NCBI GenBank assembly: GCA_963823745.1
Contig: CAWGMN010000013.1
Location: forward strand, 38,246 to 102,245
Origin: Terriglobia bacterium
Lineage (GTDB): Bacteria > Acidobacteriota > Terriglobia > Terriglobales > Acidobacteriaceae
Reading direction: 5' to 3'
Length of the DNA: 64,000 nt
Shown: one piece after another, positions 1-64,000 of the stretch
Position numbering within the stretch: the stretch's first letter is position 1
Layout: each line of letters opens with the position of its first letter
Translations under genes and position numbers: made by a program
Notes under the pieces: generated by a model
What the model was told of the DNA's origin: nothing
The model's input: only the letters and a program-made list of their open reading frames with translations
The model's database searches: none

Positions 1-10
1 TCCTTTGTAG

Positions 11-136
11 TTGGTAATTGGTAGTTGGTATTTAGCTGCTAGCTGCTAGCTTCTAGCTGCTAGCTCTTGGCTCTTGGCTCTTGGCTCTTGGCTCTTGGCT
101 CTTGGCTTTTGGCTCTTGGCTTTTGGCTTTTGGCCT
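11..136. repeat. Degenerate heptanucleotide tandem array, 18 units in perfect 7-nt register
   Basis: The units read TTGGTAA TTGGTAG TTGGTAT TTAGCTG CTAGCTG CTAGCTT CTAGCTG CTAGCTC, then TTGGCTC/TTGGCTT x9 and TTGGCCT. There is no indel across 126 nt while the unit sequence drifts. Confidence 0.9.
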
Positions 137-187
137 CGATGCATTGCATATTGAGATATCGGAATGGGTTATGACAATTTCTGGTAG

Positions 188-207
188 AGACGTAGCATGC
201 TACGTCT
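188..207. repeat. Perfect 20-bp palindrome AGACGTAGCATGCTACGTCT
   Basis: The sequence is its own reverse complement. It is intergenic, between the heptad array and the first ORF. Confidence 0.85.
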
Positions 208-329
208 ATCGTTGCAGAGCAACGACAGGTTTTGGTTTTGAAATGCCTGCGTGATCAGCAATTCTGAGGACGTTCACACCGCGGATCCTCGACATCAAAG
301 CTAAGAGCCAAGAGCTAAGTAGCCAGCAG

Positions 330-1047
330 CTACGCCCCCACATGCTCCCTGATCCCCAGCTTCTCCGCCTGTGCGGTGCGAACTCTTCCCGCCTCCAGCG
401 ACGAACTCCAGATATACGAGCACTTGTCGCGCATGTAATCGAGCGCGCGCTGGCGGATGCGCTGCTCTTCTTTTTCCAGCGCGTAGCGGGCCGCGGTCTC
501 GGCTTCTTTCACGCGTGTTTCCACTGAACTGCTGCGGGATTCCAGGTTCTTCCAATACGCCGAGATGAACTCGTAAAGTTCGCTCTCGGGACGGAATCTT
601 TTCCACCGGGCCGCCCACCATCTCATAGTCGCCAAACTGCGGAAACGGTCCGAGCTTGGGCGTACCGTCGGACAAACAGTTCTCCGGGGCAAACCATTGC
701 GTCCGGTTGTAGTGGGAAGCCGGAAACCAGCGCTGGATGATCCAGCCCTCTAGATGCGGATAGCGCTGCTGTTCCACCAGCCGGTCAGACTCATCGCGCA
801 ACGGACGCGCCTCTGATCTGCGCAGGCCCAGGCCGTCATGATTGAAGTCATTAGCAATCCATCCACCACGCTCGGCAAGCGAGAGACTGCTATGCCATAT
901 CTTGCCGCCCTGCACCTTCCAGACAACATTGCGGGCCAGCACCAGCCGCCACATTGGCTGACTAAAAGGGTTAGCTCCACCGATCCGGAGCAAGTAGTCA
1001 TGAATTTCCTGCGGCGCGCGTTCGACGCCTTGTATGTCGTTAGTCAT
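330..1047 (-). CDS. Hypothetical phage-cluster protein with one frame break near 600
   Basis: ORF 301..1047 is protein-like from M(1047) to ..FGDYEMVGGPVE. The protein-like continuation RFRPESELYEFISAYWKNLE..GIREHVGA lies in the +1 frame (ORF 330..692) and stops at TAG 330-332. The break coincides with the T4 run 599-602. No family recognised. Confidence 0.55.
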
Positions 1048-1060
1048 AGTGGGGGAAGGG

Positions 1061-1130
1061 TACTTGGTATTTGGTATTTAGTAATTGGGACGGAAGCTGC
1101 TAGCTACTAGCCTCTAGCTGCTAGCTTCCA
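1061..1130. repeat. Heptanucleotide array, 10 units
   Basis: TACTTGG TATTTGG TATTTAG TAATTGG GACGGAA GCTGCTA GCTACTA GCCTCTA GCTGCTA GCTTCCA, all in register. Confidence 0.85.
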
Positions 1131-1280
1131 AATCAAAAGCGAAAGCTTACGTTATTTACTCTGAGTCTTAGACAACAGGCGGAATCAGAGAAAAACCAAA
1201 ACCGCTGATGACAAATAACTGCTGATCGTCAGACTTGTTTCTCTTTCAATCAGTGTCATCTGCGTTCATCAGCGGTTGGA

Positions 1281-1336
1281 GTTAGCTAGCTGCCAGATTT
1301 GGCTAGAAGCCAGGAGCTAGCAGCTAGAAGCTATTT
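1281..1336. repeat. Heptanucleotide array, 8 units, abutting the stop codon of the capsid-like gene
   Basis: GTTAGCT AGCTGCC AGATTTG GCTAGAA GCCAGGA GCTAGCA GCTAGAA GCTATTT. The minus-strand TAA stop of ORF 1335..2612 lies in the last unit. Confidence 0.85.
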
Positions 1337-2612
1337 AGTTCCCCGCAGGCACCTTGCAGCTTGTCACGCTCGACAGCGCCTTGGGATTATCCACGTAGAA
1401 CTGAATGGCATCCACGAGGTAGCTTTTCTCCACCGCCTGCGGATTGCCGGTGGTGGTGTCGTACTGCTGGAAGACGCTCTGTCCGCCGCGGTTCTTGAAC
1501 CAGAACGGCGGATTGCCCCACTTGACCTTGCCCCACGATTTCACGTTCACCAGGTCCCAGCGGGTCTGGTCGGCGTGAATGTTGGAGATGATCTCGCGGC
1601 CGTCAATGGTCATCTTCTGGAACAGGCCATCGAAGTTCTTGGCTTTGCCTTCCGACAGCGGAACGTACTGCAACTGGAATCCCAGTTCCTCATAGGCCTG
1701 CAACTGCGACGGATGCGTGTGCCAGATCTGGCCTTTCAGCCCGTCGGGACCCAGGGCCTGCACAATCTGGTTCTGCGCGAGGCGCAACAGCGGCAGAGTA
1801 ATGGAAGAGCTGGCCGCATTCACGCCGTTGGCAACCACGTATCCGTTGGTGCGCGAGATACCCATCAGCGTGCCGCTGGTGGAGGTGGAATGGAACACCG
1901 GAATGCCATTGATGAACGGATCGTTGCCGGTAGCCAGTCCGTCAACCACGATGATGTCGCCCGCCACAGTGCCCGTGGGAACAACGTCAACGGTAACGGA
2001 CTGCGTTCCGCCCAGCGTGTTCTGAATTGCAGTGATGGTGCAACTGCCCCGGTTGGTGGCGAAGTTGGAGGTAAAGACCTGCACCTTCTGGCCCTGCGCC
2101 AGCAGGCGCGAGCCAAAACCGTTGCTCGAATTCGACGCCAGCACCAGAGGATTGGCGCCGCCACCGGCATAAGTCGCGTCTACCGTGGCCAGCTTGCCGT
2201 CGCCATTGGTGTTGAGAAAAATATCTCTCATGCGTTGGATGTAGATGGCAGCGTCGGCAATGGTCTTGGAGACCGGATTCACGGTGGCGACATCTTTCGG
2301 TTCGCCCACCAGATCGGCCAGCCGCGTGTACTGGATCGGCACCGCGTAGGCCAGCGGAGTCACGGTAAACTGGTCCCACTGGCTCGATCCGCCGGAGGGC
2401 AGCGAGCCGCCATCGAGGTTGATCTTGGCCACTGCTCCGGTGAGCGCCGTCTGAATGCGCACGCGGAACGATTTGGTGGAAACGCGGTTCGATCGCCCGT
2501 TGTCCTTAATGCGGCAGTCGAGCGAGTTAGCCGCCTCCACCAGCAGAGGAATTACGTCATTTACGTCTTCCAGTTGCAGAGCAATGGCAGACGATGCGGT
2601 AAGTTGAGGCAT
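1335..2612 (-). CDS. Putative major capsid protein (HK97-fold-like)
   Basis: 425 aa, with an AAGGAC Shine-Dalgarno 5 nt upstream. It lies immediately downstream of the scaffold-like gene and the terminase. The Gly/Thr/Val-rich composition and size fit coat proteins. The call rests on synteny, not on a motif I can name. Confidence 0.55.
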   Translation of the reverse strand: MPQLTASSAIALQLEDVNDVIPLLVEAANSLDCRIKDNGRSNRVSTKSFRVRIQTALTGAVAKINLDGGSLPSGGSSQWDQFTVTPLAYAVPIQYTRLADLVGEPKDVATVNPVSKTIADAAIYIQRMRDIFLNTNGDGKLATVDATYAGGGANPLVLASNSSNGFGSRLLAQGQKVQVFTSNFATNRGSCTITAIQNTLGGTQSVTVDVVPTGTVAGDIIVVDGLATGNDPFINGIPVFHSTSTSGTLMGISRTNGYVVANGVNAASSSITLPLLRLAQNQIVQALGPDGLKGQIWHTHPSQLQAYEELGFQLQYVPLSEGKAKNFDGLFQKMTIDGREIISNIHADQTRWDLVNVKSWGKVKWGNPPFWFKNRGGQSVFQQYDTTTGNPQAVEKSYLVDAIQFYVDNPKALSSVTSCKVPAGN

Positions 2613-2678
2613 GGATAAGTCCTTTAAGCTGCGCGGATCATGCCGCGCCCATTAGCCCAGGTATGGGAGTGCAACTTG

Positions 2679-4196
2679 TCAGCGGCCGCTGCGGCGGTCG
2701 AGCGCCCACAACTCGATGAGCTTGTGCGCTGAAGGCTCTTCGCCATGTTCGTTGATGTATTGATCTCTGATCTGTTCGAAGAGCTGTTCCGGCGATTTCT
2801 GCCGGCCAGCCAGCGCCGGCCCCGCGGTGCTGCGCGGCTCTGAACGGCTGCGCGCCACCTGGGATTCAATCTTCTGTTGGCGCTCCTGTTGTCTGGCGAT
2901 CACAGGGGCGGAAGCTTCTTTCAGCACCTGCCGGACTACCGGCCCGGCCAGCGACTGCACGTGCGACATGATCAGATTGATTCGCTGCTGGCGGCTTTCC
3001 GCCAAGCGCGGATATCGCGCCAGCTCCGCCATGCGCGCCTGGAAGAACTTGTTCCTGTTCAGCGTTTCCAGAATGGCGGTATCAATCTTTTCCCGCGCCG
3101 TCTGCCGGACAAAATCAGACAGGGCTGCTTTTTCAAGTACAGGGTTGATCAGCGAATCAATCTTCGACTGGGCTTCTTTGCCCACCGAAAGATCGAACGC
3201 CGACTCGGCGGCCTTCTGCTGCGCGAGCTGCTGGCGATTCAGCTCCTGTTCACGCCGTTGTAGGTTCTGGGCAGCGGCCCTCAGGTGCGGTGGCAGTTCA
3301 TGGTCCTGCGGCTGGGAGGAAGCCGATGTACGCTCCCGGACCGTGTCCAGCGCCGCTATGAGTTCCTGGTCGCCTTCACGCTCCGCCTGCTGGCGGATGA
3401 AATCCATTTGCCGTTGATTGATGTGTTCGAGAAAACCGTGAAACGCCGGATGCAGTTGCGGCACTCCGTTCTCCACCACCGGATTGCCCTGCTCATCGCG
3501 CAGCATGGACATGCCGGCCCAATGTTGCAGGAACTGGGTTGCGCCCTGCGGGGTTACGGCGTTCAGGAACATGTCGTCAAGCTGACGGAATGACGCGGCA
3601 TTCTCCATGGCGTACTTCGCGCTTTCCACGTCAGGAAAAAGCTCGCGGTAGCGGTTAGCGTCATGGGCCAGCCGCGCATTGCGGAACATGGAGTTGCGCA
3701 GTTCCGGGTCGGCCTCCAGCGCCTGCTTGAGCGCCGGATTGGCATTGATGCGATCGTTCAGCTCGCGCGGCGAAAACACATCGTCTGCGGCAAGATCGAG
3801 CTGCGCGGGTTCATTGTCTTCGTCCGCATCGTCTTCGTTCTGGGCTTCGGCCTGCTGCGCAGAGCCGTCTTCTTCGTCACTAGTGGCGGCCTGCTCGTCT
3901 GCGTTTTCGGTGTCGTTGCTTTCGGCATTGTCAGTCTGATCGCCTGCATTGTCGGCATTCTGCTGCTGCCGCCGTTCGAGCAACGCCTGGGCATAGTCTT
4001 CCAGCGAATCAAAGTCGTTGAGGCTGGGCGCAGCCGATGAGGCATTGTTGGTGCTGCTTTCAGCGTGTGTGTTGGCCACATCGCGTGTGGCGGAATGCGA
4101 GGTGTTTTCACTGGCAGAAGAAGATGATGCAGGCGCACTGCTCCCCAAGGCGGACGTCTGCGCCGCACTCTGGGGAGTGTTGGTTTCAATTGGCAT
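2679..4196 (-). CDS. Putative scaffolding protein
   Basis: 505 aa. The N-terminal third is acidic Ser/Ala/Asp/Glu/Asn low complexity, and the rest is Gln/Glu/Arg/Leu-rich and looks helical. It sits between the terminase and the capsid-like gene, with an AAGGAA SD upstream. Confidence 0.45.
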   Translation of the reverse strand: MPIETNTPQSAAQTSALGSSAPASSSSASENTSHSATRDVANTHAESSTNNASSAAPSLNDFDSLEDYAQALLERRQQQNADNAGDQTDNAESNDTENADEQAATSDEEDGSAQQAEAQNEDDADEDNEPAQLDLAADDVFSPRELNDRINANPALKQALEADPELRNSMFRNARLAHDANRYRELFPDVESAKYAMENAASFRQLDDMFLNAVTPQGATQFLQHWAGMSMLRDEQGNPVVENGVPQLHPAFHGFLEHINQRQMDFIRQQAEREGDQELIAALDTVRERTSASSQPQDHELPPHLRAAAQNLQRREQELNRQQLAQQKAAESAFDLSVGKEAQSKIDSLINPVLEKAALSDFVRQTAREKIDTAILETLNRNKFFQARMAELARYPRLAESRQQRINLIMSHVQSLAGPVVRQVLKEASAPVIARQQERQQKIESQVARSRSEPRSTAGPALAGRQKSPEQLFEQIRDQYINEHGEEPSAHKLIELWALDRRSGR

Positions 4197-4363
4197 GTGT
4201 TTTGGGTTCCTTAAAGATTTTGATAGTTAAGACAAAAATTCAACCACGGAGACACTGAGGCACGGAGAACTGCTTTCTAAAAATCGGGATCATCAGCACA
4301 ATCAGCAGTCAGGTTTTTTAATCAGTGAAGATCACTTCGATCTGTGTCATCCGTGGGTAAGGT

Positions 4364-6076
4364 TCACCGGCGGCGACCCCGCATCTGCTGGCGAAGCAGC
4401 CCGAAGCGGCCCAACGGAATTGAGACCGGCTTATCTGCTGTTGCCGCGTCGAACATTGCATCCTCATAACGGATCATTCTCGATGTAACGTCCTCCTCCG
4501 GAATATCCGCGATGACCTCGCGGGCCTGCATGGCCGGGGTCTTATGCGACGGCTCCGGCAGCGCCAGGCAGAGATATTTGAGCGGATCGCGCAGGTGGTT
4601 ATCTTTATCTACGATCTTTTCCGTTGGATTTTGTGAAATCAATTGCGTGGCGCTCAGCTCTTCGCGACGCGCCCGGCGCAGTTCCCACAGCAGGTTGGGG
4701 CAGCCATCGTTATGCACGCCATACAGCGGACGCGTAATCTCCCGCTTCTCCCTCGGGCACACGATCTTCAGCGTAGGCTCGCGGGAATCGAGATCGTGCC
4801 AGTGGGCCAGAATGCGCTCCATCCCCAGCAATTCATGAGTCTCGGGCGCAGGCAACAGGTTCCGGATTCCCTGCTCCACGTAAAGATCTGAAATGGCCTT
4901 GAACTGTCCATCACCCTGGGCCTGCGTCTTATAAAAAATAGATGGGTCGGCATAGATTTCCGCCTGCATAAAACCATTCAACGCCGCCAGGTTGGGCCGG
5001 TGCTGGGCGGGCGTGAGTCCCGGCTGGTAGTACTCGCTCACAATGTAGATCACGCCGTCATAATCAATCAGCGCAACCAGCGCGCCTGTAGGATTGGCCT
5101 TGCCATGATCGAAGCCGCCCAGCTTCTTCCAGTGCGGCGAGGGCTGAAAACCGGAACTATACGGATCAATCAGGATTTTTTCCGCATAGCGCCCCAGGAT
5201 GTCGGCAAACAGCCGTTCGCCGCCACCGGCCTCATGGATGATCTCCTGCTCGCGGTCCCATGAACCCTGTGACGAATACTTCTTGCGCTCGCGCAGAGCC
5301 CACTTGCCATCGCGCTCCGGATCGGCCGAATAATGGACGCGATACACCGGCCGCTCATCGGGCATGCGCCGCAGTCCCAGTCCTTTGGGAAAGCCGGACG
5401 AGAAAACATCCGTGGCGCTCTGGCACTGCTCGGAAAACCATCCTGGCCCGGCAGAGCTGACTACCACAATCTTCTGGCATACCGGCACGGCATGGTCGTA
5501 GGCTTTGCCCGCTTCGGGCATGAAAGCGGCTTCGTCCTGCAACAGCCCCCACGGATGGTAGCTGCGCACCTGGTCGCCGCCGCCCGGTATGCCGATAATG
5601 CGGCTGCCGTTGCCGAACTCTATCTCTCCGCCGGACTGCCGGCCTTTGGCCAGCGGATAGAGCTGGCGCAAAGTCTCTTCCTGTTGCTCGTACAAGGTGC
5701 GCGCGTAGTCCACCAGTTCGAAAGCTTTGTCTTCTTTCTGGGACTGGAACAGCACCTCGATGCCGGGCGTGGTCATGGCTGTGTGCGTGAACAGCCCCAC
5801 AAATAACCATGAGAGCATCATGTCCCGCGATTTTTCTACGAACATGATCGGCTCGTTTTGAAACGCTTCTACCAGAGGCCGGAAGTACGGCTTGTCTGGA
5901 AATGAACGATACGGCGAATGCGCCCCGGCCTCGCGCCAGTGGCTGTCTTTAGTTTGCGTGGACTGCTGCAACCAGCACAGAGGATCGCCCACCAGCCTCT
6001 CCACGCGCTCCTTCTCTATAGGATCAACTACCGGAGCTACTTTCTCTTGCTGTGACTTATTGCTGGTTGGAGGCAT
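4364..6076 (-). CDS. Terminase large subunit
   Basis: 570 aa. It has a Walker-A-like VEKSRDMMLSW, a Walker-B LLQDEAAF, an SSAG coupling motif, and a C-terminal RNaseH-like nuclease pattern (GGFDHG, IYADPS, DKDNHLRDPLKYL). Confidence 0.85.
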   Translation of the reverse strand: MPPTSNKSQQEKVAPVVDPIEKERVERLVGDPLCWLQQSTQTKDSHWREAGAHSPYRSFPDKPYFRPLVEAFQNEPIMFVEKSRDMMLSWLFVGLFTHTAMTTPGIEVLFQSQKEDKAFELVDYARTLYEQQEETLRQLYPLAKGRQSGGEIEFGNGSRIIGIPGGGDQVRSYHPWGLLQDEAAFMPEAGKAYDHAVPVCQKIVVVSSAGPGWFSEQCQSATDVFSSGFPKGLGLRRMPDERPVYRVHYSADPERDGKWALRERKKYSSQGSWDREQEIIHEAGGGERLFADILGRYAEKILIDPYSSGFQPSPHWKKLGGFDHGKANPTGALVALIDYDGVIYIVSEYYQPGLTPAQHRPNLAALNGFMQAEIYADPSIFYKTQAQGDGQFKAISDLYVEQGIRNLLPAPETHELLGMERILAHWHDLDSREPTLKIVCPREKREITRPLYGVHNDGCPNLLWELRRARREELSATQLISQNPTEKIVDKDNHLRDPLKYLCLALPEPSHKTPAMQAREVIADIPEEDVTSRMIRYEDAMFDAATADKPVSIPLGRFGLLRQQMRGRRR

Positions 6077-6224
6077 GTGACCGGGGTAATTAGGGTTTTT
6101 AATGCAGGGTTAATGGAAGACCAAGAACACAATGCGAGTATACAAAGCATCGAAGCTCTCCCAATTGAGCTTCAGAGGATGGCGCTCCCGCAGGCCCCAT
6201 CCTCACACATAAATAGTAGGGAGT

Positions 6225-6275
6225 CGGGCCGTTCTAGTTATTGTCTCCAACTAGTGGCGGCCCGCTTTTTTGTTT
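6225..6275 (+). terminator. Canonical intrinsic terminator on the plus strand
   Basis: CGGGCCG(6225-6231) pairs with CGGCCCG(6258-6264), and the inner CTAGTT(6234-6239) pairs with AACTAG(6249-6254). CTTTTTTGTTTT follows. All confident neighbouring genes are on the minus strand, so the terminated transcript is unknown. Confidence 0.5.
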
Positions 6276-6463
6276 TGAGCTACTAGCTTCTAGCTTGTGT
6301 GAATCGTTGATAGATTCACGCCGCCTTGAGAAAAGTACAGAGGTCCTTCGGTGCAAAGATCGCACCTCAAGATGACATGCGTTTAGATTTGATAGATATT
6401 GCCGATTCAAATTCGCGCACATTCGCGTAATTCGCGGCAGGGCTTTTTGCATTTGCTTACAAG

Positions 6464-7801
6464 CTACGACAATGCCATCTCTTCCCTCTTCTTGCGCTCG
6501 ATGCCTTCGCGTCCGTCGTAGCGGACGAATTGTGGCAGCGCGATGCCCAGCACCACGGTTCCGAGCACGCACAGGATGCCGCCCGAAACTATTGACGTGC
6601 GAATACTGAACAGGCTGGCTACAATGCCGGCCTCGGCGTTGCCCAGCATGGGGCCGGACATATAGCTCACCATCTCGATCGCCGCCAGCCGTCCGCGCAG
6701 GTGATTGGGGATGGTCTGGTTCCACATGGTCATGCGAAAAAGTCCGCTTACCATGTCGGCAGCGCCCGCCAGCGCCAGGCAGAACAGCGCCAGCCATAAA
6801 TGTCCGGCAAAGCCGAAAGCGATAATCGCCAAACCCCAGATGCCCGCAGCGATGGTAATAGCCAGCCCTTGCCGATGCACACGCGCAGTCCAACCGGACG
6901 CCACGGTGACCACCAGCCCGCCCACGGCCGGCGCCGCATAAAGCAGCCCTACCGTCCCATTACCGAATCGCGTGGCAATGGCTGGAAACAGTGCCATAGG
7001 CATGCCGAAAAACATGGCGTTGATGTCTATGAGATACGTTCCCATCAATTCCTGGCGGCTCCACGCATAGCGCAGGCCTTCGGCAACAGTGCGTAAGCTG
7101 GGCCGGTCGGCGGATGCCGATGCAGGAGCAGCACGCAGCATCCACAGCGCCACCACCGAAATCAACAGCGTGGCCAGATGTATGGAATAGCCAACAGCGG
7201 CCCCGGCTGTTGCGGCAATCGCGCCACCAGCAGCAGGACCGAGAATCGCACTTGCCGTGCCGCCTGCCGCCCGCAACGCGGAAACTGCCGGTATAAGTTC
7301 CGGCGGCACCAGGCGCGGCGTGAGCGCCTCCAGCGATGGACGCTTGAGCGCGCTCAGCCCCGCAAAAATCACCGCGCAGACAAACAGCACCCATACCCTG
7401 GGGTGCGGCAGCAGTGAATTCAATATCATCGCCACGCCGACCAGCGCGGAAAACGATTCCGTGGCCAGCACCATGCGCCGGCGGTCCACCGAATCGGCCA
7501 GTGCGCCACCGATGAATGCCATCGTCAGCATGGGCACAAATTCGGCTGCGGCCAGCATGCCCACCGCCAGCGACGACCGGGTGAGCTGGTACATCTGCCA
7601 GGGCAGCACCACATAGCTCATCATCGCGCCGAAATACGAAACCGTCTGGCTGGTAAAAACCAGACGGTAATCGCGCGAGACCCGAAGCGGCGTCAGATCA
7701 ATCGAAAGCCCGTCTCGCCGCGCCTGCGAAGGTTCAACGGCAGGCTCGGGCAGCGGGTCGGGCGTAAGGTGCGCAGGGCTATGCGGCTGCTGGGTATCCA
7801 C
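6464..7801 (-). CDS. MFS transporter (EntS/MFS_3-like)
   Basis: 445 aa with about 12 hydrophobic segments. It carries an MFS-type loop motif (AFIGGALADSVDRRRMV) after TM2. Confidence 0.85.
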   Translation of the reverse strand: MDTQQPHSPAHLTPDPLPEPAVEPSQARRDGLSIDLTPLRVSRDYRLVFTSQTVSYFGAMMSYVVLPWQMYQLTRSSLAVGMLAAAEFVPMLTMAFIGGALADSVDRRRMVLATESFSALVGVAMILNSLLPHPRVWVLFVCAVIFAGLSALKRPSLEALTPRLVPPELIPAVSALRAAGGTASAILGPAAGGAIAATAGAAVGYSIHLATLLISVVALWMLRAAPASASADRPSLRTVAEGLRYAWSRQELMGTYLIDINAMFFGMPMALFPAIATRFGNGTVGLLYAAPAVGGLVVTVASGWTARVHRQGLAITIAAGIWGLAIIAFGFAGHLWLALFCLALAGAADMVSGLFRMTMWNQTIPNHLRGRLAAIEMVSYMSGPMLGNAEAGIVASLFSIRTSIVSGGILCVLGTVVLGIALPQFVRYDGREGIERKKREEMALS

Positions 7802-7873
7802 CTTGGAAATATAACGTACCCGGATAGTGCGACGGCACTCTGTACCGGCCGCTGCCAGTGGTCTTATTCAGTG

Positions 7874-9082
7874 TTATTTTTTGGCAACATCAGCTTCCAC
7901 CAGACCGCTGATCGGACTGTCTGGTTTCAAATAGGACCGTAATTCTTTATAAGGGACCACGATGAGAGGAGTGCAGTCCATGACACTCCGTCCGTCATTT
8001 GGATCACCCTCAACCGCGATTCCTGTTTTCACCAGATAGGCATGCTTTAGCGCGCCTCGCACATCGTTCACCCGGCAGTCCTGATTTGGCGGTTTGTAAT
8101 GGGCCATATAGAACCTGCTTAAAATACAATCGGGACCTGCCAGGCACTCAGAAGAACCGCCTGGATCGTCTGTATCATGGCCGCCTTGAGTATCAGGTTT
8201 GAGTTTTCGGCCATTGAAAAAACTATCTAATTTCACCTCGCGACCGTTGCGCATATCAAAAATCAGCGTGTCAAATGAAGCGTCTGGATGGGCGGTACCG
8301 GGAGTGTAGTAGCTATTCCAGAATGTCACACAGAGAACGTCTCTGGTCAGTAGAGTCACTTTGACATCGTCGTCGTTTGTGGTCCCATCCTGCTCGCCGG
8401 TTTGCGCTGATAGAATGCGTTCATTTGCAAACTTCCGTGCGAGAAGTGCATTCACTTTCTGCATGATTGCGGCATCAGGAAAATGAGTGAGACGCGGCAT
8501 ACTGGCGCCCAGCAGCTTATCTTTCCTGATGACATAGGCCATCCCCGGCGCTGCCGTGACCTCGGGAGTTTCACTCACTGGCCCCTGTAGAAGCAGGTCG
8601 AAGTATGCCTGATCGGCCCGTTTTTGATCCGAAGGTTCATACAACGATGGATCAAAGCCGGTGGAAACACGGGTGAGAGTTACCTCTGATGTTTTGTCTT
8701 GCGCTGATACCGGCCCGGTGACCTTGCATTTGCAAAAGATTCCATTCGCTGTGCCGTTCTTGAATGTAAGCAGCCATTCGGCGTCCGATGCCGACACATC
8801 GTTATCCGCATTCGTATGAGCAATTTCCTGTAAATGGATTTTGCCGTCCGCCTGCTGCTCGCCCGTGAGCGCAATTTCCATACCGTGACGATGGTAGAAA
8901 TACCGGCCCGCGACATTCTTCTCATCACCGGTAATTCCCAATTCCACAACGACTGCCTGGCCTCCCAGAGTGCCTGTATATACGCCGTTAACGGCGGTCG
9001 CCTGCAATGCAAATGAGGTTTGTAACCCGGAAAGTATTGCCAACCACAGGGCAGCCACGAACTGAATAATCTTCTTTATCAT
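7874..9082 (-). CDS. Secreted DUF3298-like protein (RsiV/PdaC extracellular-domain type), paralog 1
   Basis: Signal peptide MIKKIIQFVAALWLAILSGLQTSFA. DUF3298-like core WNSYYTPGTAHPDASFDTLIFDMRNGREVKLDSFF, and C-terminal ..PLIVVPYKELRSYLKP. Clearly paralogous to 9146..10414. Confidence 0.5.
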   Translation of the reverse strand: MIKKIIQFVAALWLAILSGLQTSFALQATAVNGVYTGTLGGQAVVVELGITGDEKNVAGRYFYHRHGMEIALTGEQQADGKIHLQEIAHTNADNDVSASDAEWLLTFKNGTANGIFCKCKVTGPVSAQDKTSEVTLTRVSTGFDPSLYEPSDQKRADQAYFDLLLQGPVSETPEVTAAPGMAYVIRKDKLLGASMPRLTHFPDAAIMQKVNALLARKFANERILSAQTGEQDGTTNDDDVKVTLLTRDVLCVTFWNSYYTPGTAHPDASFDTLIFDMRNGREVKLDSFFNGRKLKPDTQGGHDTDDPGGSSECLAGPDCILSRFYMAHYKPPNQDCRVNDVRGALKHAYLVKTGIAVEGDPNDGRSVMDCTPLIVVPYKELRSYLKPDSPISGLVEADVAKK

Positions 9083-9145
9083 ATATAACCTCACCGTGAG
9101 TGCACGCTACCTTGGGGGCCGCTCTCAATGTTTCGCCAAAATCTG

Positions 9146-10414
9146 CTAAAGCTTACTTCCGGGTACCGGCTTGACCATTTGAGCAAAATGGCTGTTGGGT
9201 TTCAGATACTGGAAGAACTCGCTGTAAGGAACCAATATCGGGTAACCGCAGCCACGGGTGGCATGCTCCTCTATGTTCAGGGATATCTCTATTCCCTTGT
9301 TAGCCAAATCAAGCTGAATGAACCCATTTACAGGATTTCCGTCCGGACCACGGACAACCACATCATCGCAACCCCCTTCATCTTCTGGGCGGCTCTTATA
9401 GCGGGAGAAATAGAGCTCGCTCAATAATGAATCCAGGGGCTGTACGCCCTTATGCCGGAACCTCTTCACCTTGGCCGGATCAACATCGTCCATGACAAGC
9501 GCATACGGATGAACTTGCTCACCGGTATCCAAATCATAGTAACGCTCGTCGTCTCTTCCTTCGGGATAGGCCCCGCCGCAGTAGAAGAATGCCCGTGGCA
9601 TGATGTCCATTAACTTAGCACTCAAAAACTGCAAATGATACGACTCCTCGGCCTCTCCCTGGGCTGCGCAGTCGGAAACAGCGATGCGGGCCTGCGTGAA
9701 AAGAATTTCCTGCTCGGCATTGATTTTCGCCATGGCGGCGGAGTTTGGAAGCCGGGTAAAGTGCAAGCTGGTCACCTTCAGACCGGGATCGGTCTTCGTA
9801 ACATACGCAACATCAGGGCTTACGTGAACTTCGGGGCTGATCTTCAAGGGAACATCCAGCAGAAGTTGATCGTAGACGGGATGAGTTAGTGTCTGATTCA
9901 CCCAGCCGGAATCCAGATCAAAGAACAGGTCCCTCTCCTTCAAGCCTTTCGCGACTCGCGTTAACGATATATTCAGGCGCGGGTGGTCATGGTCAGGCGG
10001 AGCGGTAAGTTCGCATCTGCAAAACTCGCCGGTTGCATTTTCGCCTTTGAAAGCCAAAAGCCATTCAGCTCCTCCCACGTCATCGGTCGAATCCACGCTG
10101 GGTTTGTTAACCGGCTCGCTTTCATGAAGAAGGAACTTGCCGTCATCTTGTTCCGTTACCTCCAGAGCAATGGAAAGACGATATTTGCGATAGAAATAAC
10201 GCGCAGAGACTGGCTTTTCGGTTTCTGAACTTCCGGATTCCGGTCCGCGGCCGATCGCTAAAACAATCTCCTGCTTCCCCAGTGTGCCCTTGTAGATGCC
10301 TGCAAAAGGCACGTCTTTCGCCTTCTGCGCGGCAATCAGGGGCGCGGCAGATAAAAATAATGCAGCGACCGCCATGGCCCGAATTACTTTCCTGAACAGG
10401 ATGCTCACCAGCAT
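9146..10414 (-). CDS. Secreted DUF3298-like protein, paralog 2
   Basis: Signal peptide ..AVAALFLSAAPLIAAQ. It shares blocks with paralog 1: YKGTLGKQ..ARYFYRKY vs YTGTLGGQ..GRYFYHRH, and AEWLLAFKG..GEFCRCEL vs AEWLLTFKN..GIFCKCKV. Core FFYCGGAYPEG..YYDLDTGEQV, C-terminal ILVPYSEFFQYLKP. Confidence 0.5.
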   Translation of the reverse strand: MLVSILFRKVIRAMAVAALFLSAAPLIAAQKAKDVPFAGIYKGTLGKQEIVLAIGRGPESGSSETEKPVSARYFYRKYRLSIALEVTEQDDGKFLLHESEPVNKPSVDSTDDVGGAEWLLAFKGENATGEFCRCELTAPPDHDHPRLNISLTRVAKGLKERDLFFDLDSGWVNQTLTHPVYDQLLLDVPLKISPEVHVSPDVAYVTKTDPGLKVTSLHFTRLPNSAAMAKINAEQEILFTQARIAVSDCAAQGEAEESYHLQFLSAKLMDIMPRAFFYCGGAYPEGRDDERYYDLDTGEQVHPYALVMDDVDPAKVKRFRHKGVQPLDSLLSELYFSRYKSRPEDEGGCDDVVVRGPDGNPVNGFIQLDLANKGIEISLNIEEHATRGCGYPILVPYSEFFQYLKPNSHFAQMVKPVPGSKL

Positions 10415-10621
10415 TCTTCCCTCTCATACGTAGCGGCTTTCGCCAAATTCCACTCCACTTGCAGCAGAAGAATAGCAATCAGACGGCCACTCAGAAAAGA
10501 GTTGTTTACCGCCTGTTTTTGGGAATTCCGTGTATGGGGTGACACGCGGCTGTGTGTACGATGACACGCTGCCTGGAATCCATTGGTTGTTTCGTTGCTC
10601 CGGTTCCGGACAAACGCCCGC

Positions 10622-10966
10622 TTACTGTGGCCTGGTATTCGCAGGGTTGGCCTGTACATTTCTTTGGTTCGGTGACTTCGATGCTGCCGGTTGGTTGGTG
10701 TTCGCCGCCTTTGTTTTGGCGGCTTGCTCCTGCTTCTTTCTGGCGCTCACTGCCTGCTGTTTCTGAGCGTCCAGGGCATTGATCTTTCTAAACAGAGTGT
10801 GGGCATACTGGTCCTGTAATTTCTCGAATGCCTGGCGCTGCGCCGGATTCAAAGCCGACATGCTGGTATTCAGATCGAGGCCAAGCTTGTCTTTCAACGC
10901 GCCCATGAAAGCGCCCTTCTGCTCAAACGGATCTATCTCAGTCCAGATATTTGCAACTTGTCCCAC
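10622..10966 (-). CDS. Hypothetical small protein with a Gln/Ala/Lys-rich tail
   Basis: 114 aa ORF starting 8 nt after the stop of the GH19-domain gene, on the same strand. No family recognised. Confidence 0.4.
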   Translation of the reverse strand: MGQVANIWTEIDPFEQKGAFMGALKDKLGLDLNTSMSALNPAQRQAFEKLQDQYAHTLFRKINALDAQKQQAVSARKKQEQAAKTKAANTNQPAASKSPNQRNVQANPANTRPQ

Positions 10967-10973
10967 AGTAATA

Positions 10974-12272
10974 TCAGGGTTCTTCGGCGGTAGCTTTCAT
11001 GACTTTCGTATATTGGTTTCCAACAGCGAAAGCCGGCAGGAAGCTGCCCATGCCGTTGAATCCGCCATTCACTACTTTTCTGGTCAGCGCAAGTGGATCT
11101 TTTTCCAGCTCCGACTTGTAATCCAGATGCTCATCATTCAGATCTTTCAGAGTGCGTATGTAAAGGTTCAACGACTTCTGCGAATCGAAGCCCTGCTGCC
11201 GAAGAGCTTTGGCCTGCTCTGGTCTGGCCGCCAGATGGTCTTTGAGGAATTGAGCAAAAATAAGCGAAGCAACTTTTGGATCGTCAGCAAGTTCTGGATG
11301 GCCGAGCAGGTCAATACCCAACTTCCTGCCCATCTCCTGATAATTCGCGCGTCCGGTAAGCTGCACGAACCCTCGTCCTTTGTAGCGCTCTCCGTCTCCT
11401 TTTTGTGTGTTTCCAATGCCTGCCTTGAAGTCATATAGATCGAATGGATGGTGGCCGGGCGTTTCCGGTGTGCTGGTATTGGGGTAGCGATGGGCCGGGT
11501 TATCGTCCATTCTCTCGTCTACCGGGGTGAAAGCTGAGCTCTCGGCATTGATGGTGGCAAAGATGTAGGGCATTATCTCCGAATCTGGAATACCGAGATT
11601 CGCCTTTTTCACGGCATCAACAATATTGGGCAAATATTTCGTTACATTGTCCCGGCTGGCTCCGGGAACACTCAGTTGCGCCATTCGTGTTATCTCTGGC
11701 GTAGAACCCGAAAACGTTAGCGACTGCCGCATGTTCGCAGGCAAGGCATTCCTGGAAATATCTTTGACCTGAGCACGGTTGCTTCCGGGCTTCTGGTTCT
11801 GTATAGGCTGCGGACTGGCCCCGCTTGATGAATCCCCGTCTGAGGCAACAGAACGGCCTCCCAGAAAAGCCGGCAGGGGCACATCCATATCCTTGGACCG
11901 CTGTATCCGCGAGGGCAGCGCCACCTGCGCTTTCATGTCTACGATTTCGGGCGTAGATCGCTGGGTGGCGGCCAGAATGCGCTGTGCAAGATTCGATCCA
12001 GTTTTGCCGCCTTGCGGGGAACTGTCCCCTGGCGTTGGAGTCTGCTCATTGGCCGCACTGGTGGCGGCAGAAGTTGCTGTAGCATCATCGGCCGCATAGG
12101 GCCTGCGGCCCATCTGCGCGATCTTCATTCCCAGCGAGTTCGGATCAGCAGGATCACCTTCGGCAGTGGCATCGCTATTGGCATCGGCGTCATCAAGCAG
12201 GCCGGGACGTCGGCCGCGCAGCTTCAACATGGACTGCATGTCCTGGTCATTGGCAAGGTCATCAAAGGGCAT
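10974..12272 (-). CDS. Phage protein with a C-terminal glycoside hydrolase family 19 (lysozyme/chitinase-like) domain
   Basis: It has the GH19 catalytic-region signature GDGERYKGRGFVQLTGRANYQEMG. The start is placed at M56 of ORF 10974..12437 (ATG 12272-12270), which has a GGAG 8 nt upstream and avoids overlap with the portal gene. The N-terminal roughly 280 aa are Ser/Pro/Ala/Asp-rich. Confidence 0.7.
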   Translation of the reverse strand: MPFDDLANDQDMQSMLKLRGRRPGLLDDADANSDATAEGDPADPNSLGMKIAQMGRRPYAADDATATSAATSAANEQTPTPGDSSPQGGKTGSNLAQRILAATQRSTPEIVDMKAQVALPSRIQRSKDMDVPLPAFLGGRSVASDGDSSSGASPQPIQNQKPGSNRAQVKDISRNALPANMRQSLTFSGSTPEITRMAQLSVPGASRDNVTKYLPNIVDAVKKANLGIPDSEIMPYIFATINAESSAFTPVDERMDDNPAHRYPNTSTPETPGHHPFDLYDFKAGIGNTQKGDGERYKGRGFVQLTGRANYQEMGRKLGIDLLGHPELADDPKVASLIFAQFLKDHLAARPEQAKALRQQGFDSQKSLNLYIRTLKDLNDEHLDYKSELEKDPLALTRKVVNGGFNGMGSFLPAFAVGNQYTKVMKATAEEP

Positions 12273-12372
12273 AAGAATGGCTCCGAAAAAGTTTGGAATT
12301 GCCAGCAGACGTGCCGCGCCGGCACACACAATCAGAATTGCGGTGAATCTGTGAGAATCAGTTCGAACCGTG

Positions 12373-14079
12373 TCATCCGTGCTGAGGTCTTGGAGGCGGA
12401 GCGGGCGGCTGCTGTTTCTGCGCCTGCTCCGTGCCATATTGCACGGCCAGCTTGTAATACAGCACCACGTTCCTGAAGCCGTCGGGCGCTTCGTGCTGCT
12501 TGTCGAAATTCTTTTGCGCCCAGTGGCGAACTGTCTTGACGATCACATCCATATCGTCGAGCGTCTTGTCAGGCTGAATCGAAGGCAGCTCGATCAAACT
12601 CTTTCCAGTCTGCGGATGCAGCGGCCCGGCAGCTACCGGCTTCTGTTCCATCAACACATCGAGAATGCGCAGCACTTTGTTGCGCATGTCGCGTCCGGGC
12701 ACAACCAGTCCCGGCACGCCCACGGTCTGCGCCGCCTGCTCCTGGTTGGCAGGATCTTCCATGACCGACTGCGCGAACGGGTTCTTTTCCGCCTGCTGGA
12801 TCATGTTCATCCAGAAGTCGCGCATCTCTGATGCGCTCATGGGGAAGCCCTGGTCGGTTTCCGGCAACGCATGCACGCTGCCCTGAAGCTCATCGAGGCG
12901 CACATACTGGTTGCGATACTCGCCGGTCTGGTCGGCAATCACCGAGATCAGATCGTCGGTCATGTTGGCCTGCGCGCATTCCACTGCGACTTCAGCGGCC
13001 TGGGCATGCTCTTCGCGAATGTTGTCCCAGAAGAGTGACAGCTTGCCCATGGCGGTGGATAGCTGCTGTTCCTGCCCACCCTTGGTCTCAATGTGCGGAT
13101 CACCTGCGCCTCCAAATACCTGGGGCGGCGTGCCCGAAATCAACTGCGCGGTAAAAACAAGCTGCTGCTGGTAGCTGTAGATATTGGCGTCAATCTCGGC
13201 CTTGATCTGCACAATGGCATCTTCGAGGCGGTTGCCCATGGCCGAAGCGGTCTGCTTCATCTTGACGCCGTTCAACATGCCGGGCGCCATGGACTTGCCA
13301 TGAAAGGCCTCACCGTCAATCAAATTGGAGTTGTAGAGCACGATGCCCGCGGCAATGCGGTTCATATATTCATGGGTAATGTTCGAGGCATCGTTGATGC
13401 GCTCCTGCACAGGGATGGCCGCATCGCCCACCGCCGGCGGGTACAGGCCGAAAGTTTCCTGCACCGTGCCCGCCCACGTCCACTCGTCGGTGAGCCGCGC
13501 GTCGCGGGCTTCCAGAAACAGATCGCCTACGTTCACCAGCAGGCATCCGCGGGGAAAGATTTCCTTGAGCTTGAGCGCGGTGTTCTTGTCGTCTACGGCG
13601 TTGAATGCCCACGGCTGGATCCATGTGCGGGACAGCGTGGGCATCATGTCCTGTATGAAGCTCGACTGCGACCCTTCTTCCGAATAGATCATCTGCCGCG
13701 CCATGCGCTCGTTTTGCGCCTCGGACAGCATGGGACCGAGCGATCCTTTCAGCGATTCCCACTGCTCCGGATACGAAGCGCGCAGCGACGAAAGGTCCAC
13801 TTCTTCATCCACGTTGAGAATGGGAGTCTCGCGCAGGTTCTTGGCATAAGGCGCGGAATCCACCATGAGCGGCGAATACAAAGTCATGGCCACCATGCCG
13901 TTGGGGACATCTTCACTCTGAGCCGCTACCGGAATCTCAGCCGTCTCGGCAGGATAGAAATCATGGTCGCCTAGTTCGTTTCCGCATTGAGGGCATTGTT
14001 GGGGCAAAGCGGCCGCTTGATGGACTGTATCTGATCCAGCCTGGTTTTCTCCGTGCCTGAGTGTCTCGGTGGTTGGCAT
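12373..14079 (-). CDS. Portal-like protein, C-terminal segment (frame-broken from 13961..14773)
   Basis: 568 aa. The size, a Q/E-rich helical stretch, the ISGTPPQVFGGAGDP loop and its position in the structural cluster fit a portal. The N-terminus carries CPQCG, the second half of a zinc ribbon whose first half lies in the upstream segment. Confidence 0.55.
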   Translation of the reverse strand: MPTTETLRHGENQAGSDTVHQAAALPQQCPQCGNELGDHDFYPAETAEIPVAAQSEDVPNGMVAMTLYSPLMVDSAPYAKNLRETPILNVDEEVDLSSLRASYPEQWESLKGSLGPMLSEAQNERMARQMIYSEEGSQSSFIQDMMPTLSRTWIQPWAFNAVDDKNTALKLKEIFPRGCLLVNVGDLFLEARDARLTDEWTWAGTVQETFGLYPPAVGDAAIPVQERINDASNITHEYMNRIAAGIVLYNSNLIDGEAFHGKSMAPGMLNGVKMKQTASAMGNRLEDAIVQIKAEIDANIYSYQQQLVFTAQLISGTPPQVFGGAGDPHIETKGGQEQQLSTAMGKLSLFWDNIREEHAQAAEVAVECAQANMTDDLISVIADQTGEYRNQYVRLDELQGSVHALPETDQGFPMSASEMRDFWMNMIQQAEKNPFAQSVMEDPANQEQAAQTVGVPGLVVPGRDMRNKVLRILDVLMEQKPVAAGPLHPQTGKSLIELPSIQPDKTLDDMDVIVKTVRHWAQKNFDKQHEAPDGFRNVVLYYKLAVQYGTEQAQKQQPPAPPPRPQHG

Positions 14080-14773
14080 TTACATGAGAGCAATTGCTGC
14101 ATACATACCGCGCCGGCATCACCGTGACCGACTGCACTTTGACCAGCGGCTCGCGATGCGTGCCGGCGCGGTCTCCGTCTACTACATAGCGCGTATGGCG
14201 GAAGTAGCAGCCTGACATCCACAGAAACAGCAGCCCCTGTTTGTGCAGAGACTTGATCTTGTTCTGCCGCTCGATGATCTCCTGAATGCGCGACGCGGCT
14301 TTGGCGGTGGCAATGTCTTCTTCGCGCTCGGCGTTCTCCGGCAGAAAGCGCGTCTTGGGCATCTGCGCCGAAAGCGCCGCCACAAACGCAAAGCCCAGCA
14401 TCTGGTAAAAGTTGGTGGCGAACTGGTAGAGGTTCTGGTCTTCCATGTCGCCGTTGCCGGCGAAGGTGGCCTCTACAGCGTCAAACCATTGGAACGATTC
14501 CGGATCGAAGCTGATGAAGTGGTTGCCTTTGAAGAATTCATAGGCCTTGAGCACCCGCTTCACGATCATGCGCCGCCGCAGAAACCACGACTGCTTATAC
14601 TTGCGCACCAGTTGAATCAGCTCTTTCTGCTCGGAATCGGTAAGCTGCTCGGGCTTCGATTCCTTGTGGCGTTGAGGATCGTCGGCCGTGCGCTCCTGGC
14701 CGTGAGGACGATGATAAGAAGGATTATTCATGATGGAGGTCAAAACAGTTTTCCCGCTGATTGGTGAGATCAA
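13961..14773 (-). CDS. Portal-like protein, N-terminal segment
   Basis: Protein-like up to ..VKVQSVTVMPARYVCSNCSHV, then nonsense. Removing one base of the T3 run 14079-14081 joins it in frame to MPTTETLRHGEN.. of ORF 12373..14079. The probable start is MNNPSY at 14731. Confidence 0.55.
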   Translation of the reverse strand: MISPISGKTVLTSIMNNPSYHRPHGQERTADDPQRHKESKPEQLTDSEQKELIQLVRKYKQSWFLRRRMIVKRVLKAYEFFKGNHFISFDPESFQWFDAVEATFAGNGDMEDQNLYQFATNFYQMLGFAFVAALSAQMPKTRFLPENAEREEDIATAKAASRIQEIIERQNKIKSLHKQGLLFLWMSGCYFRHTRYVVDGDRAGTHREPLVKVQSVTVMPARYVCSNCSHVNANHRDTQARRKPGWIRYSPSSGRFAPTMPSMRKRTRRP

Positions 14774-14860
14774 AAAGCAGTTCTTACCGCTGATTTACAT
14801 GCGAAGATAGTTCTTACCGCTGATTACGCTGATAAACGCTGATTAAAGAATTGGGTTGGC

Positions 14861-14916
14861 TAGAAGCTAGAAGCCAGAAGCTAGGAGCCAGAAGCTACGA
14901 GCTAGAAGCTAGGACT
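14861..14916. repeat. Heptanucleotide array, 8 units
   Basis: TAGAAGC TAGAAGC CAGAAGC TAGGAGC CAGAAGC TACGAGC TAGAAGC TAGGACT. Confidence 0.9.
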
Positions 14917-14950
14917 AATCCGTCATTGTTCACTCAAGTTCTTTCGTTGT

Positions 14951-15053
14951 GCGTAACCGAATCCCGGAGGGATGACATTTTTGAGCCCAGCACGTGAGTG
15001 CTGGGAAGCAGAAGATACGAATCGAGTCCCGCCAGGGACGGCATAAGGTTTTT
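14951..15053. repeat. Modular hairpin repeat, family A, copy 1
   Basis: Modules are ATCCC-GGA-GGGAT, then CCCAGCAC-GTGA-GTGCTGGG (14986-15005), then GTCCC-GCCA-GGGAC followed by GGCATAAG. It is near-identical to 27850..27953. Confidence 0.85.
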
Positions 15054-15103
15054 ACGTACGTCAACAGCAGTTCTTACCGCTGATTATTAACGCTGATCAA
15101 GAA

Positions 15104-15145
15104 TTGGCTTGAAGCTAGTAGCTAGAAGCTAGCAGCTAGCAGCTA
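15104..15145. repeat. Heptanucleotide array, 6 units
   Basis: TTGGCTT GAAGCTA GTAGCTA GAAGCTA GCAGCTA GCAGCTA. It supplies the TAG stop (15136-15138, minus strand) of the adjacent small ORF. Confidence 0.85.
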
Positions 15146-15482
15146 TCTTTCATCATTTTCTGTCGCTCGGCTTCGGCGGCTTTGCCCGGACGCACCCTGC
15201 GCAGCCAGCGATCTTCCGCCAGGCGATCTTGCCTGCGCATGATCGCGCTCGGACGCATCGGCACCGCCGGTTGCGCGCGCTGCTCTTCTCTTTGCCGGGC
15301 TCTTCGGGCGCAGCGCCTGGCAGTGGGGAGAAAAGCGGAGCGCCAATGCCCAGCAGGCAAATCTTGTCCCACAGAAGACGGCGCTCCGCCTCAAGTTCTC
15401 GGATACGCTGGTCCTTGGCATCAATCAGGCGCGCCCACAATTGGCATTCGGCGTTATGGCGAGAACGGGAGATGAAAAACAT
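15136..15482 (-). CDS. Hypothetical small protein with a probable frame break
   Basis: The N-terminal part MFFISRSRHNAECQLWARLIDAKDQRIRELEAERRLLWDKI.. comes from ORF 15153..15482. The C-terminal part ..EEQRAQPAVPMRPSAIMRRQDRLAEDRWLRRVRPGKAAEAERQKMMKDSC comes from ORF 15136..15372. The junction is near an A/G-rich run. Confidence 0.35.
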
Positions 15483-15486
15483 AATA

Positions 15487-15521
15487 TAGCTTCTAGCTCC
15501 TGGCTGCTAGCTTCTAGCTAA
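15487..15521. repeat. Heptanucleotide array, 5 units
   Basis: TAGCTTC TAGCTCC TGGCTGC TAGCTTC TAGCTAA. Confidence 0.85.
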
Positions 15522-15593
15522 AGCAAATGTGCTGTTCTAAAAGCTTCTTGGATTTCTATGTTGATTATTGCGATGTAGCTGTGGTTATTGAGA

Positions 15594-15635
15594 CAAAAGC
15601 TAACAGCTAGAAGCTAGCGGCTAGCAGCTATTCAA
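15594..15635. repeat. Heptanucleotide array, 6 units
   Basis: CAAAAGC TAACAGC TAGAAGC TAGCGGC TAGCAGC TATTCAA. It contains the TAG stop of ORF 15628..15987. Confidence 0.85.
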
Positions 15636-15987
15636 TTTCCGTCACTCTTAACGTCGTGCCGGTCACTGTCTTTGACTTCACCTTGATATACGTTGTCGCC
15701 GGAATGGTGGCGCCGCCGGTGTTCTGGGCGGGCAGGCCCAACAGGTTGCCGCGCCCTTGAGCGTGGGCAACCACGTTGCCGAGCACGATCTGCGGCTGGT
15801 CGGGTCCTGCCGGTGTTCCGCAGACAAAGGTCGCGGTAAAGTTGTCTTCCGGCTTCTGGTATTGCAGCCCCTGCGCGGTCACCGATTCGTCTTCACGCAG
15901 TTCCACGCGGCGGGCCGGAATCGTAGACGGAATCGTAGTAAATGCTCCGGCGCTTCCGTTCAAAGTGTAGAGGGTTGTCTTGGGCAT
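15628..15987 (-). CDS. Hypothetical small beta-rich phage-cluster protein
   Basis: 119 aa with an AGGAAG SD-like element 4-5 nt upstream. Thr/Gly/Val-rich. Bracketed by heptad arrays. Confidence 0.5.
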   Translation of the reverse strand: MPKTTLYTLNGSAGAFTTIPSTIPARRVELREDESVTAQGLQYQKPEDNFTATFVCGTPAGPDQPQIVLGNVVAHAQGRGNLLGLPAQNTGGATIPATTYIKVKSKTVTGTTLRVTEIE

Positions 15988-16191
15988 GATAGCTTCCTGA
16001 TATCGAATGTCGAAGTGAAAAGCAAAAGCGATCTGGTTTTACCACTCCCAGCACTGCGCGACCCGCCATGCGTAAACGGGTGCGTGTCGGGACCATAGCG
16101 CAGTGCCGGGCTTGGGCGGCCACAAAATGGATCTGAACCTCGGGACCATTGTGCTAACCGTTCTGAGATCAGGCCGGTTACTTCGCCGGTT

Positions 16192-16572
16192 CTACATCAA
16201 GAGATTGAGCAGGTCGGCAAAATTGGACGTGATGCTGGTGACCGCCTGTTCAAAGAGGCTTTCATTCTTCACGCTTTTGCCGGCCAGCAGTTCCGACGAG
16301 CGAATGATGTTGCCCACCAGCGGAGCGGCCGCTTTGAGCTTGTCCGCGCCGGTCTTGGCGTTGGGATCGGCCTGCGCCGCCTGGAACGCTCCTTCAATGC
16401 TGGTAATCACGCCGCCAATGGCGCCGATCTCACCAGCCACGGCCTTCACCGTCTGGTTATTGGGATTGGCAGCAGCTACGGCGCCGGCTACCGCTGACGC
16501 CAGAGGCGCTGCCTGCGCTCCCACGCCGGCAATGCGGGCCAGCACTCCGCCTAACTTCTTGAGAAAATTCAT
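16192..16572 (-). CDS. Hypothetical Ala/Gly-rich protein
   Basis: 126 aa with an AAGGAGAG SD upstream. It has a hydrophobic Ala/Gly-rich N-terminal half (GVGAQAAPLASAVAGAVAAA). Confidence 0.5.
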   Translation of the reverse strand: MNFLKKLGGVLARIAGVGAQAAPLASAVAGAVAAANPNNQTVKAVAGEIGAIGGVITSIEGAFQAAQADPNAKTGADKLKAAAPLVGNIIRSSELLAGKSVKNESLFEQAVTSITSNFADLLNLLM

Positions 16573-16593
16573 GAGTGTTATCTCTCCTTGTAT

Positions 16594-16794
16594 TCAGGTG
16601 TTGCCGCCTCGATCAGGCGGTTGATCTTTGGCGGCCTGCATCTTCATGAGCAGGGCGCCAATAATGGTGCCTACAATTCCGCTGGCCCACTTGAACCCGT
16701 CCTCGGGCGCTCCGTGTTTGAGCATCCAGATGGCGAGCGCGGCAAAGAAAATGGCCAGCGCAGACAAAAGCAGTTCGTTGAAGTGTGATTTCAT
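16594..16794 (-). CDS. Small two-TM membrane protein (holin-like by size and topology only)
   Basis: 66 aa with two hydrophobic segments (LLLSALAIFFAALAIWML and IVGTIIGALLM) and a charged C-terminus. Confidence 0.4.
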   Translation of the reverse strand: MKSHFNELLLSALAIFFAALAIWMLKHGAPEDGFKWASGIVGTIIGALLMKMQAAKDQPPDRGGNT

Positions 16795-16810
16795 GGGGGT
16801 AAAAGCGGCT

Positions 16811-16936
16811 ATTGGCTGTTGGCTGTTGGCTCTTAGCTTTTGGCTCTTGGCTTGTGGCGTGAGCCGTTAGCTGTTAGCAATGAGCTTTTCGTTCTTCGTT
16901 TTTGCTTTTCGGTTTGGCTTCTGAAGCTAGCAGCTA
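16811..16936. repeat. Heptanucleotide array, about 18 units
   Basis: ATTGGCT GTTGGCT GTTGGCT CTTAGCT TTTGGCT CTTGGCT TGTGGCG TGAGCCG TTAGCTG TTAGCAA TGAGCTT ... GAAGCTA GCAGCTA. It ends on the TAG stop of ORF 16934..17224. Confidence 0.8.
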
Positions 16937-17224
16937 GTGGTGATATTTCTCTTCTTCATCGCGGTAATGGTCGAGCTTGTTCTCGATGCGGTCTACGGTG
17001 TGCTTCACCTCGTCCATCTCGCGGCGTGTGGCTGAGCTGTTTTCCAGCAACTCAAGGCGTCGTTCGTGGTCCTGGGCAACGTCTTGCGCGTGCTGCGAAC
17101 TGGACTTATAGCCGCCGAACCAGACCACGGCGGCCATGACCATAGTCCCGATAAAACTCAAAAGGCCGCCTACATGGGGCCGCAGGTGATCAAAGAGTGT
17201 GCCAGGGGTAGAAGCATGGCTCAT
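16934..17224 (-). CDS. Single-TM protein with a coiled-coil tail
   Basis: 96 aa with a TM segment GGLLSFIGTMVMAAVVWFGGY followed by a charged helical region (RRLELLENSSATRREMDEVKHTVDRIENKLDHYRDEEE). An AAGGAC SD-like element lies upstream. Confidence 0.5.
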   Translation of the reverse strand: MSHASTPGTLFDHLRPHVGGLLSFIGTMVMAAVVWFGGYKSSSQHAQDVAQDHERRLELLENSSATRREMDEVKHTVDRIENKLDHYRDEEEKYHH

Positions 17225-17432
17225 GGTGTTCTGTCCTTAAAATGTCGGGGTATAATGGGTCAATCTGCTACAAACAGGAGTGATGGGTGCTTCTCTGGAT
17301 ATTGGGAATCTTGTTCTTCGGGGTCTTCATACTGCCGTTCTTACTGGCTGGCGGATTGAAGCTTGTTTTTAGCGCCCTGCCTGAGTCGAGAAGAATTGAA
17401 ACTTTAATTCGCTGGTTGCCTTAATACCGCTA

Positions 17433-18032
17433 TCAAGCTCTTTGGGATTCCGCAAAATCTATCGAAATGATTTGAGCCTCTGGAAATAGCTTTTTCATTT
17501 CCCGCTTTGTCAACATTCGCAGATTTTTAAAATCTTCCATTTCCGACTCATTTGGCGAAGAAAGCAGGAACCTGGGAGTTAAATACATCATTCGCAAAAA
17601 ATATTTTTTTGGAAGCCAATGGATGAACGGCATTAGAGTGTGGGGGTCGACTGGGAACCATCTATTCGGAGTTTGAACATAGTATCCGTACCCACACCGA
17701 ATGCACTCCGCTGCAAACTGTTTCTGTCGATCAAAATTTCCAACATGTTCGATCACCGAGTTACTGAACACAACATCAAAGCTCTTGTCTGGTAGGCCGG
17801 TGTTACAACCATCCGCAACGAGATGCTCGGCCCAGTCCACCCGCGTATCGGCTTCATCAAGATTGAGGATCGTGAGAATTGGTTTCCTCTCTAAAAGCGT
17901 CCAAATGAATGGTTGGCCGCCGAGGTCTAAAATCTTTGTCGCGGAATCAACATCGAACAAACGAACGAACGTATCCATCCGTTTTTTCCTGAAATATTTC
18001 AAAATAGGCTTATAAATTTTGTGGATATCCAA
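17433..18032 (-). CDS. Class I SAM-dependent methyltransferase (Methyltransf_11-like)
   Basis: 199 aa with motif I ILDLGGQP and post-I/II FDVVFSNSVIEHV. It is visibly more AT-rich than its neighbours. Confidence 0.7.
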   Translation of the reverse strand: MDIHKIYKPILKYFRKKRMDTFVRLFDVDSATKILDLGGQPFIWTLLERKPILTILNLDEADTRVDWAEHLVADGCNTGLPDKSFDVVFSNSVIEHVGNFDRQKQFAAECIRCGYGYYVQTPNRWFPVDPHTLMPFIHWLPKKYFLRMMYLTPRFLLSSPNESEMEDFKNLRMLTKREMKKLFPEAQIISIDFAESQRA

Positions 18033-18082
18033 CAGATTCGCCTCAAGGTTGCGAATTTACCACTTTTTTGGATCAGATCACA

Positions 18083-19709
18083 CTAGTTCATGCGTCCCGT
18101 CACCAACACCTGCAAGTTTGTTGGGGCAGTAGTGCATGTTCCGGCATTTATCTTGATATAAATCGTATCACCAGCGTTGTACGTTTGAAGTGTTGTTGTT
18201 GCCCACTCGTTGGTTCCGGAAGTCAGACTCACAGTAGGCCCCGTTATCGTGCTGGAACCGTTTGCGAGAGAAACCGTAGGACTTACACTGCAGGTTGCGT
18301 TGGTAGTAGGAGAAAATACGTGAATCTCCTCTATGACTGTTGATTGGCTACGAGTAAAAGCGGCTTGATTCGCAGTAAAGATGGTGCCGCTCTGATATGC
18401 TGCTCCCACCAAAAAATGCGGCCCCTTACTCTGAGCAGTATCGCCGTTAATTGCTAGACTCGTAGCAGTAGTGGGGCCAAGTGTGCTTGCATTGGCTGTG
18501 AGCGTCTGTCCAGTAGCATTGACTGGTCCGCTGAATTTAGCTCCTGCGCTGCCGCCCACATTCGTAACGTTGCTGCCGTCAATCTGCACTGCGCACACGT
18601 CGCCCGTTCCGGCGGCGTTTCGCGAGGCCACCGCGCAGACGTTGTTGCCCGTGCGTTCCACGCCGGATTGCGCGGGAGCGGCGCTGCGGTCCACGAATGC
18701 GCCACCCTGGTAACCTCCGAATCCGCTCAGCAGCAACAGATCGGCCAGATTGCCGGTAGCCGCAGAAGCGGCCCCGGCATCCGCCATACAATCATCGGCA
18801 GTGTTGGCTGCATTTCTCATGCAAGTCACAAAGTCCGTGGCAGATCCTCGCAGCAGACCTGTTCCTGAAGGATTCGCCGAGCTGGAAACATAGGCTCCCG
18901 CGGTCATGGGAAAACCGTTGAGCGTGAGCGGCCCGTTGATGGACTGCTGCGCATTCGCGATGGGAGTTCCTACTATCGCCTGCGGGTACACCACAATGCC
19001 GCTATACAGCGGAGTTCCCTGCCCGACGTTGACCGTTCCATTGGCCCCGCCGCTCAGATACCACTTCTGCGGGAAGCCGCCCACCTGCGCTCCCGCCGAG
19101 TTCACCAGGTTTACGTTGTAGCCCGTATACGAAGGCGTAAGCTGGTCATTGAAAAAGACAGAACACACCGAAGTGTTGGAAGCCGGCAGGGCCACACCCG
19201 CGACCAGCGCCGAAGCCTGCGAATAATTGGAGGCAAAACCGGTGACCGAGCCCTGTCTGGTTTCCGCGCCGCCCGCCGGCGAGATATACACGTTGTATCC
19301 GGTGGCCCCGCTCCTGGCCGGTGGAGCGGCAATGATCAGCGTTCCCGTTCCGCCAATCGTAAAAGAGTTCTCCGGACTGGCCGCCGATTCGCCTGTGGCG
19401 TTGAAGTAGGTCACACGATAAAAGTATGTCCCCGCAGCCAGAGTGCCGCTGCCCAGATTCTGTGAAGGCGCAGGCGTCACCAGCAGGTTGGGGACTCCGA
19501 CAACATTCCCGCTCGCGTCGGTGTAACAACTAGCCGGATTCGTGGCGAGCGTCGCCGTTCCCGCCAGCACCGCTGATTGCGTCAACGAAAAAGTGAGAGT
19601 TCCATTGGCGATCCCCTGCCCCGAACTGGGCAGCGAGATCGTGCCGGATACAGTGCCGGCCGGTGCTATGGCAGGCAGCAGCAATAGTGCGAATAGAAGA
19701 GTTTTTCAT
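18083..19709 (-). CDS. Secreted Gly/Thr/Ser/Ala-rich beta protein (tail-fibre-like composition, function unknown)
   Basis: 533 aa ORF 18083..19684. ATG 19709-19707 followed by an A5 run (plus-strand T run 19702-19706) is out of frame by one base. With A4 the product would begin MKTLLFALLLLPAIAPAGTVSG, a clean signal peptide. Confidence 0.55.
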
Positions 19710-19721
19710 AAGAGAGCAATT

Positions 19722-20625
19722 GGCAATTCAGCAATTAGCATTCAGCCCGCTTGCAGCTCTGGCTGAAGGCTTCGGCTGATCGTGGGCATGGTTGAAGTTT
19801 TGGAAAAGCAAAACGGGACTTCACGACAAATGTTTCGTGGCCCTAAACAGCATTGGGGTTATAGCGATCCCTCGCTATGCTCGGGATTTAAATCTGAATT
19901 CGGAATTCAGCATTCAGCCCGCTTGCATTTTGGCTAAAGGCTTCGGCTGTCGTGGGCATGGTTGAGGGTTTGGAAAAGGCGATGCTTCGTTGCCCCAAAG
20001 AGCATTGGCGCTTATAGGGATCCCTCGCTGCGCTCGGGATAAATCTGAAAGCACCCTCGCTGTGCTCGGGATAAATCTGAAAGCACCCTCGCTGCACTCG
20101 GGATTAAAAAAGCTTGAAGATTCGAAGCACCCCGAGACGGGGTGCCATATGTTAGCCCAGCGGCGTAAGCCCTGGGTTAGAAACGGAAACAATCTGAGCC
20201 CCGCACCGGGGCGGCACATAGTTAGAATTCAAAACAGAAACATCGCTTGTCGTGCGAATGCCTTGTTACAGCATCGTGCATGATACATTTCGTGGATCCT
20301 TCGACGGCGCCCTCACTCCTTCGTCGCTCGTGCTTGCTCAGGATGACAGAACTCAGCGATTGGCATCAGCAATTAGCATTCAGCCCGCATGCATCTCTGG
20401 CTAAAAGGCTTCGGCTATCGTGGGCTTGGTTGAGGGTTTGGAAAAGGCGAATGGTTACGTCGTCCCCAAAGAGCATTGGCGCTTATAGGGATCCCTCGCT
20501 GCGCTCGGGACTAAATGTGAAAGCACCCTCGCTGCGCTCGGGATAAATCTGAAAGCACCCTCGCTGCACTCGGGATTAAAATCTGCTGCGCTGGGGATTG
20601 AATCTGAAAGCGCTCGGGTTCAATT
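19722..20625. repeat. Three copies of a roughly 180-270 bp composite element with internal ~32-nt direct tandem units
   Basis: The copies begin near 19722, 19898 and 20350. They share ATTAGCATTCAGCCCGC.TGCA..TCTGGCT.AAGGCTTCGGCT.TCGTGGGC.TGGTTGA.G.TTTGGAAAAG. Tandem units CCCTCGCTGCGCTCGGGATAAATCTGAAAGCA occur at 20012-20097 and 20493-20610. Confidence 0.85.
20127..20220. repeat. Modular hairpin repeat, family C (inverted copy)
   Basis: GCACCCCG-AGA-CGGGGTGC, then CATATGTTAGCCCAGCGGCGTAAGCCCTGGG, then GCCCCGCACCGGGGCGGCA. It is the reverse complement of the pattern at 22255..22351. Confidence 0.8.
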
Positions 20626-20819
20626 CAGGAACGGTGACGCGATTGCAAACGCATGCGCACGCCGCGGCACAGGGAACGTGAGCATATTGTTCCGCCGCCG
20701 GAATCACGCAGCATGGGCTGGCGGCATAGCCGGCATTCGGTATAGTTCACTGCGTTGCGCTGCGCCGACGAGTGCAGCGCCGGGTGATAGATCTCATCGA
20801 ATTCACGTTCTCCGCGCAT
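20625..20819 (-). CDS. Small Cys-rich (zinc-ribbon-like) protein
   Basis: 64 aa with CRLC..(14 aa)..CSRSLC. An AGGAG SD lies 7 nt upstream, and the ATG is 1 nt after the stop of the upstream ORF. Confidence 0.45.
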   Translation of the reverse strand: MRGEREFDEIYHPALHSSAQRNAVNYTECRLCRQPMLRDSGGGTICSRSLCRGVRMRLQSRHRS

Positions 20820-20820
20820 A

Positions 20821-21279
20821 TCAGGCTCCTGCTCTTTCCAGACTGTGGTATTTCTTCAACGACTGCGCATGTTGCTGCCACGCTATCTTAGGGTTCCATG
20901 ACCGCACCATGGCCCGCGCCCAAAACTGTCCCTGGGCATTGGCATTCATCACCTTTTCCCCCATGAAGCATGATTCATCGCGCTGGCCCACCGCCGAATC
21001 CACGGCCTGCTGCTGGCTGCGCAGACGCTCCAGTTCTTCTTCGGCGTGAGGCAGCAGGCGCAACGCCCTGCCATGGTCAACGAAGTAGCCTTTGCCCTGG
21101 TCGCGCCAGTTGCGGGCGCGGTCCCGGTCAATCACAAACATGGGTTTTTCGGTTTGCAGGTCCTGTGCTGAGTAAAAAACGGGAATGGCCGGATTCTCCA
21201 AGACGGTATTCTCCCTCCACACCAGGCGAGCCGTGCCCCGACTCACTGTGGGGATGCGGTCCTGAAGAAGCAACCGCAT
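20821..21279 (-). CDS. Hypothetical protein
   Basis: 152 aa ORF, apparently translationally coupled to 20625..20819. No family recognised and no clear SD. Confidence 0.4.
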   Translation of the reverse strand: MRLLLQDRIPTVSRGTARLVWRENTVLENPAIPVFYSAQDLQTEKPMFVIDRDRARNWRDQGKGYFVDHGRALRLLPHAEEELERLRSQQQAVDSAVGQRDESCFMGEKVMNANAQGQFWARAMVRSWNPKIAWQQHAQSLKKYHSLERAGA

Positions 21280-21339
21280 AGATGTATGTACAGCAAACTT
21301 ACAAACCGGACTGTACGCGAGAAAAAATCACTTGTCATG

Positions 21340-21427
21340 AAAGTGGTGTCACTACGCCGCCACTGTGGTGTCACTACGCCACCACTACGCCGCCGTTGTG
21401 GTACCACTACGCCGTCATTACACCCTC
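21340..21427. repeat. 11-nt phased two-word array, 8 units (reverse orientation)
   Basis: ..GTGGTGTC ACTACGCCGCC ACTGTGGTGTC ACTACGCCACC ACTACGCCGCC GTTGTGGTACC ACTACGCCGTC ATTACACCCTC, in perfect 11-nt register. It overlaps the 3-prime end of the RHH gene. Confidence 0.9.
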
Positions 21428-21601
21428 TCGCCGGCGGCGATGATCGCGCAACACTCGATTGATGACCGCGGAAAGGCTGCTATTCTCCTGATCGGCGATG
21501 TCGCTGTAAAAGGAATAGAGTTCGAGGGAGAGATGCAAGGTAAAACGTTTCAGCTTTTTGCTGCTCAACTGCCGTGAATTGAATTTTCCATTTTCGGCCA
21601 T
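21407..21601 (-). CDS. Ribbon-helix-helix (CopG/Arc-like) DNA-binding protein
   Basis: 64 aa from ATG 21601, with a GGAGGG SD 5 nt upstream. The KRFTLHLSLELYSFYSDIADQENSSLSAVINRVLRDH region fits the strand-helix-helix pattern. Confidence 0.6.
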   Translation of the reverse strand: MAENGKFNSRQLSSKKLKRFTLHLSLELYSFYSDIADQENSSLSAVINRVLRDHRRRREGVMTA

Positions 21602-21645
21602 ATATGCCCTCCATTTTTCCGTCGAAAAGAAATCGTGGACCAGAG

Positions 21646-21843
21646 TTACCGGATACGTTGTCCGCCAGACTCCTCCATCACGCGGCGGTGCCACTGGTGA
21701 AAAACGCGGGAATGCGCTTCTCGCAGCCGGTCTTTGGCGATCATCAGCGCGCCCACTTGATTGCCGGCCCTGAATTCCAGTTCGACAATGCCGCTGGCGG
21801 TTTCAACTTCTACATGGACCCTTGCGCCCTGTTGTGGCTTCAT
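21646..21843 (-). CDS. Hypothetical small protein
   Basis: 65 aa with an AGGAG about 10 nt upstream. It lies immediately upstream of the RHH gene on the same strand. Confidence 0.4.
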   Translation of the reverse strand: MKPQQGARVHVEVETASGIVELEFRAGNQVGALMIAKDRLREAHSRVFHQWHRRVMEESGGQRIR

Positions 21844-21939
21844 GTTCGCAACACTCCTATTTCGCTTTTTATTCGCTAGAGCAGGATCAAAATAGCGCGA
21901 GCTATATCCAGAGTCAAGATACTAGATGTAGTGGTATAT

Positions 21940-22440
21940 CTTATTGATATAGAGCAAACGGGAATGGCCTCAGCCATTCCGGGCGCCCTTTCGGGTACGG
22001 GAGGTTCATAGAACATGCGGGCTTCAGAATCAGGTGAAGCCCGTTCGCTTCATTTACGCAGGGCCTCAAGTGTATGTGCTGAATTTGTATGCGCCAACGA
22101 GACATGTAACAGGGCATGACTTCAGTCATGTGACGACACAAGTATCAGGGCACGAGTTTACTCGTGCCGTAAAAGCGCATAAAGATTGGGCTTTAGCCTA
22201 ATGTCACTTACTTTGAACGTCTGTGTTTTGCAACGGGCATTGCTGTACAAACTTTATGCCGCCCCGGTGCGGGGCTCCTCTCTTTTTGCTGGCTTTTTCC
22301 CAGGGCTTACGCCGCTGGGCTAACATATGCCGCCCCGTCTCGGGGCGGTGCTCTGAAAGTAAGTGACATTGGGCGTTAGCCCCTGCACACCTTCGACCTC
22401 ACAGTACTGTCCCCGCGAAATCGAGTTCTCACACACGCTC
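21940..22440. repeat. Cluster of hairpin repeat modules (families C and D and others)
   Basis: GGAATGGC-CTCA-GCCATTCC; GGGCTTCA..TGAAGCCC; CAGGGCATGACTTCAGTCATG; GGCACGAG-TTTA-CTCGTGCC (about 22149-22168); family C at 22255-22351; TTGGGCGTTAGCCCCTGCACACCTTCGACCTCACAGTA at 22371-22425. Confidence 0.8.
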
Positions 22441-22503
22441 TTTAGCCCCTGCGCACTCTAACAAGTGCTTCAGGTCGCAGATGGCGGCGAGACGCATTGC
22501 CGC

Positions 22504-22558
22504 GGCGGCGTAGTGGCGGCGTAGTGACACCACAGTGGCGGCGTAGTGACACCACTTG
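22504..22558. repeat. 11-nt phased two-word array, 5 units (forward orientation)
   Basis: GGCGGCGTAGT GGCGGCGTAGT GACACCACAGT GGCGGCGTAGT GACACCACTTG. It is inverted relative to 21340..21427. Confidence 0.9.
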
Positions 22559-22598
22559 CTTGCTTCGATTGGCCTTGTGCTCTACAGTCAGCCTGACT

Positions 22599-22745
22599 AT
22601 GAAGATCACACACGACGCGCTGGATGAAATGCTGCTGGCCAACAAGGCAGACAGAAAACCGCGACGGTTGCCGTTCGCCGAAACCGACGAAGACTATGAG
22701 GCCCTCATGGGGCAGCTTTCCGCCATGCGGGAACGACATCGGTAA
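22599..22745 (+). CDS. Possible small protein (48 aa)
   Basis: MKITHDALDEMLLANKADRKPRRLPFAETDEDYEALMGQLSAMRERHR. It starts 40 nt after the 11-nt array. There is no SD, so support is weak. Confidence 0.3.
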   Translation: MKITHDALDEMLLANKADRKPRRLPFAETDEDYEALMGQLSAMRERHR

Positions 22746-22867
22746 TAGCGGCATGGAAGCGTAATCGCGTGCCGGAAGGTTTGTTTGAAGCAGTCAAAGA
22801 ATTAACCGCTTGCTGAGAGCGCAGAGATACGTTGCATGGTGAGTAATGAAGTTATGAGGCTCTGAGC

Positions 22868-22986
22868 GCACGGCCGGAAGCCGTGCCGTAATTTCAGCCG
22901 TCCCCTTCGGGGGACTCTGTTTGTTGCTTCCACTTCCCCGCCGTTGAAACGGCGGGCTAGCTTCATACGTCCCGGCAAGGCGGGAC
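22868..22986. repeat. Modular hairpin repeat, family B, copy 1
   Basis: GCACGGC-CGGAA-GCCGTGC; GTCCCC-TTCG-GGGGAC; CCCGCCG-TTGAAA-CGGCGGG; GTCCCG-GCAAGG-CGGGAC. An inverted copy lies at 27128..27213. Confidence 0.85.
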
Positions 22987-23120
22987 TGGAGCAATTTTGG
23001 TGTCATCGGCGAAACGTTGCCGAGAACCTCTTTCCTTGGCGTGGATGAATCCCAAGCGGAATTTCAATCAAAAACCACCAGATGCATGGCGTCACAATGA
23101 TGCTATATCAACGTGGAAAC

Positions 23121-23310
23121 TATGCCGCCCCGTTGCGGGGCTCACTTCTTTTACTTCCGCCTTCTTTTACTTCGGAAACCCAGGGCTTACGCCGCTGGGC
23201 TAACATATAGCGCCCCGTCTCGGGGCGCTTGCTCTTCAATACCCCACTTACAAAATTACCCACTTACCCATTTCATTCATCTCTGCGCTCCCTGCGAGCT
23301 CTGCGGTAAG
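23121..23310. repeat. Family C hairpin repeat plus extension. The segment 23178-23309 is a direct repeat of 24466-24596.
   Basis: The shared string is ACCCAGGGCTTACGCC.CTGGGCTAACATATAGCGCCCCG.CTCGGGGC..TTG.TCTTCAATACCCCACTTACA.AATTACCCACTTACCCATT...CTGCGC.C.CTGCGA.CTCTGCGGTAA. Confidence 0.85.
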
Positions 23311-23323
23311 TCTTGGTGGCAGT

Positions 23324-24319
23324 TCACCATTTCACCAGTTCCACACGGCGGTTTTTAGCTTTTCCGTCTGGGTTGTCATTCGACGCTACCGGCGCATACC
23401 AGCCGCATCCGAAGGCATCGAGGCGCGATGCCGCTACGCCGTAATGCGACGTTAACTCGCGGGCCACGCTCATGGCGCGCCGGCGGCTCAGGTCCAGATT
23501 ATGATCGGCTGCGCCTTGATTGTCGGTATGCCCTACCACGTGAATTTTAAGCTGCGGATTGGTCTTTAGAAGTTTGGCAATCTCCTGGAGGGTCGGCTGC
23601 GAGTCGGGACGCAGAACGTCTTTATCGGTATCAAAATTGATGCCGTAAAGCGCAACCTTGCCGGTGCTGGCGATAGAGCGCGACATCTCGTCGGCATTCA
23701 CAAAAACCATTTTCTGCTGCATCTGCTCGGGCTGGATCACGATGATCTCAGCCAGCGCGCGGTCTTTTTTTACGATGCCGTCAAGACGGTGGGGAATCAC
23801 GCCGTCGAGATAGGCGGTGACGAAAACATAATAGTAAGTTGGCTGGGCATCATTGGTTTTCCCCACGATGACTCTTTCCTGGGCCTCGTTGTAGCCAAGA
23901 ATCTGGCTGAGATGGTCTTCCTCGGCCGCCTGGTCGAACGTGGGTCCAAACCAGCCCTTTTCACCTGCTCCCTTTTCATACAGAGTCACGAGTCCCAGCC
24001 GCTGGAATTCGCTCTTGTAATTCCGGAACAGCTCAGCCGGAGACCGTCCAATGGGGGCAGCGTATGTATACCGGCTTACCAGGCCCTCCGTCTTGAGGCT
24101 CTTTTCATACACCGGAGGTGACATGCTGGTTGGTTTTCCCAGAGGCAACAGGAACTCGTCAAATTTCGGCGCTCGGTAGCCGATGATTTCACTGCCTTCG
24201 TAGCGCTTCATGCCCGGCGGATCTTTGGCGCCCGGCAGGTCGGCGGCCAGCACCGCAGTTGACAGCATGGACAGCAACAACAAAGGCAGGCAGCGAAGAA
24301 CCATTCGCAAAGTTCTCAT
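23324..24319 (-). CDS. OmpA-family protein with an OmpA/MotB C-terminal peptidoglycan-binding domain
   Basis: The C-terminus is HVVGHTDNQGAADHNLDLSRRRAMSVARELT..NRRVELVKW. The start is placed at MRTLRMVLRCLPLLLLSMLSTAVLA (signal peptide). Confidence 0.85.
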   Translation of the reverse strand: MRTLRMVLRCLPLLLLSMLSTAVLAADLPGAKDPPGMKRYEGSEIIGYRAPKFDEFLLPLGKPTSMSPPVYEKSLKTEGLVSRYTYAAPIGRSPAELFRNYKSEFQRLGLVTLYEKGAGEKGWFGPTFDQAAEEDHLSQILGYNEAQERVIVGKTNDAQPTYYYVFVTAYLDGVIPHRLDGIVKKDRALAEIIVIQPEQMQQKMVFVNADEMSRSIASTGKVALYGINFDTDKDVLRPDSQPTLQEIAKLLKTNPQLKIHVVGHTDNQGAADHNLDLSRRRAMSVARELTSHYGVAASRLDAFGCGWYAPVASNDNPDGKAKNRRVELVKW

Positions 24320-24465
24320 AAAAATTCCTCTTCCGGTTGGGAATCGAATTGGAGCCACATGCAGCCGCGGGCAGCTTTCCGGCAGCGCCTTATGATACAC
24401 AAACAGCGCTGCGAGGCCCTAAGCATCGCGGCACGATAGAGATGCGAGGCCCGCAAACCTCCGCA

Positions 24466-24596
24466 ACCCAGGGCTTACGCCACTGGGCTAACATATAGCG
24501 CCCCGGCTCGGGGCTCTTGATCTTCAATACCCCACTTACAGAATTACCCACTTACCCATTGAACCGTTTCTGCGCACTCTGCGAACTCTGCGGTAA
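24466..24596. repeat. Direct repeat partner of 23178-23309
   Basis: See 23121..23310. About 88% identity by eye over roughly 130 nt. Confidence 0.85.
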
Positions 24597-24708
24597 ATTC
24601 TTTGACTCTCTCGCGAATACGGGATTAAGCAAAGTACTAGGTACAGATTCCCTTGTTTTACATCGTTTTTACGAGCATGGGGTTTTGCCAGAGACTAACC
24701 TTGTTACT

Positions 24709-25818
24709 ATGCAGTTCCCTCACTATAAAGCGCAGCAACGCAATGCCCAGCCTTGCCAGCCCGCAATAGTCCCCTGTTTCGTCCGCCAGTTATGCGCCGT
24801 GTTTCTGGCGGGCGCACTGCTGTTCACTCCGGCAGGACAGATCATGGGCCAGCAGTCACCGGTCTATTCCGTGCATGTGAAAGTGGTGAACATGCTGGCT
24901 ACGGTCCGCGACAAACACGGACTGATGATCAACAACCTGAACAAAGATGACTTCACGCTGGAAGAAGACGGACGGCCGCAAACCATCCGGTACTTCACGC
25001 AGGATACCGATCTGCCGCTCACCCTGGGGCTGCTGGTAGACACCAGCATGAGCCAGCTCAGAGTGCTTGACCGCGAGCGCACCGCCAGCCACAGCTTTCT
25101 GGACCAGATCCTGCGCGAGGACAAAGACCTGGCCTTCCTGATCCACTTCGATTCCGAAGTAGAACTTTTGCAGGACCTGACCTCCTCCCGTCCGAAGCTG
25201 GAAGCCTCGCTCAACGATGTGCAGATGACCCAGCGTGAACCGCAGCAGAGCACCTCATGGCCGGGAAGCGGCAGAGGAGGAGCAGGCGCGCATCGCGGAC
25301 GCCCCGCCGGCACCCTGCTGTACGATTCCGTTTACCTCGCCTCAGACGAACTGATGAGCAAGCAGAAAGGGCGCAAAGCCCTCATTATTCTTACCGACGG
25401 CGTAGACCAGGGCAGCAAGCTCTCATTGCAGGCAGCAGTGGAATCAGCGCAGAGAGCGGACACCATCGTCTACGGCATCCTGTTTGCCGACGAGCAATTC
25501 TACGATCGCGGCGGTTTTGGCGGCTGGGGCCGGCACGGCGGGCACATTCCCTTTCCTCCCATCGAGGACCATCCGGACGGCAAGAAAGTGCTGGAACAGC
25601 TTTCCAGACAGACCGGCGGCAGAATGTTTGAAGTCTCGAAAAAGCTGTCCATCGAAAGAATCTACACGCAAATTCAGGAAGAGCTGCGCAATCAATACAG
25701 CATCGGCTACACGCCGGACCCGCCTCACTCCGATTCCGGATATCACAAGATTCATCTGGCGGTGAGACAAAAAGATATGCAGGTGCAAACCAGAGAGGGC
25801 TACTACTCAAATCAGTAG
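24709..25818 (+). CDS. VWA domain protein with an acidobacterial VWFA-related N-terminal domain (TIGR03436-like, from memory)
   Basis: VHVKVVNMLATVRDKHGLMINNLNKDDFTLEEDGRPQTIRYF, then LLVDTSMSQ (MIDAS-like DxSxS) and ALIILTDGVDQGS. The start is placed at M65 of ORF 24517..25818, because the upstream part is translated repeat sequence. Confidence 0.8.
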   Translation: MQFPHYKAQQRNAQPCQPAIVPCFVRQLCAVFLAGALLFTPAGQIMGQQSPVYSVHVKVVNMLATVRDKHGLMINNLNKDDFTLEEDGRPQTIRYFTQDTDLPLTLGLLVDTSMSQLRVLDRERTASHSFLDQILREDKDLAFLIHFDSEVELLQDLTSSRPKLEASLNDVQMTQREPQQSTSWPGSGRGGAGAHRGRPAGTLLYDSVYLASDELMSKQKGRKALIILTDGVDQGSKLSLQAAVESAQRADTIVYGILFADEQFYDRGGFGGWGRHGGHIPFPPIEDHPDGKKVLEQLSRQTGGRMFEVSKKLSIERIYTQIQEELRNQYSIGYTPDPPHSDSGYHKIHLAVRQKDMQVQTREGYYSNQ

Positions 25819-25995
25819 AGGAGTCCAGGAATTGCTAACGAGCATAGCCGTATGATCGAGTTAGGAATGGATATTTATGCCGGATTAAACAAATGCTGTA
25901 AACACATTGGTGGAAGCCCCGGACTTTCAGCCCGGGGGAGTGGGCGTTCAAGCCTACGTAAACGCGATAGTAATGAGCGGCGCTTTGCAACAGTT

Positions 25996-26083
25996 TTGTA
26001 ACAGGGCATGACTTCAGTCGTGCCGAAATGGCCCATAAACATTGGGCTTCAGCCCCTGCATACCTTCCACCTCACGGTAATGT
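25996..26083. repeat. Hairpin repeat, family D
   Basis: TGTAACAGGGCATGACTTCAGTCGTGCCGAAA..ATTGGGCTTCAGCCCCTGCATACCTTCCACCTCACGGTA. Compare 22105-22198 with 22371-22425, and 27462-27520. Confidence 0.8.
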
Positions 26084-26239
26084 TGCCATCAGAATCGCAT
26101 GATCTTGTCTTGAAAGAAAGTTTCGCGCCTCTGACGCTTCCATTTGTTTACCTCTTTTTCCAGCCCTTCGCGCTGGGCTAACTTCTTGTCACACCTCTGG
26201 TGCGGGGAGCCGCTCTAACGCGCTATTCCGCATCTTTCA

Positions 26240-26899
26240 ATGTTCATGATGCGTTCTCCAGCCAGAGCGCGACTGTCATCTGACTGGTTCCAGATCATTC
26301 TCGTTTTCTCTGCCATCGAGGGCGCGTTGTGGACCCAGGGCCGGGCCCAGGCCGCGTGGTCTCTGGTAGCTTTGGTACTGCTGCTGATCTGCGTCGCAGT
26401 AAGAAAACCCACAGTCCAGGATCTTGGGTTGGGACTGCGTGGCATGGCGGGCGCGTCATGGGCGATCCTGATAGCCGTGGTGTTCTGCGCCGGATGCATG
26501 TTGCTGGCCTGGAGAATGGGGACGCTGAAGCTGCTGTACAGCCCACAGCCGGCAAACTGGCGCACCCTTTTTTACGCTCTTTGGGCCTTTGAGCAACAGT
26601 TCATGTTGAACGCATTCTTTTACCGCCGGTTTGAAAACCTGTACGGCGGCGGCCCTGCCTCCCTGTTGCTGACGGCCGGACTGTTCTCTGTGGCCCATGT
26701 CCCGAATCCGGTGCTGGTGCCCGCCACATTTATCGGGGCCATCTTCTTTATTGAAGTCTTTCGCCGCTGGAGGAACCTGTATCCTCTGGCGATCGCACAT
26801 GCCATGTTCGGCCTTACGCTGGCGGTGACCATTCCCGACCGGTGGCTGCGGCACATGCGGGTAGGCATCGGGTTTTTCCGTTTCCACCTGCGGGCGTGA
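26240..26899 (+). CDS. CPBP family intramembrane metalloprotease (CAAX protease-like)
   Basis: 219 aa, polytopic. It has CPBP-like motifs FEQQFMLNAFFYRR, FSVAH and IAHAMFG. Confidence 0.75.
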   Translation: MFMMRSPARARLSSDWFQIILVFSAIEGALWTQGRAQAAWSLVALVLLLICVAVRKPTVQDLGLGLRGMAGASWAILIAVVFCAGCMLLAWRMGTLKLLYSPQPANWRTLFYALWAFEQQFMLNAFFYRRFENLYGGGPASLLLTAGLFSVAHVPNPVLVPATFIGAIFFIEVFRRWRNLYPLAIAHAMFGLTLAVTIPDRWLRHMRVGIGFFRFHLRA

Positions 26900-27127
26900 T
26901 GAAGGGGCTTTAGCGTGCGTGTGAGAACTCAACTTCGATGGGGACACGGTGGCGGAACGAAACTGCGCAGGATAAAAAGCGGTGTAGAAGAACTAGCTTG
27001 TATGCGTTAACGAGACATGTATCAGCCAGAACCACCCCTGAAACTGCCGGGGTGGTTGCATGATCCAGAAACTCAGGCAGCATGATGTCTCTGAGCTAAC
27101 CCTGTCTGGATGATTTGAATTTATTCC

Positions 27128-27213
27128 AGTCCCGCTCCGCGGGACGTGTGAAGCTAGCCCGCCGTTTCAACGGCGGGAAGGTGAAGCGACAAACAGAGTC
27201 CCCGGAAAGGGGA
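27128..27213. repeat. Modular hairpin repeat, family B, copy 2 (inverted)
   Basis: GTCCCGC-TCC-GCGGGAC; CCCGCCG-TTTCAA-CGGCGGG; GTCCCC-GGAAA-GGGGAC. Confidence 0.85.
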
Positions 27214-27301
27214 CGACTGAACTTGCGTTGGCACAAGAAACTCTCTTAACGGTCTCAATGCGCGCCTTCATAACCAAACAATTGACGGAGTTTCTGGAGA
27301 G

Positions 27302-27473
27302 GGCACGAGTTTACAACTTGCGGAAAAACGAATTTTTTAGAAAAATCGGCACTATTTTGGTGATAGAAAATCATCAAGTATGGCTTGCCGATCGTTCCTG
27401 GGGCATTTAAACGCGATTTCATCTTTGCATCTCCGTGAGATTTTGCGTTTTTCCGCAAGTTGTTTAGTCGTGC
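27302..27473. repeat. 29-nt imperfect inverted repeats flanking a 114-nt AT-rich core (MITE-like, or an expanded family D hairpin)
   Basis: The left arm is GGCACGAGTTTACAACTTGCGGAAAAACG (27302-27330). The reverse complement of the right arm (27445-27473) is GGCACGACTAAACAACTTGCGGAAAAACG, matching at 25 of 29 positions. Confidence 0.8.
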
Positions 27474-27592
27474 CGAAAAAGCATTCTATGTATTGGGCTT
27501 CAGCCCCCGGCACACTCTTAACTGCATCGTGGTGTGGCTACGGAATAGGTTAACGGGAAACTTTTTCGGCATTGGACGTATCTTCCACACGC

Positions 27593-27735
27593 AAAAGACT
27601 TATGCCGTCCCTACAGGACTCAACTGTGTTTCAATCTGCTTCCCAGCACGCCTTCCCAGATTGCGCACACATCGCGCAATTCCGGGATCCGGTCGTGCTG
27701 GGCTCAATAATGCCGTCCCTCTGGGACTTTTGTGT
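27593..27735. repeat. Family A hairpin repeat, inverted and degenerate, with a 45-nt insertion in the main loop
   Basis: CTTATGCCGTCCCTACAGGGAC-type module. CCCAGCAC (27642-27649) and GTGCTGGG (27695-27702) are now separated by 45 nt that contain their own TTGCGC..GCGCAA stem. Confidence 0.75.
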
Positions 27736-27849
27736 TTCTGGATCCGTCGAACCATGCACTTCAATGGTGGTCGGGCTGTTGCAAAACTGTTTGCGAGATG
27801 AAGTTCTTATGCATCCTCAAAGCCAATGCTGTACTAAGTTTTTGGCAAT

Positions 27850-27953
27850 GCGCAACTCGAATCCCGGAGGGATGCCATTTTTGAGCCCAGCACGTGAGTG
27901 CTGGGAAAAGCAGGAAAATGAATAGAGTCCCGTTAGGGACGGCATAAGTTTTT
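27850..27953. repeat. Modular hairpin repeat, family A, copy 2
   Basis: It has the same module order as 14951..15053. The third loop differs: GTCCC-GTTA-GGGAC here versus GTCCC-GCCA-GGGAC. Confidence 0.85.
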
Positions 27954-28129
27954 GCATCCGGCGATGAACAGATTTATTCACCGGTTCATTGCCGCCCCTC
28001 AGGCGAAAAATGTGTCAGGAATCATCAGCGCGACTGTCGCAAACAAAGACAACGCAGTCATGGCAAGATCGAGTGCGCTTACGCACCTGCACGATCCCGC
28101 ATTGTGAGTTCTGTAGCCATGAATCGAAG

Positions 28130-28987
28130 CTAAATTCTCTTGAACACAAACTCGTTGCAGCCGCCATGGCCGTTGATCTGGCTGCGGTCCAGAATAAATC
28201 CCCGCTTTTCGTAAAAGCCGATCAACTGGGCGGGCGTAGCAACTTCAAATGGATACCCACCGGCCCAGTCCACAACGTCATACCAGGGAGACATGCCGCG
28301 ACTGTTAGCGTAATTTCTCCAGCGTTCTGTTGTGACGCGGGGATGCAGCACAAACGGCTTGCCCCAGGCCCAGGCAAAGACCAGCCACTCCATCAGGCGT
28401 TTGAATGAACCGGCCACGGCGGTTGTAGGAGCGTTTGAAACCGTTGCCAGAACCTGCTCTTCCAGCCCTGATCGTTATAGATGGCGATCATCAATTTCTC
28501 TTTTGCGGGCGTGGCGACCAGATCCAAGTGCCTTCCACATATTACCGGTGTGGTGCAAAACACCCCAGGAATAGAGAATGTCAAACTTGCCCAGCGCAGC
28601 CATGTAGGCATCATCGAGGACCGAACCGCGTTCAATATGCCAGTTCGTATCGGGGGCAAATCGCCGTTTCATCTCCTTTGTGCACTCAACACTCTGCAAG
28701 TCGTAATCAAAGGAATACACGCGCGATGCGCCCAGGCGAACAGCGGCGAGGGAATGGATTCCGCTGCCGCAACCGGCATCGAGAAAGGTCTTGCCCTTTA
28801 TATCGCCTAACGCCTCCGACAGGCGGGCTGTAGCCTGACTGATACGGTTCTCGTCAATGACTGACAAAAAGTCAGACCAGTTCTTTCCAAATGCAAAACG
28901 GATCTCGTTCCCGGTGGCCATTGTTTGTGAATATATCATCGTTGGTATGGGATATTGGTCTGACTGGGCAGCAAGGAATCCCGCCAC
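28130..28987 (-). CDS. Class I SAM-dependent methyltransferase, frame-broken at least twice
   Basis: ORF 28475..28987 holds the N-terminal part (FLDAGCGSGIHSLAA motif I; DILYSWGVLHHTGNMWKAL). A middle frame holds DLVATPAKEKLMIAIYNDQGWKSRFW. ORF 28130..28417 holds the C-terminal part (..RGMSPWYDVVDWAGGYPFEVATPAQLIGFYEKRGF..GCNEFVF). Together they read as one familiar methyltransferase. Confidence 0.7.
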
Positions 28988-29171
28988 TTCTGCCGACCAG
29001 AGGGGAGTCTTGCGAATTTTGAACTGGGTTAAAATAGACGCAATGCCGACACCAGCGACTGACGTCGAACTCTGGTCACACTTTCAAAACGACCGAAAAA
29101 ATGTTTTTGCGAGGCGCCAAGGCCCGTCTTGATGCGCTTCTCCGGCTGGCAGCCAGGAAACCTCAGGACGG

Positions 29172-29738
29172 GTGCTGTTGAACATAGGCTGTGGTGACGG
29201 ATATCTGGAACGTTCCGCGCAACAAAAAGGTTGGCAGGTGGTGTCGGTTGATCCTGACAGCAAGTCGGTGGATGAATTGAAAGCCAACGGCATAGATGCA
29301 CGTTGCGGGTTCATCGAGTCGCTGCCAGTGGAATCGGAGAGCATCAACGTCGTAGTCAGCACCGAGGTGTTTGAACATCTCATCCCCGATTCGATGGAAG
29401 CAGGGCTGAAAGAAATTCATCGCATTCTTTCGCCTGGAGGGATTTTGATCGGCACAGTTCCTTACCGTGAGAATCTTGCCGACAACGAGGTTTTTTGTCC
29501 GGATTGCCGAAAGAGTTTCCACCGGTGGGGCCATCACCAGTCTTTTGATGAATCCAGCCATGCAACGGGCACTCGCCCAATACTTTCCCAGTGAGATCAC
29601 GTCCGCCAACGTTACTTCATCTGGTGGAAGTCGCTGAACTGGAAAGGGACGCTGGTCTGGGGCGCAAGGTTTACGTTTTCCATCTTCGGGGTTTATGGCG
29701 GCAACGCCAACCTTCTCTTTGTCGCGAAAAAGCGTTAA
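29172..29738 (+). CDS. SAM-dependent methyltransferase (Methyltransf_11-like) with a C-terminal zinc-ribbon, interrupted
   Basis: LLNIGCGDGYLE motif I; VVVSTEVFEHL; CPDCRKSFHRWGHHQSF. There is an in-frame TGA at 29592-29594. The same frame then resumes as YFIWWKSLNWKGTLVWGARFTFSIFGVYGGNANLLFVAKKR and stops at 29736-29738. Confidence 0.65.
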
Positions 29739-29766
29739 CTCCCGATCCGGTCGAAAGCATGCACAC

Positions 29767-30906
29767 TCAGGTTTCTACAAGTGAATTGAAGGAAGCGGCT
29801 TTTTTAGGCAATGCTGAGGCCCAATCCAGAAACTTCTTGAGGTTCGACTCCCCATCGTAATCGCGGTGTACACGAGCAAATCCGGCGCGGGCGATCTTCT
29901 CTCTCTGATCGTCATGCTGCAAATAATAGGCGGCTTTGTCCATGGCATCTTCGATGGAATCGTAAAATACGGCTTCCTTGCCTGGCTCGAATATCTGCTC
30001 ATGTGCGTTCATGCCCGCCTTGTCGCACAGCAACATCATGCCGTGGGCCGGCACTTCATACATGCGCATATTGCCGGTTTCCATCGCATTTTCCGAGAAG
30101 TGCATATCAATGCCGATCTTGGTTCTGTAATACAATCCGGCTCTCTGTTCATTCGAAAGCGGCCGCACTCTGGCGCGTAATGGCGATTTTCCCCAAAGCA
30201 AGCGTAGCGCTCCGCTGTAGCCACGCAACGGCCATCTGCCGTAGATGCTCATTGCAGGACCGAACCGTTTTCTGAGTTGCACCAGCCTGTCTAACTTAGG
30301 GCCGTAAGCTCCGCCCACATAAATCAAATCGAGGTCCCTATTACGAAAAAAACTATCACCTTGTTGCATTGCCTTGCGACGGGGGACTGCCAGCGGCCAG
30401 CGCTCGTCTTCAGTCGTTGCCCAAATATTGGGCGGTACCAGCGGCCACCAATAGCTCTGCTCGCATCCCCAACTGCTCAGAGCATCTTTGAAGAGGAACT
30501 TCTCGTTATAGCTGGGAGAGACATAGAACGCTCCGTCAAACGCCCACAAATAGGGGATGCCGCGAGTATAGGTAGAAACGGGATCGTCAATGAATCCCAA
30601 CACTTTGATCGGCCTGCGCAAATCGTTGAATAGAGCTTCAGGGTGAACTGGATTATAAGTGGACAACACAATCAGGTCCGCATCGTGAAACTTATCAATG
30701 AAATCGCGCAGGAAGCGCATATACGAGGGATCGCGGTCACGATACATACGATCAATGGATTTCGCTTCAGTCAGCTTGCGGAACAGCAGCTTTCTTTTCC
30801 ACCAGGAATCGTGCCCTGAAAAATACGGAAACGGATCCAGACTATCAATCGAATACCCATGAAATTCCCCCATCTGGGGTACATGGAACAGACAGACTTT
30901 CTTCAT
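29767..30906 (-). CDS. Glycosyltransferase, CgeB-like (DUF3880 / Glyco_trans_1_2-type)
   Basis: 379 aa. The C-terminal half (IGIDMHFSE..GNMRMYEVPAHGMMLLCDK..IFEPGKEAVFYDSIEDAMDKAAYYLQHDDQREKIARAGF) matches the CgeB-family pattern, as I recall it. Confidence 0.6.
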   Translation of the reverse strand: MKKVCLFHVPQMGEFHGYSIDSLDPFPYFSGHDSWWKRKLLFRKLTEAKSIDRMYRDRDPSYMRFLRDFIDKFHDADLIVLSTYNPVHPEALFNDLRRPIKVLGFIDDPVSTYTRGIPYLWAFDGAFYVSPSYNEKFLFKDALSSWGCEQSYWWPLVPPNIWATTEDERWPLAVPRRKAMQQGDSFFRNRDLDLIYVGGAYGPKLDRLVQLRKRFGPAMSIYGRWPLRGYSGALRLLWGKSPLRARVRPLSNEQRAGLYYRTKIGIDMHFSENAMETGNMRMYEVPAHGMMLLCDKAGMNAHEQIFEPGKEAVFYDSIEDAMDKAAYYLQHDDQREKIARAGFARVHRDYDGESNLKKFLDWASALPKKAASFNSLVET

Positions 30907-30928
30907 GAGCAGGGCTGCTCCGTCATTG

Positions 30929-31459
30929 TCATTTCACAGCCTCCAGATTCAGGCTCATGAGGCGGCCCTGCTGTTTATCCATGTGGGGAAGATAGGCCTG
31001 GGAGTAATCATCGAGCGCGGCGTGATCGGTAGCGCGCCAATCGTAGCGCGCAACGGAGCGAAAGCCTACATCGAGCAGGCGCTGGCGCAGCAGCTTTTCG
31101 TCAAAAATCATTTTGTGAAAATCATACTGGTTGCGCTGGCCGCCGCACACCAGGCCGATCAACTCGGCAAGTTCGCCGGTTTGCCTGTAACGATGGGTTA
31201 CGGCTTCAAAGTCAGGCACCGCAACGCGCAGAATTCCGCCGGTCCGCAGCACGCGAAACCACTCGCGCAGCACTTTCTCGAGCTCATGGCGTCCGAAATG
31301 CTCAAGCACGTGGGAAGCATAAATCAGTTCGACTGAGCCGTCCGGGGCGAAATCCAGCACATCCACCGGCGCCCGAAAATCAATGTGAGGATGGTCCTCG
31401 ATGTCCACGTGGACAAAACCGGGAATATGTTTTTTTCCGCAACCCAGATGGAGCTTCAT
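30929..31459 (-). CDS. SAM-dependent methyltransferase (Methyltransf_11-like)
   Basis: MKLHLGCGKKHIPGFVHVD..ELIYASHVLEHF..VLRTGGILRVAVPD. Its ATG overlaps the fcl stop as ATGA (31456-31459). Confidence 0.75.
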   Translation of the reverse strand: MKLHLGCGKKHIPGFVHVDIEDHPHIDFRAPVDVLDFAPDGSVELIYASHVLEHFGRHELEKVLREWFRVLRTGGILRVAVPDFEAVTHRYRQTGELAELIGLVCGGQRNQYDFHKMIFDEKLLRQRLLDVGFRSVARYDWRATDHAALDDYSQAYLPHMDKQQGRLMSLNLEAVK

Positions 31460-32421
31460 TGTCTGACGATCGCCGTTTCCTGAAACCACTCATAGACCTG
31501 GCGGACACCCTCACGAAGAGGAATTCGCGGCGCCCAGCCCAGACTGGTAAGGCGGGAGATGTCCAGCAGCTTGCGCATCGTGCCGTCGGGCTTCGACCTG
31601 TCCCACTCCACCGGCCCCTGATAACCGGTAATGCCGGCCACCAATTCAGCCAGTTCCATGATGGTTAGATCCTCTCCGCAGCCAATGTTGATGAGCGGTG
31701 GAGCTTCGGGCGTAAACAGGGCCTGGAGGCGTTCGCGGCCTGCGGTCATGATATGCAGGCATGCGTCGGCCATGTCATCCACGTGCAGGAACTCGCGCCT
31801 GGGTGTGCCCGTTCCCCACAGCATCACAGGCCGCCGGGAGATTTTGCCTTCGTGAAATTTGCGCAGCATCGCGGGCAGCACATGCGATGTTTCCGGATCG
31901 AAATTGTCGGTGGTGCCATACAGATTCGTGGGCATCACGCATAGATAACGCGTGCCATATTGCCGGTTATAGGCATGGCACATCTCGATGCCCGCAATCT
32001 TGGCCATGGCATAGGCCGAATTGGTCTTCTCCAGCGGCCCGGTCATGAAGTATTCCTCGCGGATGGGCTGGGGACAATCGCGGGGGTAGATGCAGGAAGA
32101 TCCCAGGAACAAAAGGCCCTCCACCTCATGCACATAGGCGTTGTGAATCACGTTGGTCTGGATCAAAAGATTTTCGCGGATAAACTCAGCCGAATAGATC
32201 GAATTGGCCAGGATCCCGCCGACGCGGGCCGCGGCCAGCATCACGTGCCGGGGACGCTCGGCGGCAAAAAACCTTGCCACTGCGGCCTCGTCCATCAGGT
32301 CAAGTTCGGCGTGCGAGCGGGTGACAAGATGATGAAAACCTGCCGCCTCAAGACGCCGCAGGACGGCGGAGCCCACCAGCCCGCGATGCCCGGCAACATA
32401 GATCTTGTCGTCTTTGTTCAT
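31456..32421 (-). CDS. fcl: GDP-L-fucose synthase
   Basis: 321 aa. IYVAGHRGLVGSAV (Rossmann), SSCIYP, YAMAKIAG (YxxxK). It lies immediately downstream of gmd. Confidence 0.92.
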   Translation of the reverse strand: MNKDDKIYVAGHRGLVGSAVLRRLEAAGFHHLVTRSHAELDLMDEAAVARFFAAERPRHVMLAAARVGGILANSIYSAEFIRENLLIQTNVIHNAYVHEVEGLLFLGSSCIYPRDCPQPIREEYFMTGPLEKTNSAYAMAKIAGIEMCHAYNRQYGTRYLCVMPTNLYGTTDNFDPETSHVLPAMLRKFHEGKISRRPVMLWGTGTPRREFLHVDDMADACLHIMTAGRERLQALFTPEAPPLINIGCGEDLTIMELAELVAGITGYQGPVEWDRSKPDGTMRKLLDISRLTSLGWAPRIPLREGVRQVYEWFQETAIVRQ

Positions 32422-32427
32422 AGCGCC

Positions 32428-33519
32428 TTATTCGTGATGGATCATGACGCGCAGACCTTCTTTTTTACATAAAGCTTCGTATTTCGCGATGGCCAGCTCT
32501 TCTTTCACCATCTCAACCACCAGTTCGGCAAAGCTGGTGCGGGGCTGCCATCCGAGTTTCTCACGCGCTTTGGCGGCATTGCCCAGCAGCGAATCTACTT
32601 CCGCGGGGCGGAAGTAACGCGGATCCACGGCAACGATCCGCTTCCCTGTCTGCGCATCGAATCCCTGCTCAGAGCTGCCGGAGCCGGTCCAGCGGATATT
32701 CATGCCCAGTTCAGCGGCGGCCGCCACCACGAACTCCCGCACGGAATGCTGCGTGCCGGTGGCGATCACAAAATCCTCAGGCTGGGGCTGCTGAAGCATG
32801 AGCCACATGGCTTCCACGTAGTCGCGGGCATGGCCCCAGTCACGGCGGGCCTCGAGATTGCCCAGATACAGGCAGTCCTGAAGGCCGAGCTGGATGCGGG
32901 TGAGCGCGCGGGTAATCTTGCGCGTAACAAAGGTCTCGCCGCGCACCGGCGACTCGTGATTAAAGAGAATGCCATTGCAGGCGAAAATCCCGTAGGCCTC
33001 GCGGTAATTGACGGCGATCCAGTAGGCATAAAGCTTGGCCACCCCATAGGGCGACCGGGGATAGAATGGCGTGGTCTCCGATTGCGGGACCTCTCTTACC
33101 ATGCCGTACATCTCAGAGGTGGATGCCTGGTAGAAGCGGGTCTTTTTCTCGAGGCCGAGAATGCGTATGGCCTCCAGCAGACGCAGCGGGCCGAGCGCGT
33201 CGGAGTCGGCGGTATATTCGGGTTCTTCGAAAGAGACGGCCACATGACTCTGGGCGGCCAGATTGTAAATCTCATCGGGTTGTACCTGCTGGATGATGCG
33301 CAACAGCGTGCTGGAATCGGTCATGTCACCGTAATGAAGAAAGAACCGGCAGCCCGGCGCATGGCGGTCCTGAATGAGATGATCAATTCTCTGGGTATTG
33401 AAGGATGAGGCGCGGCGCTTGATGCCGTGCACCTCGTAGTCCTTTTGCAAAAGGAACTCGGCCAGATAGGCTCCATCCTGGCCGGTGACGCCGGTGATGA
33501 GTGCGCGTTTAGGTTTCAC
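32428..33519 (-). CDS. gmd: GDP-mannose 4,6-dehydratase
   Basis: 363 aa. [48 protein letters not shown]. Confidence 0.95.
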
Positions 33520-34285
33520 TTGAGTTCACCATGGTAACGTCTGCCAGAGAGCATTGCGCGGCTGCGTTTTCTTGCTCCACCAGCAGTTTGCGGGTGAAAA
33601 ACCCGAGAACAAGACATGAATTGGCATAGACAATCGAAGTGGAAAGAGCAATCCCAGCCACTCCAAGCTTCCTCATGAATAAGAGATTCAACACCACATT
33701 CAACACTGTGTTCATTACAGCGATATACGCCATCAAGTCGGTACGATTCAGCGACGTGAGAAACCGCACGAAAAGCACAGCCCAAGTATAAAAGGGAATG
33801 CTGATGGCAAACAGCATTTGGACAACACTCACCACTTTTGTGTCTTCAGCAGTGAAAGCTCCGCGTTGAAACAGCAGACGGACTAGAGGAGTAGAGCCTG
33901 CCATCAGTCCCAATGTGACCGGGACAGTGGCAGCGAGCACCAGAAAAGAATAAACCTTCAGCGTCCGCCGGCATCCGAACCAGTCTTTGTTGGCTACCAT
34001 CTTTGAAAAATATGGAAGGACCGCAGTGTGCAAAGCAACAGAGAAAAGCACAGTGAGAGCAGTTATGGCCTTGTTTCCATAGCTCAGCGCGGCCACACTG
34101 CCCGCGCTTAAAGCAGCGGCCATGGCCTGATCAATGATGGGTGAGGCACTCATGATTACCGAACTGCTCATGAGGGGCAGCGCCTGCCGAATGATCAGGC
34201 GCAACTCGGGGCTTGAACCATACCATCGCGGCAGCAAACGCAAACCGTGAGCGATCAGTCCGAAGGCCAAGCAAAGACATCTCAA
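33509..34285 (-). CDS. MurJ/MviN-like (MOP superfamily) flippase, C-terminal segment
   Basis: Polytopic. It contains ..[38 protein letters not shown].. and continues ORF 34131..34958 after a frame break. Confidence 0.7.
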
Positions 34286-34958
34286 TCGCAGAGCCGATCA
34301 CCGTTCCAGCCGCCAGGGAAAAAACGCCTAAGTCCCGGCCGGTGGCAAACAGAAAACCAAAAATAACCAGAGGAGTAACTACAGGGGTGAGAGCGGGCAG
34401 CGCGAATTTTTCGCGAGAATTCAGTAAAGCCGACCATACAGCAATCATTCCACTGAGAAGAATGAAAGGGGTCAGCGCATATAGAAGATGACGGGTGAGC
34501 AACAGCTTTGCTGGGCTGAATCCAGCACCGAGCAGAGGCAGATAAAAAGGCGCAGTCAGAACCAGCAGAACGGAGACTGCTGCGAATACCAGAAAAACAA
34601 CAACCTGAAGGCTGGAAAACAGGCGTTGGGCCGTTTCCGGTCCCTGCTGGTCTCTCGTTTTGATATACACCGGTACCAGGGTCGCGCTGAACGCAGCGGC
34701 CACAAAGCTCGCAATGCTTGCCGGGAGCAACAGCGCCAGAAGAAAGGCGTCCAGGGCGTCACCGCGCCCGAACCAGTTGGCGACTGCAACCTCTTTGCCG
34801 GTCGAGGCAAGTTTGGCCAGCACGGAACAGCCTCCGACGATGACCACAGCGCGAAAAATTTTCCAGTTGGTTGTCATCGGCTTGTCCGGCGATGTAGGCC
34901 GGAGTCCAATGCTTTCCAGCAGTCTAGAAATCATCATGGATGAGAGCGAGAACACCAA
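34131..34958 (-). CDS. MurJ/MviN-like flippase, N-terminal segment
   Basis: ..VLAKLASTGKEVAVANWFGRGDALDAFLLALLLPASIASFVAAAFSATLVPVYI.. is a typical MurJ N-terminus. The tail after about 34290 is nonsense. Confidence 0.7.
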   Translation of the reverse strand: MVFSLSSMMISRLLESIGLRPTSPDKPMTTNWKIFRAVVIVGGCSVLAKLASTGKEVAVANWFGRGDALDAFLLALLLPASIASFVAAAFSATLVPVYIKTRDQQGPETAQRLFSSLQVVVFLVFAAVSVLLVLTAPFYLPLLGAGFSPAKLLLTRHLLYALTPFILLSGMIAVWSALLNSREKFALPALTPVVTPLVIFGFLFATGRDLGVFSLAAGTVIGSAIEMSLLGLRTDRSRFAFAAAMVWFKPRVAPDHSAGAAPHEQFGNHECLTHH

Positions 34959-35092
34959 GTAGCGCGGGTTTGTTCGCGCTCGAAACTGAGTCCCTTTTCC
35001 TATTTATCAGCATATATGTGGAGTGGTTCCCTTCCATTGTAAGTGCGGTCCTATGATTATGGGAGTGCGAAGATTGCCCGGAAAAGAAAGAG

Positions 35093-36226
35093 TTATGACA
35101 CGCTGCCGAGTGGCAGGAGCTCCTTAAAGAGATTATCCCACATAGCGAGTATTCGCTCTTTGCCGAAGCGCATGCCGATCTCGGGCGCGCGCGAAGCCAG
35201 ACGGCCGCGCTCCTGAGCATCGCTCATAAGACGATCAAGCGCAGTGGCCAGAGCGGGAACATCTTCACGCGGGACCAAGAGACCATCTACTCCGTCACGG
35301 ATGATTTCAGAAGGCCCCCAGGGGCAATCGAAGCTGATGACAGGTAGTCCGCATGCCATGGCTTCACATAATGCATTGGGAAAACCCTCGAAGCGCGAAG
35401 AGAGAACAAAAAGATCGGCGCTATGAAAGATCGGAAAAGGATCGGAAACGGGTCCGAGAAAATGGACACGATCTCTTATTCCCAAAATTTCCGATTGATT
35501 TTCCAACTCAGCTCTCAGGGGACCGCCACCAACAATTTTGAGAGACCACTGCGGATGATGCTGCGATATATGCGCAAATGCCTTCAGAAGCAGGTCAAAC
35601 CCTTTTTGAGGAACCAGCCTTCCCATCGCGACTACATTGCAGGATGCAGGAGTGGAAGAGATTTGCGTTTCCTTTTGTCCTTTGCCCCCGAATTCGACTG
35701 GATTGGGTATGGTACATACCCTGACTTTGAATCTGCCCCGAAGTGATGCAGCACTGGCATTTGTCTGCAAAACCAGCGCACGCGAAAGGGGATACGTAAT
35801 CTGTCGCAGGATTCGCCAAATTTGTCCGATGTTATCTAATTCAGGATTGGCTCTCTCCGAGACAATCACGGGGATATGGAGTCCTCGAGTGGCCAGAAGA
35901 GTAACAATATTCGTTGTATCAATGAAACTGAGGGTAATGTCAGCCATGGAATTGCGAATCGCATTCCGCAACATCCGGAGTTTACGAAAATTTTTCACCA
36001 CAGCCTGCAGCGAGTGCTTAGACTTCCCAGGAGGAAATGCCAGCCTGCAGAGCTGTACTGATTCATGAAGCGAATAAGCAGGCGCTCCAAACTGATCAAG
36101 GGTAATAACAGTTACGATTCGGCCCTGCTCGGCCCATGCATTGGCCAGAATGGAGATGATTTTCTCTGCGCCACCCCGCTCCAGAGATGAAATTACTAAA
36201 GCAAGCCGCATTGGTCTTTTGTCCAT
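35093..36226 (-). CDS. Glycosyltransferase family 4 (GT1-fold, group 1)
   Basis: RLALVISSLERGGAEKIISILA at the N-terminus and EGFPNALCEAMACGLPVISFDCPWGPSEII (E-x7-E region) at the C-terminus. The start is placed at MDKRPM. Confidence 0.85.
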   Translation of the reverse strand: MDKRPMRLALVISSLERGGAEKIISILANAWAEQGRIVTVITLDQFGAPAYSLHESVQLCRLAFPPGKSKHSLQAVVKNFRKLRMLRNAIRNSMADITLSFIDTTNIVTLLATRGLHIPVIVSERANPELDNIGQIWRILRQITYPLSRALVLQTNASAASLRGRFKVRVCTIPNPVEFGGKGQKETQISSTPASCNVVAMGRLVPQKGFDLLLKAFAHISQHHPQWSLKIVGGGPLRAELENQSEILGIRDRVHFLGPVSDPFPIFHSADLFVLSSRFEGFPNALCEAMACGLPVISFDCPWGPSEIIRDGVDGLLVPREDVPALATALDRLMSDAQERGRLASRAPEIGMRFGKERILAMWDNLFKELLPLGSVS

Positions 36227-36508
36227 CAATTTTCCCGAACTGAATATTGGAACACATGGCACATGAAGCGCGATTCGTCACTTCTTCGAATATAATTTTT
36301 TTCGATACAAAGGTGTACCAATAGGGACTTTATTGCGCAGTTCAATCGCGATTGGACCCGAAGCTTTGCCGGTACTATAGTGGTACTCGAGAAGCATCCG
36401 ACCGTTTTTGCTGTCGCCTGTGCTCCATATTGTATTTAAACATGACCTTATAAGAACAAACGTGAGACGCTCGATTCGCGAATCGCTTCTCCCTGGAACT
36501 CTGCCAAG

Positions 36509-37279
36509 ATGGTTACACGAGCAAAGCGGCTGTTAACGGCCATAAAAGATCAATCTGTACGCGAGGAACTCAAATTTTCTGTATTGCGCCGTACTGCGGC
36601 ATGGCTGCTGCCCTGGTACAGATTGCAATTTCCTCAAATCGCCTGGTGGCGCGATGAGGGGTTCAATGGATATCTGAAAGCTTTTAACGAATTAAATGGT
36701 ATGAATATGGACCGCCGATGGGCTCTTTATCAGTTGGCCCGGCTGGTAGCCTCGGTACCCGGTGACACCGCGGAATGCGGGGTGTTTGAAGGGGCCGGTT
36801 CTTATCTGATCGCTCGCTCGCTTAGCGGCAAAACAGGATTGCAAAGAACTCACTTTATGTTCGATTCGTTCGACGGATTGTCGCGTCCGGAGGCAATAGA
36901 TGGCAGCTACTGGACAATGGGAGCTCTGTCTTGTCCGTTGGATAAAGTTAAGGTAAACCTGCGATCACTGGAAAATCTTAGCTGGCACAAAGGCTGGATA
37001 CCAGAGAGATTCAGTGACGTGGCGGACAGAAGATTTTCATTTGTTCATATCGATGTGGATTTGTACCAACCCACCAGGGACAGCATGGCATTCTTTTATC
37101 CGCGGATGAACGATGGCGGAATCATTATCTGCGATGACTACGGCTTTACGAGTTGTCCCGGTGCAACCCAGGCTGTCGATGAGGTGCTGAGCAATAAACC
37201 GGAAAAAATGATTGCGCTTCCCTCCGGCGGGGGATTTTTCATTAAAGGGTGCGAAACGGCAGATCGTGCTGAAGTTTGA
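36509..37279 (+). CDS. TylF/MycF-family (macrocin-type) O-methyltransferase
   Basis: GDTAECGVFEGAGSY, FMFDSFDGL, FSFVHIDVDLYQPT, GGIIICDDYG. Confidence 0.8.
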   Translation: MVTRAKRLLTAIKDQSVREELKFSVLRRTAAWLLPWYRLQFPQIAWWRDEGFNGYLKAFNELNGMNMDRRWALYQLARLVASVPGDTAECGVFEGAGSYLIARSLSGKTGLQRTHFMFDSFDGLSRPEAIDGSYWTMGALSCPLDKVKVNLRSLENLSWHKGWIPERFSDVADRRFSFVHIDVDLYQPTRDSMAFFYPRMNDGGIIICDDYGFTSCPGATQAVDEVLSNKPEKMIALPSGGGFFIKGCETADRAEV

Positions 37280-37312
37280 CAGGATTTTCAATCCGATGGT
37301 GAAGGCTTCCAT

Positions 37313-38128
37313 TTGAACTCATCCGATGTCTCCAGACAGAATTCCAAGCTTACTTTGCTGGCCGGTCTGCTATGGAAGAATCCTACAGAATTTTGGGACC
37401 GAATCTTCACCTTTGCCGATTTCCAGTCAGACCGGATTCGCAGGCGATGCTCGCAAACGCCCATCAGCGTCGAAGAGTTGAAAACGCGGCTTGCCAGGAT
37501 GTTAGGACCGGAGCTGGAAGGATATTTTTGCGAACCGCCGCTGACAGAGATTGAAGCGCGGGTTTCGAAAACACAGACGGAGATTGCATCCAGCGCCGCT
37601 TTTGGAATGTTCCACGGCGCGGATTTCAGTCTGGCCAGGTTGTCTTATGCCATCTGCCGCATGAAAAGACCGGCGGTGGTATTGGAGACCGGCGTGGCTC
37701 ACGGCGTAACCAGCGCCTTTCTATTACAGGCTATGGCGGTAAACGGAATGGGGCAGCTTTGGAGCGTGGATCTCCCTCCGTTGGCACCGAAGGCAGATTC
37801 CCAGGCCGGAATTCTTGTTCCTGACAACCTGCGCACGCGCTGGCATCTGGTGAGGGGAACAAGCCGCCGCATGCTGCCGGGTCTGGTAGCGCAATTGCCT
37901 CGGCTCGATATGTTTCTGCACGACAGCCTTCACACCTATCTCAATATGAAGCTGGAATTTGCAACAGTATGGCCCAAACTCACCAATGGCGGAGTGCTGA
38001 TTGCCGATGACGTGGAGATGAATCGCGCCTTTCAAGATTTCATAGTCGAGCACAAGGTGGGTTTTGCAGCCGCTGCTAAGGAGACGCAGAAAAGCTCTTT
38101 ATTGGGTATCGCGCTCAAGCCTCTTTAA
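37313..38128 (+). CDS. Class I SAM-dependent methyltransferase (Methyltransf_24/CmcI-like)
   Basis: VVLETGVAHGVTSAFLLQA, LWSVDLPP, DMFLHDSLHTY, GGVLIADDV. The start is apparently TTG. Confidence 0.7.
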   Translation: MNSSDVSRQNSKLTLLAGLLWKNPTEFWDRIFTFADFQSDRIRRRCSQTPISVEELKTRLARMLGPELEGYFCEPPLTEIEARVSKTQTEIASSAAFGMFHGADFSLARLSYAICRMKRPAVVLETGVAHGVTSAFLLQAMAVNGMGQLWSVDLPPLAPKADSQAGILVPDNLRTRWHLVRGTSRRMLPGLVAQLPRLDMFLHDSLHTYLNMKLEFATVWPKLTNGGVLIADDVEMNRAFQDFIVEHKVGFAAAAKETQKSSLLGIALKPL

Positions 38129-38237
38129 ACGATGCTGGTCGGATCATTAGAAAATGGCAGCAATGACATCGCTGTATCACCCGCTATAATTCCGCCATAA
38201 AATTGGATTAGCGGATTGGATAACATACGGCGCCAAA

Positions 38238-38993
38238 ATGCAATTCGAATACATCAATAATCTACGCCACGAAGAGATGTGCAGAGTCCTTGACTTGTGC
38301 TCCCAGGAATTTCGCGGGAAGGATATTCTGGAACTGGGGAGCGGGACAGGCGTTCAGCTACTCATGCTCAAACAAATAGGGAAATCTGCGTCCGGCCTCG
38401 AATTATCCGGCAGCCAGTATCTTCGTCACAAGGTATGCGACGACATCCGGGAATATGATGGGAAAACTATTCCTAACGCAGACGCTTCAGTTGACGTTGT
38501 TTTTTCCTCCAATGTGGTTGAGCACGTAAACGATCAACTGCAGCTACACACTGAAATTCAACGCGTTCTCAGGCCAGGAGGTAAGGCAATTCACGTTGTT
38601 CCTTCCCGGATGTGGCGAATCGTCACGTCCATTATTCATTATCCTGCTGTACCCATACAAAAGATTCAGTCGCTTGCACATCGCCATGAAGAATCAAATC
38701 GGAATATGACAGCGATTCCAAATGGCACTAGCTGGAAGACAAAACTCAAGAGGCTGATTCCGGAACAACATGGCGAGCTTGGTGGTTGGTTAGGTGAATA
38801 CAGAGACTTTGGCGCAAGCGCATGGCGCGCGCGCTTTCAGCGCATGGGATGGGACGTCGAAGCAATGCACCCCTTACACCTTCTTTATTCCGGGAATTCT
38901 TTTTTGGCTGATCGCCTGAGCATCAAAACAAGAACATCTTTGTCTAAATTCTTCGGTTCTTCGACACTCCTTTTCGTATTGAGGGCTCGATAA
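38238..38993 (+). CDS. Class I SAM-dependent methyltransferase (Methyltransf_11-like)
   Basis: ILELGSGTGVQLLML, VDVVFSSNVVEHV, VLRPGGKAIHVVP. Confidence 0.8.
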   Translation: MQFEYINNLRHEEMCRVLDLCSQEFRGKDILELGSGTGVQLLMLKQIGKSASGLELSGSQYLRHKVCDDIREYDGKTIPNADASVDVVFSSNVVEHVNDQLQLHTEIQRVLRPGGKAIHVVPSRMWRIVTSIIHYPAVPIQKIQSLAHRHEESNRNMTAIPNGTSWKTKLKRLIPEQHGELGGWLGEYRDFGASAWRARFQRMGWDVEAMHPLHLLYSGNSFLADRLSIKTRTSLSKFFGSSTLLFVLRAR

Positions 38994-39134
38994 GTTTCCC
39001 TAAGAGATGCAGAGATCATCTTTTCCGGCTTGTCTTTCCAAAATCACTGTCGGTAGTCGCTCCTGGACACCTGAGCAGCCGTAACCGTCGCACACAATGC
39101 CCTGCCCCATTGTTCTCTCAAATGAAGGCATAAC

Positions 39135-39211
39135 GGCGGTGTAGTGGCACCACAACGGCGGCGTAGTGGTACCACAACGGCGGCGTAGTGGCGGCGTAGT
39201 GACACCATTGC
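39135..39211. repeat. 11-nt phased two-word array, 7 units
   Basis: GGCGGTGTAGT GGCACCACAAC GGCGGCGTAGT GGTACCACAAC GGCGGCGTAGT GGCGGCGTAGT GACACCATTGC. It has the same 3-prime flank (TTGCTTGC-like) as 22504..22558. Confidence 0.9.
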
Positions 39212-39360
39212 TTGCATTCTATGTTTTTCCTGGCTACTCTCCAGCCTGCACCCTCAGGGGTGGCTTTGTTTGTTCTTTGAAAATTTGGGAAATACGGCTT
39301 TGCCGATAGCCGCGGCAGCCAAGGCAAAACGAGTCCAGGCGGAGCTATGCCTGCCGCATT

Positions 39361-39461
39361 TGTAGCGGATGTAGCGGATGTAGCGCATTGTAGCGGATGT
39401 AGCGCACTCGGTTTTGAGCGTTTCAGCCGCTGTTCATGCGGCTTGTAGCGGATGTAGCGGA
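39361..39461. repeat. Nonamer TGTAGCGGA/TGTAGCGCA array (5 units, a 37-nt gap, then 2 units)
   Basis: 39361-39406 reads TGTAGCGGA TGTAGCGGA TGTAGCGCA t TGTAGCGGA TGTAGCGCA, and 39444-39461 reads TGTAGCGGA TGTAGCGGA. Confidence 0.9.
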
Positions 39462-39726
39462 TTCAGCCTCAATTTTCACGAATGACGGCCCAACACCCAA
39501 ACCACCCACAAAGAATCGGTGTCTATCTGTTCGTCAGTGTTATCAGTGGTGAGGTTTTCGGAATGTTGCGACCTTGTCGCGCGACAGTTGCGGGCTGAAA
39601 ATTCAGTTTTCGCCGCGATTGACAAGGCTTGTAGCGAGTTGCGAGCTTCCAGCGGAAAGCAGGAGTTGAGGAAAATGGCTAGCGGGCTGAATGGCAATCT
39701 CTAATTGCCAGTTGCTTATGGGCTTC

Positions 39727-40290
39727 CTAGTGTCCCGACCCGCGCAGCACTTCGGGAATGGTGCGCAGCAGGATCTTCAGATCGAGGAATACGTTCCAGT
39801 TTTCGATGTATTCGAGATCGAGCATCACGTTCTTTTCAAACGACGGATCGCGGCGGGCGCTTACCTGCCACAGTCCGGTGACGCCCGGCAGCACGTCGAG
39901 GCGGCGCAGGTCTTCCAACTGGTAGTTGTTGTAATCGTCTACCGGATGGGGGCGCGGGCCGACGATGCTCATCTCCCCTTTCAGCACGTTGAAAAGCTGG
40001 GGCAGCTCATCAATGCTGTACTTGCGCAGGAAGTGCCCGAAGCGGGTGATGCGGGGATCGTTGGTGATCTTGAAGGTGGCGCCGTTGCGCTCGTTCATGT
40101 GGCGCAGGGTTTCTTTCCTGGCGTCGGCGTCGGCGACCATGGTGCGGAATTTATAGCAGCGGAATTTGCGTCCTTTGCGGCCTACTCGCCATGCCGCATA
40201 CAGAACCGAGCCGGGCGAATCGAGCTTGATGAGAAGCGCCGTGAGCAGCATGAAGCGGAGACAAACCCAGCAGCACTGCCGAGGCCACAA
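39727..40290 (-). CDS. Polyprenyl glycosylphosphotransferase (WbaP/EpsB-type sugar transferase), C-terminal catalytic segment
   Basis: LLIKLDSPGSVLYAAWRVGRKGRKFRCYKFRTM..FKITNDPRITRFGHFLRKYSIDELPQLFNVLKGEMSIVGPRP. Confidence 0.9.
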   Translation of the reverse strand: MWPRQCCWVCLRFMLLTALLIKLDSPGSVLYAAWRVGRKGRKFRCYKFRTMVADADARKETLRHMNERNGATFKITNDPRITRFGHFLRKYSIDELPQLFNVLKGEMSIVGPRPHPVDDYNNYQLEDLRRLDVLPGVTGLWQVSARRDPSFEKNVMLDLEYIENWNVFLDLKILLRTIPEVLRGSGH

Positions 40291-41206
40291 TCAGGTCCAT
40301 GATGCGCTTTAAGAACAGGCCCAGCGCGGGAATGGGCTGCTGGTTCAGTTCCAGCACTGGAACATTCCCGATATAGTTCATGCCGGCGCCCAGGGCTAGC
40401 CCTCCATAAAGATCAGGGACCACCTTCACGCTGATGCGTTCTTCACGGGCCTGCAACGCCACCCCCATGATCAATTCACGGTCAATCTCTGGGGTAAAGT
40501 AAATTTCGTCAATGAAGAATTCCTTCAGGATGCGGGGCAGGTCTTCAGGCGTACCCAGCCAGTAAGGGCTGGTGCGGCGCATGTCATCTACAAAACCGCA
40601 GAACATCTTGCCCAGATAGCGATGGTTGTCGAGATACTGCTGGAAGGTCTGGCCGATCTGTCCGGCGCCCACGATGAGCACGTGGCGGGTGCCGATGCCA
40701 CGCTCGATGCGCCGCAGGTTATGCTGCTGCATTACATGGCGCAGAGTAAGGAGCCCGACAAAGCTGAAAAGCATGGTTGCGCCAAACACCACGCGCGGCG
40801 CGGGCTTTTCGCTGGCCAGAAAGACTACGGTCACGGTGAGCATGGAAGAGAGGACAAAGCTCTTCAGAATCCTGACGCGCGAAACACCCGCGACGTGGCG
40901 GGCAGCTTCAGAATAAAGGTCCTGGGCGGCATTGCAGATCACCGTGAGGATGGCATAGCACAGCAGGAAGCCCAGCAGGCGCAGATGCGGCAACTGGAGC
41001 ACACCGTTCGGTCCGGCGCCGGGAAGATGGTTGCGCAGCCCGTAGGCGAGAAATCCTGAAACAAGAATGATCAGAACGTCGGTAAACGCGATCAGGCCGT
41101 ATCCGCCGCCGGTGGGACGGGCAGCACGGCTGACGCGCTTCACAGCCAGATGCGAAAGCTCCAGTACCTGGCTGCGTTCCGGATGCACACCTTGCGATGT
41201 TGACAC
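40151..41206 (-). CDS. Polyprenyl glycosylphosphotransferase, N-terminal membrane/Rossmann-like segment
   Basis: It has four or so TM segments, then HVLIVGAGQIG, then ..FLKRIMDLIVASAVLLGLSPL, followed by nonsense. Adding one T at a TT run restores ..SPLFMLLTALLIKLDSPG. Confidence 0.85.
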   Translation of the reverse strand: MSTSQGVHPERSQVLELSHLAVKRVSRAARPTGGGYGLIAFTDVLIILVSGFLAYGLRNHLPGAGPNGVLQLPHLRLLGFLLCYAILTVICNAAQDLYSEAARHVAGVSRVRILKSFVLSSMLTVTVVFLASEKPAPRVVFGATMLFSFVGLLTLRHVMQQHNLRRIERGIGTRHVLIVGAGQIGQTFQQYLDNHRYLGKMFCGFVDDMRRTSPYWLGTPEDLPRILKEFFIDEIYFTPEIDRELIMGVALQAREERISVKVVPDLYGGLALGAGMNYIGNVPVLELNQQPIPALGLFLKRIMDLIVASAVLLGLSPLHAAHGASHQARFARLGSVCGMASRPQRTQIPLL

Positions 41207-41235
41207 TACGTTCTCCTCAACCTCGTTCTACTGTT

Positions 41236-42561
41236 CTACTGTCTGAAACCATGATCGCGGTTCCTGTCCAGACGACCAGTCCAGACGGAAATCACATTTC
41301 CCCAGGTTCCCGAATAGAACCTCGAAAGCAGAATTCGTCTGGGATCATTCAGGTTCCATCTCGATAATCTGTCTCCCAGCAAAATGCCCACCATTGCCAG
41401 GAAGGCACTAATACAGATGCCGCATATCACGATCATGACCGGCGAAGGTACTCTCGCGTCCGGCAGTGACGGAGGATCCAGGACTTTGACCGGCGGCATG
41501 TCCTTGGCTTCCTGAATGCTGGCCAACTCATATTGCTGCGTGAGCAGCTCATACACGGTCTCGTGGATCTTGGTTTCCCGGTACAAATTTGCCCACTGCA
41601 CGCCCAGCACCGGCAAATTCTTCACCGATGGATAAGGGCTGGTTGGATCGGTGCTGCCATTGGCAGAAGCTTTCCCGGTATTCAACTTGGCCAGTTCACG
41701 CTCCAGCTCGTTCACATGGGCGCGCATGCTTTTCACGCGGTAATTTTCCGGCGTATAAATCGCTTCCAGGCTTTCAAGCTGGGCGCGGTTGGCAATCAGT
41801 TCGCCCTGCAGCCGTGACGCCGCTTCCACGCTGATCTTGGTCTGCTCGGGCACATCGAACATCATGTGCTTGCTGGAAAACTGGCTGAATTGCTGCTGCG
41901 CGTCGTTGAGGATTTGCTTTTCTTCGCTGAGACGCTGATCGAGAAACACGCGCTCACGATGGGCGGCCGATGTGGCGGTTGACTGCACCATGTGATTGAG
42001 TTCTTCAGTAAAGGCAGCGGCAAGCGCGGCGGCCCGCTGTGGATCGTGGTCTTTGACTGATATCGAAATCACGCCGCTTTTTTTGTCTTCTTCAATCTGG
42101 GTGCGCAGCAGCAGCTTCTGGCGCACGTCTTCCATGCGCTTCATGCCGTACACCTTGCGCAAATCGAAACGGTCAATTAAACGATCGAGAAGAGTGCGGC
42201 TGGTGAGAATTTTTGCAAACAGCGCGCCGGTGCTTTTCATTCCGGCCATGTCACCGGCAATGCTGGCGAGGCTGGCCAGTCCCGGAGACTTGGTAAGAGC
42301 AGGCAGAGCGAACGCGGCGCCCAGGGCTGATGAGCCGTTATCGGGCGGCATGAGCTGAGTAGTGCTTTCGTATTTCGGCATCTTCCAGGCGATGAATGAA
42401 GAAAGAACGATGCCGACAGCTACCCATGCGAGAATTCTGAGGCGCTTTGACCAAAGAAGTTCGACTGCGTCTGTCCAGGGGCGCCAGTGCGAGCCCGCAG
42501 GACGCAATTCCCTTTCTTCCATTTGATCGAAAGTATCTTTTTCGGTCTGGCTTAGAGGCAC
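41236..42561 (-). CDS. Polysaccharide chain-length determinant (Wzz/GumC-like PCP, no kinase domain)
   Basis: 441 aa. It has an N-terminal TM (ILAWVAVGIVLSSFIAW) followed by KYESTTQLMPP, a long coiled-coil periplasmic region, and a C-terminal TM (VMIVICGICISAFLAMVGILLG). Confidence 0.75.
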   Translation of the reverse strand: MPLSQTEKDTFDQMEERELRPAGSHWRPWTDAVELLWSKRLRILAWVAVGIVLSSFIAWKMPKYESTTQLMPPDNGSSALGAAFALPALTKSPGLASLASIAGDMAGMKSTGALFAKILTSRTLLDRLIDRFDLRKVYGMKRMEDVRQKLLLRTQIEEDKKSGVISISVKDHDPQRAAALAAAFTEELNHMVQSTATSAAHRERVFLDQRLSEEKQILNDAQQQFSQFSSKHMMFDVPEQTKISVEAASRLQGELIANRAQLESLEAIYTPENYRVKSMRAHVNELERELAKLNTGKASANGSTDPTSPYPSVKNLPVLGVQWANLYRETKIHETVYELLTQQYELASIQEAKDMPPVKVLDPPSLPDARVPSPVMIVICGICISAFLAMVGILLGDRLSRWNLNDPRRILLSRFYSGTWGNVISVWTGRLDRNRDHGFRQ

Positions 42562-43123
42562 GCGCAGGCCTCCGGCGAGAAAACGGGCGTGAAAAGCGCC
42601 GCCGTTGTTTGACTCTTCATTACTGCTTTGATTCCTTTCCTCGTCAGGAAATGGATGGAGTACCTTTGTGAGTTAACGTTCGCAAGTTTTTCGAACGCAC
42701 GATTCTCAAAGGATAACACTCTCGCCACGCAGAACGCATCCGGCCCCCGGGACGCGCGAACTCCAGTACCTACATTGACACGGGCCATTATCAAAAGTTT
42801 TCGGCTACTTTGTCTTAGTACTCAGCCGCCACGCGCATACAGACACACCGCCGCCGTCGGCAACTCAGGCTGATGGCAAACTTGTTGTGATTGTATGAAT
42901 TACTGTCCATAAGATTACATTACGGCGGTGGGAAGTAAATCAAAAAAACAATGTAAAGCTTTTGCCTTAATACGTGGAAATCCAGCAATAAACCCCCGCC
43001 GAAAGAAGCGCAAAAACTGAAAGCATTCTAAAGCGGTCTTGCCGGCCGGACAAGACTTAGGGCCTTAAGACTTCCGCCCCGAATCAGACAGTTATGACAG
43101 GCATTCATCAACCTGGCTAAGTG

Positions 43124-44594
43124 TCAGTTCACAGCAGGTGAATGGAGGGACTTGATTTCAGGAAAGTTGCTGGCTGCGCGAGTGGCTTGCAGCGGAAGAA
43201 TGATGCGGAAGCTTGCGCCTTCGCCGGGAGCGCTATTCAGCTCGATGCGGCCGCCGTGGGCTTCGGCAATCATGCGCACAAAATGGAGGCCCAGGCCGCT
43301 GCCGGGAACGGTTGATCGGCGCGCGTTCATCGTGCGGTAGCTGCGTTCAAAAACCAGCGCCTGCTCTTCTTCGCTGATGCCCGAGCCGGTGTCGAGAATG
43401 GTGATGCTGGCGTCAGAGCCGTCGGAAACAAGAGCAACATCCACGCGTCCGTTGGCGCGATTGAATTTGATGGCGTTATCAATCAGGTTGAGCATCAGCC
43501 GCCAGATCTGCCCGGCATCAAACTCGCCTGTGATCCCATTCTGGACATTCGCAGAAAGCTGCACCTGGTGCTCGGCAGCGGCTGAACGCATTCCATCTAC
43601 CGCCGCTCTTACCAGCTCAGACAGGTCTTCGGTTTCGCGCTGCAACTGTATGCCCGCGTAATCAGACCGGGCCAGCATTACGAGATCGTTCACCGTGCGC
43701 TTTACCAGTTCCACGTGCTCCAGTTGCTTGCAGAGCATCTTGCGGTCGCTTTCACCCATGTTGCCGAGCCGCAACGCCTGTTCCGTTTCCGCGCGCAGCA
43801 GCGTGAGAGGCTGGCGTAGCTCGTGGGAAAGATTGCTGAGAGATTCGCCCATGCGCTGGAATGCATTTTGAAAATTCGAGATCATGGAATTGAGCGTAGC
43901 GCTGAGTTGCTCCAGTTCGTCGCCGCGGCCGGAAAGCGGAAGGCGTCGCGAAAGATCACGCGGCGTAATCTGGCGGGCCGCCGCGCTGATCTGCTCCAGC
44001 GGACGAAGAGCGCTGCCGGCCATGAACAAGCAGATCATTCCATGGGCAAGAATCACGACAGGAAAAAGAATAGTAATGAAGATGGCGAGGCCGTGCGCAT
44101 CGGTATCCGGGTGGGCCAGCGAGGCGCCCAGCCGCAGGAGATAATGCCGGCCCTGCTGTCCCATCACGCGTAAATCAAGGATGCGAAGGTGATCTCCGCC
44201 GGCGGTGAGAGTCTCCCATGCATTGTGGCCGGTCTCCAGCGATTCCCGCGCAGCCGCACTCACCGGCAGCCTGGCGGTGGAAAGCTCACTGGAGCTTTCC
44301 ACCAAGTTACCGTCGGAGTCGAGCAACTGGTAATAACGGATGGATTTTTCGAACTGCTCGCGCACTTCAGGGTCGGCCTGTCCGTTGAGCCAGGTGATAC
44401 CGGTCTTGCGAATCTGCAACATGCTGCGGACCGCGACCGAGCGGTCCTGCAATTCGGCATCAACCTGGTCGTAGAACCGCCGTGACCATGACCCCATACG
44501 CGGCCCACGCCAGCAGCGAAACCAGTACAGCAAAAAACACGGTCTGCTTCAGCGCGAGCCGGAAGTGAAGGCGGCGGGTACCGAGAAAACTCAT
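43124..44594 (-). CDS. Sensor histidine kinase (one frame break near the N-terminus)
   Basis: H-box SHELRQPLT and the N/G boxes DNAIKF and LDTGSGI..GSGLGL. The true ATG at 44594 overlaps the regulator stop as ATGA and encodes MSFLGTRRLHFRLALKQTVFFAVLVSLLAWAAYG. Dropping one base of the C4 run 44492-44495 joins it to ..SWSRRFYDQV. Confidence 0.85.
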
Positions 44595-45262
44595 CGAGAG
44601 GCAGCGAGCATATAACCGACGCCGCGGGCCGTGTGGATCAACGGTTTTTCAAACCCATGGTCCACCTTGGCGCGCAGGTAATTGATATACACATCCACGA
44701 TGTTCGTGAGCCCTTCGAAGCCCAGGTTCCAGACATGCTCGACCACCATGGTGCGCGTCACGGTGCGTCCCGCATTGCGCATCAGGTATTCGAGCACTGC
44801 ATATTCCCGCTGGGTCAGCGTGATCGGCTTGCCGGCGCGCGTGACCGAGTGGCGCATGCGATCGAGTTCCAGATCTTCTACGCTGAGTTTGTCAATCAGT
44901 TCGTTAGGACGCCGCAGCAGCGCGTAAACACGCGCGAGCAGCTCTTCGAAGGAAAAAGGCTTCACCAGATAATCGTCAGCCCCGGCCTGAAGCCCGCAAA
45001 TACGGTCGCTGACTTCGCCGCGCGCGCTTACCAGAATGGTCCTGACATTGGAACCGGCTTTGCGCAGCCGTTTGATTAGGTTGATGCCGTCAAGTTTAGG
45101 AAGGTTCCAGTCGAGAACGACCAGATCGTAATCAATTTCGGTGGCCAACTGAAGGCCATCTTCCCCGTCTGTGGCTTGATCTACCGCGAAGTGATCTGCT
45201 TCGAGACCTTTTACCAGGATCCGAGCAACTTTCGGATCATCTTCAATGACCAAAATACGCAT
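44591..45262 (-). CDS. OmpR-family response regulator
   Basis: MRILVIEDDPKVARIL..DLVVLDWNLPKLDG (receiver domain), with a winged-helix C-terminus ..LTQREYAVLEYLMRNAGRTVTR..HTARGVGYML. Confidence 0.9.
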   Translation of the reverse strand: MRILVIEDDPKVARILVKGLEADHFAVDQATDGEDGLQLATEIDYDLVVLDWNLPKLDGINLIKRLRKAGSNVRTILVSARGEVSDRICGLQAGADDYLVKPFSFEELLARVYALLRRPNELIDKLSVEDLELDRMRHSVTRAGKPITLTQREYAVLEYLMRNAGRTVTRTMVVEHVWNLGFEGLTNIVDVYINYLRAKVDHGFEKPLIHTARGVGYMLAASR

Positions 45263-46337
45263 ATCCCACCTCCCGCTTGGTGAGAACACCTGTGACAAAA
45301 ACTGTTAATGTTTAGGTCGTCTTGGATTTGCGGGCCACCGCGAGGAGGTACGCAAAGCTCATCCGCCACATATTCTGAATCTCTTGGAAGATATCTTGGT
45401 GTGATTTCGGCGCTCCTCCCCCGGAGCAACCTGACCACCCGGAATCAAGACATCTTCTTAGTAGTGCGCTGAAACTTCTAATCGTTTCAGAGTTTCTGAA
45501 TCTTTTCAGACTGGAAATCGAACCCGGGGTTTTGCTACGGTGATTTTAGTTTTTTAATCTGCGGGTACAACATCAACTAATGTACCTCTACCAGATCAGA
45601 GCAGCAATGAAAATCCTGCGCTCTCATTTTCCTAATCCACGATCGCGCCCGTCGCGTTCGTTTCCGTAGTACCGCTGTAACGAAGGAGAGTGTCCCAAAA
45701 GAGGAGGTACTCTGGATATTATTCAGAATTATATAACGATTTACGGAAATGGAATTTTTAATCCGAATAATCGGACAATATTGCTGCATTTAAGTTCAAT
45801 TAAATCAATGATAAATTTCTGTTTACAGGAATTAAATAGCTCATAGACTTGGAGAATAGACGCCTGCAGATAGCACCACTAGTTTTACGAAAACAGTATA
45901 GTGATTCCTTAGGACACTGGCCGATGATACACCTTAGTACCGTTACCCTGATTCTGTTGCATGGTGTCCTATAGTACAGTGACAACTACATCTTTAGTAC
46001 ATGTCCTATTTCTAAAGTTTCTCGATTTTTGGGCAAAGTTTGAGCGGTTTTTCTAATCATTCATATGTTTTTTTTAATGTTGCCCCGGACGCGCCCGAAT
46101 TCAGCGCCGCTCAGTTCGGTGTTTCCGCTTAAAAGTCTCAGAATTTACTTAGGTTGGGTAATGGGTTTTGGGAGCGAATCGGAGCTGTTCGGTCAACCAA
46201 TAAATAGAAGCTTTCAGGATTGATGTTCCATTGTGGGAATTCTGAATTTGCGTGAGGAAGACAGCGCCGTACTGTCTTTAATAGAAGTCGTGGTGGTTCT
46301 TCAGCCGTGGTTCCAGATGCGGCATCTTCATGCGACG

Positions 46338-46363
46338 AGAGGCGGTGCTGTTGCACCGCCTCT
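46338..46363 (-). terminator. Strong hairpin 25 nt downstream of the parvulin-like gene (no U-tract)
   Basis: AGAGGCGGTGC-TGTT-GCACCGCCTCT, an 11-bp perfect stem. There is no T run on either strand, so it is not a canonical intrinsic terminator. Confidence 0.4.
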
Positions 46364-46388
46364 ACATTACGCGAGAGTTTGCCCAGGG

Positions 46389-47507
46389 CTAGTGCTTGGG
46401 CATGGCACGCGGCACTACCGGCGCATTCGACGGATCATTCACAGCGAAGAATTTCTCATTGAAGTCGGGTTGAATGTCGCCCAGAACCGCGCGTACAGCG
46501 GCTTCGCGATTCTTCTCAGTAAGTTCCCGTGACAATTGGTCTTTCAGAGAAGCCAGCGGAAGCGCGTCATGGCTGCGGACTCGATAGATGGTGAATCCCG
46601 CCGGATCAGACTGCACCTTGCTCACCTGGCCGGCAGAGAGAGAGAAAAGCTCCTGCTCCAGCACCGGAGGAAACGCTCCTTTGCGCTTGAAGCCGAAGTT
46701 GGTAGGCGGCGGATTGCTGAGCCCCAGAGTAGTGTAGACCTCGGCCTGAAGCTTGTCCGCGTCTTCGCCTTTGGCGGCTCGGTCACGCATTTGATCCGCC
46801 AGATTGCGGGCTTTCTTCTCAAACTCCGCGCGATTCTCATTCGGTTTCTTGCTATTGATTCTGGGCACAAAGATGCGATCGAGCTGCACCTGTTCGAATC
46901 GGGAAATGTTCTGCTTGTAGTAGGCCTCGACTTCTTCGGGGGAAGGTGCGCTGAATTTCTCTTGAAGAGCGCGGCTGTAGGCCGCGGCCAGGGTGCGCAC
47001 ACGCATGATTTCCATCAGTTCTGCAAAGCGCGGATCTTTATCCACGCCGGCTTTCTCAGCGGCAGCGGCCAGCGCCATCTCATGCACATAGCTGGCGGCG
47101 AAATTGCGCTTTACCGCCGGAGTCATAGAGGCCTGACTGGCCACGTTCATGGCCCCAATCATCTGGTTGAATTGCTCCTTCGTAATGGTGACGGCACAAC
47201 CATCAGACTTGGCGGGCGCGGCATTCTGGCCTTTCGGGCACAGCCCACGGACAGTGATCACCACCGTATCAGGGGGCATCAGGTCGGCCGGAGAAGGCAC
47301 AGGCTGCGCTCTGGGAGGCATACCCGGGGGTGTCGCCGGCACTATCGTCTGGGTCCCCGGTTTGATCTGGGCACGATTCGGCTGGGCAGAATTTGGCTGG
47401 GCTGAATTTGGTTGAATCATGGCCGGGGCGCCACTGGTCTGGGCCAGCGCCGATGCGCAAGCCAAAGCACAAAGCATAGAAATTCGGATGATTGCTGTAC
47501 GGATCAT
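46389..47507 (-). CDS. Secreted parvulin-type peptidyl-prolyl isomerase / SurA-PrsA-like chaperone
   Basis: Signal peptide MIRTAIIRISMLCALACASALA, a PNSAQPNSAQPNRAQ repeat, a SurA-N-like helical region, and a PpiC-like region FEQVQLDRIFVP..GFKRKGAFPPVLEQELFSLSAGQVSKVQSDPAGFTIYRV. Confidence 0.7.
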   Translation of the reverse strand: MIRTAIIRISMLCALACASALAQTSGAPAMIQPNSAQPNSAQPNRAQIKPGTQTIVPATPPGMPPRAQPVPSPADLMPPDTVVITVRGLCPKGQNAAPAKSDGCAVTITKEQFNQMIGAMNVASQASMTPAVKRNFAASYVHEMALAAAAEKAGVDKDPRFAELMEIMRVRTLAAAYSRALQEKFSAPSPEEVEAYYKQNISRFEQVQLDRIFVPRINSKKPNENRAEFEKKARNLADQMRDRAAKGEDADKLQAEVYTTLGLSNPPPTNFGFKRKGAFPPVLEQELFSLSAGQVSKVQSDPAGFTIYRVRSHDALPLASLKDQLSRELTEKNREAAVRAVLGDIQPDFNEKFFAVNDPSNAPVVPRAMPKH

Positions 47508-47660
47508 TACTTTACAGTCCTTCGTTTTACGGTCCTTCGCTCTACAGTTCTTCGCTGTATAGATCATGTCCAATGACCTTCCTGATGGAAGAAAGATGGG
47601 GGGAAGGCATCATCGTACCATGTGATTTTCCGCAGTGTCCCATCTTTTCGCGAAAAACGC

Positions 47661-48263
47661 TCAGGGTTTTTTTGTCGTGGGCGCAGCAGGTTTCTTCGTC
47701 GGCGGTTTGCGTACGGGAGTCGCAGACGTGGCAGACGCCGGGGGAGCCACAGGACCTCCGGTCTGGCAGTAGTGCAAAGAGGTCGCAGGGGAAGCAATTC
47801 CTTCATTGGCAGTGAAGACCAGCAGGCGGTCAAATTCGTTAGGGCCAATCGGCTGCATCGGGCCGGCATGGAGACGCTGAACCAGAAAATTCAGGGTTTC
47901 AGTAGACGCGACTACCAGCGCATTGCCGCTGGTGCCATAGATCACATTCCGCTCCAGGCTGTTGGTGTCCCGCGCGGGAATAACGGTGGGCTTCAACTTC
48001 AGCGACTGGGCCAATGGATCGGCGGTCTGCTGGGTGCGTTTCGCGTCACTCACAAAGATCTGCTTGATACCGGCATCTTTGAGAGTGCCGGCCAGACAGG
48101 CAGAGCGCTGCTCGCCCTCAGCACTCAGGGGCGCATCGGCGGCCGCTGACGCGACATCGGCATGGCGAACCAGGAAGATGGTGCGGGTGGTCTGTTGCTG
48201 TGCAGTCAAACCCTGCGTCAACACGAGCGCAGGCAGAAGAATCCGGAAGAAAAAAGATTTCAT
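47661..48263 (-). CDS. Secreted histidine phosphatase family protein (SixA/PGAM-like)
   Basis: Signal peptide, then IFLVRHADV (RHA catalytic motif), with a Pro/Thr/Lys-rich C-terminal tail. Confidence 0.65.
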   Translation of the reverse strand: MKSFFFRILLPALVLTQGLTAQQQTTRTIFLVRHADVASAAADAPLSAEGEQRSACLAGTLKDAGIKQIFVSDAKRTQQTADPLAQSLKLKPTVIPARDTNSLERNVIYGTSGNALVVASTETLNFLVQRLHAGPMQPIGPNEFDRLLVFTANEGIASPATSLHYCQTGGPVAPPASATSATPVRKPPTKKPAAPTTKKP

Positions 48264-48492
48264 TTCAAGACCTCAATAAAATTTGCAAAGCTTCGGATTG
48301 CGGGCGCCACCATTATTGTCTGGAGAACGATAACCGCAAAGATTTTTCCGTCGGGCAAAACAAAAAAAGTTGAGCAGTCTGCCAAACTTCTGGAAGCGCT
48401 GCTCAACTTTCAAGTACAGCAATATCAAATCCAATTTTCTTAAAGCAAGCTGCCAGCGGGTGTGGTTGCACCGCCGGCAGCCTGGTTATTGC

Positions 48493-50181
48493 TTACTTGA
48501 TGGTCTGGTTGAACGATGCCGTATTCGGGACCGTATCGAACCCGTTGAAGGCAAGGCTGTCACCGGGTTTTACCACCAGCTGAGTCGTGCCCTTTGGCAA
48601 AGCGTTGGCCGTAATCTTCACGGTCGCGGTAGCGGTTTGTGCGGCTGTTGGTTTGCCGCCATTTTTGTTGTTGCCGCCTAACTGGGAAATGGTGCAGACA
48701 ATGGTTGTGCTCTTGTCAGCATTCACCGTTGGCGGATTGCAAGTGAAAGGATCGCTAGCCAGGTTGGAAGTAGCGGACACGCTGTTCACTGTGATTCCAA
48801 CCGGTTCTGTGATGGTTAACACCAGAGCATTGGCCACATCGCTGGTGGTATTGCTGAGTCCGAAGATGTGGTTCGTTGATCCCAGCGGGTGAATACTGGA
48901 AGACTGGGTGCTGGCAGTGACTGTGACCGCAACAGGAGTTCCGCCACCCACGCCGGGCGCCGGCACAGTGGTGGTCTGGCTTCCAGTAGCAGTAACCGCA
49001 TTGCTATTGGTGTCAGATCCGGTGAAGGCAGCGCTCAGAGTCACGTTGTTCTGCTGAATCTGCGCGATTACGTTGATGGTGACTACCTGTCCGGCAGCCA
49101 GAGATCCCAGCGTGCAGGTAAGGCTCTGGCTGTTTCCGCTCCCGCAGGAACCGAAGTTGGTCTGCGCGACCAGCAGGGTTGCCGCAGGAGTTGAAGGAGC
49201 AGCCTCAGTCAGGTTGAACAATACCGACGAGAGGTTCACCGGGAATACCGAAGTATTGGTGATGGTGACCGGATAGGTTACCTGAATTGGAGTGCTGTTA
49301 ACCGAGGTTGGGCCTCCAACCTTCACAGCAATAACCGGCAGTGCTCCGGGAGTGACTACGTTGGAGGGCGTTGATTCCAGACCATTGCCGCCGGCATTGG
49401 TAGCGTGCACGGTGAAGGTATAGTTCACGCCATTGGTCAGTCCGGCAACGATGCCGTTGGTGGCAGTAGCGCCATTCACGGTATCCACGATTCCACCGGG
49501 ATGGGACGTGATCAGGAAGCTGGTGATGTTTTGCGACGCGGCATTCGGAGGAGCGACCCAGCTCACAAACGCTGCGCCATCACCGGCAGTAGCCGAGATG
49601 TTAGTGGGAATGCCCGGTACCGGAACGCCTGGCAACAGGACCGTATTGCTGGGAGCCGACAAAGCGCTGGTTCCGCTGCCATTGGTGGCAGACACCTGGA
49701 ACGTATAGGTGGGGCTGGGAGGCACACCAGTAGAGTTAGTCAAACCGGTAACCACGGCGAAGTTCGGCGGAAAGGTCCCGCCGGCGGGCGGCACAACCGT
49801 AGTGTTCGGTACGACTGATCCGTCGCTCGCGGTGGTCACAATAGTGTAGAAGTTGACCGGCTCGCCATTCTGGGCTTCGCTCCAGCTTACAGTTGCCTGG
49901 GCCGCCCCTGGTGTTGCGCGAACGACCGTGGGAGCGCCCGGAGCAGCAGGAGGGGCCGGATTCTGCGCTACCTGCCACCATCTGCCTGCGGCCAGCGTAG
50001 CCAGGCCGCTCGGATCATCGCCGCTATAAGGGACAATCTGGGCGGTGTCGGTGGAGTCAATGGCCAGACCGTTCACGTTGACGATAGTAACCACATTTCC
50101 GTTCTGGTCGGTGAAGTTAAATGCTCCAGCAGGCTCAAAGGGATTCAGCGTAAAACGAGCCGGTGGCACCCGCGGCAACAT
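48493..50181 (-). CDS. Secreted FN3 x3 + DUF11/Ig-like repeat protein, C-terminal segment of one larger gene with 50145..51266
   Basis: FN3-like units (ATVSWSEAQNGEPVNFYTIV.., AAFVSWVAPPNAASQNITSFLITS..YTFTVHATNAGG) are followed by Thr/Val/Asn-rich Ig-like repeats. The N-terminus joins the upstream segment if one base of a T4 run near 50155 is removed. Confidence 0.75.
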   Translation of the reverse strand: MLPRVPPARFTLNPFEPAGAFNFTDQNGNVVTIVNVNGLAIDSTDTAQIVPYSGDDPSGLATLAAGRWWQVAQNPAPPAAPGAPTVVRATPGAAQATVSWSEAQNGEPVNFYTIVTTASDGSVVPNTTVVPPAGGTFPPNFAVVTGLTNSTGVPPSPTYTFQVSATNGSGTSALSAPSNTVLLPGVPVPGIPTNISATAGDGAAFVSWVAPPNAASQNITSFLITSHPGGIVDTVNGATATNGIVAGLTNGVNYTFTVHATNAGGNGLESTPSNVVTPGALPVIAVKVGGPTSVNSTPIQVTYPVTITNTSVFPVNLSSVLFNLTEAAPSTPAATLLVAQTNFGSCGSGNSQSLTCTLGSLAAGQVVTINVIAQIQQNNVTLSAAFTGSDTNSNAVTATGSQTTTVPAPGVGGGTPVAVTVTASTQSSSIHPLGSTNHIFGLSNTTSDVANALVLTITEPVGITVNSVSATSNLASDPFTCNPPTVNADKSTTIVCTISQLGGNNKNGGKPTAAQTATATVKITANALPKGTTQLVVKPGDSLAFNGFDTVPNTASFNQTIK

Positions 50182-51266
50182 TGCCGGTCCAGATTACGTC
50201 GCTGCCGGTGGTGAAATACAGATTGTTGCCGTTCAGGTTCGGATAGGTCTGGTCGCCCATCATGTCGGCCGGAGCGACGCCTGCCAGATCGGCCGGGTTG
50301 GTGCCCACGCATGCCGGCGTAGTTACAGTTGCCACCCATAGCCTGGCAAGTGCTGTCTGCATTGGTGATAACAAAGGGGCTGGCGTCCGCTCCCCACAAG
50401 TCATGACCGATAAAAGCAATGCCATTGCCTCGTCCCTGTGAGGGGCTTTCTGCCACCTGCTGCACGAAATCAGCGCAGGTGCCAAAACCCACAGAGGTGG
50501 CCGTAGCGGGGCTGTTGATGCGGATGAGCGAACCGCTTTTCTTGAAGCTGAGCCAAACGTTGCCCAGAGGATCAAGAGCCAATCCGTCCGGCAAGCCTAC
50601 TGCGTTGGGAGCAGGAGGCGCGACTGTAACATCGGGAGGAAAAGAGCAACCGCTCTGGCCGCCGGAGAAACGGCTTCCGGTAACATTGCCTGCCATTCCG
50701 AAAATGTTATTGAAGTCCAGAGATCCCTGGCCGCTGTCTGCGCTGGGCAAATAGCCAATGCGGAAAATTCCCTGGGAACTGTTCTGCTCGTCAACGAAGT
50801 ACAGGAAGTTGTTGACCGGATCGAAATCCATGGGACCGCCGGTGACCGAGAAGCCATTCACCTTGAACGGGCACTGGTTGATGTTGATAAAAAATGGCGA
50901 CGGCCCCTGAGGCGCCATAGCCAGGTTGGCATTCAAGGTCGCCATACCGGAATCGAGATCGGGGTCCACGCGGCACAGGCCGAAGTTGGTGTCACCAACC
51001 CAAAGGTGACGCACATTTTGCCCGGTAATCGGGCTGATGGCATCACCATAAAGAATGATTCCACCCTTGGGCGCCGTGGGAGGATTGATAGGCTGGGGAG
51101 TGTTACTGCTGACACCCTGCATTTGAATAGCGGTGGTCGCGGGAACCGCTGTAGTTTGCGCACTCGCTGTAACTGCGGCGAGCACCATCAGTACTGCCAT
51201 CAAAAAGCGCAGGCGGAGTGCGCCTGCGCTTTGCGTGGCAGATGTTGTCCGAGTGGAGAATCTCAT
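50145..51266 (-). CDS. Secreted beta-propeller-like domain, N-terminal segment of the same gene
   Basis: Signal peptide ..MAVLMVLAAVTASAQ. Motifs HLWVGDTNFGLCRVD, LPDGLALDPLGNVW, IGHDLWGA. The tail after ..CQAMGGNC is nonsense and continues in ORF 50135..50575. Confidence 0.7.
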   Translation of the reverse strand: MRFSTRTTSATQSAGALRLRFLMAVLMVLAAVTASAQTTAVPATTAIQMQGVSSNTPQPINPPTAPKGGIILYGDAISPITGQNVRHLWVGDTNFGLCRVDPDLDSGMATLNANLAMAPQGPSPFFININQCPFKVNGFSVTGGPMDFDPVNNFLYFVDEQNSSQGIFRIGYLPSADSGQGSLDFNNIFGMAGNVTGSRFSGGQSGCSFPPDVTVAPPAPNAVGLPDGLALDPLGNVWLSFKKSGSLIRINSPATATSVGFGTCADFVQQVAESPSQGRGNGIAFIGHDLWGADASPFVITNADSTCQAMGGNCNYAGMRGHQPGRSGRRRSGRHDGRPDLSEPERQQSVFHHRQRRNLDRQCCRGCHRLVLR

Positions 51267-51616
51267 GGTTGTATACCTTCCGTCCGGAGTTTCAGCTCCG
51301 TGAACTCGTAATTGGAACTAGCTAACAATTCCTTTTTGTGAACTACCGGTTCGGCATTCAGAAAACCATTGCCTCACCCGCAGCTTTGGCCATCTCTCCC
51401 GTTTCGTTGCGATCTGAAACGATGGTGGCCTGATTAATCCTCACTAATGTTTAAGCCCGAGAATTAGACCGCGATTGACGTCGCATTAAAATTCTTAATC
51501 CGCTTGTCGCGTTGCTGCTGGGCCTAGTTTCCTTGAAACTCTCTTTAGCAACCAGGCTGCCCGATATTGCCGAGGCAGCCTGCGATTACGCTTGTGGCAC
51601 ATGCCAAACGAGATTC

Positions 51617-52560
51617 TTACGAGACCGTCAGCGTGCCATTGATCAAGTTGATCTGATAATTGCCGAGCGCCGGGTTCGGACCAGCGCTAGGAATAATCGG
51701 ATAGGTTCCCGCCGGGCTGGTCTGGCATCCGCAGGACTCGAGTAAGCTGGCCGTGATCGCATCGTTGTTCTTCATCCCGGTAATGGTTCCGGTAAACGTC
51801 GGGTTCGGATCACCGACAGCGCGGCTGGCGTCGGCGGCCTGCAATGTCAGCGGCGCCGGAGTCACCGTAAGCGTCCCGTTCGTGGAAGTGACACGTGTAG
51901 TTGCTCAGCTGCCCGTTGGGATCAGACCAGCAGGAGTGATCGCATACGTCCCTACAGCGCTGGCTGGAGTCGGCGATGCTCGCAACGTGGCAGTGATCGG
52001 GTCGTTGTTCTTCAGATCCGGTAATGTGCCGGTAAACGCCGGGTTCGGGATCACCGTAGAAGCGGCTTGCATCCCCGGCGGCCACAGACAGCGGGGCCTG
52101 GTGTGATCGTGAGTGTTCCCGTGCGGTGACTGCGTAGTTGCGCAGCAGGTTATTCGGATCGTTAAAGGCCGGAATGATCGGGTACGTTCCCACAGGGCTG
52201 GTCGGAGTCTGCTGCTATTCCGAAGGTGGCAGTGATGTTGTCGCCATTCTTCAAGCCGCTCAGAGTACCGGTAAATACCGGATTCGGGTCCCCATACACG
52301 CGGCTTAAGCTGATGGCTGCCGCCGTCAGTGGCGCTTGTGTAATGGTGAGCGTGCCGTTAACGACGCTGAGCACGTAGTTGCTCAGCTTAGCTGTTGGAT
52401 CACTGAAAGTGGGAACGATTGCATAGCTGCCGACGGGGCTGGTGGGATCAGCGGCGCTCGAGTAGCTGGCGGTGATGTTGTCGCCATTCTTGAGACCGGC
52501 AATGGTTCCCGTAAACGTCGGGTTAGGATCGCCATAAACACGGCTCGTATTCGCCGCAGT
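51617..52560 (-). CDS. C-terminal four MBG repeats of the giant surface protein (at least four frame breaks)
   Basis: The fragments in ORFs 52162..52374, 51810..52193 and 51617..51865 all read as LT..A...SR.YGDPNP.FTG...G.KN.D.ITA.. units. The final unit ends ..INLINGTLTVS, with the stop at 51617. Confidence 0.7.
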
Positions 52561-55500
52561 TACGGTCAGCGGAGCAGCAGTGACAGATCAGCGTGCCATT
52601 GCTGGAGCTAACGGTGTAATTGCTCAGCTTCCCCGTGGGATGAACCAGTGCTGGGACAATCGTGTAGGTGCCGACCGGGCTGGTGGCATCTGCTGTAGTG
52701 GAGTAAGTGGCGGTAATGTTATCGCCATTCTTGATGCCGGTGATGGTCCCGCCAAAGGCCGGGTTAGGATCACCGTAAGCACGGCTTATGTTCCCCGCGG
52801 ACACGCTCAAAGGCGCTGGCGTGACCGTAAGCGTGCCGTTGCTGGATGTGACGGTGTAGTTCACCAGCTTACCGTTCGGATCCACCAGGGTAGGCACGAT
52901 TGGATACGTTCCCACGGCAGCGGTAGGATCTGCGCTGAAATACGTGGCGGTAATGTTGTCACCGTTCAACAGGCCGGTGATCGTGCCGGTGAAGGTGGGG
53001 TTAGGATCACCGTACACGCGGCTGGCATTGTTGGTGGTCACCGTCAAAGGCACGGCAGTGATAGTCAAAGTTCCATTCGTGATTGTCACCGCGTAGTTGC
53101 TGAGTTGGTTGCCCGGATCACTCAGCACCGGCGTAACCGCATACGTTCCCACATTGCTGGTTACATCAGCCACCGTAGTAAAGGTTGCGGTGATGTTGTC
53201 GCCGTTCTTCAGGCCAGTGATAGTGCCGGTAAAGGCGGGGTTGGCGGAACCGTAGGAGCGGGTCGCGTTATTGGCAGCTACAGTCAAAGGCGCCGCATTC
53301 ACGCTAAGCACGCCGTTGTTGATCACCACCGTGTAATTGGCGGCTGCGCCGTTCGGATCTACCAGCGATGGAACGATAGCGTATGCGCCAGGAGCGCTGG
53401 TCGCAGTGGCCGTAGTTCCGTAAGTCGCGGTGATGTTGTCGCCGTTTTTGAGGCCGGTGATGGTTCCGGTAAACGCCGGGTTAGGATCGCCGTAGAAGCG
53501 GGTGGCATTGGCTGCGCTCACGGTCAACAGAGCAGAAACCACCGTCAGCGTGCCGTTGCTGGAAGTCACAGTGTAATTGCCGAGCTTGCCTGTTGGATCT
53601 ACCAGCGCAGGCACGATGGCATAAGTTCCCACCGGGCTCGATGCCGTTGCGGTTGTGCTGTACGTGGCGGTGATGTTGTCGTTGTTCTTAATGCCCGTCA
53701 GCGTACCGGTAAAGACTGGATTCGGATCGCCGAAGGCCCGGGTGGCGTTAGCCGCCGAGACCGACAACGCTGCCGTGGTCACAGTAAGCGTGCCATTGCT
53801 GGAGTTCACCGTATAGTTGCCGAGCTTGCTGGTCGGGTCCACCAGCGAGGGCGTAATCGGATACGTTCCTACAGCACTGGCCGCAGTGGCCGTGGTGCTG
53901 TAAGCAACGGTGATGTTGTCGCTGTTCTTCAGTCCGGTAATCGTGCCGGTGAAGGCCGGATTCGCGTCGCCATAGACGCGGGTTGCGTTATTGGTAGTAA
54001 CGGTCAATGCCGCTGGTGTCACGGTCAGAGTCCCGTTCACGAAGGTGAAGGTGTAGTTGGAAGCAGCCAGTGTTCCGACCGTGCAGACGATCGGGAATGA
54101 GCCGACATTGCTGGTCGGATCAGCGCTGGTGCAGCTCGGAGTTCCGCTCACTACCGCCTGTGTCTCACCATTCACAAAGCCGGTAATGGTGAATGCAAAA
54201 GTCGGATTAGGATCACCGTAAATCCTTGAGGCGTTACCCGCTGTTACGGTGAGTACCGCCGGATTCACCGTCAGGTCTGCGCTGCCGCTTACCGCGGTAG
54301 CGTTAACATCGCCGGCGAAGCTGGCCGTAACTGCTCCGGGATACGTTCCGGCTGCAATACCAGCCAGGCTCGCAGGAACCGAAGCAAGTCCCGTGGCATC
54401 GGTCACCGCACTGCTGATCGCGGCGCCATTCAACGAGAAGCTGACCGTCTTTCCTGAAAGGATATTGCCTTTCGCGTCCTTCAACGTGGCTGAGAGCGTC
54501 GTGCTGCCGCTGTAAGTTCCGCTGGCCGGAGCAACTGCGATTACGCTGGTGGCCGGTTGCGAAACCGTGATGGTAACTGAAGACGAATTGTTCGCCGTGT
54601 TGGCATCAACCGCGGAGTTGTTGCTGATGCTGGCCGTCGCAGTAAGCGAGCTTCCATCCGCGACCGTGGTGCTGGTTTGGGCCACAAGGGTTGCTGTTTG
54701 CGACTCGCCACTCTGGAGCTGGTAGAAGCTGATCGCCTGATTGTTGCTGGCGGCAGCACACTGTCCATTTCCAGTGGCCGAGCACGATGTCACGCTCAAT
54801 CCGGAAGGCAGACTTTCTGTGGCCGTGACCGAAGCCGGATCAGCGCCATTGTTGGTGACGGTAATCGTGTAGGTCACGCTCTGGCCGGCCACCACCGAAG
54901 CGGTGGATGCCGACTGGGTCACGCTGACATCAGCCGTGCTGGCAGTGCGCGGAGGATAAGCAACCAGTCCCTGCACCTGCGCGGCGCCCGGGATCGCGAC
55001 GTCTCCCAGTTGCGACAGCGTGCCTGCTCCGTTGATTCTGAAAACAGCCACGCCGAAGGTGTCATCGGCGACATACAGCAGGGTCCCGGAGCGGTCCGTT
55101 GCCAGGCCTGCGGGCACATGCAACGAGCTTGCGCTGCCGAAGCTGCCCAGGCTGGTCAGGCTGCCGCCGGCCGCCACGCTGAACGAAGTCACGCTGTTGC
55201 TGCCCTGATTGCTGGCAAACAGCAGGCTGTTGTCAGGGGTAAGCAGAACGACGCCGGAATTGTTGTCCGCGGTGGTGAATGGGCTTCCCGTAATTGCCGA
55301 GAGAATTCCATTTGCGTCTACAGTCCAGGCGTCAGCAATGGTTCCGGTTGCGCTAGTTTCCGCTCCGTACAGCAGGCCACTGGTCGAGCTGAAGTCCAGC
55401 CCGGCAAGCGAACCCGCGCCGGCTTTTGCAAACGGCGATCCGGAAACAGGAGTAAGCGACCCGTCAGCATTAATGGTGAACACCGCAACGCTGCTGGCGT

Positions 55501-57673
55501 CGGCGGTGGCCAGGAACCGGCCATTCGCTGAAATCTTCATGCTGGCGTTAGGCGTGATCGCATTAGGCGTGCTCGAGACCAGGCTCAGCGCTCCACCCGC
55601 CGCGATGCTGAAGGTGTTGATCTGGCCATTGCTGGAAGCCATCAGGAAGCGTCCGTCAGGCGTTGCTGCAAGCGATATTCCAGCGCAGGAATCAAGCGTA
55701 AGCGATGATGCAAACGGTGAACCGGCCACAGCCGTCAATGCGCCATTGGCAGGATTGATCTGGAAGGCGCTGATGCTCAGGTCGCCGTTGTTGGAAACAA
55801 ACAGCAGATTATTGCCGGTGCTCAGCGTGATGCGGTCCACCGCTGAACATGCGGTGCTGGTGCTGGAACCTCCGGTGGCAAACGGCGAGCCGGCCAGTGC
55901 CGTCAGCGTACCGTCTACCGATACTGAATAGCCGGAGATGCTGTTCGCGGCCGTCTGGTTATTCACGAAGACGAAGTTCGCTGTCGGGGCCGTATTGACC
56001 GTGAGGATGCCGTTGTTCACCGTCACGGTGTAGTTGACAAGCGCCCCCGCAGGATCAACCAGAGCGGGAACGATTGCGTAAGTCCCCACCGGGCTGGTCG
56101 CGACCGCCGCAGTGCTGTAAGTGGCGGTAATGTTGTCGCCGTTCCTGATGCCGGTGATGATTCCGGTCAGTGGCGGATTAGGAGTTCCAAACAGCCGGCT
56201 CACGCTGGCTGCGGTCACGCTCAAGGGAGCGGGATTCACTGTCAACGTGCCGTTGTTAATGGTAACGGTGTAGTTGGGCAGCGCATTGGCAGGATCAACC
56301 AATGTGGCCACGATCGGATACGTTCCTGTCGGGCTGGCCTGAGTGGCGGTAGTGCCGAAGGTGGCAGTAATGTTGTCGCCGTTCTTGATTCCCACGATCG
56401 ATCCGGTGAATACCGGGTTGGGATCGCCATAGAACCGGCTCACGCTGGCCACAGTCACGGTGAGAGGAGCCTGCGTTACTGTGAGCACTCCGTTATTGAG
56501 CACCACGTTGTAGTTCACTGCTGCGCCATTCGGATCAACCAGCGTGGGCACGATGGCATAAGTTCCGATGGGGCTCGCAGGCGTCGCCGCCGAACTGTAA
56601 GTGGCGGTAATGTTGTCGCCGTTCTTCAAACCGGTGATCGTGCCGGTAAACACCGGATTCGGATCACCGTACAGGCGGCTGACATTCGCAGCAGTCACCG
56701 TCAAAGTGGCCGCAGTTATGGTCAGAGTGCCGTTGTTGATGGTAACGGTGTAATTCCCAAGCTTGTTGGTTGGATCAACCAGCGCAGGCACAATGGGATA
56801 AGTTCCCGCTGGGCTGGTGGCTGTGGCTGTGGTGCTGTAGGTGGCGGTGATGTTATCGCCATTCTTCAATCCGCTTATCGTGCCGGTAAACACCGGATTC
56901 GGATCACCATAAGCGCGTGTGGCATTGTCAGCAGTCACTGTTAATGCCGCGGCGCTGATCACCAGGTTGCCGTTATTAATGGTCACGGCGTAATTGCCGA
57001 GCTTGTTCGTCGGATCACTCAATGCGGGCACAATCGGGTAGTTCCCTACCGGACTGGCGGGAGTGGCCGTACTTGTATAGGTGGCGGTAATGTTGTCGCC
57101 GTTCACCAGGCCCACGATGGTCCCCGTAAAGAGCGGGTTGGGGTCGCCGTACAACCGCGCCGCGTTGTTGGCAGTCACGATCAAGACGGCTTGTGTGACT
57201 GTCAGCGTGCCGTTGTTGATAGTGACAACGTAGTTGCCCAGCAGATTGTTGGGGTCAACCAGTGTCGGCACGATGGAATAGGTTCCAACCGGACTTGCCG
57301 GTGTAGCCGCACTTGCGTAAGTAGCGGTGATGTTGTCGCCGTTCTTGAGTCCCGTGATGGTGCCGGTAAAGGGCGGATTAGCAGCACCATAGGCGCGGCT
57401 CGCATTGTCCGCAGTCACCGTGAGGGGCGCCGGATTTACAGTCAGGGTTCCATCAACGAAAACAAAGACATAGTTGGTGGCGGCCAGCGTTCCCTGCGTG
57501 CAGCTAATCGGATACGTACCCGCCGGACTTGTCGGCGTCGCGGTGGTGGAACAGTCGGCAGTTCCACTGACTACGGCAATGGTATCGCCGTTTACAAAAC
57601 CGGTGATCGTATAAGTAAGAGCAGGATTCGGATCGCCGTAAAGCCGCGACTGGTTGTCGGCGGTCACGGTCAA
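52523..57673 (-). CDS. Giant surface protein, central part: MBG x7, lactonase-type 7-bladed propeller, DUF11 x2, Ig-like, MBG x7
   Basis: It has 14 units of about 78-80 aa with R.YG(D/A/S/T).NP..(T/F)(G/Y/F)(T/S/I).. .. V.G/NGD signatures (MBG, YGX type, from memory). The propeller has FVFVNNQTAANSISGYSVS..VAYPPR. The DUF11-like region has VVAGQSVTYTITVTNNGADPASVTATESLPSGL. Confidence 0.85.
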   Translation of the reverse strand: MTVTADNQSRLYGDPNPALTYTITGFVNGDTIAVVSGTADCSTTATPTSPAGTYPISCTQGTLAATNYVFVFVDGTLTVNPAPLTVTADNASRAYGAANPPFTGTITGLKNGDNITATYASAATPASPVGTYSIVPTLVDPNNLLGNYVVTINNGTLTVTQAVLIVTANNAARLYGDPNPLFTGTIVGLVNGDNITATYTSTATPASPVGNYPIVPALSDPTNKLGNYAVTINNGNLVISAAALTVTADNATRAYGDPNPVFTGTISGLKNGDNITATYSTTATATSPAGTYPIVPALVDPTNKLGNYTVTINNGTLTITAATLTVTAANVSRLYGDPNPVFTGTITGLKNGDNITATYSSAATPASPIGTYAIVPTLVDPNGAAVNYNVVLNNGVLTVTQAPLTVTVASVSRFYGDPNPVFTGSIVGIKNGDNITATFGTTATQASPTGTYPIVATLVDPANALPNYTVTINNGTLTVNPAPLSVTAASVSRLFGTPNPPLTGIITGIRNGDNITATYSTAAVATSPVGTYAIVPALVDPAGALVNYTVTVNNGILTVNTAPTANFVFVNNQTAANSISGYSVSVDGTLTALAGSPFATGGSSTSTACSAVDRITLSTGNNLLFVSNNGDLSISAFQINPANGALTAVAGSPFASSLTLDSCAGISLAATPDGRFLMASSNGQINTFSIAAGGALSLVSSTPNAITPNASMKISANGRFLATADASSVAVFTINADGSLTPVSGSPFAKAGAGSLAGLDFSSTSGLLYGAETSATGTIADAWTVDANGILSAITGSPFTTADNNSGVVLLTPDNSLLFASNQGSNSVTSFSVAAGGSLTSLGSFGSASSLHVPAGLATDRSGTLLYVADDTFGVAVFRINGAGTLSQLGDVAIPGAAQVQGLVAYPPRTASTADVSVTQSASTASVVAGQSVTYTITVTNNGADPASVTATESLPSGLSVTSCSATGNGQCAAASNNQAISFYQLQSGESQTATLVAQTSTTVADGSSLTATASISNNSAVDANTANNSSSVTITVSQPATSVIAVAPASGTYSGSTTLSATLKDAKGNILSGKTVSFSLNGAAISSAVTDATGLASVPASLAGIAAGTYPGAVTASFAGDVNATAVSGSADLTVNPAVLTVTAGNASRIYGDPNPTFAFTITGFVNGETQAVVSGTPSCTSADPTSNVGSFPIVCTVGTLAASNYTFTFVNGTLTVTPAALTVTTNNATRVYGDANPAFTGTITGLKNSDNITVAYSTTATAASAVGTYPITPSLVDPTSKLGNYTVNSSNGTLTVTTAALSVSAANATRAFGDPNPVFTGTLTGIKNNDNITATYSTTATASSPVGTYAIVPALVDPTGKLGNYTVTSSNGTLTVVSALLTVSAANATRFYGDPNPAFTGTITGLKNGDNITATYGTTATATSAPGAYAIVPSLVDPNGAAANYTVVINNGVLSVNAAPLTVAANNATRSYGSANPAFTGTITGLKNGDNITATFTTVADVTSNVGTYAVTPVLSDPGNQLSNYAVTITNGTLTITAVPLTVTTNNASRVYGDPNPTFTGTITGLLNGDNITATYFSADPTAAVGTYPIVPTLVDPNGKLVNYTVTSSNGTLTVTPAPLSVSAGNISRAYGDPNPAFGGTITGIKNGDNITATYSTTADATSPVGTYTIVPALVHPTGKLSNYTVSSSNGTLICHCCSADRNCGEYEPCLWRS

Positions 57674-57777
57674 CTGCGCCTTGGTGACTATGAGATTACC
57701 CAGGGCGCTGCTGGGGCCGAAGCTGGCATCGCCGCCGAAAGTGACTGTGAAAGCTGCGGTATGTGTGCCTACGGCAG

Positions 57778-60168
57778 TCAGGCCCAGGGCACAACCACGG
57801 TGGCAATGCCGCTGCTGTCAGTCACAGCGTTGTAGACCTGGTTGTTCTGGTTGAAATTGAAGCCAATCGTTTTCCCCGCTAACGGTGCGTTGTTGCTGGT
57901 CAACGTCGCAGTCAGCGTGGCTGAGCCGCCGTAGGGGCCGGTCGCAGTAGGAACAGAAAGGGCAGTCCCGGTCTGTGCCGAAACAGTTAAGTTGACAGTA
58001 GAGGAATTGTCATTTGGATTGGGGTCAACTACCGATTTGTTGCTGATGATTGCCGTGTTGCTGATCACCGTACCGTTGGCAAGAGACGCATTGGGCGTCG
58101 CGATAATAGAAGCAGTCCGGGTTTCCTGCGGGGCCAGCGTTGGGAAAGTGATCAACTGTGCCGGATTTGCAGGCACGCTGGCGCTACCGCCGCCGCTGAC
58201 CGAATCGCCTGCTGTCTGGTTGTAAGTGAATGTAGTAGGTGTCGGCACTGAAACGATCGGGAATGTGCCGTTAAATGTAGTATCGGCCACGCCTGTGATA
58301 GTCACTGATTGGCCGGCAAAGAACTGGTGCGGAACAACGGTAGTGATGGTCACCACATTACTGCTGCGATTCGCACCCGTGGAAGCAACGATCGGCGGCT
58401 TCCCGGCGAAGCTGGCGGTGCTGCATGTGCCGCGGCCTGAAGTGACAAAACATGCGCCATTATTGACCGTTCCGCCTCCGCTGATGTCGCTTCCCGGTAT
58501 AGGCTGAACAGGGGTGGCCTGGCTCTCTGGAAATTGGGTGATCGGAATCCCGTTCTGGTTATAGGTAAAACTGGTCGGATTGATGATCGTAGCTACAGTA
58601 AAGGCGCCTGTCAGTCCGGGATCGGTAAACAACGCGCCCGGAGTCCGCGCGTCCGGTGAAGTAGGCGCCGGCACCGAGTTAATCGCGATGGCTTCGCCAG
58701 CAAAGAGCTGATGCGGTACGGTGGTTGTCACCGTTACCACTCCATTGACCACGTTTCCTGCTACTGAGTTTGCGCGCGTAATTCCCGCCGGATTCACGAT
58801 CGGGGTAGCGCCGCCCGCCCGCACGGTCGGAGGAAGCGTATCAGATACTGTGGCTGTTGCCGTCGAAGGGCCGTTGTTCGTGATACTCAACGTATATTGA
58901 ATGGGAGCAGAGGGCGTTGCCGCGGTACTCGCGGAACTCATCATCAGCGTTAGATCAGCACTGGTGCAGGAACGCGGAGGATAAGCAACCAGGTCCTGGA
59001 TCTCGCCTGGCCTGTTGATGGCTAAATCGCTCAACGAAGTCAGAACGCCGCCGGTGCCGATTCTGAAGGTCGCTACTCCGAAACTGTCATCCGCTACAAA
59101 CAGGAAATTTCCCGCAAAATCCGTGGCCATTCCAGCAGGGGTATGCACCGAAGTAGTGCCGCCAAACTTTCCAACATTGAGCAGGCTTCCGGTGGTGGGA
59201 TCTACGGTAAACGGGTTGATGCTGTTGCTGAACTGATTGCTTTCGAATAACAAACTATTGTCAGGGCTGAGCAAAACCAGGTTCGAGTTGTTTCCCGCAG
59301 CGGCATGGAAGGGCGTCCCCGGAATTGGAGTGAGCACTCCAGTGGGGCTGACCGACCACGCGTCTGCCTGGGTCGGACTGCCGGTAGCCTCGCCTCCATA
59401 AAGGCGATCTCCTGCGCAACTGAAATCGAGGCCTGCAAGTGTTCCCGTTCCAGTCTTCGGAAATGGCGATCCCGGCACCCCGGTAAGCGCCCCGGTGCTG
59501 GTATTGATGCTGAACATGGAAACTGTGCTCTGGTTGGAAACCGCGAGCAATTGTCCGTTGGGCGAAATCACCATGCCTGCGTTGGGCACGAATGGATTTG
59601 GTGTAACGGTCCCTGCGGTCAGCGTGCCGGTTGCTGAGATGCTGAACGTCTTGATCTGTCCGTTGCTGGAGGCATAGAGAAAAAGTCCGTCGGGAGAAAC
59701 TGCAAGCGACATGCCATGGCAGCTATCCTGGGTAAGTCCCGTGGCAAAGGGCGAGCCCGCGACCAGTGTTAAACCGCCCGTCTTGGAATTGATCTGGAAC
59801 GAACTGATGGTCTGGTTGCCGGTATTGGCAACAAACATAAAGTTATTGGCGCCGCTGATGGTGATTCGCTGCAGTCCATAGCAGGTCACGTTCGCGCCCA
59901 CGCCGCCGGTTGAAAAAGGCGACCCGGAAACCTGCGTGAGTGCCCCGGCCGCTGACACCGAGTACGCGCTGACGGTATTGGTCGCAGCCTGGTTGTTCAC
60001 ATAAACATAGTTGGTCTGGGCCTGCGCGCCCGCGGCAAGCACCAGCATCAACGCCAGCAGCAACGCCGCCGCGTTCCACAGTTTTCCAACAGGTGCTTTT
60101 TTATTTGCTTGTGATAAAACTCGGGCATACGCAAGTTGTTTTGAACCGCGCGCATCGAAGGCCTCCAA
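57778..60168 (-). CDS. Giant surface protein, N-terminal part: signal peptide, lactonase-type propeller, DUF11-like, 2 x ~55-70 aa module, DUF11-like, Ig-like
   Basis: NYVYVNNQAATNTVSAYSVS..VAYPPR is about 55% identical by eye to the propeller in 52523..57673. The end ..DSSGIATVVVP continues in another frame as LGLTAVGTHTAAFTVTFGGDASF..KAQLTVTADNQ, which is the start of the next ORF. The likely true start is ATG 60155 (GGAGG 6 nt upstream), which requires an indel fix in the T6 run 60097-60102. Confidence 0.8.
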   Translation of the reverse strand: MEAFDARGSKQLAYARVLSQANKKAPVGKLWNAAALLLALMLVLAAGAQAQTNYVYVNNQAATNTVSAYSVSAAGALTQVSGSPFSTGGVGANVTCYGLQRITISGANNFMFVANTGNQTISSFQINSKTGGLTLVAGSPFATGLTQDSCHGMSLAVSPDGLFLYASSNGQIKTFSISATGTLTAGTVTPNPFVPNAGMVISPNGQLLAVSNQSTVSMFSINTSTGALTGVPGSPFPKTGTGTLAGLDFSCAGDRLYGGEATGSPTQADAWSVSPTGVLTPIPGTPFHAAAGNNSNLVLLSPDNSLLFESNQFSNSINPFTVDPTTGSLLNVGKFGGTTSVHTPAGMATDFAGNFLFVADDSFGVATFRIGTGGVLTSLSDLAINRPGEIQDLVAYPPRSCTSADLTLMMSSASTAATPSAPIQYTLSITNNGPSTATATVSDTLPPTVRAGGATPIVNPAGITRANSVAGNVVNGVVTVTTTVPHQLFAGEAIAINSVPAPTSPDARTPGALFTDPGLTGAFTVATIINPTSFTYNQNGIPITQFPESQATPVQPIPGSDISGGGTVNNGACFVTSGRGTCSTASFAGKPPIVASTGANRSSNVVTITTVVPHQFFAGQSVTITGVADTTFNGTFPIVSVPTPTTFTYNQTAGDSVSGGGSASVPANPAQLITFPTLAPQETRTASIIATPNASLANGTVISNTAIISNKSVVDPNPNDNSSTVNLTVSAQTGTALSVPTATGPYGGSATLTATLTSNNAPLAGKTIGFNFNQNNQVYNAVTDSSGIATVVVPWA

Positions 60169-60180
60169 AAAAACGCTTTC

Positions 60181-60591
60181 TTAGAATTCAATGAACATCT
60201 GCACTGGGTTTCCATGTGCATTGCTGTAACTCACGCTCATGGCGGGAGCGCTTCCCTTTTGCCAGGACTCATAAAGCTTTTGCGGGATGGTGAACGAGCC
60301 GTTTACCTGGGTCTGACGACCGGCTGGAAGCGCCACGCCGGTAAGTTCGCCGTAAGTCACGCGGGCCGCGTTGGGATCATGTAATGCGATCGTGGCTTTG
60401 CTGACATCGGCGGAAGTGTTGTTGGCCACCGTCAGCGAGATTGTGAGTTGGACATTGTCTCCCGCTTCGGAAGCGGCGCCCAGGCTATAGGAGCCGGTGA
60501 ACTCACTCGTCGAGTTGGTGGCATAAGAACAAAGGACCAGTGAGGTCAGGACGACAGCTAAGACCAGAAATGACCGGCGTACGGAAATCAT
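60181..60591 (-). CDS. Small secreted Ig-like protein
   Basis: 136 aa from ATG 60591, with a GGAGG 5 nt upstream. Signal/TM MISVRRSFLVLAVVLTSLVLCSYA. Beta-rich. It is the first gene of the adhesin operon. Confidence 0.6.
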   Translation of the reverse strand: MISVRRSFLVLAVVLTSLVLCSYATNSTSEFTGSYSLGAASEAGDNVQLTISLTVANNTSADVSKATIALHDPNAARVTYGELTGVALPAGRQTQVNGSFTIPQKLYESWQKGSAPAMSVSYSNAHGNPVQMFIEF

Positions 60592-60923
60592 GAACTCCTC
60601 CACTCAGGTGAACCGGACGGGAGATCATGGCGGAGCGCAAAAAACTTGCTCCGCTATAACATCGCAATCCGATATATCGTGGGCTGGACACAGAACTCCA
60701 GCTCTTCACCGCGAGCTAAGGATGCGCTTCTTCAATTAGAAATGGCTTAACTGATGATTAGAAACCTTAATTCTGTTTAATCATGGTTTGAATGCGTGGA
60801 ACTGACGGCATCACCATTAATATGCGTTCAACTATAGGTGGCTAGTTTAATAATCAAATGAATCTTTAGTTCGAAATGGAGAAGAGAGAGGCGCAGATAG
60901 GTTTTGACGAAAGATTCCGTAAA

Positions 60924-60958
60924 CGGAGCAAATAGCAATTGGCAGTTAGCAATTTAGC
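60924..60958. repeat. Heptanucleotide array, 5 units
   Basis: CGGAGCA AATAGCA ATTGGCA GTTAGCA ATTTAGC. Confidence 0.75.
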
Positions 60959-61151
60959 GAAAACAGAGACCCTTGCTGCTCGCCAAGGCTCTGGCGCACG
61001 CGGATGACTTGGCGGCCCGCTGATCACCAGCGTTTCGCTAACCAACCGGCCTCCGCTAATAAACTGGCGCTTGTTAATTAGTTATTTGTTAGCTACCGAC
61101 TATCTAGTTTCTAAAACGGTATCGGCTACTAGTTTATTCATATTCGGCATC

Positions 61152-61207
61152 TAGTACTTGGTACTTAGTACTTGGTACTTGGTACTTGGTACTTGGTACT
61201 TGGTACT
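61152..61207. repeat. Near-perfect heptanucleotide SSR (TGGTACT/TAGTACT) x8
   Basis: TAGTACT TGGTACT TAGTACT, then TGGTACT x5. The last five units are identical. Confidence 0.95.
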
Positions 61208-61232
61208 TGAGGCCGGCAACCATCTTGCTTGA

Positions 61233-61295
61233 CTAATTGCTAATTGCCAATTGCTATTTGCTTTCCTAAGTACCAACTACTAATTACTAAGTACT
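61233..61295. repeat. Heptanucleotide array, 9 units
   Basis: CTAATTG CTAATTG CCAATTG CTATTTG CTTTCCT AAGTACC AACTACT AATTACT AAGTACT. Confidence 0.8.
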
Positions 61296-61356
61296 GCTTT
61301 TGAAAATGGCTGGCGGAGTTGTCTCCGCCAGCCATGGTTAAGGGTTGCAGTTATTG

Positions 61357-61806
61357 TTAGGGAACGATGTAGATATGTCCCTGGCCGATCTGGTTTGTCG
61401 TTGGCGGAGCGATCTGGCTCCGTTGCAGAGTGACAAATCCAGGGTTAATGCTGGGATCGTCACCAATGGCCAGGCTGGCATCAACAGCGGTGCCGGCGAA
61501 ACCGAGAGCAGTCACCGCTCCAAGAGGAGCGTTAATGCTCAGATTGGGATCCAGCGCGCCTTCCAGCACCCAGGGGCTCTGGGTGGCGCAGAGGAAGCCG
61601 AACTGAGCAACTTCCGGATCCTGTTGCAGATTCGGAGTCACGTTCGGATCATCAGGGTTCACGCCCATGCTGCCCATGTAGAGCGCCGGCGCCGTGCCCG
61701 GATCGGCAGGAACGCTGGGCGACAGTTTCACTCCCTGCGGAGGCAGGCACGAAGGCCTGTCGCCGTAGGGGCCAACTGTGATGGCTGACGGGTTGTAGAA
61801 CACCAA
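61357..61806 (-). CDS. Secreted propeller protein 2, C-terminal segment
   Basis: ..FYNPSAITVGPYGDRPSCLPPQGVKLSP..GQGHIYIVP. It continues ORF 61652..62350 after a frame break. Confidence 0.55.
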   Translation of the reverse strand: MVFYNPSAITVGPYGDRPSCLPPQGVKLSPSVPADPGTAPALYMGSMGVNPDDPNVTPNLQQDPEVAQFGFLCATQSPWVLEGALDPNLSINAPLGAVTALGFAGTAVDASLAIGDDPSINPGFVTLQRSQIAPPTTNQIGQGHIYIVP

Positions 61807-62350
61807 GAGACGGCGGACTCTGCAATCTGGAGAGGGCGCGAGTCACCGGCAAAGCATTGCCACGCTGGAGTGCGGGCGATGCCGAAACCAGCACCGTTAC
61901 CTGACCCTTCAGAATGAGCTGGCCGCTCACCTTGGGCGGCGGACCAATTTCCGCCATGTACAGATCATTGCCATTGAAGGCCATGCTCAGTACGCCCACA
62001 GAATTGCCAGTGGCCCCGATATTGAACGGCGTTGAAGGAGACGTAGTTGGATTGGTGATTTTCTTGATCTGCGCCTGGTCAAGGTAGCCGAGGTACAGTG
62101 CGCCATCGTTGAACGGCCCTGAGGGCAGCGCGACAGCGGCAACCTTGCCTACGCCGGTGTTTAGCAGCCGGTCTGAGTGATAGGTGCCGCCGGTTGCGTC
62201 CGGAGTGAACAGCATCCTGAAGATGCCAGGTGAAGTACCGGAAACGTCAGGGATGTAGACGTTCTGGGTGCCACCTTTCGATGGATTGTCAGCGGCAGCC
62301 TGTCCCGGTTCAAAGTCCGGGCGAAGGCTTGAAGCAATGGCTGAGTCCAT
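61652..62350 (-). CDS. Secreted propeller protein 2, middle segment
   Basis: ..NVYIPDVSGTSPGIFRMLFTPDATGGTYHSDRLL..LSMAFNGNDLYMAEIGPPPK.. is protein-like. Both ends degrade into nonsense at the frame breaks. Confidence 0.55.
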   Translation of the reverse strand: MDSAIASSLRPDFEPGQAAADNPSKGGTQNVYIPDVSGTSPGIFRMLFTPDATGGTYHSDRLLNTGVGKVAAVALPSGPFNDGALYLGYLDQAQIKKITNPTTSPSTPFNIGATGNSVGVLSMAFNGNDLYMAEIGPPPKVSGQLILKGQVTVLVSASPALQRGNALPVTRALSRLQSPPSLGVLQPVSHHSWPLRRQAFVPASAGSETVAQRSCRSGHGAGALHGQHGREP

Positions 62351-63863
62351 TCACTGCGCCCTGGTCAATGCGGCAGAAGCCCAGCATCTTATCCGAGACC
62401 CAGAAGTTGCTTTGCAGCCACAACAGGCCTCTGGGATGGGTCATGCCGGCCAGCATCAGCACTGACCTGCGCGCGGCGTCGTGTGCGGGCGAATCGGTCG
62501 GCGGCGAGTCATTTCCGACCAGGCTGGTCACGATGCAATTGGCGGTGGATGGCGCAGTGACGCATTCGCTTGCCATCAAAGGATTGGAGTCATAGCGAAA
62601 TGCCAGTCCGGTACGCTGGTTGGGAACGGCGGCTTCGGGAAGCGGTGCTTCAATAATGGGATCTGTAGTGATCAGCAGGTTTCCGACAATGCTGTTGTCG
62701 CTAAGCTGGGCTGCGGCTTCAGGATTGCCTGCCGGGGAAGCTACCGTTCTGAAAGGCAGCCTTTCCGGCTGGATGAAGTTCAAGCCCATGATCAGCGAGT
62801 ATTCCTGCGGAAGGGTGCTGCCATTCACGAACCCAGCCTGGTTCCACACCTGCATGATGTTGTTGCTGAGGGTGTCGAACCGGACAACGCGATTGCCATT
62901 GGCCCAGTACAGCCAGCGGCCATTCGTATCTGTGGAGTAATACTGGTCAGAGGCCATGCCTTCCTGAGTCTGCAGCTTGCCGAATTGCAACACCGCCTGG
63001 CACTTTGGCAGCACAAAGTTGCACGAGTCGGCGTTCTGAATGCGGTTCAGAAAACCGGCCTGCGCGAGCCACAGATCATGTCCGACCCACGCCATACTTG
63101 TGAGGATCTTGCCGTTATCAGAGGTACCAACGCGCTGCACGGCATTTCCGGCAATGGTGAAGGTTGGGGAAAGCGGATTCAGCACGCGCCATATATCACC
63201 GCTGCCCTGGAAGACGATGTAGAGCTTGCCATCCGGACCAATCTTGGCTGATTGAGGCGCTCTGATTCTGCCTACGGGAGCGCCGTTTATCGCTGAAGTC
63301 GTTCCAAAAATGGTGACCACTGTATTCAGGTCAATTACAGTGTGACCGGGATTCAGCGGATCAGCCTTGAATTGAAGCCGAAAAACTCCGCCGGTGCCGC
63401 CGTTGGTGCCGGCTATGAATATCACGCCGTTGGCATTGCCATTCACAGCGGTAAACATGCCCTGGGTTTCAACCTGGTAATCCATAGGCTCGAAAACGCC
63501 CGGAAGGAAGCAGGTAGCCAGATCCAGCACTCCATGGGTCTTGCCCGGGAAGTTAGGATCGGGAAGCTGATCGAGACGGCACAAACCGGATGCGCCATCA
63601 GCGACCCAGATGTCCCGGAGAAATGTTCCGGCCGGTACTCCGGGCCGGGTGTCGAGCACTCTGGATTGGACAGCACCGCGGGGGCGGAACATACCAGAGT
63701 CGCCTACGTTAAAGCCCGGCGCCGCCAGCGCACTCACCGCCGAAACCGTTAGGATCGCGGCCACGGCCAGAATGCGTGTACAGAATTGGCGTACGAGCGA
63801 TCTGCTCTTTCTTGTTTGCAAAGCCTCGTTGGTGCCGGTGGCCTGCATAAGCTTGGAATTCAT
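62310..63863 (-). CDS. Secreted propeller protein 2, N-terminal segment (distant paralog of 50145..51266)
   Basis: Signal peptide ..ILAVAAILTVSAVSALA. Motifs DIWVADGASGLCRLD, VGHDLWLA, and a second NFWVSDKMLGFCRID near the end. Confidence 0.7.
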   Translation of the reverse strand: MNSKLMQATGTNEALQTRKSRSLVRQFCTRILAVAAILTVSAVSALAAPGFNVGDSGMFRPRGAVQSRVLDTRPGVPAGTFLRDIWVADGASGLCRLDQLPDPNFPGKTHGVLDLATCFLPGVFEPMDYQVETQGMFTAVNGNANGVIFIAGTNGGTGGVFRLQFKADPLNPGHTVIDLNTVVTIFGTTSAINGAPVGRIRAPQSAKIGPDGKLYIVFQGSGDIWRVLNPLSPTFTIAGNAVQRVGTSDNGKILTSMAWVGHDLWLAQAGFLNRIQNADSCNFVLPKCQAVLQFGKLQTQEGMASDQYYSTDTNGRWLYWANGNRVVRFDTLSNNIMQVWNQAGFVNGSTLPQEYSLIMGLNFIQPERLPFRTVASPAGNPEAAAQLSDNSIVGNLLITTDPIIEAPLPEAAVPNQRTGLAFRYDSNPLMASECVTAPSTANCIVTSLVGNDSPPTDSPAHDAARRSVLMLAGMTHPRGLLWLQSNFWVSDKMLGFCRIDQGAVNGLSHCFKPSPGL

Positions 63864-64000
63864 GTTCGGGTCCTCTCTTCAATACATCCGTCTTTGAAAC
63901 TGCTGGATTCTTTGCCTTTTCCTGTGACTGCTTGCCTTGCTCTTGCTGCCCGCCACTTTCGCTGTCAAGCGGGGATAAAGTTGTTTTATTCAGGACCGCC

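Follow-up and report, generated by a model that had tools for sequence, protein, structure and literature searches.

The degenerate heptanucleotide arrays of the window, by which we mean the whole 64,000-nt stretch of the Terriglobia contig CAWGMN010000013.1 analyzed here, are real and form the arms of long hairpins in the gaps between genes across soil Acidobacteria. These hairpins are a genome-wide feature of the Terriglobia and of their phages and prophages and not a device of the phage-like cluster, and the arrays are the acidobacterial counterpart of the STRR repeats of cyanobacteria. Their conserved property is the period and not the unit sequence, as the first-pass annotation of this DNA had proposed: 79 distinct consensus units were found among the loci examined, with CTAG and CTGA cores dominating. 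Inverted pairing and a fixed arm polarity, both absent from that annotation, change what the arrays are.

Heptamer Arrays in the Window

Tandem Repeats Finder (TRF) recovered 12 of the 13 previously listed arrays at period 7, and the thirteenth (60924-60958) was recovered as an inverted-repeat arm (table 1). A self-match scan of the window detected 11 arrays at period 7, compared with 0-2 at each of the other periods within 4-12 and a chance expectation of 0.01 period-7 arrays (mean of 100 block-shuffled windows). Three arrays had escaped the earlier list (19713-19747, 19890-19918, and 20350-20386). The arrays are not an assembly artifact because locus L158, which encodes an identical capsid protein and comes from a separate metagenome assembly, has spacer arrays in common with the window; independent assemblies, Mb-scale contigs of metagenome-assembled genomes, and an isolate genome together rule this out. 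CRISPR is likewise ruled out by the lack of spacers of fixed size and by the period of 7. No family in an Rfam search covers the arrays, the only nearby matches, within the window, being to the Acido-Lenti-1 RNA. Apart from the Acido-Lenti-1 segment, the only recurring sequence in the window is a distinct repeat region at 19.7-20.8 kb. Homologs of the capsid protein are situated on Candidatus Angelobacter contigs.

Within 11-136 the unit drifts from TTGGTAA through CTAGCTG to TTGGCTC in a single register, exactly as had been described. The broader claim that the register never slips does not hold, as the core moves by 1 nt inside both 1054-1130 and 16807-16939. Two arrays were also misdrawn: 16811-16936, taken for one array of 18 units, consists of two arms, 5' (16807-16858) and 3' (16920-16936), with degenerate sequence between them, and 6277-6297, credited with at least five units, has 2.7. 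Nor do arrays fill almost every spacer of the phage-like cluster; they occupy ∼6 of the ∼16 spacers of at least 40 nt between 1 and 19.7 kb. CTAG is strongly avoided in the genome, occurring outside arrays at 0.13 of expectation, and 32 of the 62 CTAG sites in the window fall inside the arrays, which together span ∼1 kb.

The stability of predicted stems in the window greatly exceeds that of shuffled sequence (z-scores −7.5 for H2, −2.8 for H3, and −6.2 for H5). H5 and H6 are interleaved in the order A-B-A'-B' and lie hundreds of nucleotides away from any gene. Arrays without a partner arm include 14859-14916 and 15104-15145.

Table 1. Heptamer arrays and hairpin arms of the window (H1-H6, hairpins)
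Feature	Positions	Units	Pairing and setting
H1 5' arm	11-136	18 units in one register: TTGGTAA x3, TTAGCTG/CTAGCTN x5, TTGGCTY x10	TRF rows 7-30, 33-65, and 63-134; 86-95% complementary to 297-335
H1 3' arm	297-335	AGAGCCA, AGAGCTA, then AGCAGCT; unit order mirrors 5' arm	Includes true TAG stop (330-332) of frameshifted minus-strand gene 301/330-1047
H2 5' arm	1054-1130	TTGGTAT-type x4, then CTAGCT-type x5, 1-nt core shift between	Ends 7 nt from ATG (1047) of minus-strand gene
H2 3' arm	1281-1336	GCTAGAA, GCCAGGA, GCTAGCA...	Also in independent assembly L158; begins 1-2 nt past TAA stop (1335-1337, minus strand) of capsid-like gene
Marginal CTAGCTT array	6278-6296	2.7 units	No partner arm
GCYAGRA array, 3'-arm type	14859-14916	Eight units	No adjacent partner; shares spacer with Acido-Lenti-1 RNA motif
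GAAGCTA/GCAGCTA array, 3'-arm type	15104-15145		8 nt from TGATGA stop of ORF 15153-15482; complementary to 15487-15521 across that ORF
H3 5' arm	15487-15521	TAGCTTC, TAGCTCC, TGGCTGC...	88% complementary pairing; adjoins start of ORF 15153-15482 (minus strand)
H3 3' arm	15594-15635		First unit is TAG stop of ORF 15628-15987 (minus strand), the stop codon lying within the stem of H3; 11 nt to next ATG
H4 5' arm	16807-16858	GGCTNTT x7	Starts ∼12 nt from ATG 16795 of small minus-strand ORF; 16859-16919, between the arms, degenerate and offset by 1 nt
H4 3' arm, short	16920-16936	GAAGCTA, GCAGCTAG	TAG stop of ORF 16934-17224 inside
Short AGCAATT/AGCATTC array	19713-19747		Heads repeat unit of ∼170-207 nt; further copies at 19890-19918 and 20350-20386
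H5 5' arm	60924-60958	AGCAAAT, AGCAATT, GGCAGTT, AGCAATT	28 nt 96% complementary to 61235-61262
H5 3' arm	61233-61262	CTAATTG, CTAATTG, CCAATTG, CTATTTG	
H6 5' arm	61152-61209	TTGGTAC x8 (TRF, 8.0 copies, 95% matches)	85-89% pairing with 61268-61295
H6 3' arm	61266-61295	AAGTACC, AACTACT, AATTACT, AAGTACT	

Hairpin Architecture and Unit Grammar

Across related loci, neighboring arrays are inverted in 48 cases and direct in 7, with a median loop of 55 nt. Arm polarity is fixed (53:5, p = 3.5e-11): units of the 5' arm comprise YYRG plus 3 nt (TCAG, TTAG, CTAG, or TTGG) and those of the 3' arm CYRR plus 3 nt (CTGA, CTAA, CTAG, or CCAA, and also CTGG), a polarity that is identical when read on either strand. 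Each heptamer thus combines a 4-nt core with three free positions, and arms usually have 4-5 units and up to 18. Of 185 arrays not chosen via the search pattern, 162 have the CYRR core (61 ± 6 expected); outside the Acidobacteria the frequency of this core is not significant (10/23 vs. 7.4 ± 2.1). Variant units follow a mirrored order in the two arms (permutation test on unit order; Wilcoxon p = 3.7e-6). Partner and nonpartner arms of the CTAG family do not differ (22.28 vs. 22.25 of 24), because too few positions vary in this family.

A 4-nt core, three free positions, and a strict period would suit a modular reader, and fixed polarity suggests a directional one. A protein reading one core every 7 nt on single-stranded RNA or DNA could coat the arms, the hairpin being secondary, with cold-shock or OB-fold domains, a HutP-like ring protein, or a nucleoid protein on duplex DNA as candidates. 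HutP binds UAG-N4-UAG-N4-UAG, the spacing that CTAG arms supply, and the spacing of CTAG units conforms to its rule (at least three NAG with 4-nt spacers); TRAP sites in mRNA leaders are similarly made of NAG triplets a fixed distance apart. CspB binds approximately one monomer per heptamer, as reviewed in PMC4679880. However, the acidobacterial arrays are paired intercistronic hairpins, not leader antiterminators, many of their units lack UAG, and the cores are degenerate (CTGA, CTAA, CTAG, CCAA, and CTGG). Complementary arms, mirrored variants, and covariation across species point to pairing and not just to a motif on one strand, and protein-binding arrays are quite improbable as an explanation.

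On the sense strand, stem mismatches comprise 46 G:U and 50 A:C. This lack of a G:U excess counts against strong selection at the RNA level, which would be expected to produce one, and arm complementarity might instead be maintained by a DNA-level process.

Genomic Setting and Taxonomic Spread

A genome scan in which loci were chosen through a CTAG pattern returned at least 120 matches. Among the matches listed, 88 of 120 are from Acidobacteriota, mostly Terriglobia and including the cultured Bryocella elongata, and 10 of these 88 acidobacterial loci lie in the spc/alpha ribosomal-protein operon. Flanking genes encode ribosomal proteins L18, S5, S13, S11, S4, and L17 as well as RpoA, SecY, Adk, ATP synthase, and Nuo, and the co-directional junctions filled by hairpins in Terriglobia include L18-S5, S13-S11, rpoA, secY-adk, and atp. 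Acidobacterial chromosomes carry such hairpins in ribosomal-protein, rpoA, secY, and ATP-synthase operons, and the association with phage genes drawn in the first-pass annotation is incidental. Our literature searches found no description of such heptamer arrays in Acidobacteria.

The arrays are intergenic, with 10.6% of array bases within called genes compared with 80.5% of all bases in the related loci. Hairpin spacers lie between co-directional genes in 38 of 44 cases and between convergent genes in three. Stems begin a median of 3 nt past the stop codon (34/36 within 10 nt) and end a median of 7 nt ahead of the called start, often within ∼15 nt; the start positions depend on a rudimentary ORF caller, whose calls are drawn toward the array edge by 3'-arm stops. 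Only 9 of 25 cases have a Shine-Dalgarno-like motif within the 16 nt preceding the start, and such motifs are not significantly enriched by position in the terminal units of the 3' arm (9, 9, and 5 of 25 in three bins).

Intrinsic terminators are G+C-rich stems followed by a U tract and are found at operon ends. Terminator-like sites in the phage-like cluster are not above chance (29 vs. 21.7 ± 4.9 in shuffles), only 3 of 44 hairpin spacers are convergent, and hairpins are present inside the spc and alpha operons, so we rejected this identity. In the scan of the same cluster, promoter-like sites overlap arrays no more than in shuffles.

These observations bear on the roles first suggested for the arrays, namely barriers of stop codons in multiple frames, transcriptional insulators between phage genes, or contingency switches. 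Some features do fit a stop barrier: 3'-arm cores are mostly C plus a stop codon and would place stops in three frames, stops on at least one strand occur in 128 of the 185 arrays not chosen via the search pattern (97.5 ± 5.6 expected), and several ORFs of the window end at the first TAG of an array. The six-frame stop predicted from CTAG does apply to CTAG units, but not to the general 3'-arm core, which is C plus a stop-like triplet (CTGA, CTAA, CTAG, and also CCAA and CTGG); approximately one-third of cores (CCAA, CTGG, and CCAG) have no stop. Five ORFs had been said to terminate on arrays, and this is true of three, with stops at 330, 15628, and 16934 formed by the TAG of the first unit, the position of the stop at 330 matching that of its homologs. 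The capsid TAA at 1335 is ahead of the array and is conserved in the array-less homologs of loci L036 and L037, and the frame that stops at 15136 is doubtful, TGATGA at 15150-15155 being the end of the 109-aa ORF here. Conservation of the native stop codons does not depend on the arrays. The hairpins are not phage-specific. Neither an insulator nor a terminator role is likely, because they sit within essential operons that need read-through, with terminator- and promoter-like sites no more frequent than in shuffles. Close strains are polymorphic in unit number, as a contingency switch would have it; however, the arrays lie outside ORFs and promoter spacers, so that a 7-nt change cannot switch a frame, and a role as phase-variable contingency loci, with tracts in ORFs or between −35 and −10 elements, is unlikely despite the unit-number variation. 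Taken together, this family of roles is very improbable, and its phage specificity is largely refuted.

Turnover and Covariation

At the junction of the genes for ribosomal proteins L18 and S5, a hairpin is present in six of six species, with units that differ between species. Fourteen of its 22 pairs are compensatory, having changed on both sides, and 86% of cells are paired, compared with 70 ± 2.5 in shuffles (0/500) and 23-49% when partners are slid. The S13-S11 junction of locus L146 has no hairpin, the two genes being joined by an overlapping TAATG, as expected if the hairpin keeps stop and start close.

In phage-related loci turnover is rapid. The window and loci L158, L033, L034, and L035 vary in how many units they have, in unit type and nesting, and in whether a hairpin is present at all, and near-identical strains are distinguished by whole-unit differences. 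Arrays are wholly absent from L036 and L037. Hairpins are also missing from prophage relatives at 64-74% identity and so are dispensable there. In mutation-accumulation lines of Acidobacterium capsulatum, noncoding indels of ∼7-8 nt, roughly one unit, have been recorded, and their strings contain TAGCTTT, CTGAGGA, or AGTCCTC (PMC8717266 Table S4). The suggestion that the arrays are prone to slippage was thus well founded. These data document in part that arms gain and lose whole units through replication slippage yet remain complementary, and likewise in part that entire hairpins arise, vanish, and nest between close relatives.

Such turnover could also be read as neutral or selfish, with slippage producing heptamer tracts, and only self-complementary ones being tolerated in tight gaps because they fold away, so that the hairpins have no function of their own. 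Rapid gain, loss, and replacement among close relatives, the array-less L036 and L037, the unbiased sense-strand mismatches, unequal arm lengths (18 vs. 5 units in H1), and the indels of roughly one unit in A. capsulatum (PMC8717266) are all consistent with this. Among the long simple repeats of many prokaryotes, heptamers are reported to be the most frequent, and slippage of the polymerase has been held responsible (Mrazek 2007, cited by PMC4679880 and PMC4692102). However, slippage alone predicts neither the polarity nor the conserved 4-nt core, the L18-S5 hairpin persists although its units have been wholly turned over, ribosomal-protein operons are over-represented among the matches listed, and CTAG is otherwise strongly avoided in the genome. 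We consider a functionless by-product rather unlikely, but the most serious of the alternatives.

Nesting, interleaving, and presence or absence at orthologous sites could equally reflect miniature mobile elements of the MITE or REP/BIME kind, with a transposase such as RAYT/TnpA-Y1 binding the heptamer arms. One arm type (AGCAAAT AGCAATT GGCAATT...) is common to the window, L033, and L034, and Acidobacteria have been reported with class 3 HuH-Y1 proteins and high-copy hairpins (10.1101/279083). Against this, hairpins of one genome share units but neither loops nor variant order, and one junction has different units in different species. Loops in the window are unique, no flanking direct repeats or target-site duplications were seen in the hairpin sequences examined, and no transposase was matched among the window ORFs scanned or found beside the arrays. 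MITEs were rejected on these grounds, and mobility in general is extremely improbable.

Comparison with Known Repeat Families

The STRR repeats of heterocystous cyanobacteria, the analog named in the first-pass annotation, are indeed the closest. Like the acidobacterial arrays they consist of tandem 7-nt units in intergenic DNA, are present in many copies per genome, share the YYRG/CYRR core (in STRR1 and STRR2), and form hairpin pairs between co-transcribed genes, which in Acidobacteria are predicted only. For the STRR hairpins in the hupS-hupL gap, an effect on the stability of the transcript or on translational coupling has been proposed (PMC2670836). The hosts differ, those described here being Acidobacteriota of the class Terriglobia, and the acidobacterial units are distinct and far more varied. 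None of STRR1 (CCCCAGT), STRR2 (TTGGTCA), and STRR3 (CAACAGT) is among the best 40 of the 79 consensus units, where the nearest are TTGGTAA and TTGGTAC. Arm polarity, a start ∼3 nt past the stop, and occupancy of ribosomal-protein junctions were not found described in the STRR literature.

The TAACTGA repeats of Beggiatoaceae, Cyanobacteria, and Bacteroidetes and the GGGAATC repeats of Xanthomonas are also intergenic with period 7, and they lie near start codons, vary in length between relatives, and occasionally form inverted pairs (PMC4679880, PMC4692102). The acidobacterial unit GAACTGA is one base away from TAACTGA. These are, however, essentially single-unit families in each genome, mostly in direct arrays upstream of starts, whereas Acidobacteria combine many families of units, predominantly as hairpins whose two arms reach from stop to start.

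Enterobacterial REP/BIME elements resemble the hairpins in being palindromes in intercistronic and 3' regions, often within ∼15 nt of the stop codon. They stabilize upstream mRNA and influence how the upstream gene is translated, as reportedly described by Newbury in 1987 and by Liang, Rudd and Deutscher in 2015. REPs share a consensus sequence, are served by a cognate RAYT transposase, and lack internal 7-nt periodicity, whereas only the period and the 4-nt core are conserved here. With units varying among the hairpins of one genome and between species at the same junction, no REP/BIME consensus exists. Integron attC sites were rejected on two counts: the cores are YYRG/CYRR and not R''/R' (RYYYAAC/GTTRRRY), and gene order follows a conserved phage module or a ribosomal-protein operon and not a cassette array. 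No integrase was matched among the window ORFs scanned.

Proposed Role of the Hairpins

Situated between co-directional genes, even within ribosomal-protein operons, the hairpins must be included in polycistronic transcripts. We propose that they are probably slippage-driven intercistronic mRNA hairpins akin to STRR and REP. In the transcript each would fold into a predicted stem of ∼25-35 bp extending from stop-proximal to start-proximal sequence. How they work is a more tentative matter. Acting like REP/BIME and cyanobacterial STRR, they may shield the upstream cistron from 3' exonucleases or serve as a processing site. The base of the stem, which is predicted to pair the first nucleotides past the stop with the last ones ahead of the next start, would make downstream initiation depend on termination by the upstream ribosome, so that the folded RNA, by holding stop and start together, could couple translation. 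Stability, processing, or coupling is possibly the working mode.

Whatever the role, the hairpins have consequences for annotation. They widen the gaps between cistrons, lead to spurious small ORFs and wrongly called starts, and house most of the otherwise avoided CTAG sites of the genome. They also add constraints to the description of heptamer repeats: a fixed polarity of the two hairpin arms, units that follow a 4+3 grammar, a start ∼3 nt past the stop codon, and persistence at a junction despite unit turnover. Cultured hosts exist in A. capsulatum, in which indels of about one unit are on record, and B. elongata.

Fixed polarity, the C-plus-stop core, the 7-nt period, and position-conserved hairpins in ribosomal operons might further reflect a dedicated system of the Terriglobia, which we regard as unlikely. 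Such a system would have either a reader, a protein or ribosome-linked mechanism measuring 7 nt at termination-reinitiation, or a writer building complementary heptamer arms. If it exists, that reader or writer would be the first functional explanation of the prokaryote-wide excess of intergenic heptamers.

Heptamer arrays and their hairpin organization

The main observation of the first-pass annotation, tandem arrays of 7-nt units, is in the main real, with several of its sub-claims overstated. Tandem Repeats Finder recovered 12 of the 13 listed arrays, and the thirteenth (60924-60958) was recovered as an inverted-repeat arm. In a self-match scan the window contained 11 arrays of period 7 and 0-2 at periods 4-12, with a chance level for period 7 of 0.01 (mean over 100 block-shuffled windows). 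The same spacer and arrays, plus one extra GTACCAA unit, recur in an independent metagenome assembly (L158) whose capsid protein is identical, so the arrays are no assembly artefact and unit number is polymorphic. The drift from TTGGTAA through CTAGCTG to TTGGCTC at 11-136 spans 18 units in a single register, exactly as claimed. A register that never slips was not borne out, as the core moves by 1 nt within 1054-1130 and within 16807-16939. The supposed single array at 16811-16936 is in fact two arms with a degenerate middle, that at 6277-6297 has 2.7 units, and of the roughly 16 spacers in the phage-like cluster about six, rather than almost all, hold arrays.

The arrays are hairpin arms, an organization that the first-pass annotation overlooked. 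Predicted RNA folds of three hairpin spacers in the window are far stabler than shuffles (z-scores -2.8, -7.5, and -6.2). Across the window, two relatives, and 88 loci from acidobacterial genomes, arrays within 500 nt of each other were inverted in 48 cases versus direct in 7, with a median loop of 55 nt, and variant units follow a mirrored order in the two arms to a degree beyond what unit composition alone predicts (Wilcoxon p = 3.7e-6). The hairpins are also polar, with YYRG cores (TCAG, TTAG, CTAG, TTGG) on the 5' arm and CYRR cores (CTGA, CTAA, CTAG, CCAA) on the 3' arm whichever strand is read (53 vs. 5, p = 3.5e-11). Cores of this type occur in 162 of the 185 arrays not chosen by the search pattern, versus 61 +/- 6 for letter-shuffled units; each unit thus consists of four core nucleotides and three free positions.

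Coordinates of hairpin arms and other features of the window
Feature	Position	Strand	Remarks
Hairpin arms	5' 87-109 / 3' 297-319		complementarity 91%
Hairpin arms	5' 1095-1118 / 3' 1302-1325		complementarity 88%
Hairpin arms	5' 15494-15519 / 3' 15605-15630		complementarity 88%
Hairpin arms	5' 60927-60954 / 3' 61235-61262		complementarity 96%
Hairpin arms	5' 61153-61180 / 3' 61268-61295		complementarity 89%
Acido-Lenti-1 RNA motif (Rfam RF01687)	14960-15005	-	55 bits; between two heptamer arrays
Acido-Lenti-1 RNA motif (Rfam RF01687)	27860-27905	-	55 bits
Acido-Lenti-1 RNA motif (Rfam RF01687)	24467-24515	+	37 bits
GGCGGCGTAGTGACACCAC cluster	21343-21416	-	
GGCGGCGTAGTGACACCAC cluster	22515-22555	+	
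GGCGGCGTAGTGACACCAC cluster	39135-39208	+	
MFS transporter gene	6464-7801	-	MFS_3, 5e-34; mid phage-like cluster
487-aa ORF	10974-12437	-	short chitinase class I / lysozyme-like stretch
Giant surface-protein pair	52523-57673 and 57778-60168	-	

Position relative to genes and stop codons

Array bases are 10.6% coding versus 80.5% for the loci overall, and 38 of the 44 spacers with a hairpin separate co-directional genes, a share above the co-directional baseline whether that is taken per gene pair (72%, p = 0.019) or per spacer base (62%, p = 4e-4). When 36 co-directional spacers were folded, the main stem began a median of 3 nt past the stop codon (IQR 0-5; 34 of 36 within 10 nt) and ended a median of 7 nt ahead of the called start (24 of 36 within 15 nt), the 5' junction reading stop-RAR-(G/C)CAG. 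In the window, hairpin H2 (1054-1336) begins 2 nt past the capsid TAA, and in H3 (15487-15635) the upstream TAG lies within the stem and the next ATG is 11 nt away.

Five ORFs had been described as ending on a stop supplied by an array. The stops at 330, 15628, and 16934 are indeed first-unit TAGs, but the capsid TAA at 1335 lies ahead of the array and is conserved in array-less homologs, and the stop at 15136 is part of a doubtful frame. Even the stop at 330-332, in the first unit of an arm, falls where homologs stop. The arrays therefore abut native stops and do not supply them. Likewise, the proposed six-frame stop is valid for CTAG units and limited to them: C+stop cores lie on the 3' arm of each strand, and about one-third of cores (CCAA, CTGG, CCAG) lack a stop.

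The gene that follows the capsid-like one, at 301-1047 (minus strand), carries a frameshift near codon 170. Its N-terminal 170 residues and its C-terminal part, in the frame ending at 330, match homologs in four prophage relatives (L033, L034, L036, and L037), and its true C-terminus (…GIREHVGA*) corresponds to that of homologs (…GIREHLGN*). A pseudogene and a sequencing error are the two readings of this gene, and the frameshift hints at a decaying prophage. Likewise, the second half of ORF 15153-15482 seems to be in the wrong frame.

Distribution across genomes and viruses

The window is acidobacterial, with capsid homologs on Candidatus Angelobacter contigs and three Acido-Lenti-1 RNA motifs, and its first 19.7 kb are phage-like, encoding a large terminase (phrog_2, 2e-12) and a weak major-head match. 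The arrays are not a phage feature, however, as the same arrays stand beside housekeeping genes in acidobacterial chromosomes. A scan for GCTAGNAGCTAGNAGCTAGNAGC with one genome per species returned at least 120 loci; among the matches listed, 88 of 120 belong to Acidobacteriota, mostly Terriglobales and including the cultured Bryocella elongata, and these hold 219 arrays of period 7 and 0-15 of every other period. Arrays are also carried by 32 viral contigs, mostly from soil (G+C 56-64%).

Flanking genes encode ribosomal proteins L18, S5, S13, S11, S4, L17, and L22 as well as RpoA, RpoC, SecY, Adk, ATP synthase, and Nuo. The spc/alpha ribosomal-protein operon accounts for 10 of the 88 acidobacterial loci among the matches listed, and one locus (L087) has 14 arrays within 8 kb. 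The L18-S5 junction has a hairpin in all six species sampled, built from differing units (CAGCTTT, CTTCTAG, CAGGGAT, CAGTGAA), and at least four of the six are other than the array by which the locus was retrieved. In an alignment of the six spacers both sides had changed in 14 of 22 pairs, and 86.4% of cells were paired versus 70.4 +/- 2.5 when shuffled (0/500) and merely 23-49% when partners were slid. The S13-S11 junction has a hairpin in three species and an overlapping TAATG in a fourth.

In the cultured strain B. elongata DSM 22489 (L147 6330-6490; NZ_FNVA01000002.1 near 366.3 kb) two co-directional genes are separated by an array of 23 units, which drifts from GATGCTA through GATGCGA and GAAGCGA to GAAGCTA in one register and is a ready handle for experiment. 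A contig labelled Candidatus Eisenbacteria (L130, DATJWZ010000111.1) is probably mis-binned: it has the same hairpins, and its ribosomal proteins share 83-96% identity with those of an Acidobacteriaceae genome. Four viral contigs of 27-30% G+C (L005, L014, L024, and L030; one labelled GVMAG) contain perfect GCTAGAA arrays of 7-9 units adjoining AT-rich period-7 arrays (ACAAAAT); these giant-virus-like contigs are an unrelated lineage sharing the GCTAGAA unit.

Other features of the window

Outside arrays, 63 kb contain 30 CTAG sites, or 0.13 of expectation, and depletion extends to CTAA (0.33) and TTAG (0.42); more than half of the window's CTAG sites fall in 1 kb of arrays. The Acido-Lenti-1 motif between two arrays belongs to a stretch of roughly 95 nt (14958-15052) with a second copy at 27858-27953 (89% identity). 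Three copies of an 18-20-nt motif, CAGTTCTTACCGCTGATT, lie directly ahead of the two 3'-arm-type arrays (14776-14795, 14809-14826, and 15066-15085), and the H2 loop holds a related inverted pair, AACCGCTGATGA / TCATCAGCGGTT (1199-1277). The noncoding, repeat-rich stretch 19685-20820 includes a 207-nt duplication (19909-20109 and 20375-20581, 93% identical) and, twice, 2.6-2.8 tandem copies of the 32-nt unit CCCTCGCTGCGCTCGGGATAAATCTGAAAGCA, each with a short palindrome; parts of this stretch are found again at 22257-22345, 23123-23230, and 24465-24513. The 19-22-nt motif GGCGGCGTAGTGACACCAC has eight copies in three clusters (0.01 expected by chance), near some of which TGTAGCGGA occurs five times (39361-39404); they might represent binding sites or a REP-like family. 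The surface protein encoded at 52523-57673 comprises 14 MBG_2 domains, DUF11, an Ig-like domain, and a beta-propeller, and its gene shows 240-nt periodicity at 53540-53990 and 56530-57104.

Turnover, known repeats, and possible function

Three prophage relatives with capsids 88% identical (L033, L034, and L035) differ at orthologous spacers in units, unit counts, and nesting, with A1 A2 … A2' A1' in one and A1 B … B' A1' in another; an element of about 380 nt upstream of the capsid gene in L033 and L034 is missing from the window. Relatives at 74% and 64% identity lack arrays and have tightly packed genes. In a mutation-accumulation study of Acidobacterium capsulatum, indels were over-represented in noncoding DNA (PMC8717266). 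Its Table S4 gives noncoding indels of about one unit (7-8 nt, exact lengths being uncertain in the machine-read text), such as TAGCTTT, CTGAGGA, AGTCCTC, and TCCAATA, which the authors did not class as simple repeats (PMC8717266). These are experimental evidence of roughly one-unit slippage in a cultured relative. The main rival explanation, by which the hairpins arise through slippage, are tolerated, and serve no function themselves, is somewhat unlikely and leaves both the period of 7 and the polarity unexplained.

Among long simple repeats, heptamers are the commonest class in many prokaryotes according to Mrazek 2007, as cited in PMC4679880 and PMC4692102, and they are also reported to be the most abundant intergenic periodic repeat, of unknown function (10.1101/309039). 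STRR hairpins occur between co-transcribed cyanobacterial genes (PMC2670836). The acidobacterial elements are of the same kind as STRR, from which they differ in host and in the sequence of their units. In open-access full text we found neither an account of such arrays in Acidobacteria nor any earlier mention that the arms are polar, that units follow a 4+3 grammar, or that occupancy of junctions in ribosomal-protein operons is conserved.

The elements form hairpins between genes, close to stop codons, and are polar; their sequences evolve fast and their positions persist. They would be part of the mRNA because they lie inside operons that must be co-transcribed. A 25-35-bp stem beginning about 3 nt past the stop would fall within the footprint of the terminating ribosome, its base pairing the first nucleotides after the stop with the last ones before the next start. 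Such an intercistronic stem-loop might protect or process the upstream mRNA segment and gate downstream initiation via translational coupling. Counting against an mRNA stem-loop, stem mismatches show no sense-strand G:U excess (46 vs. 50), Shine-Dalgarno-like motifs have no positional enrichment, and hairpins are dispensable in related prophages. Like slippage, it explains neither period nor polarity, which keeps alive a model with a protein reader, improbable as that is. The most economical reading, tentatively held, is an intercistronic stem-loop acting like REP/BIME elements and the cyanobacterial STRR hairpins.

Follow-up and report, generated by a model that had tools for sequence, protein, structure and literature searches.

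Three tandem arrays of 11-nucleotide units, each of which abuts a promoter-like sequence, most likely constitute a gene switch of a familiar kind whose family is undescribed. With moderate confidence, we favor a mechanism in which these are cooperative operator arrays of a 64-amino-acid, Arc-like ribbon-helix-helix (RHH) protein, with one predicted dimer per unit. The stretch of DNA that was analyzed (hereafter the window, 64,000 nucleotides) comes from an Acidobacteria-type genome and carries arrays A and B on an island. Array C resides in a polysaccharide gene cluster about 16 kb past the island boundary, the boundary being inferred from synteny (Table 1).

Table 1. Arrays, promoter-like sites and genes of the module, by position in the window
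Feature	Positions	Strand	Basis or remarks
64-aa Cys-rich (zinc-ribbon-like) gene	20625-20819	-	Downstream of 126-aa gene, co-oriented; 49-93% identity in L080-L083
126-aa gene, no assigned function, presumed target of array A	20821-21201	-	tblastn: L080-L084, 39-91% identity
Promoter-like site of array A	21310-21338	-	ATGACA-17-TACAGT, promoter scan; -35 starts 1 nt past array
Array A	21340-21427	-	8 units of 11 nt
64-aa Arc-like RHH candidate, proposed array binder	21407-21601	-	PHROG 582, hhalign to P22 Arc
65-aa gene, no assigned function, leads operon holding RHH gene	21646-21843	-	Conserved only in L080, L081
Promoter of 65-aa-RHH operon	21889-21936	-	TTGACT-17-TATTTT, conserved upstream block (A)TACCACTA(C)
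Array B	22504-22558	+	5 units of 11 nt
Promoter-like site of array B	22560-22588	+	TTGCTT-17-TACAGT, by eye; 8 of 12, under scan threshold
48-aa gene, no assigned function, presumed target of array B	22599-22745	+	L081 homologue, 65% identity over 34 aa
Array C and surroundings	39135-39211	+	7 units of 11 nt; TTGCAT-17-TACTCT by eye, then terminator-like hairpin 39249-39262

Each array keeps an exact 11-nucleotide register, and all units share one direction relative to the adjacent promoter. If W1 and W2 denote the two 11-mer words named in the original prediction, then, reading promoter-ward, array A consists of GAGGGTGTAAT, GACGGCGTAGT, GGTACCACAAC, GGCGGCGTAGT, GGTGGCGTAGT, GACACCACAGT, GGCGGCGTAGT and GACACCACTTT; array B of W1, W1, W2, W1 and GACACCACTTG; and array C of GGCGGTGTAGT, GGCACCACAAC, W1, GGTACCACAAC, W1, W1 and GACACCATTGC, for a total of 20 near-perfect sites in the window. 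With at most one mismatch, W1 occurs 14 times where 0.99 matches are expected, a count of at least 14 being reached in 0 of 100 shuffles, and 11 of the 14 matches fall within the arrays, spaced 11 or 22 nucleotides apart. Phased doublets or longer runs of the degenerate unit G....CRYARY are confined to arrays A, B and C (0.16 in shuffles), and Tandem Repeats Finder detects all three sites, with periods of 11, 22 and 33. The letters themselves, the shuffles and the repeat finder thus uphold the 8- and 5-unit arrays and the third copy that had been predicted.

Array B and the five promoter-proximal units of array A form a 55-nucleotide inverted repeat with 98% identity, and positions 39159-39207 of array C are 98% identical to positions 21366-21414 of array A. 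The left array had been said to overlap the 3′ end of the RHH gene, and array A indeed covers the final 21 nucleotides of this gene, with the stop codon inside the array and the residues GVMTA* encoded by units 1 and 2. The placement of the right array is equally accurate: an ATG at position 22599 begins 40 nucleotides past the end of array B. A blastn search with array A gave no match in phage or plasmid collections, and exact-pattern scans of genome, metagenome and viral contigs (sets that do not include the source genome) recovered 77, 2 and 3 loci, respectively, all of them single chance matches within coding sequences of other, unrelated organisms. A role at the RNA level was also considered; Rfam gave no match over the arrays or over the region past array C, and the leader past array A folds no better than shuffled sequences (z = -0.55).

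A sigma-70-like -35 hexamer, assigned solely by its match to the consensus, promoters of this phylum being little studied, starts 1 to 3 nucleotides past each array, and a -10-like hexamer follows after a further 17 nucleotides. In four related loci (L080 through L083), the equivalent hexamers after the array are (A/G)TGACA or AACACA and, 17 nucleotides on, TACATT or TAAACC. The 126-aa protein presumed to be controlled by array A has no match in Pfam, PHROG, NCBIfam or PADLOC, and its AlphaFold2 model (pLDDT 42) is unusable. A longer, 152-aa reading frame from the ATG at 21279 is probably not coding throughout, because L081 and L082 carry stops in the extra stretch. The promoter-like site of array B ends 10 nucleotides ahead of the ATG of the 48-aa gene and would therefore give a transcript with almost no leader; in L081, a TACATT lies 6 nucleotides ahead of the ATG homologous to that of the 48-aa gene. 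Array C has no clear gene downstream and no DNA-binding or RHH gene alongside. At the promoter of the RHH operon, a block ATATACCACTA[CT]AT...CTTGAC is shared by all the related loci that include this promoter (L080-L083), and the complement of the upstream block, TGTAGTGGTAT, resembles the array core. In profile searches, the module genes (48, 65, 64, 126 and 64 aa) gave no NTPase or other family match apart from the Arc-like signal of the RHH candidate, and the PADLOC defense models gave no match.

Both words reduce to a single 7-bp dyad-type core, C-R-Y-A-R-Y-G, plus a 4-nucleotide spacer, with the central A invariant. The form (CGT or CAC)-A-(ACG or GTG), in which the right halves are the reverse complements of the left halves, is fitted by 34 of the 44 units; the other registers fit between 0 and 19 of the 44, such that a single register fits well. 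Positions G1, C6 and A9 are near-invariant over the 44 units, and the spacer comes in two flavors, GCGG-type and ACAC-type. A strictly palindromic core was tried and rejected: it holds in L082 and L083, whose core CGTAACG is palindromic (82% dyad pairs), and fails in the window group, whose commonest core, CGTAGTG, is not itself palindromic (42% dyad pairs). The description with two types of half-site was substituted. This dyad construction from half-sites is explained by a symmetric dimer on each unit and not by a head-to-tail monomer; the core symmetry would fit one symmetric dimer per helical turn.

The neighboring 64-aa protein, for which the RHH assignment of the original prediction stands as an Arc-like candidate, appears Arc-like in character by profile comparison. 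It has no Pfam family at E ≤ 0.1, and it matches PHROG 582 'Arc-like repressor' (E 1.1e-4), PHROG 228 (E 0.053) and a YbfE-like NCBIfam model (E 0.035). The program hhalign pairs it with P22 Arc (E 9e-5, probability 60%), with RFTLHLS aligned strand-on-strand on QFNLRWP, and with CopG (E 2.6e-3). The alignment of the beta-strands sets R19, T21 and H23 opposite Q9, N11 and R13 of Arc, which are its base-contacting positions. The pattern of RFTLHLS, a helix, an 'SS' turn and a second helix is invariant in three close homologues. An AlphaFold2 monomer model (three-sequence alignment, pLDDT 84) has a helix at the expected strand, and Foldseek with this model gives weak matches to AvtR, CdbA, Arc and CopG over two helices only, all with E > 1; a PDB sequence search gives one marginal match, to an anti-CRISPR protein (E 0.27). 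Just five members of the family were recovered among billions searched. One distant member (P0005, in locus L085) carries, across the -10 of its own gene, the inverted repeat GTAGTGC-N8-GCACTAC, with GTAGTG shared with the array core.

All four related island loci (L080-L083; L084 is a short duplicate of the L083 locus) carry a 7- to 8-unit array with an 11-nucleotide period between the RHH gene and the homologue of the 126-aa gene. Array A is kept in register in L080 and L081 and recurs in L082, L083 and L084 with words that have diverged, those of L082 and L083 being GCCGCCGTAAC and GGCACCGTAAC (CCGTAAC-type). In these last two loci the period is the same, the unit number is similar and the -35 phase agrees within 1 nucleotide; their proteins are about 52-63% identical, and the RHH protein has Y in place of strand residue H23. 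Although the array words changed there, the RHH operon kept the conserved site at its promoter unaltered. The host flanks differ, with OmpA/VWA in one group and tRNA-Arg/BON in the other. Word divergence is a single event that follows host lineage as well as RHH lineage, and the linkage of array and RHH gene is no proof of binding because synteny alone would keep the two together. The operator-array reading that had been proposed gains support from the abutting promoter-like hexamers, the Arc-like neighbor and an arrangement kept in four related loci.

We infer that the RHH protein binds the arrays with one dimer per 11-bp unit and most likely acts as a repressor. Dimers spaced one helical turn apart would align on one face of the DNA and contact each other, building a filament of five to eight dimers that reaches as far as the neighboring promoter's -35 hexamer and controls access by RNA polymerase. 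Array A would act on the operon of the 126-aa and zinc-ribbon genes directly downstream of the RHH gene, array B on the divergent 48-aa gene, and array C on an orphan promoter in the host polysaccharide cluster. The single core-like site upstream of the RHH operon promoter may provide autoregulation.

Which other protein might read such repeats? The main rival to the Arc-like protein is a winged-helix response regulator of the host OmpR/PhoB family, for example that encoded at 44591-45298 (kinase at 43124-44533), which we consider unlikely. Its monomers would bind head-to-tail on the 11-bp direct repeats and activate weak promoters, such that the island and the polysaccharide promoter share a host signal. 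In the classic layout of PhoB/PhoP-type activators, direct repeats with a period of 10 to 11 bp adjoin the -35 element or take its place, and Streptomyces PhoP operators can have many repeat units. The arrays share this layout, with their units all in the same direction relative to the promoter and their weak -35 hexamers (ATGACA, TTGCTT and TTGCAT). Moreover, array C lies in host DNA off the island, and the regulator and histidine kinase genes are 5.4 kb from it, beside the polysaccharide cluster. However, units of PHO-box operators are read by monomers and have no internal dyad, whereas the core described here is of dyad type, and in one register only, a symmetry that is unexpected for a binder with one monomer per repeat. 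Five to eight contiguous near-perfect units are also unusual for the OmpR/PhoB family. Finally, the arrays travel with an RHH gene and not with a response regulator; in L082 and L083, the sequence up to 10 kb from the arrays encodes no such regulator, and no phased unit doublet occurs upstream of the regulator/kinase operon or elsewhere in the window outside the arrays.

It is quite unlikely, in our estimation, that another island protein (the 65-aa, 126-aa or zinc-ribbon protein), or its complex with the RHH protein, binds the arrays, perhaps with one partner for each spacer flavor. Each lineage retains the two flavors, including L082 and L083 with their uniform core, and Pfam, PHROG, NCBIfam and PADLOC assign no function to the three proteins. 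The 126-aa and zinc-ribbon genes always lie downstream of an array, and therefore autoregulation by their products is possible. Nevertheless, none of the three proteins carries a DNA-binding signature, the order of the flavors differs between L082 and L083, and in these two loci the 65-aa gene is swapped for an unrelated gene of 75-82 aa while the array stays.

An action of the arrays on DNA itself, whether as a partition site of the centromere type, as iterons for replication, as mobile-element ends or as inversion substrates for 21428-22503, strikes us as very improbable. The 55-nucleotide inverted repeat speaks in its favor, as do the position of the module at the end of the island, which adjoins tRNA-Arg in L082 and L083, and the precedent of parC-type centromeres, which are 11-bp iteron arrays bound by RHH proteins (PMC2241845). 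Such a type II partition site carries tandem direct iterons that an RHH adaptor binds; the units here are 11 bp, in blocks of five to eight. Yet all three arrays are precisely placed relative to a promoter-like site, L081, L082 and L083 retain array A but have no array B, and searches of the phage and plasmid collections gave no match. The locus is chromosomal, with OmpA, VWA and polysaccharide cluster genes as flanks and tRNA-Arg/BON in the relatives. The genes scanned in and beside the segment gave no recombinase, transposase or partition NTPase match (Pfam, PHROG, NCBIfam and PADLOC), and none of the module genes matched a ParM/ParA-type NTPase. As for replication iterons, the module has no Rep-like match and no visible AT-rich tract, and the flanks are about 55% G+C; as for Tn7/Mu-type ends, the segment between arrays A and B contains nothing but the 65-aa gene, the RHH gene and dispersed repeats. 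The inverted bracket looks incidental because the relatives have no counterpart of array B and no gene nearby was recognized as a recombinase or partition NTPase. With both arrays facing outward, toward promoters, their inversion most simply reflects two divergent regulated promoters, and neither the bracketed segment nor the recombination or partition site of the original prediction is borne out. Scarcely credible is the notion that the arrays are functionless, slippage-prone minisatellites spread by gene conversion, for although other short tandem and dispersed repeats are abundant in the genome and the 98% identity among parts of A, B and C suggests recent copying, the position, period, unit count and -35 phase of array A are kept where flanks are unalignable and words differ, and G1, C6 and A9 hardly vary.

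Among systems comparable to the proposed Arc-like switch, Arc/Mnt of P22 (immI) is the closest relative at the sequence level, as judged by the PHROG Arc-like match and hhalign to Arc. Two Arc dimers bind about 11 bp apart on one operator face, but the operators of Arc and Mnt are single sites of 21 or 17 bp for one tetramer, whereas the arrays described here have five to eight units; no ant-like gene was recognized in this locus. ParR/parC of plasmid R1 likewise combines an RHH protein with exact 11-bp tandem direct iterons, two blocks of five in parC, which bind ParR cooperatively with one dimer per iteron and double as the operator of the adjacent promoter (PMC2241845). In contrast, the present arrays are on a chromosomal island rather than a plasmid, have no actin-like ParM or any other NTPase gene, and follow the RHH gene, ahead of promoters that belong to other genes, whereas parC flanks the promoter of the RHH gene itself. 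The 64-aa protein has no detectable sequence similarity to ParR, its best profile matches being Arc-like.

Omega of pSM19035 (inc18) is a small RHH global regulator that binds cooperatively, as a dimer of dimers, to several sites, each a variable set of contiguous heptads (PMC3130281). It resembles the present system in having several arrays per replicon, near promoters, with variable unit number and arrangement. In contrast to omega, the units here are 11 bp rather than 7 bp and all direct, with none inverted, there is no ParA (delta) partner, and one array lies outside the mobile element. ParG of TP228 is likewise an RHH protein, bound to the parH array of about 100 bp, whose degenerate short boxes with spacers serve as centromere and operator (PMC3130281). 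The tetramer boxes (ACTC), AT-rich spacers and dependence on the ParF ATPase described there have no equivalent here (PMC3130281). The general concept is unchanged; ParR/parC and omega already set the principle.

If the Arc-like protein binds the arrays, then these repeats would define a compact, previously undescribed RHH/iterated-operator switch in Acidobacteria. To our knowledge, almost no transcription factors or promoters have been characterized in this phylum. The 20 near-perfect sites, with their 'mix and match' pattern of half-sites, would suit the study of how an RHH filament reads DNA, and the relatives offer a natural specificity variant (GTAGT with H23 versus GTAAC with Y23). Array C would show an island regulator reaching host genes.

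The RHH gene lies on the island beside phage-like genes, and the label 'prophage' comes from PHROG hits only. IMG/VR contains no relatives of the module proteins, the similarity of a 533-aa protein to viral contigs, which are without the array, is confined to a domain of about 70 aa, and a terminase-like protein has no match among GenBank phages or PDB. Array C was also considered as the remnant of a second island and rejected as such: there is no similarity past the array, and the neighboring methyltransferases are only 23-29% identical to island cargo. A bolder scenario, to which we give little credence, is that the regulator of a mobile, possibly phage-derived island has had a full copy of its operator array and a promoter planted about 16 kb outside, in the host surface-polysaccharide cluster and antisense toward the priming sugar-transferase gene. 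Such an island would use the Arc-like protein to rewire host envelope synthesis, a form of regulatory lysogenic conversion, with the two unit flavors allowing graded or combinatorial occupancy.

Apart from the arrays, the roughly 500 nucleotides of hairpin repeats harbor an Acido-Lenti-1 motif (Rfam) at 22299-22347, which scores 36 bits against a gathering score of 37.

The 11-nucleotide arrays most likely constitute an iterated operator that would be read by a new, small family of Arc-like ribbon-helix-helix (RHH) proteins from an acidobacterial island. All three arrays (A, B and C) are present in the sequence exactly where the original prediction placed them. Matches to the 11-mer W1 with at most one mismatch number 14 in the window against 0.99 expected, and 11 of these lie inside the arrays, spaced by multiples of 11 nucleotides. 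A window scan for the degenerate unit as a phased doublet finds it in arrays A, B and C only, where Tandem Repeats Finder reports periods of 11, 22 and 33. The predicted inverted relation between A and B was also borne out, since B in its entirety and the five units of A nearest the promoter make up an inverted repeat with 98% identity. A portion of C is likewise 98% identical to a portion of A, and sequence comparison found no similarity between the sites outside the arrays.

Coordinates of the arrays and of other features (window positions unless a locus is named)
Feature	Coordinates	Strand	Details
Array A	21340-21427	minus	units toward promoter: GAGGGTGTAAT GACGGCGTAGT GGTACCACAAC GGCGGCGTAGT GGTGGCGTAGT GACACCACAGT GGCGGCGTAGT GACACCACTTT; promoter-like site ATGACA-17-TACAGT (promoter scan)
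Array B	22504-22558	plus	units toward promoter: W1 W1 W2 W1 GACACCACTTG; promoter-like site TTGCTT-17-TACAGT (by eye, 8/12 matches)
Array C	39135-39211	plus	units toward promoter: GGCGGTGTAGT GGCACCACAAC W1 GGTACCACAAC W1 W1 GACACCATTGC; promoter-like site TTGCAT-17-TACTCT (by eye)
RHH gene	21407-21601	minus	64 aa
Leader block	21195-21309	minus	counterparts: L080 1579-1693; L081 4691-4807; L082 4228-4390; L083 4459-4585
Inverted repeat at P0005 gene	L085 440-475		GTAGTGC-N8-GCACTAC
tRNA-Arg(CCT)	L082 2203-2279, L083 1961-2037	minus
66-aa membrane protein	16594-16794	minus	two helices
Same-strand gene run	301-14773	minus
Terminase large subunit-like	4364-6076	minus	PHROG 2, E 2e-12
GH19 endolysin-like protein	10974-12437	minus
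Major-head match	1335-2612	minus	weak
MFS transporter gene	6464-7801		embedded in run
Acido-Lenti-1 copies	14960-15005(-), 27860-27905(-), 24467-24515(+)
Acido-Lenti-1, sub-threshold	22299-22347, 22937-22987, 23179-23227(+), 20128-20176(-)
Acido-Lenti-1, similar copy	L080 2420-2466
TGTAGCG(G/C)A array	39361-39406, 39444-39461	plus	seven copies, 9-nt period
7-nt-unit arrays	63-134, 1059-1126, 14859-14914, 15107-15145, 16807-16858, 61154-61295, others		also in L082, L083
32-nt-unit arrays	20022-20104, 20493-20606		CCCTCGCTGCGCTCGGGATAAATCTGAAAGCA, about 2.6-2.8 copies each
Divergent promoter site	36370-36388		GGTACTATAGTGGTAC
MurJ-type flippase, split	33509-34285 / 34131-34958	minus	overlapping ORFs
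Priming sugar transferase, split	39727-40290 / 40151-41206	minus	CoA_binding_3 + Bac_transf; overlapping ORFs
1716-aa protein	52523-57673	minus	14 MBG domains, beta-propeller, DUF11
240-nt tandem repeats	53540-53990, 56530-57104

Column counts reveal that unit positions G1, C6 and A9 are nearly invariant, accompanied by R7, Y8, R10 and Y11. In the register running from C6 to G1', 34 of the 44 units conform to {CGT or CAC}-A-{ACG or GTG}, in which the right halves are reverse complements of the left halves; at most 19 of 44 fit any alternative register. Specifically, the core is CGT.A.GTG in W1, CAC.A.GTG in W2 and CAC.A.ACG in the distal form of W2, and it becomes the palindrome CGT.A.ACG, with 82% dyad pairs, in the related loci L082 and L083. 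Judged from sequence, a dyad-type core recurring once per helical turn would fit a symmetric dimer on each unit and would not fit a head-to-tail monomer.

Each array ends 1-3 nucleotides ahead of a -35-like hexamer, and a -10-like hexamer follows 17 nucleotides beyond. Array A starts inside the 3′ end of the RHH gene, an overlap already recognized in the prediction, such that units 1 and 2 encode the last residues of the protein. Downstream of A, a leader of about 110 nucleotides precedes a 126-aa gene and then a 64-aa Cys-rich (zinc-ribbon-like) gene. Beyond array B, a 48-aa gene begins with next to no leader, and C is followed by a terminator-like hairpin and about 500 nucleotides that contain no convincing ORF.

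Homologues of the RHH gene led to four related island loci, L080 to L083 (L084, which is short, duplicates the L083 locus). In L080 and L081, whose RHH proteins are 91% and 80% identical to that of the window, array A is kept in the same register, and its promoter-proximal units are the best conserved. Over the part that aligns, the RHH proteins of L082 and L083 share about 52-63% identity, and the interval from the RHH stop codon to the array is unalignable. There, 7-8 units with an 11-nucleotide period lie between the RHH and 126-aa genes, are built from words that differ from those of the window (GCCGCCGTAAC, GGCACCGTAAC and GACACCGTAAC), and end 1 base ahead of GTGACA-17-TAAACC. Period, unit number and phase to the -35 are thus maintained although the flanking sequence cannot be aligned, which is the strongest argument for function. 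The arrays are a real, conserved regulatory feature, and the predicted reading as operator arrays is supported. Strand residue H23 is replaced by Y in L082 and L083, and this replacement together with the change of words is one co-variation event only. Array B is absent from L081, L082 and L083; in L081, the -10 of the 48-aa gene is overlapped by GGCGGCTGGTGGTAC, which resembles a single W1-W2′ junction.

The leader downstream of A contains two hairpins and a block conserved in all five loci, CCAGTGAG.CGGG...GCTCGC.TG.TG..G.GGGAG. Compensatory changes are seen in one of the hairpins; the folding energy of the leader is not exceptional. Since L081 and L082 have no coding sequence in this block, the ORF called at 152 aa probably extends too far.

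The 64-aa protein beside array A is probably a member of the RHH family. It has no Pfam match, but it matches PHROG 582 "Arc-like repressor" (E 1.1e-4), and the family profile matches P22 Arc (E 9e-5) with RFTLHLS aligned onto QFNLRWP. This alignment places residues R19, T21 and H23 on the base-contacting residues of Arc. An AlphaFold2 monomer model from three sequences has two helices and no strand, and its Foldseek matches (AvtR, CdbA, Arc and CopG) are all insignificant. The family is tiny, with five proteins recovered by word-indexed searching of 5.8 billion entries and exhaustive HMMER searching of 1.84 billion. The fifth and most distant, P0005, is encoded in an unrelated context beside a DUF4160 gene (locus L085), where an inverted repeat covers the gene's own -10 and has GTAGTG in common with the array core of the window.

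In the mechanism we propose, each unit would hold one RHH dimer, and neighbouring dimers would touch along one face of the helix to form a filament that extends up to the -35 and governs the promoter next to it. RHH-superfamily proteins repress by default, and repression is assumed here; activation is also possible, because the -35 hexamers are weak. A core-like site, TGTAGTGGTAT, is kept in every related locus that covers the RHH operon's own promoter, and it may provide autoregulation. The closest precedents are R1 ParR/parC, in which 2 x 5 11-bp iterons each bind one dimer and double as operator (PMC2241845), and Omega, with heptad arrays of variable make-up at a number of promoters (PMC3130281). 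In contrast to both, the locus here lacks a partition NTPase, is not plasmid-borne and has its arrays placed differently, and its unit length differs from that of Omega; it therefore belongs to neither system.

Direct repeats close to a -35 are the classic layout of OmpR-family sites. The arrays match this layout and an OmpR-family regulator is encoded 5.4 kb from array C, making it the main rival candidate for binding them. We nevertheless consider this unlikely: no OmpR-family gene lies near the arrays of L082 or L083, the regulator's own operon is without array sites, and the dyad character of the core speaks against such a binder. The 4-nucleotide spacer occurs in two flavours in both lineages, GC-rich (GCGG, CCGC, ACGG) and CAC-type (ACAC, GCAC, GTAC), whose order differs between L082 and L083; that another island protein binds the arrays, or that two proteins read these flavours, seems quite improbable. 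The recombination or partition-site role also entertained in the original prediction, like one in replication, inversion or as a transposon end, is very improbable, as the required genes are missing and array B is not conserved in the relatives. A neutral minisatellite is hardly credible given that period, count and phase are conserved across diverged relatives.

The RHH, 126-aa and zinc-ribbon genes are syntenic in L082 and L083 with the N-terminal half of a 533-aa protein and with 96-aa and 66-aa membrane proteins. The block abuts OmpA and VWA genes in the window and in L081; its neighbours in L082 and L083 are tRNA-Arg(CCT) and a BON-domain gene. A shared block with different host flanks indicates a mobile island, one end of which is formed by the regulatory module. 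Array C lies about 16 kb past the island boundary, within a polysaccharide biosynthesis cluster, and its neighbours show no relatedness to the island cargo. In L082 and L083, the interval from the tRNA to the RHH operon holds genes missing from the window: one for a 145-aa protein and, in L082, a predicted 91-aa gene that weakly matches a B-box zinc finger. The 66-aa membrane protein, for which a holin-like function is only a guess, is 77-81% identical in L082 and L083, far above the values of about 52-63% for the regulator and about 40% for the 126-aa protein.

Phage-like genes border the island in the window. The same-strand run is mostly without family matches and includes three phage-like ones. 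GenBank phages gave no match for the terminase-like protein or for the run. A very divergent prophage is only a possibility, because no phage-like genes were found within reach in L083 and homologues of the 533-aa protein have signal peptides. Acido-Lenti-1 RNA motifs (RF01687, Rfam) point to an Acidobacteria-type genome. The copies are intergenic and scattered in the manner of a dispersed REP-type repeat, and one falls between arrays A and B.

Other repeats accompany these features. The TGTAGCG(G/C)A array, unrelated to array C, lies 150 nucleotides downstream of it within a 500-nucleotide stretch without a convincing ORF; the motif has 8 matches in the window against 0.86 expected. Numerous intergenic arrays of 7-nucleotide units that vary by site (GCTCTTG x10, GCTAGAA x8, GTACTTG x8 and others) resemble short tandemly repeated heptamers. 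Two separate tandem arrays of one 32-nucleotide unit are located between the zinc-ribbon and 533-aa genes. The sequence TACCACTA is common to arrays A and C, the RHH operon promoter block and a divergent promoter region between glycosyltransferase and methyltransferase genes. Matches of this type number 4 against 0.43 expected, two of them within arrays, and the likeness of the divergent promoter site may be due to chance. The flippase gene and the sugar transferase gene, the latter convergent on array C, are each split into ORFs covering consecutive parts of the family profile; these splits are frameshifts, through either gene decay or sequencing errors. Finally, the 240-nucleotide tandem repeats are accounted for by the 1716-aa MBG-domain protein encoded there.
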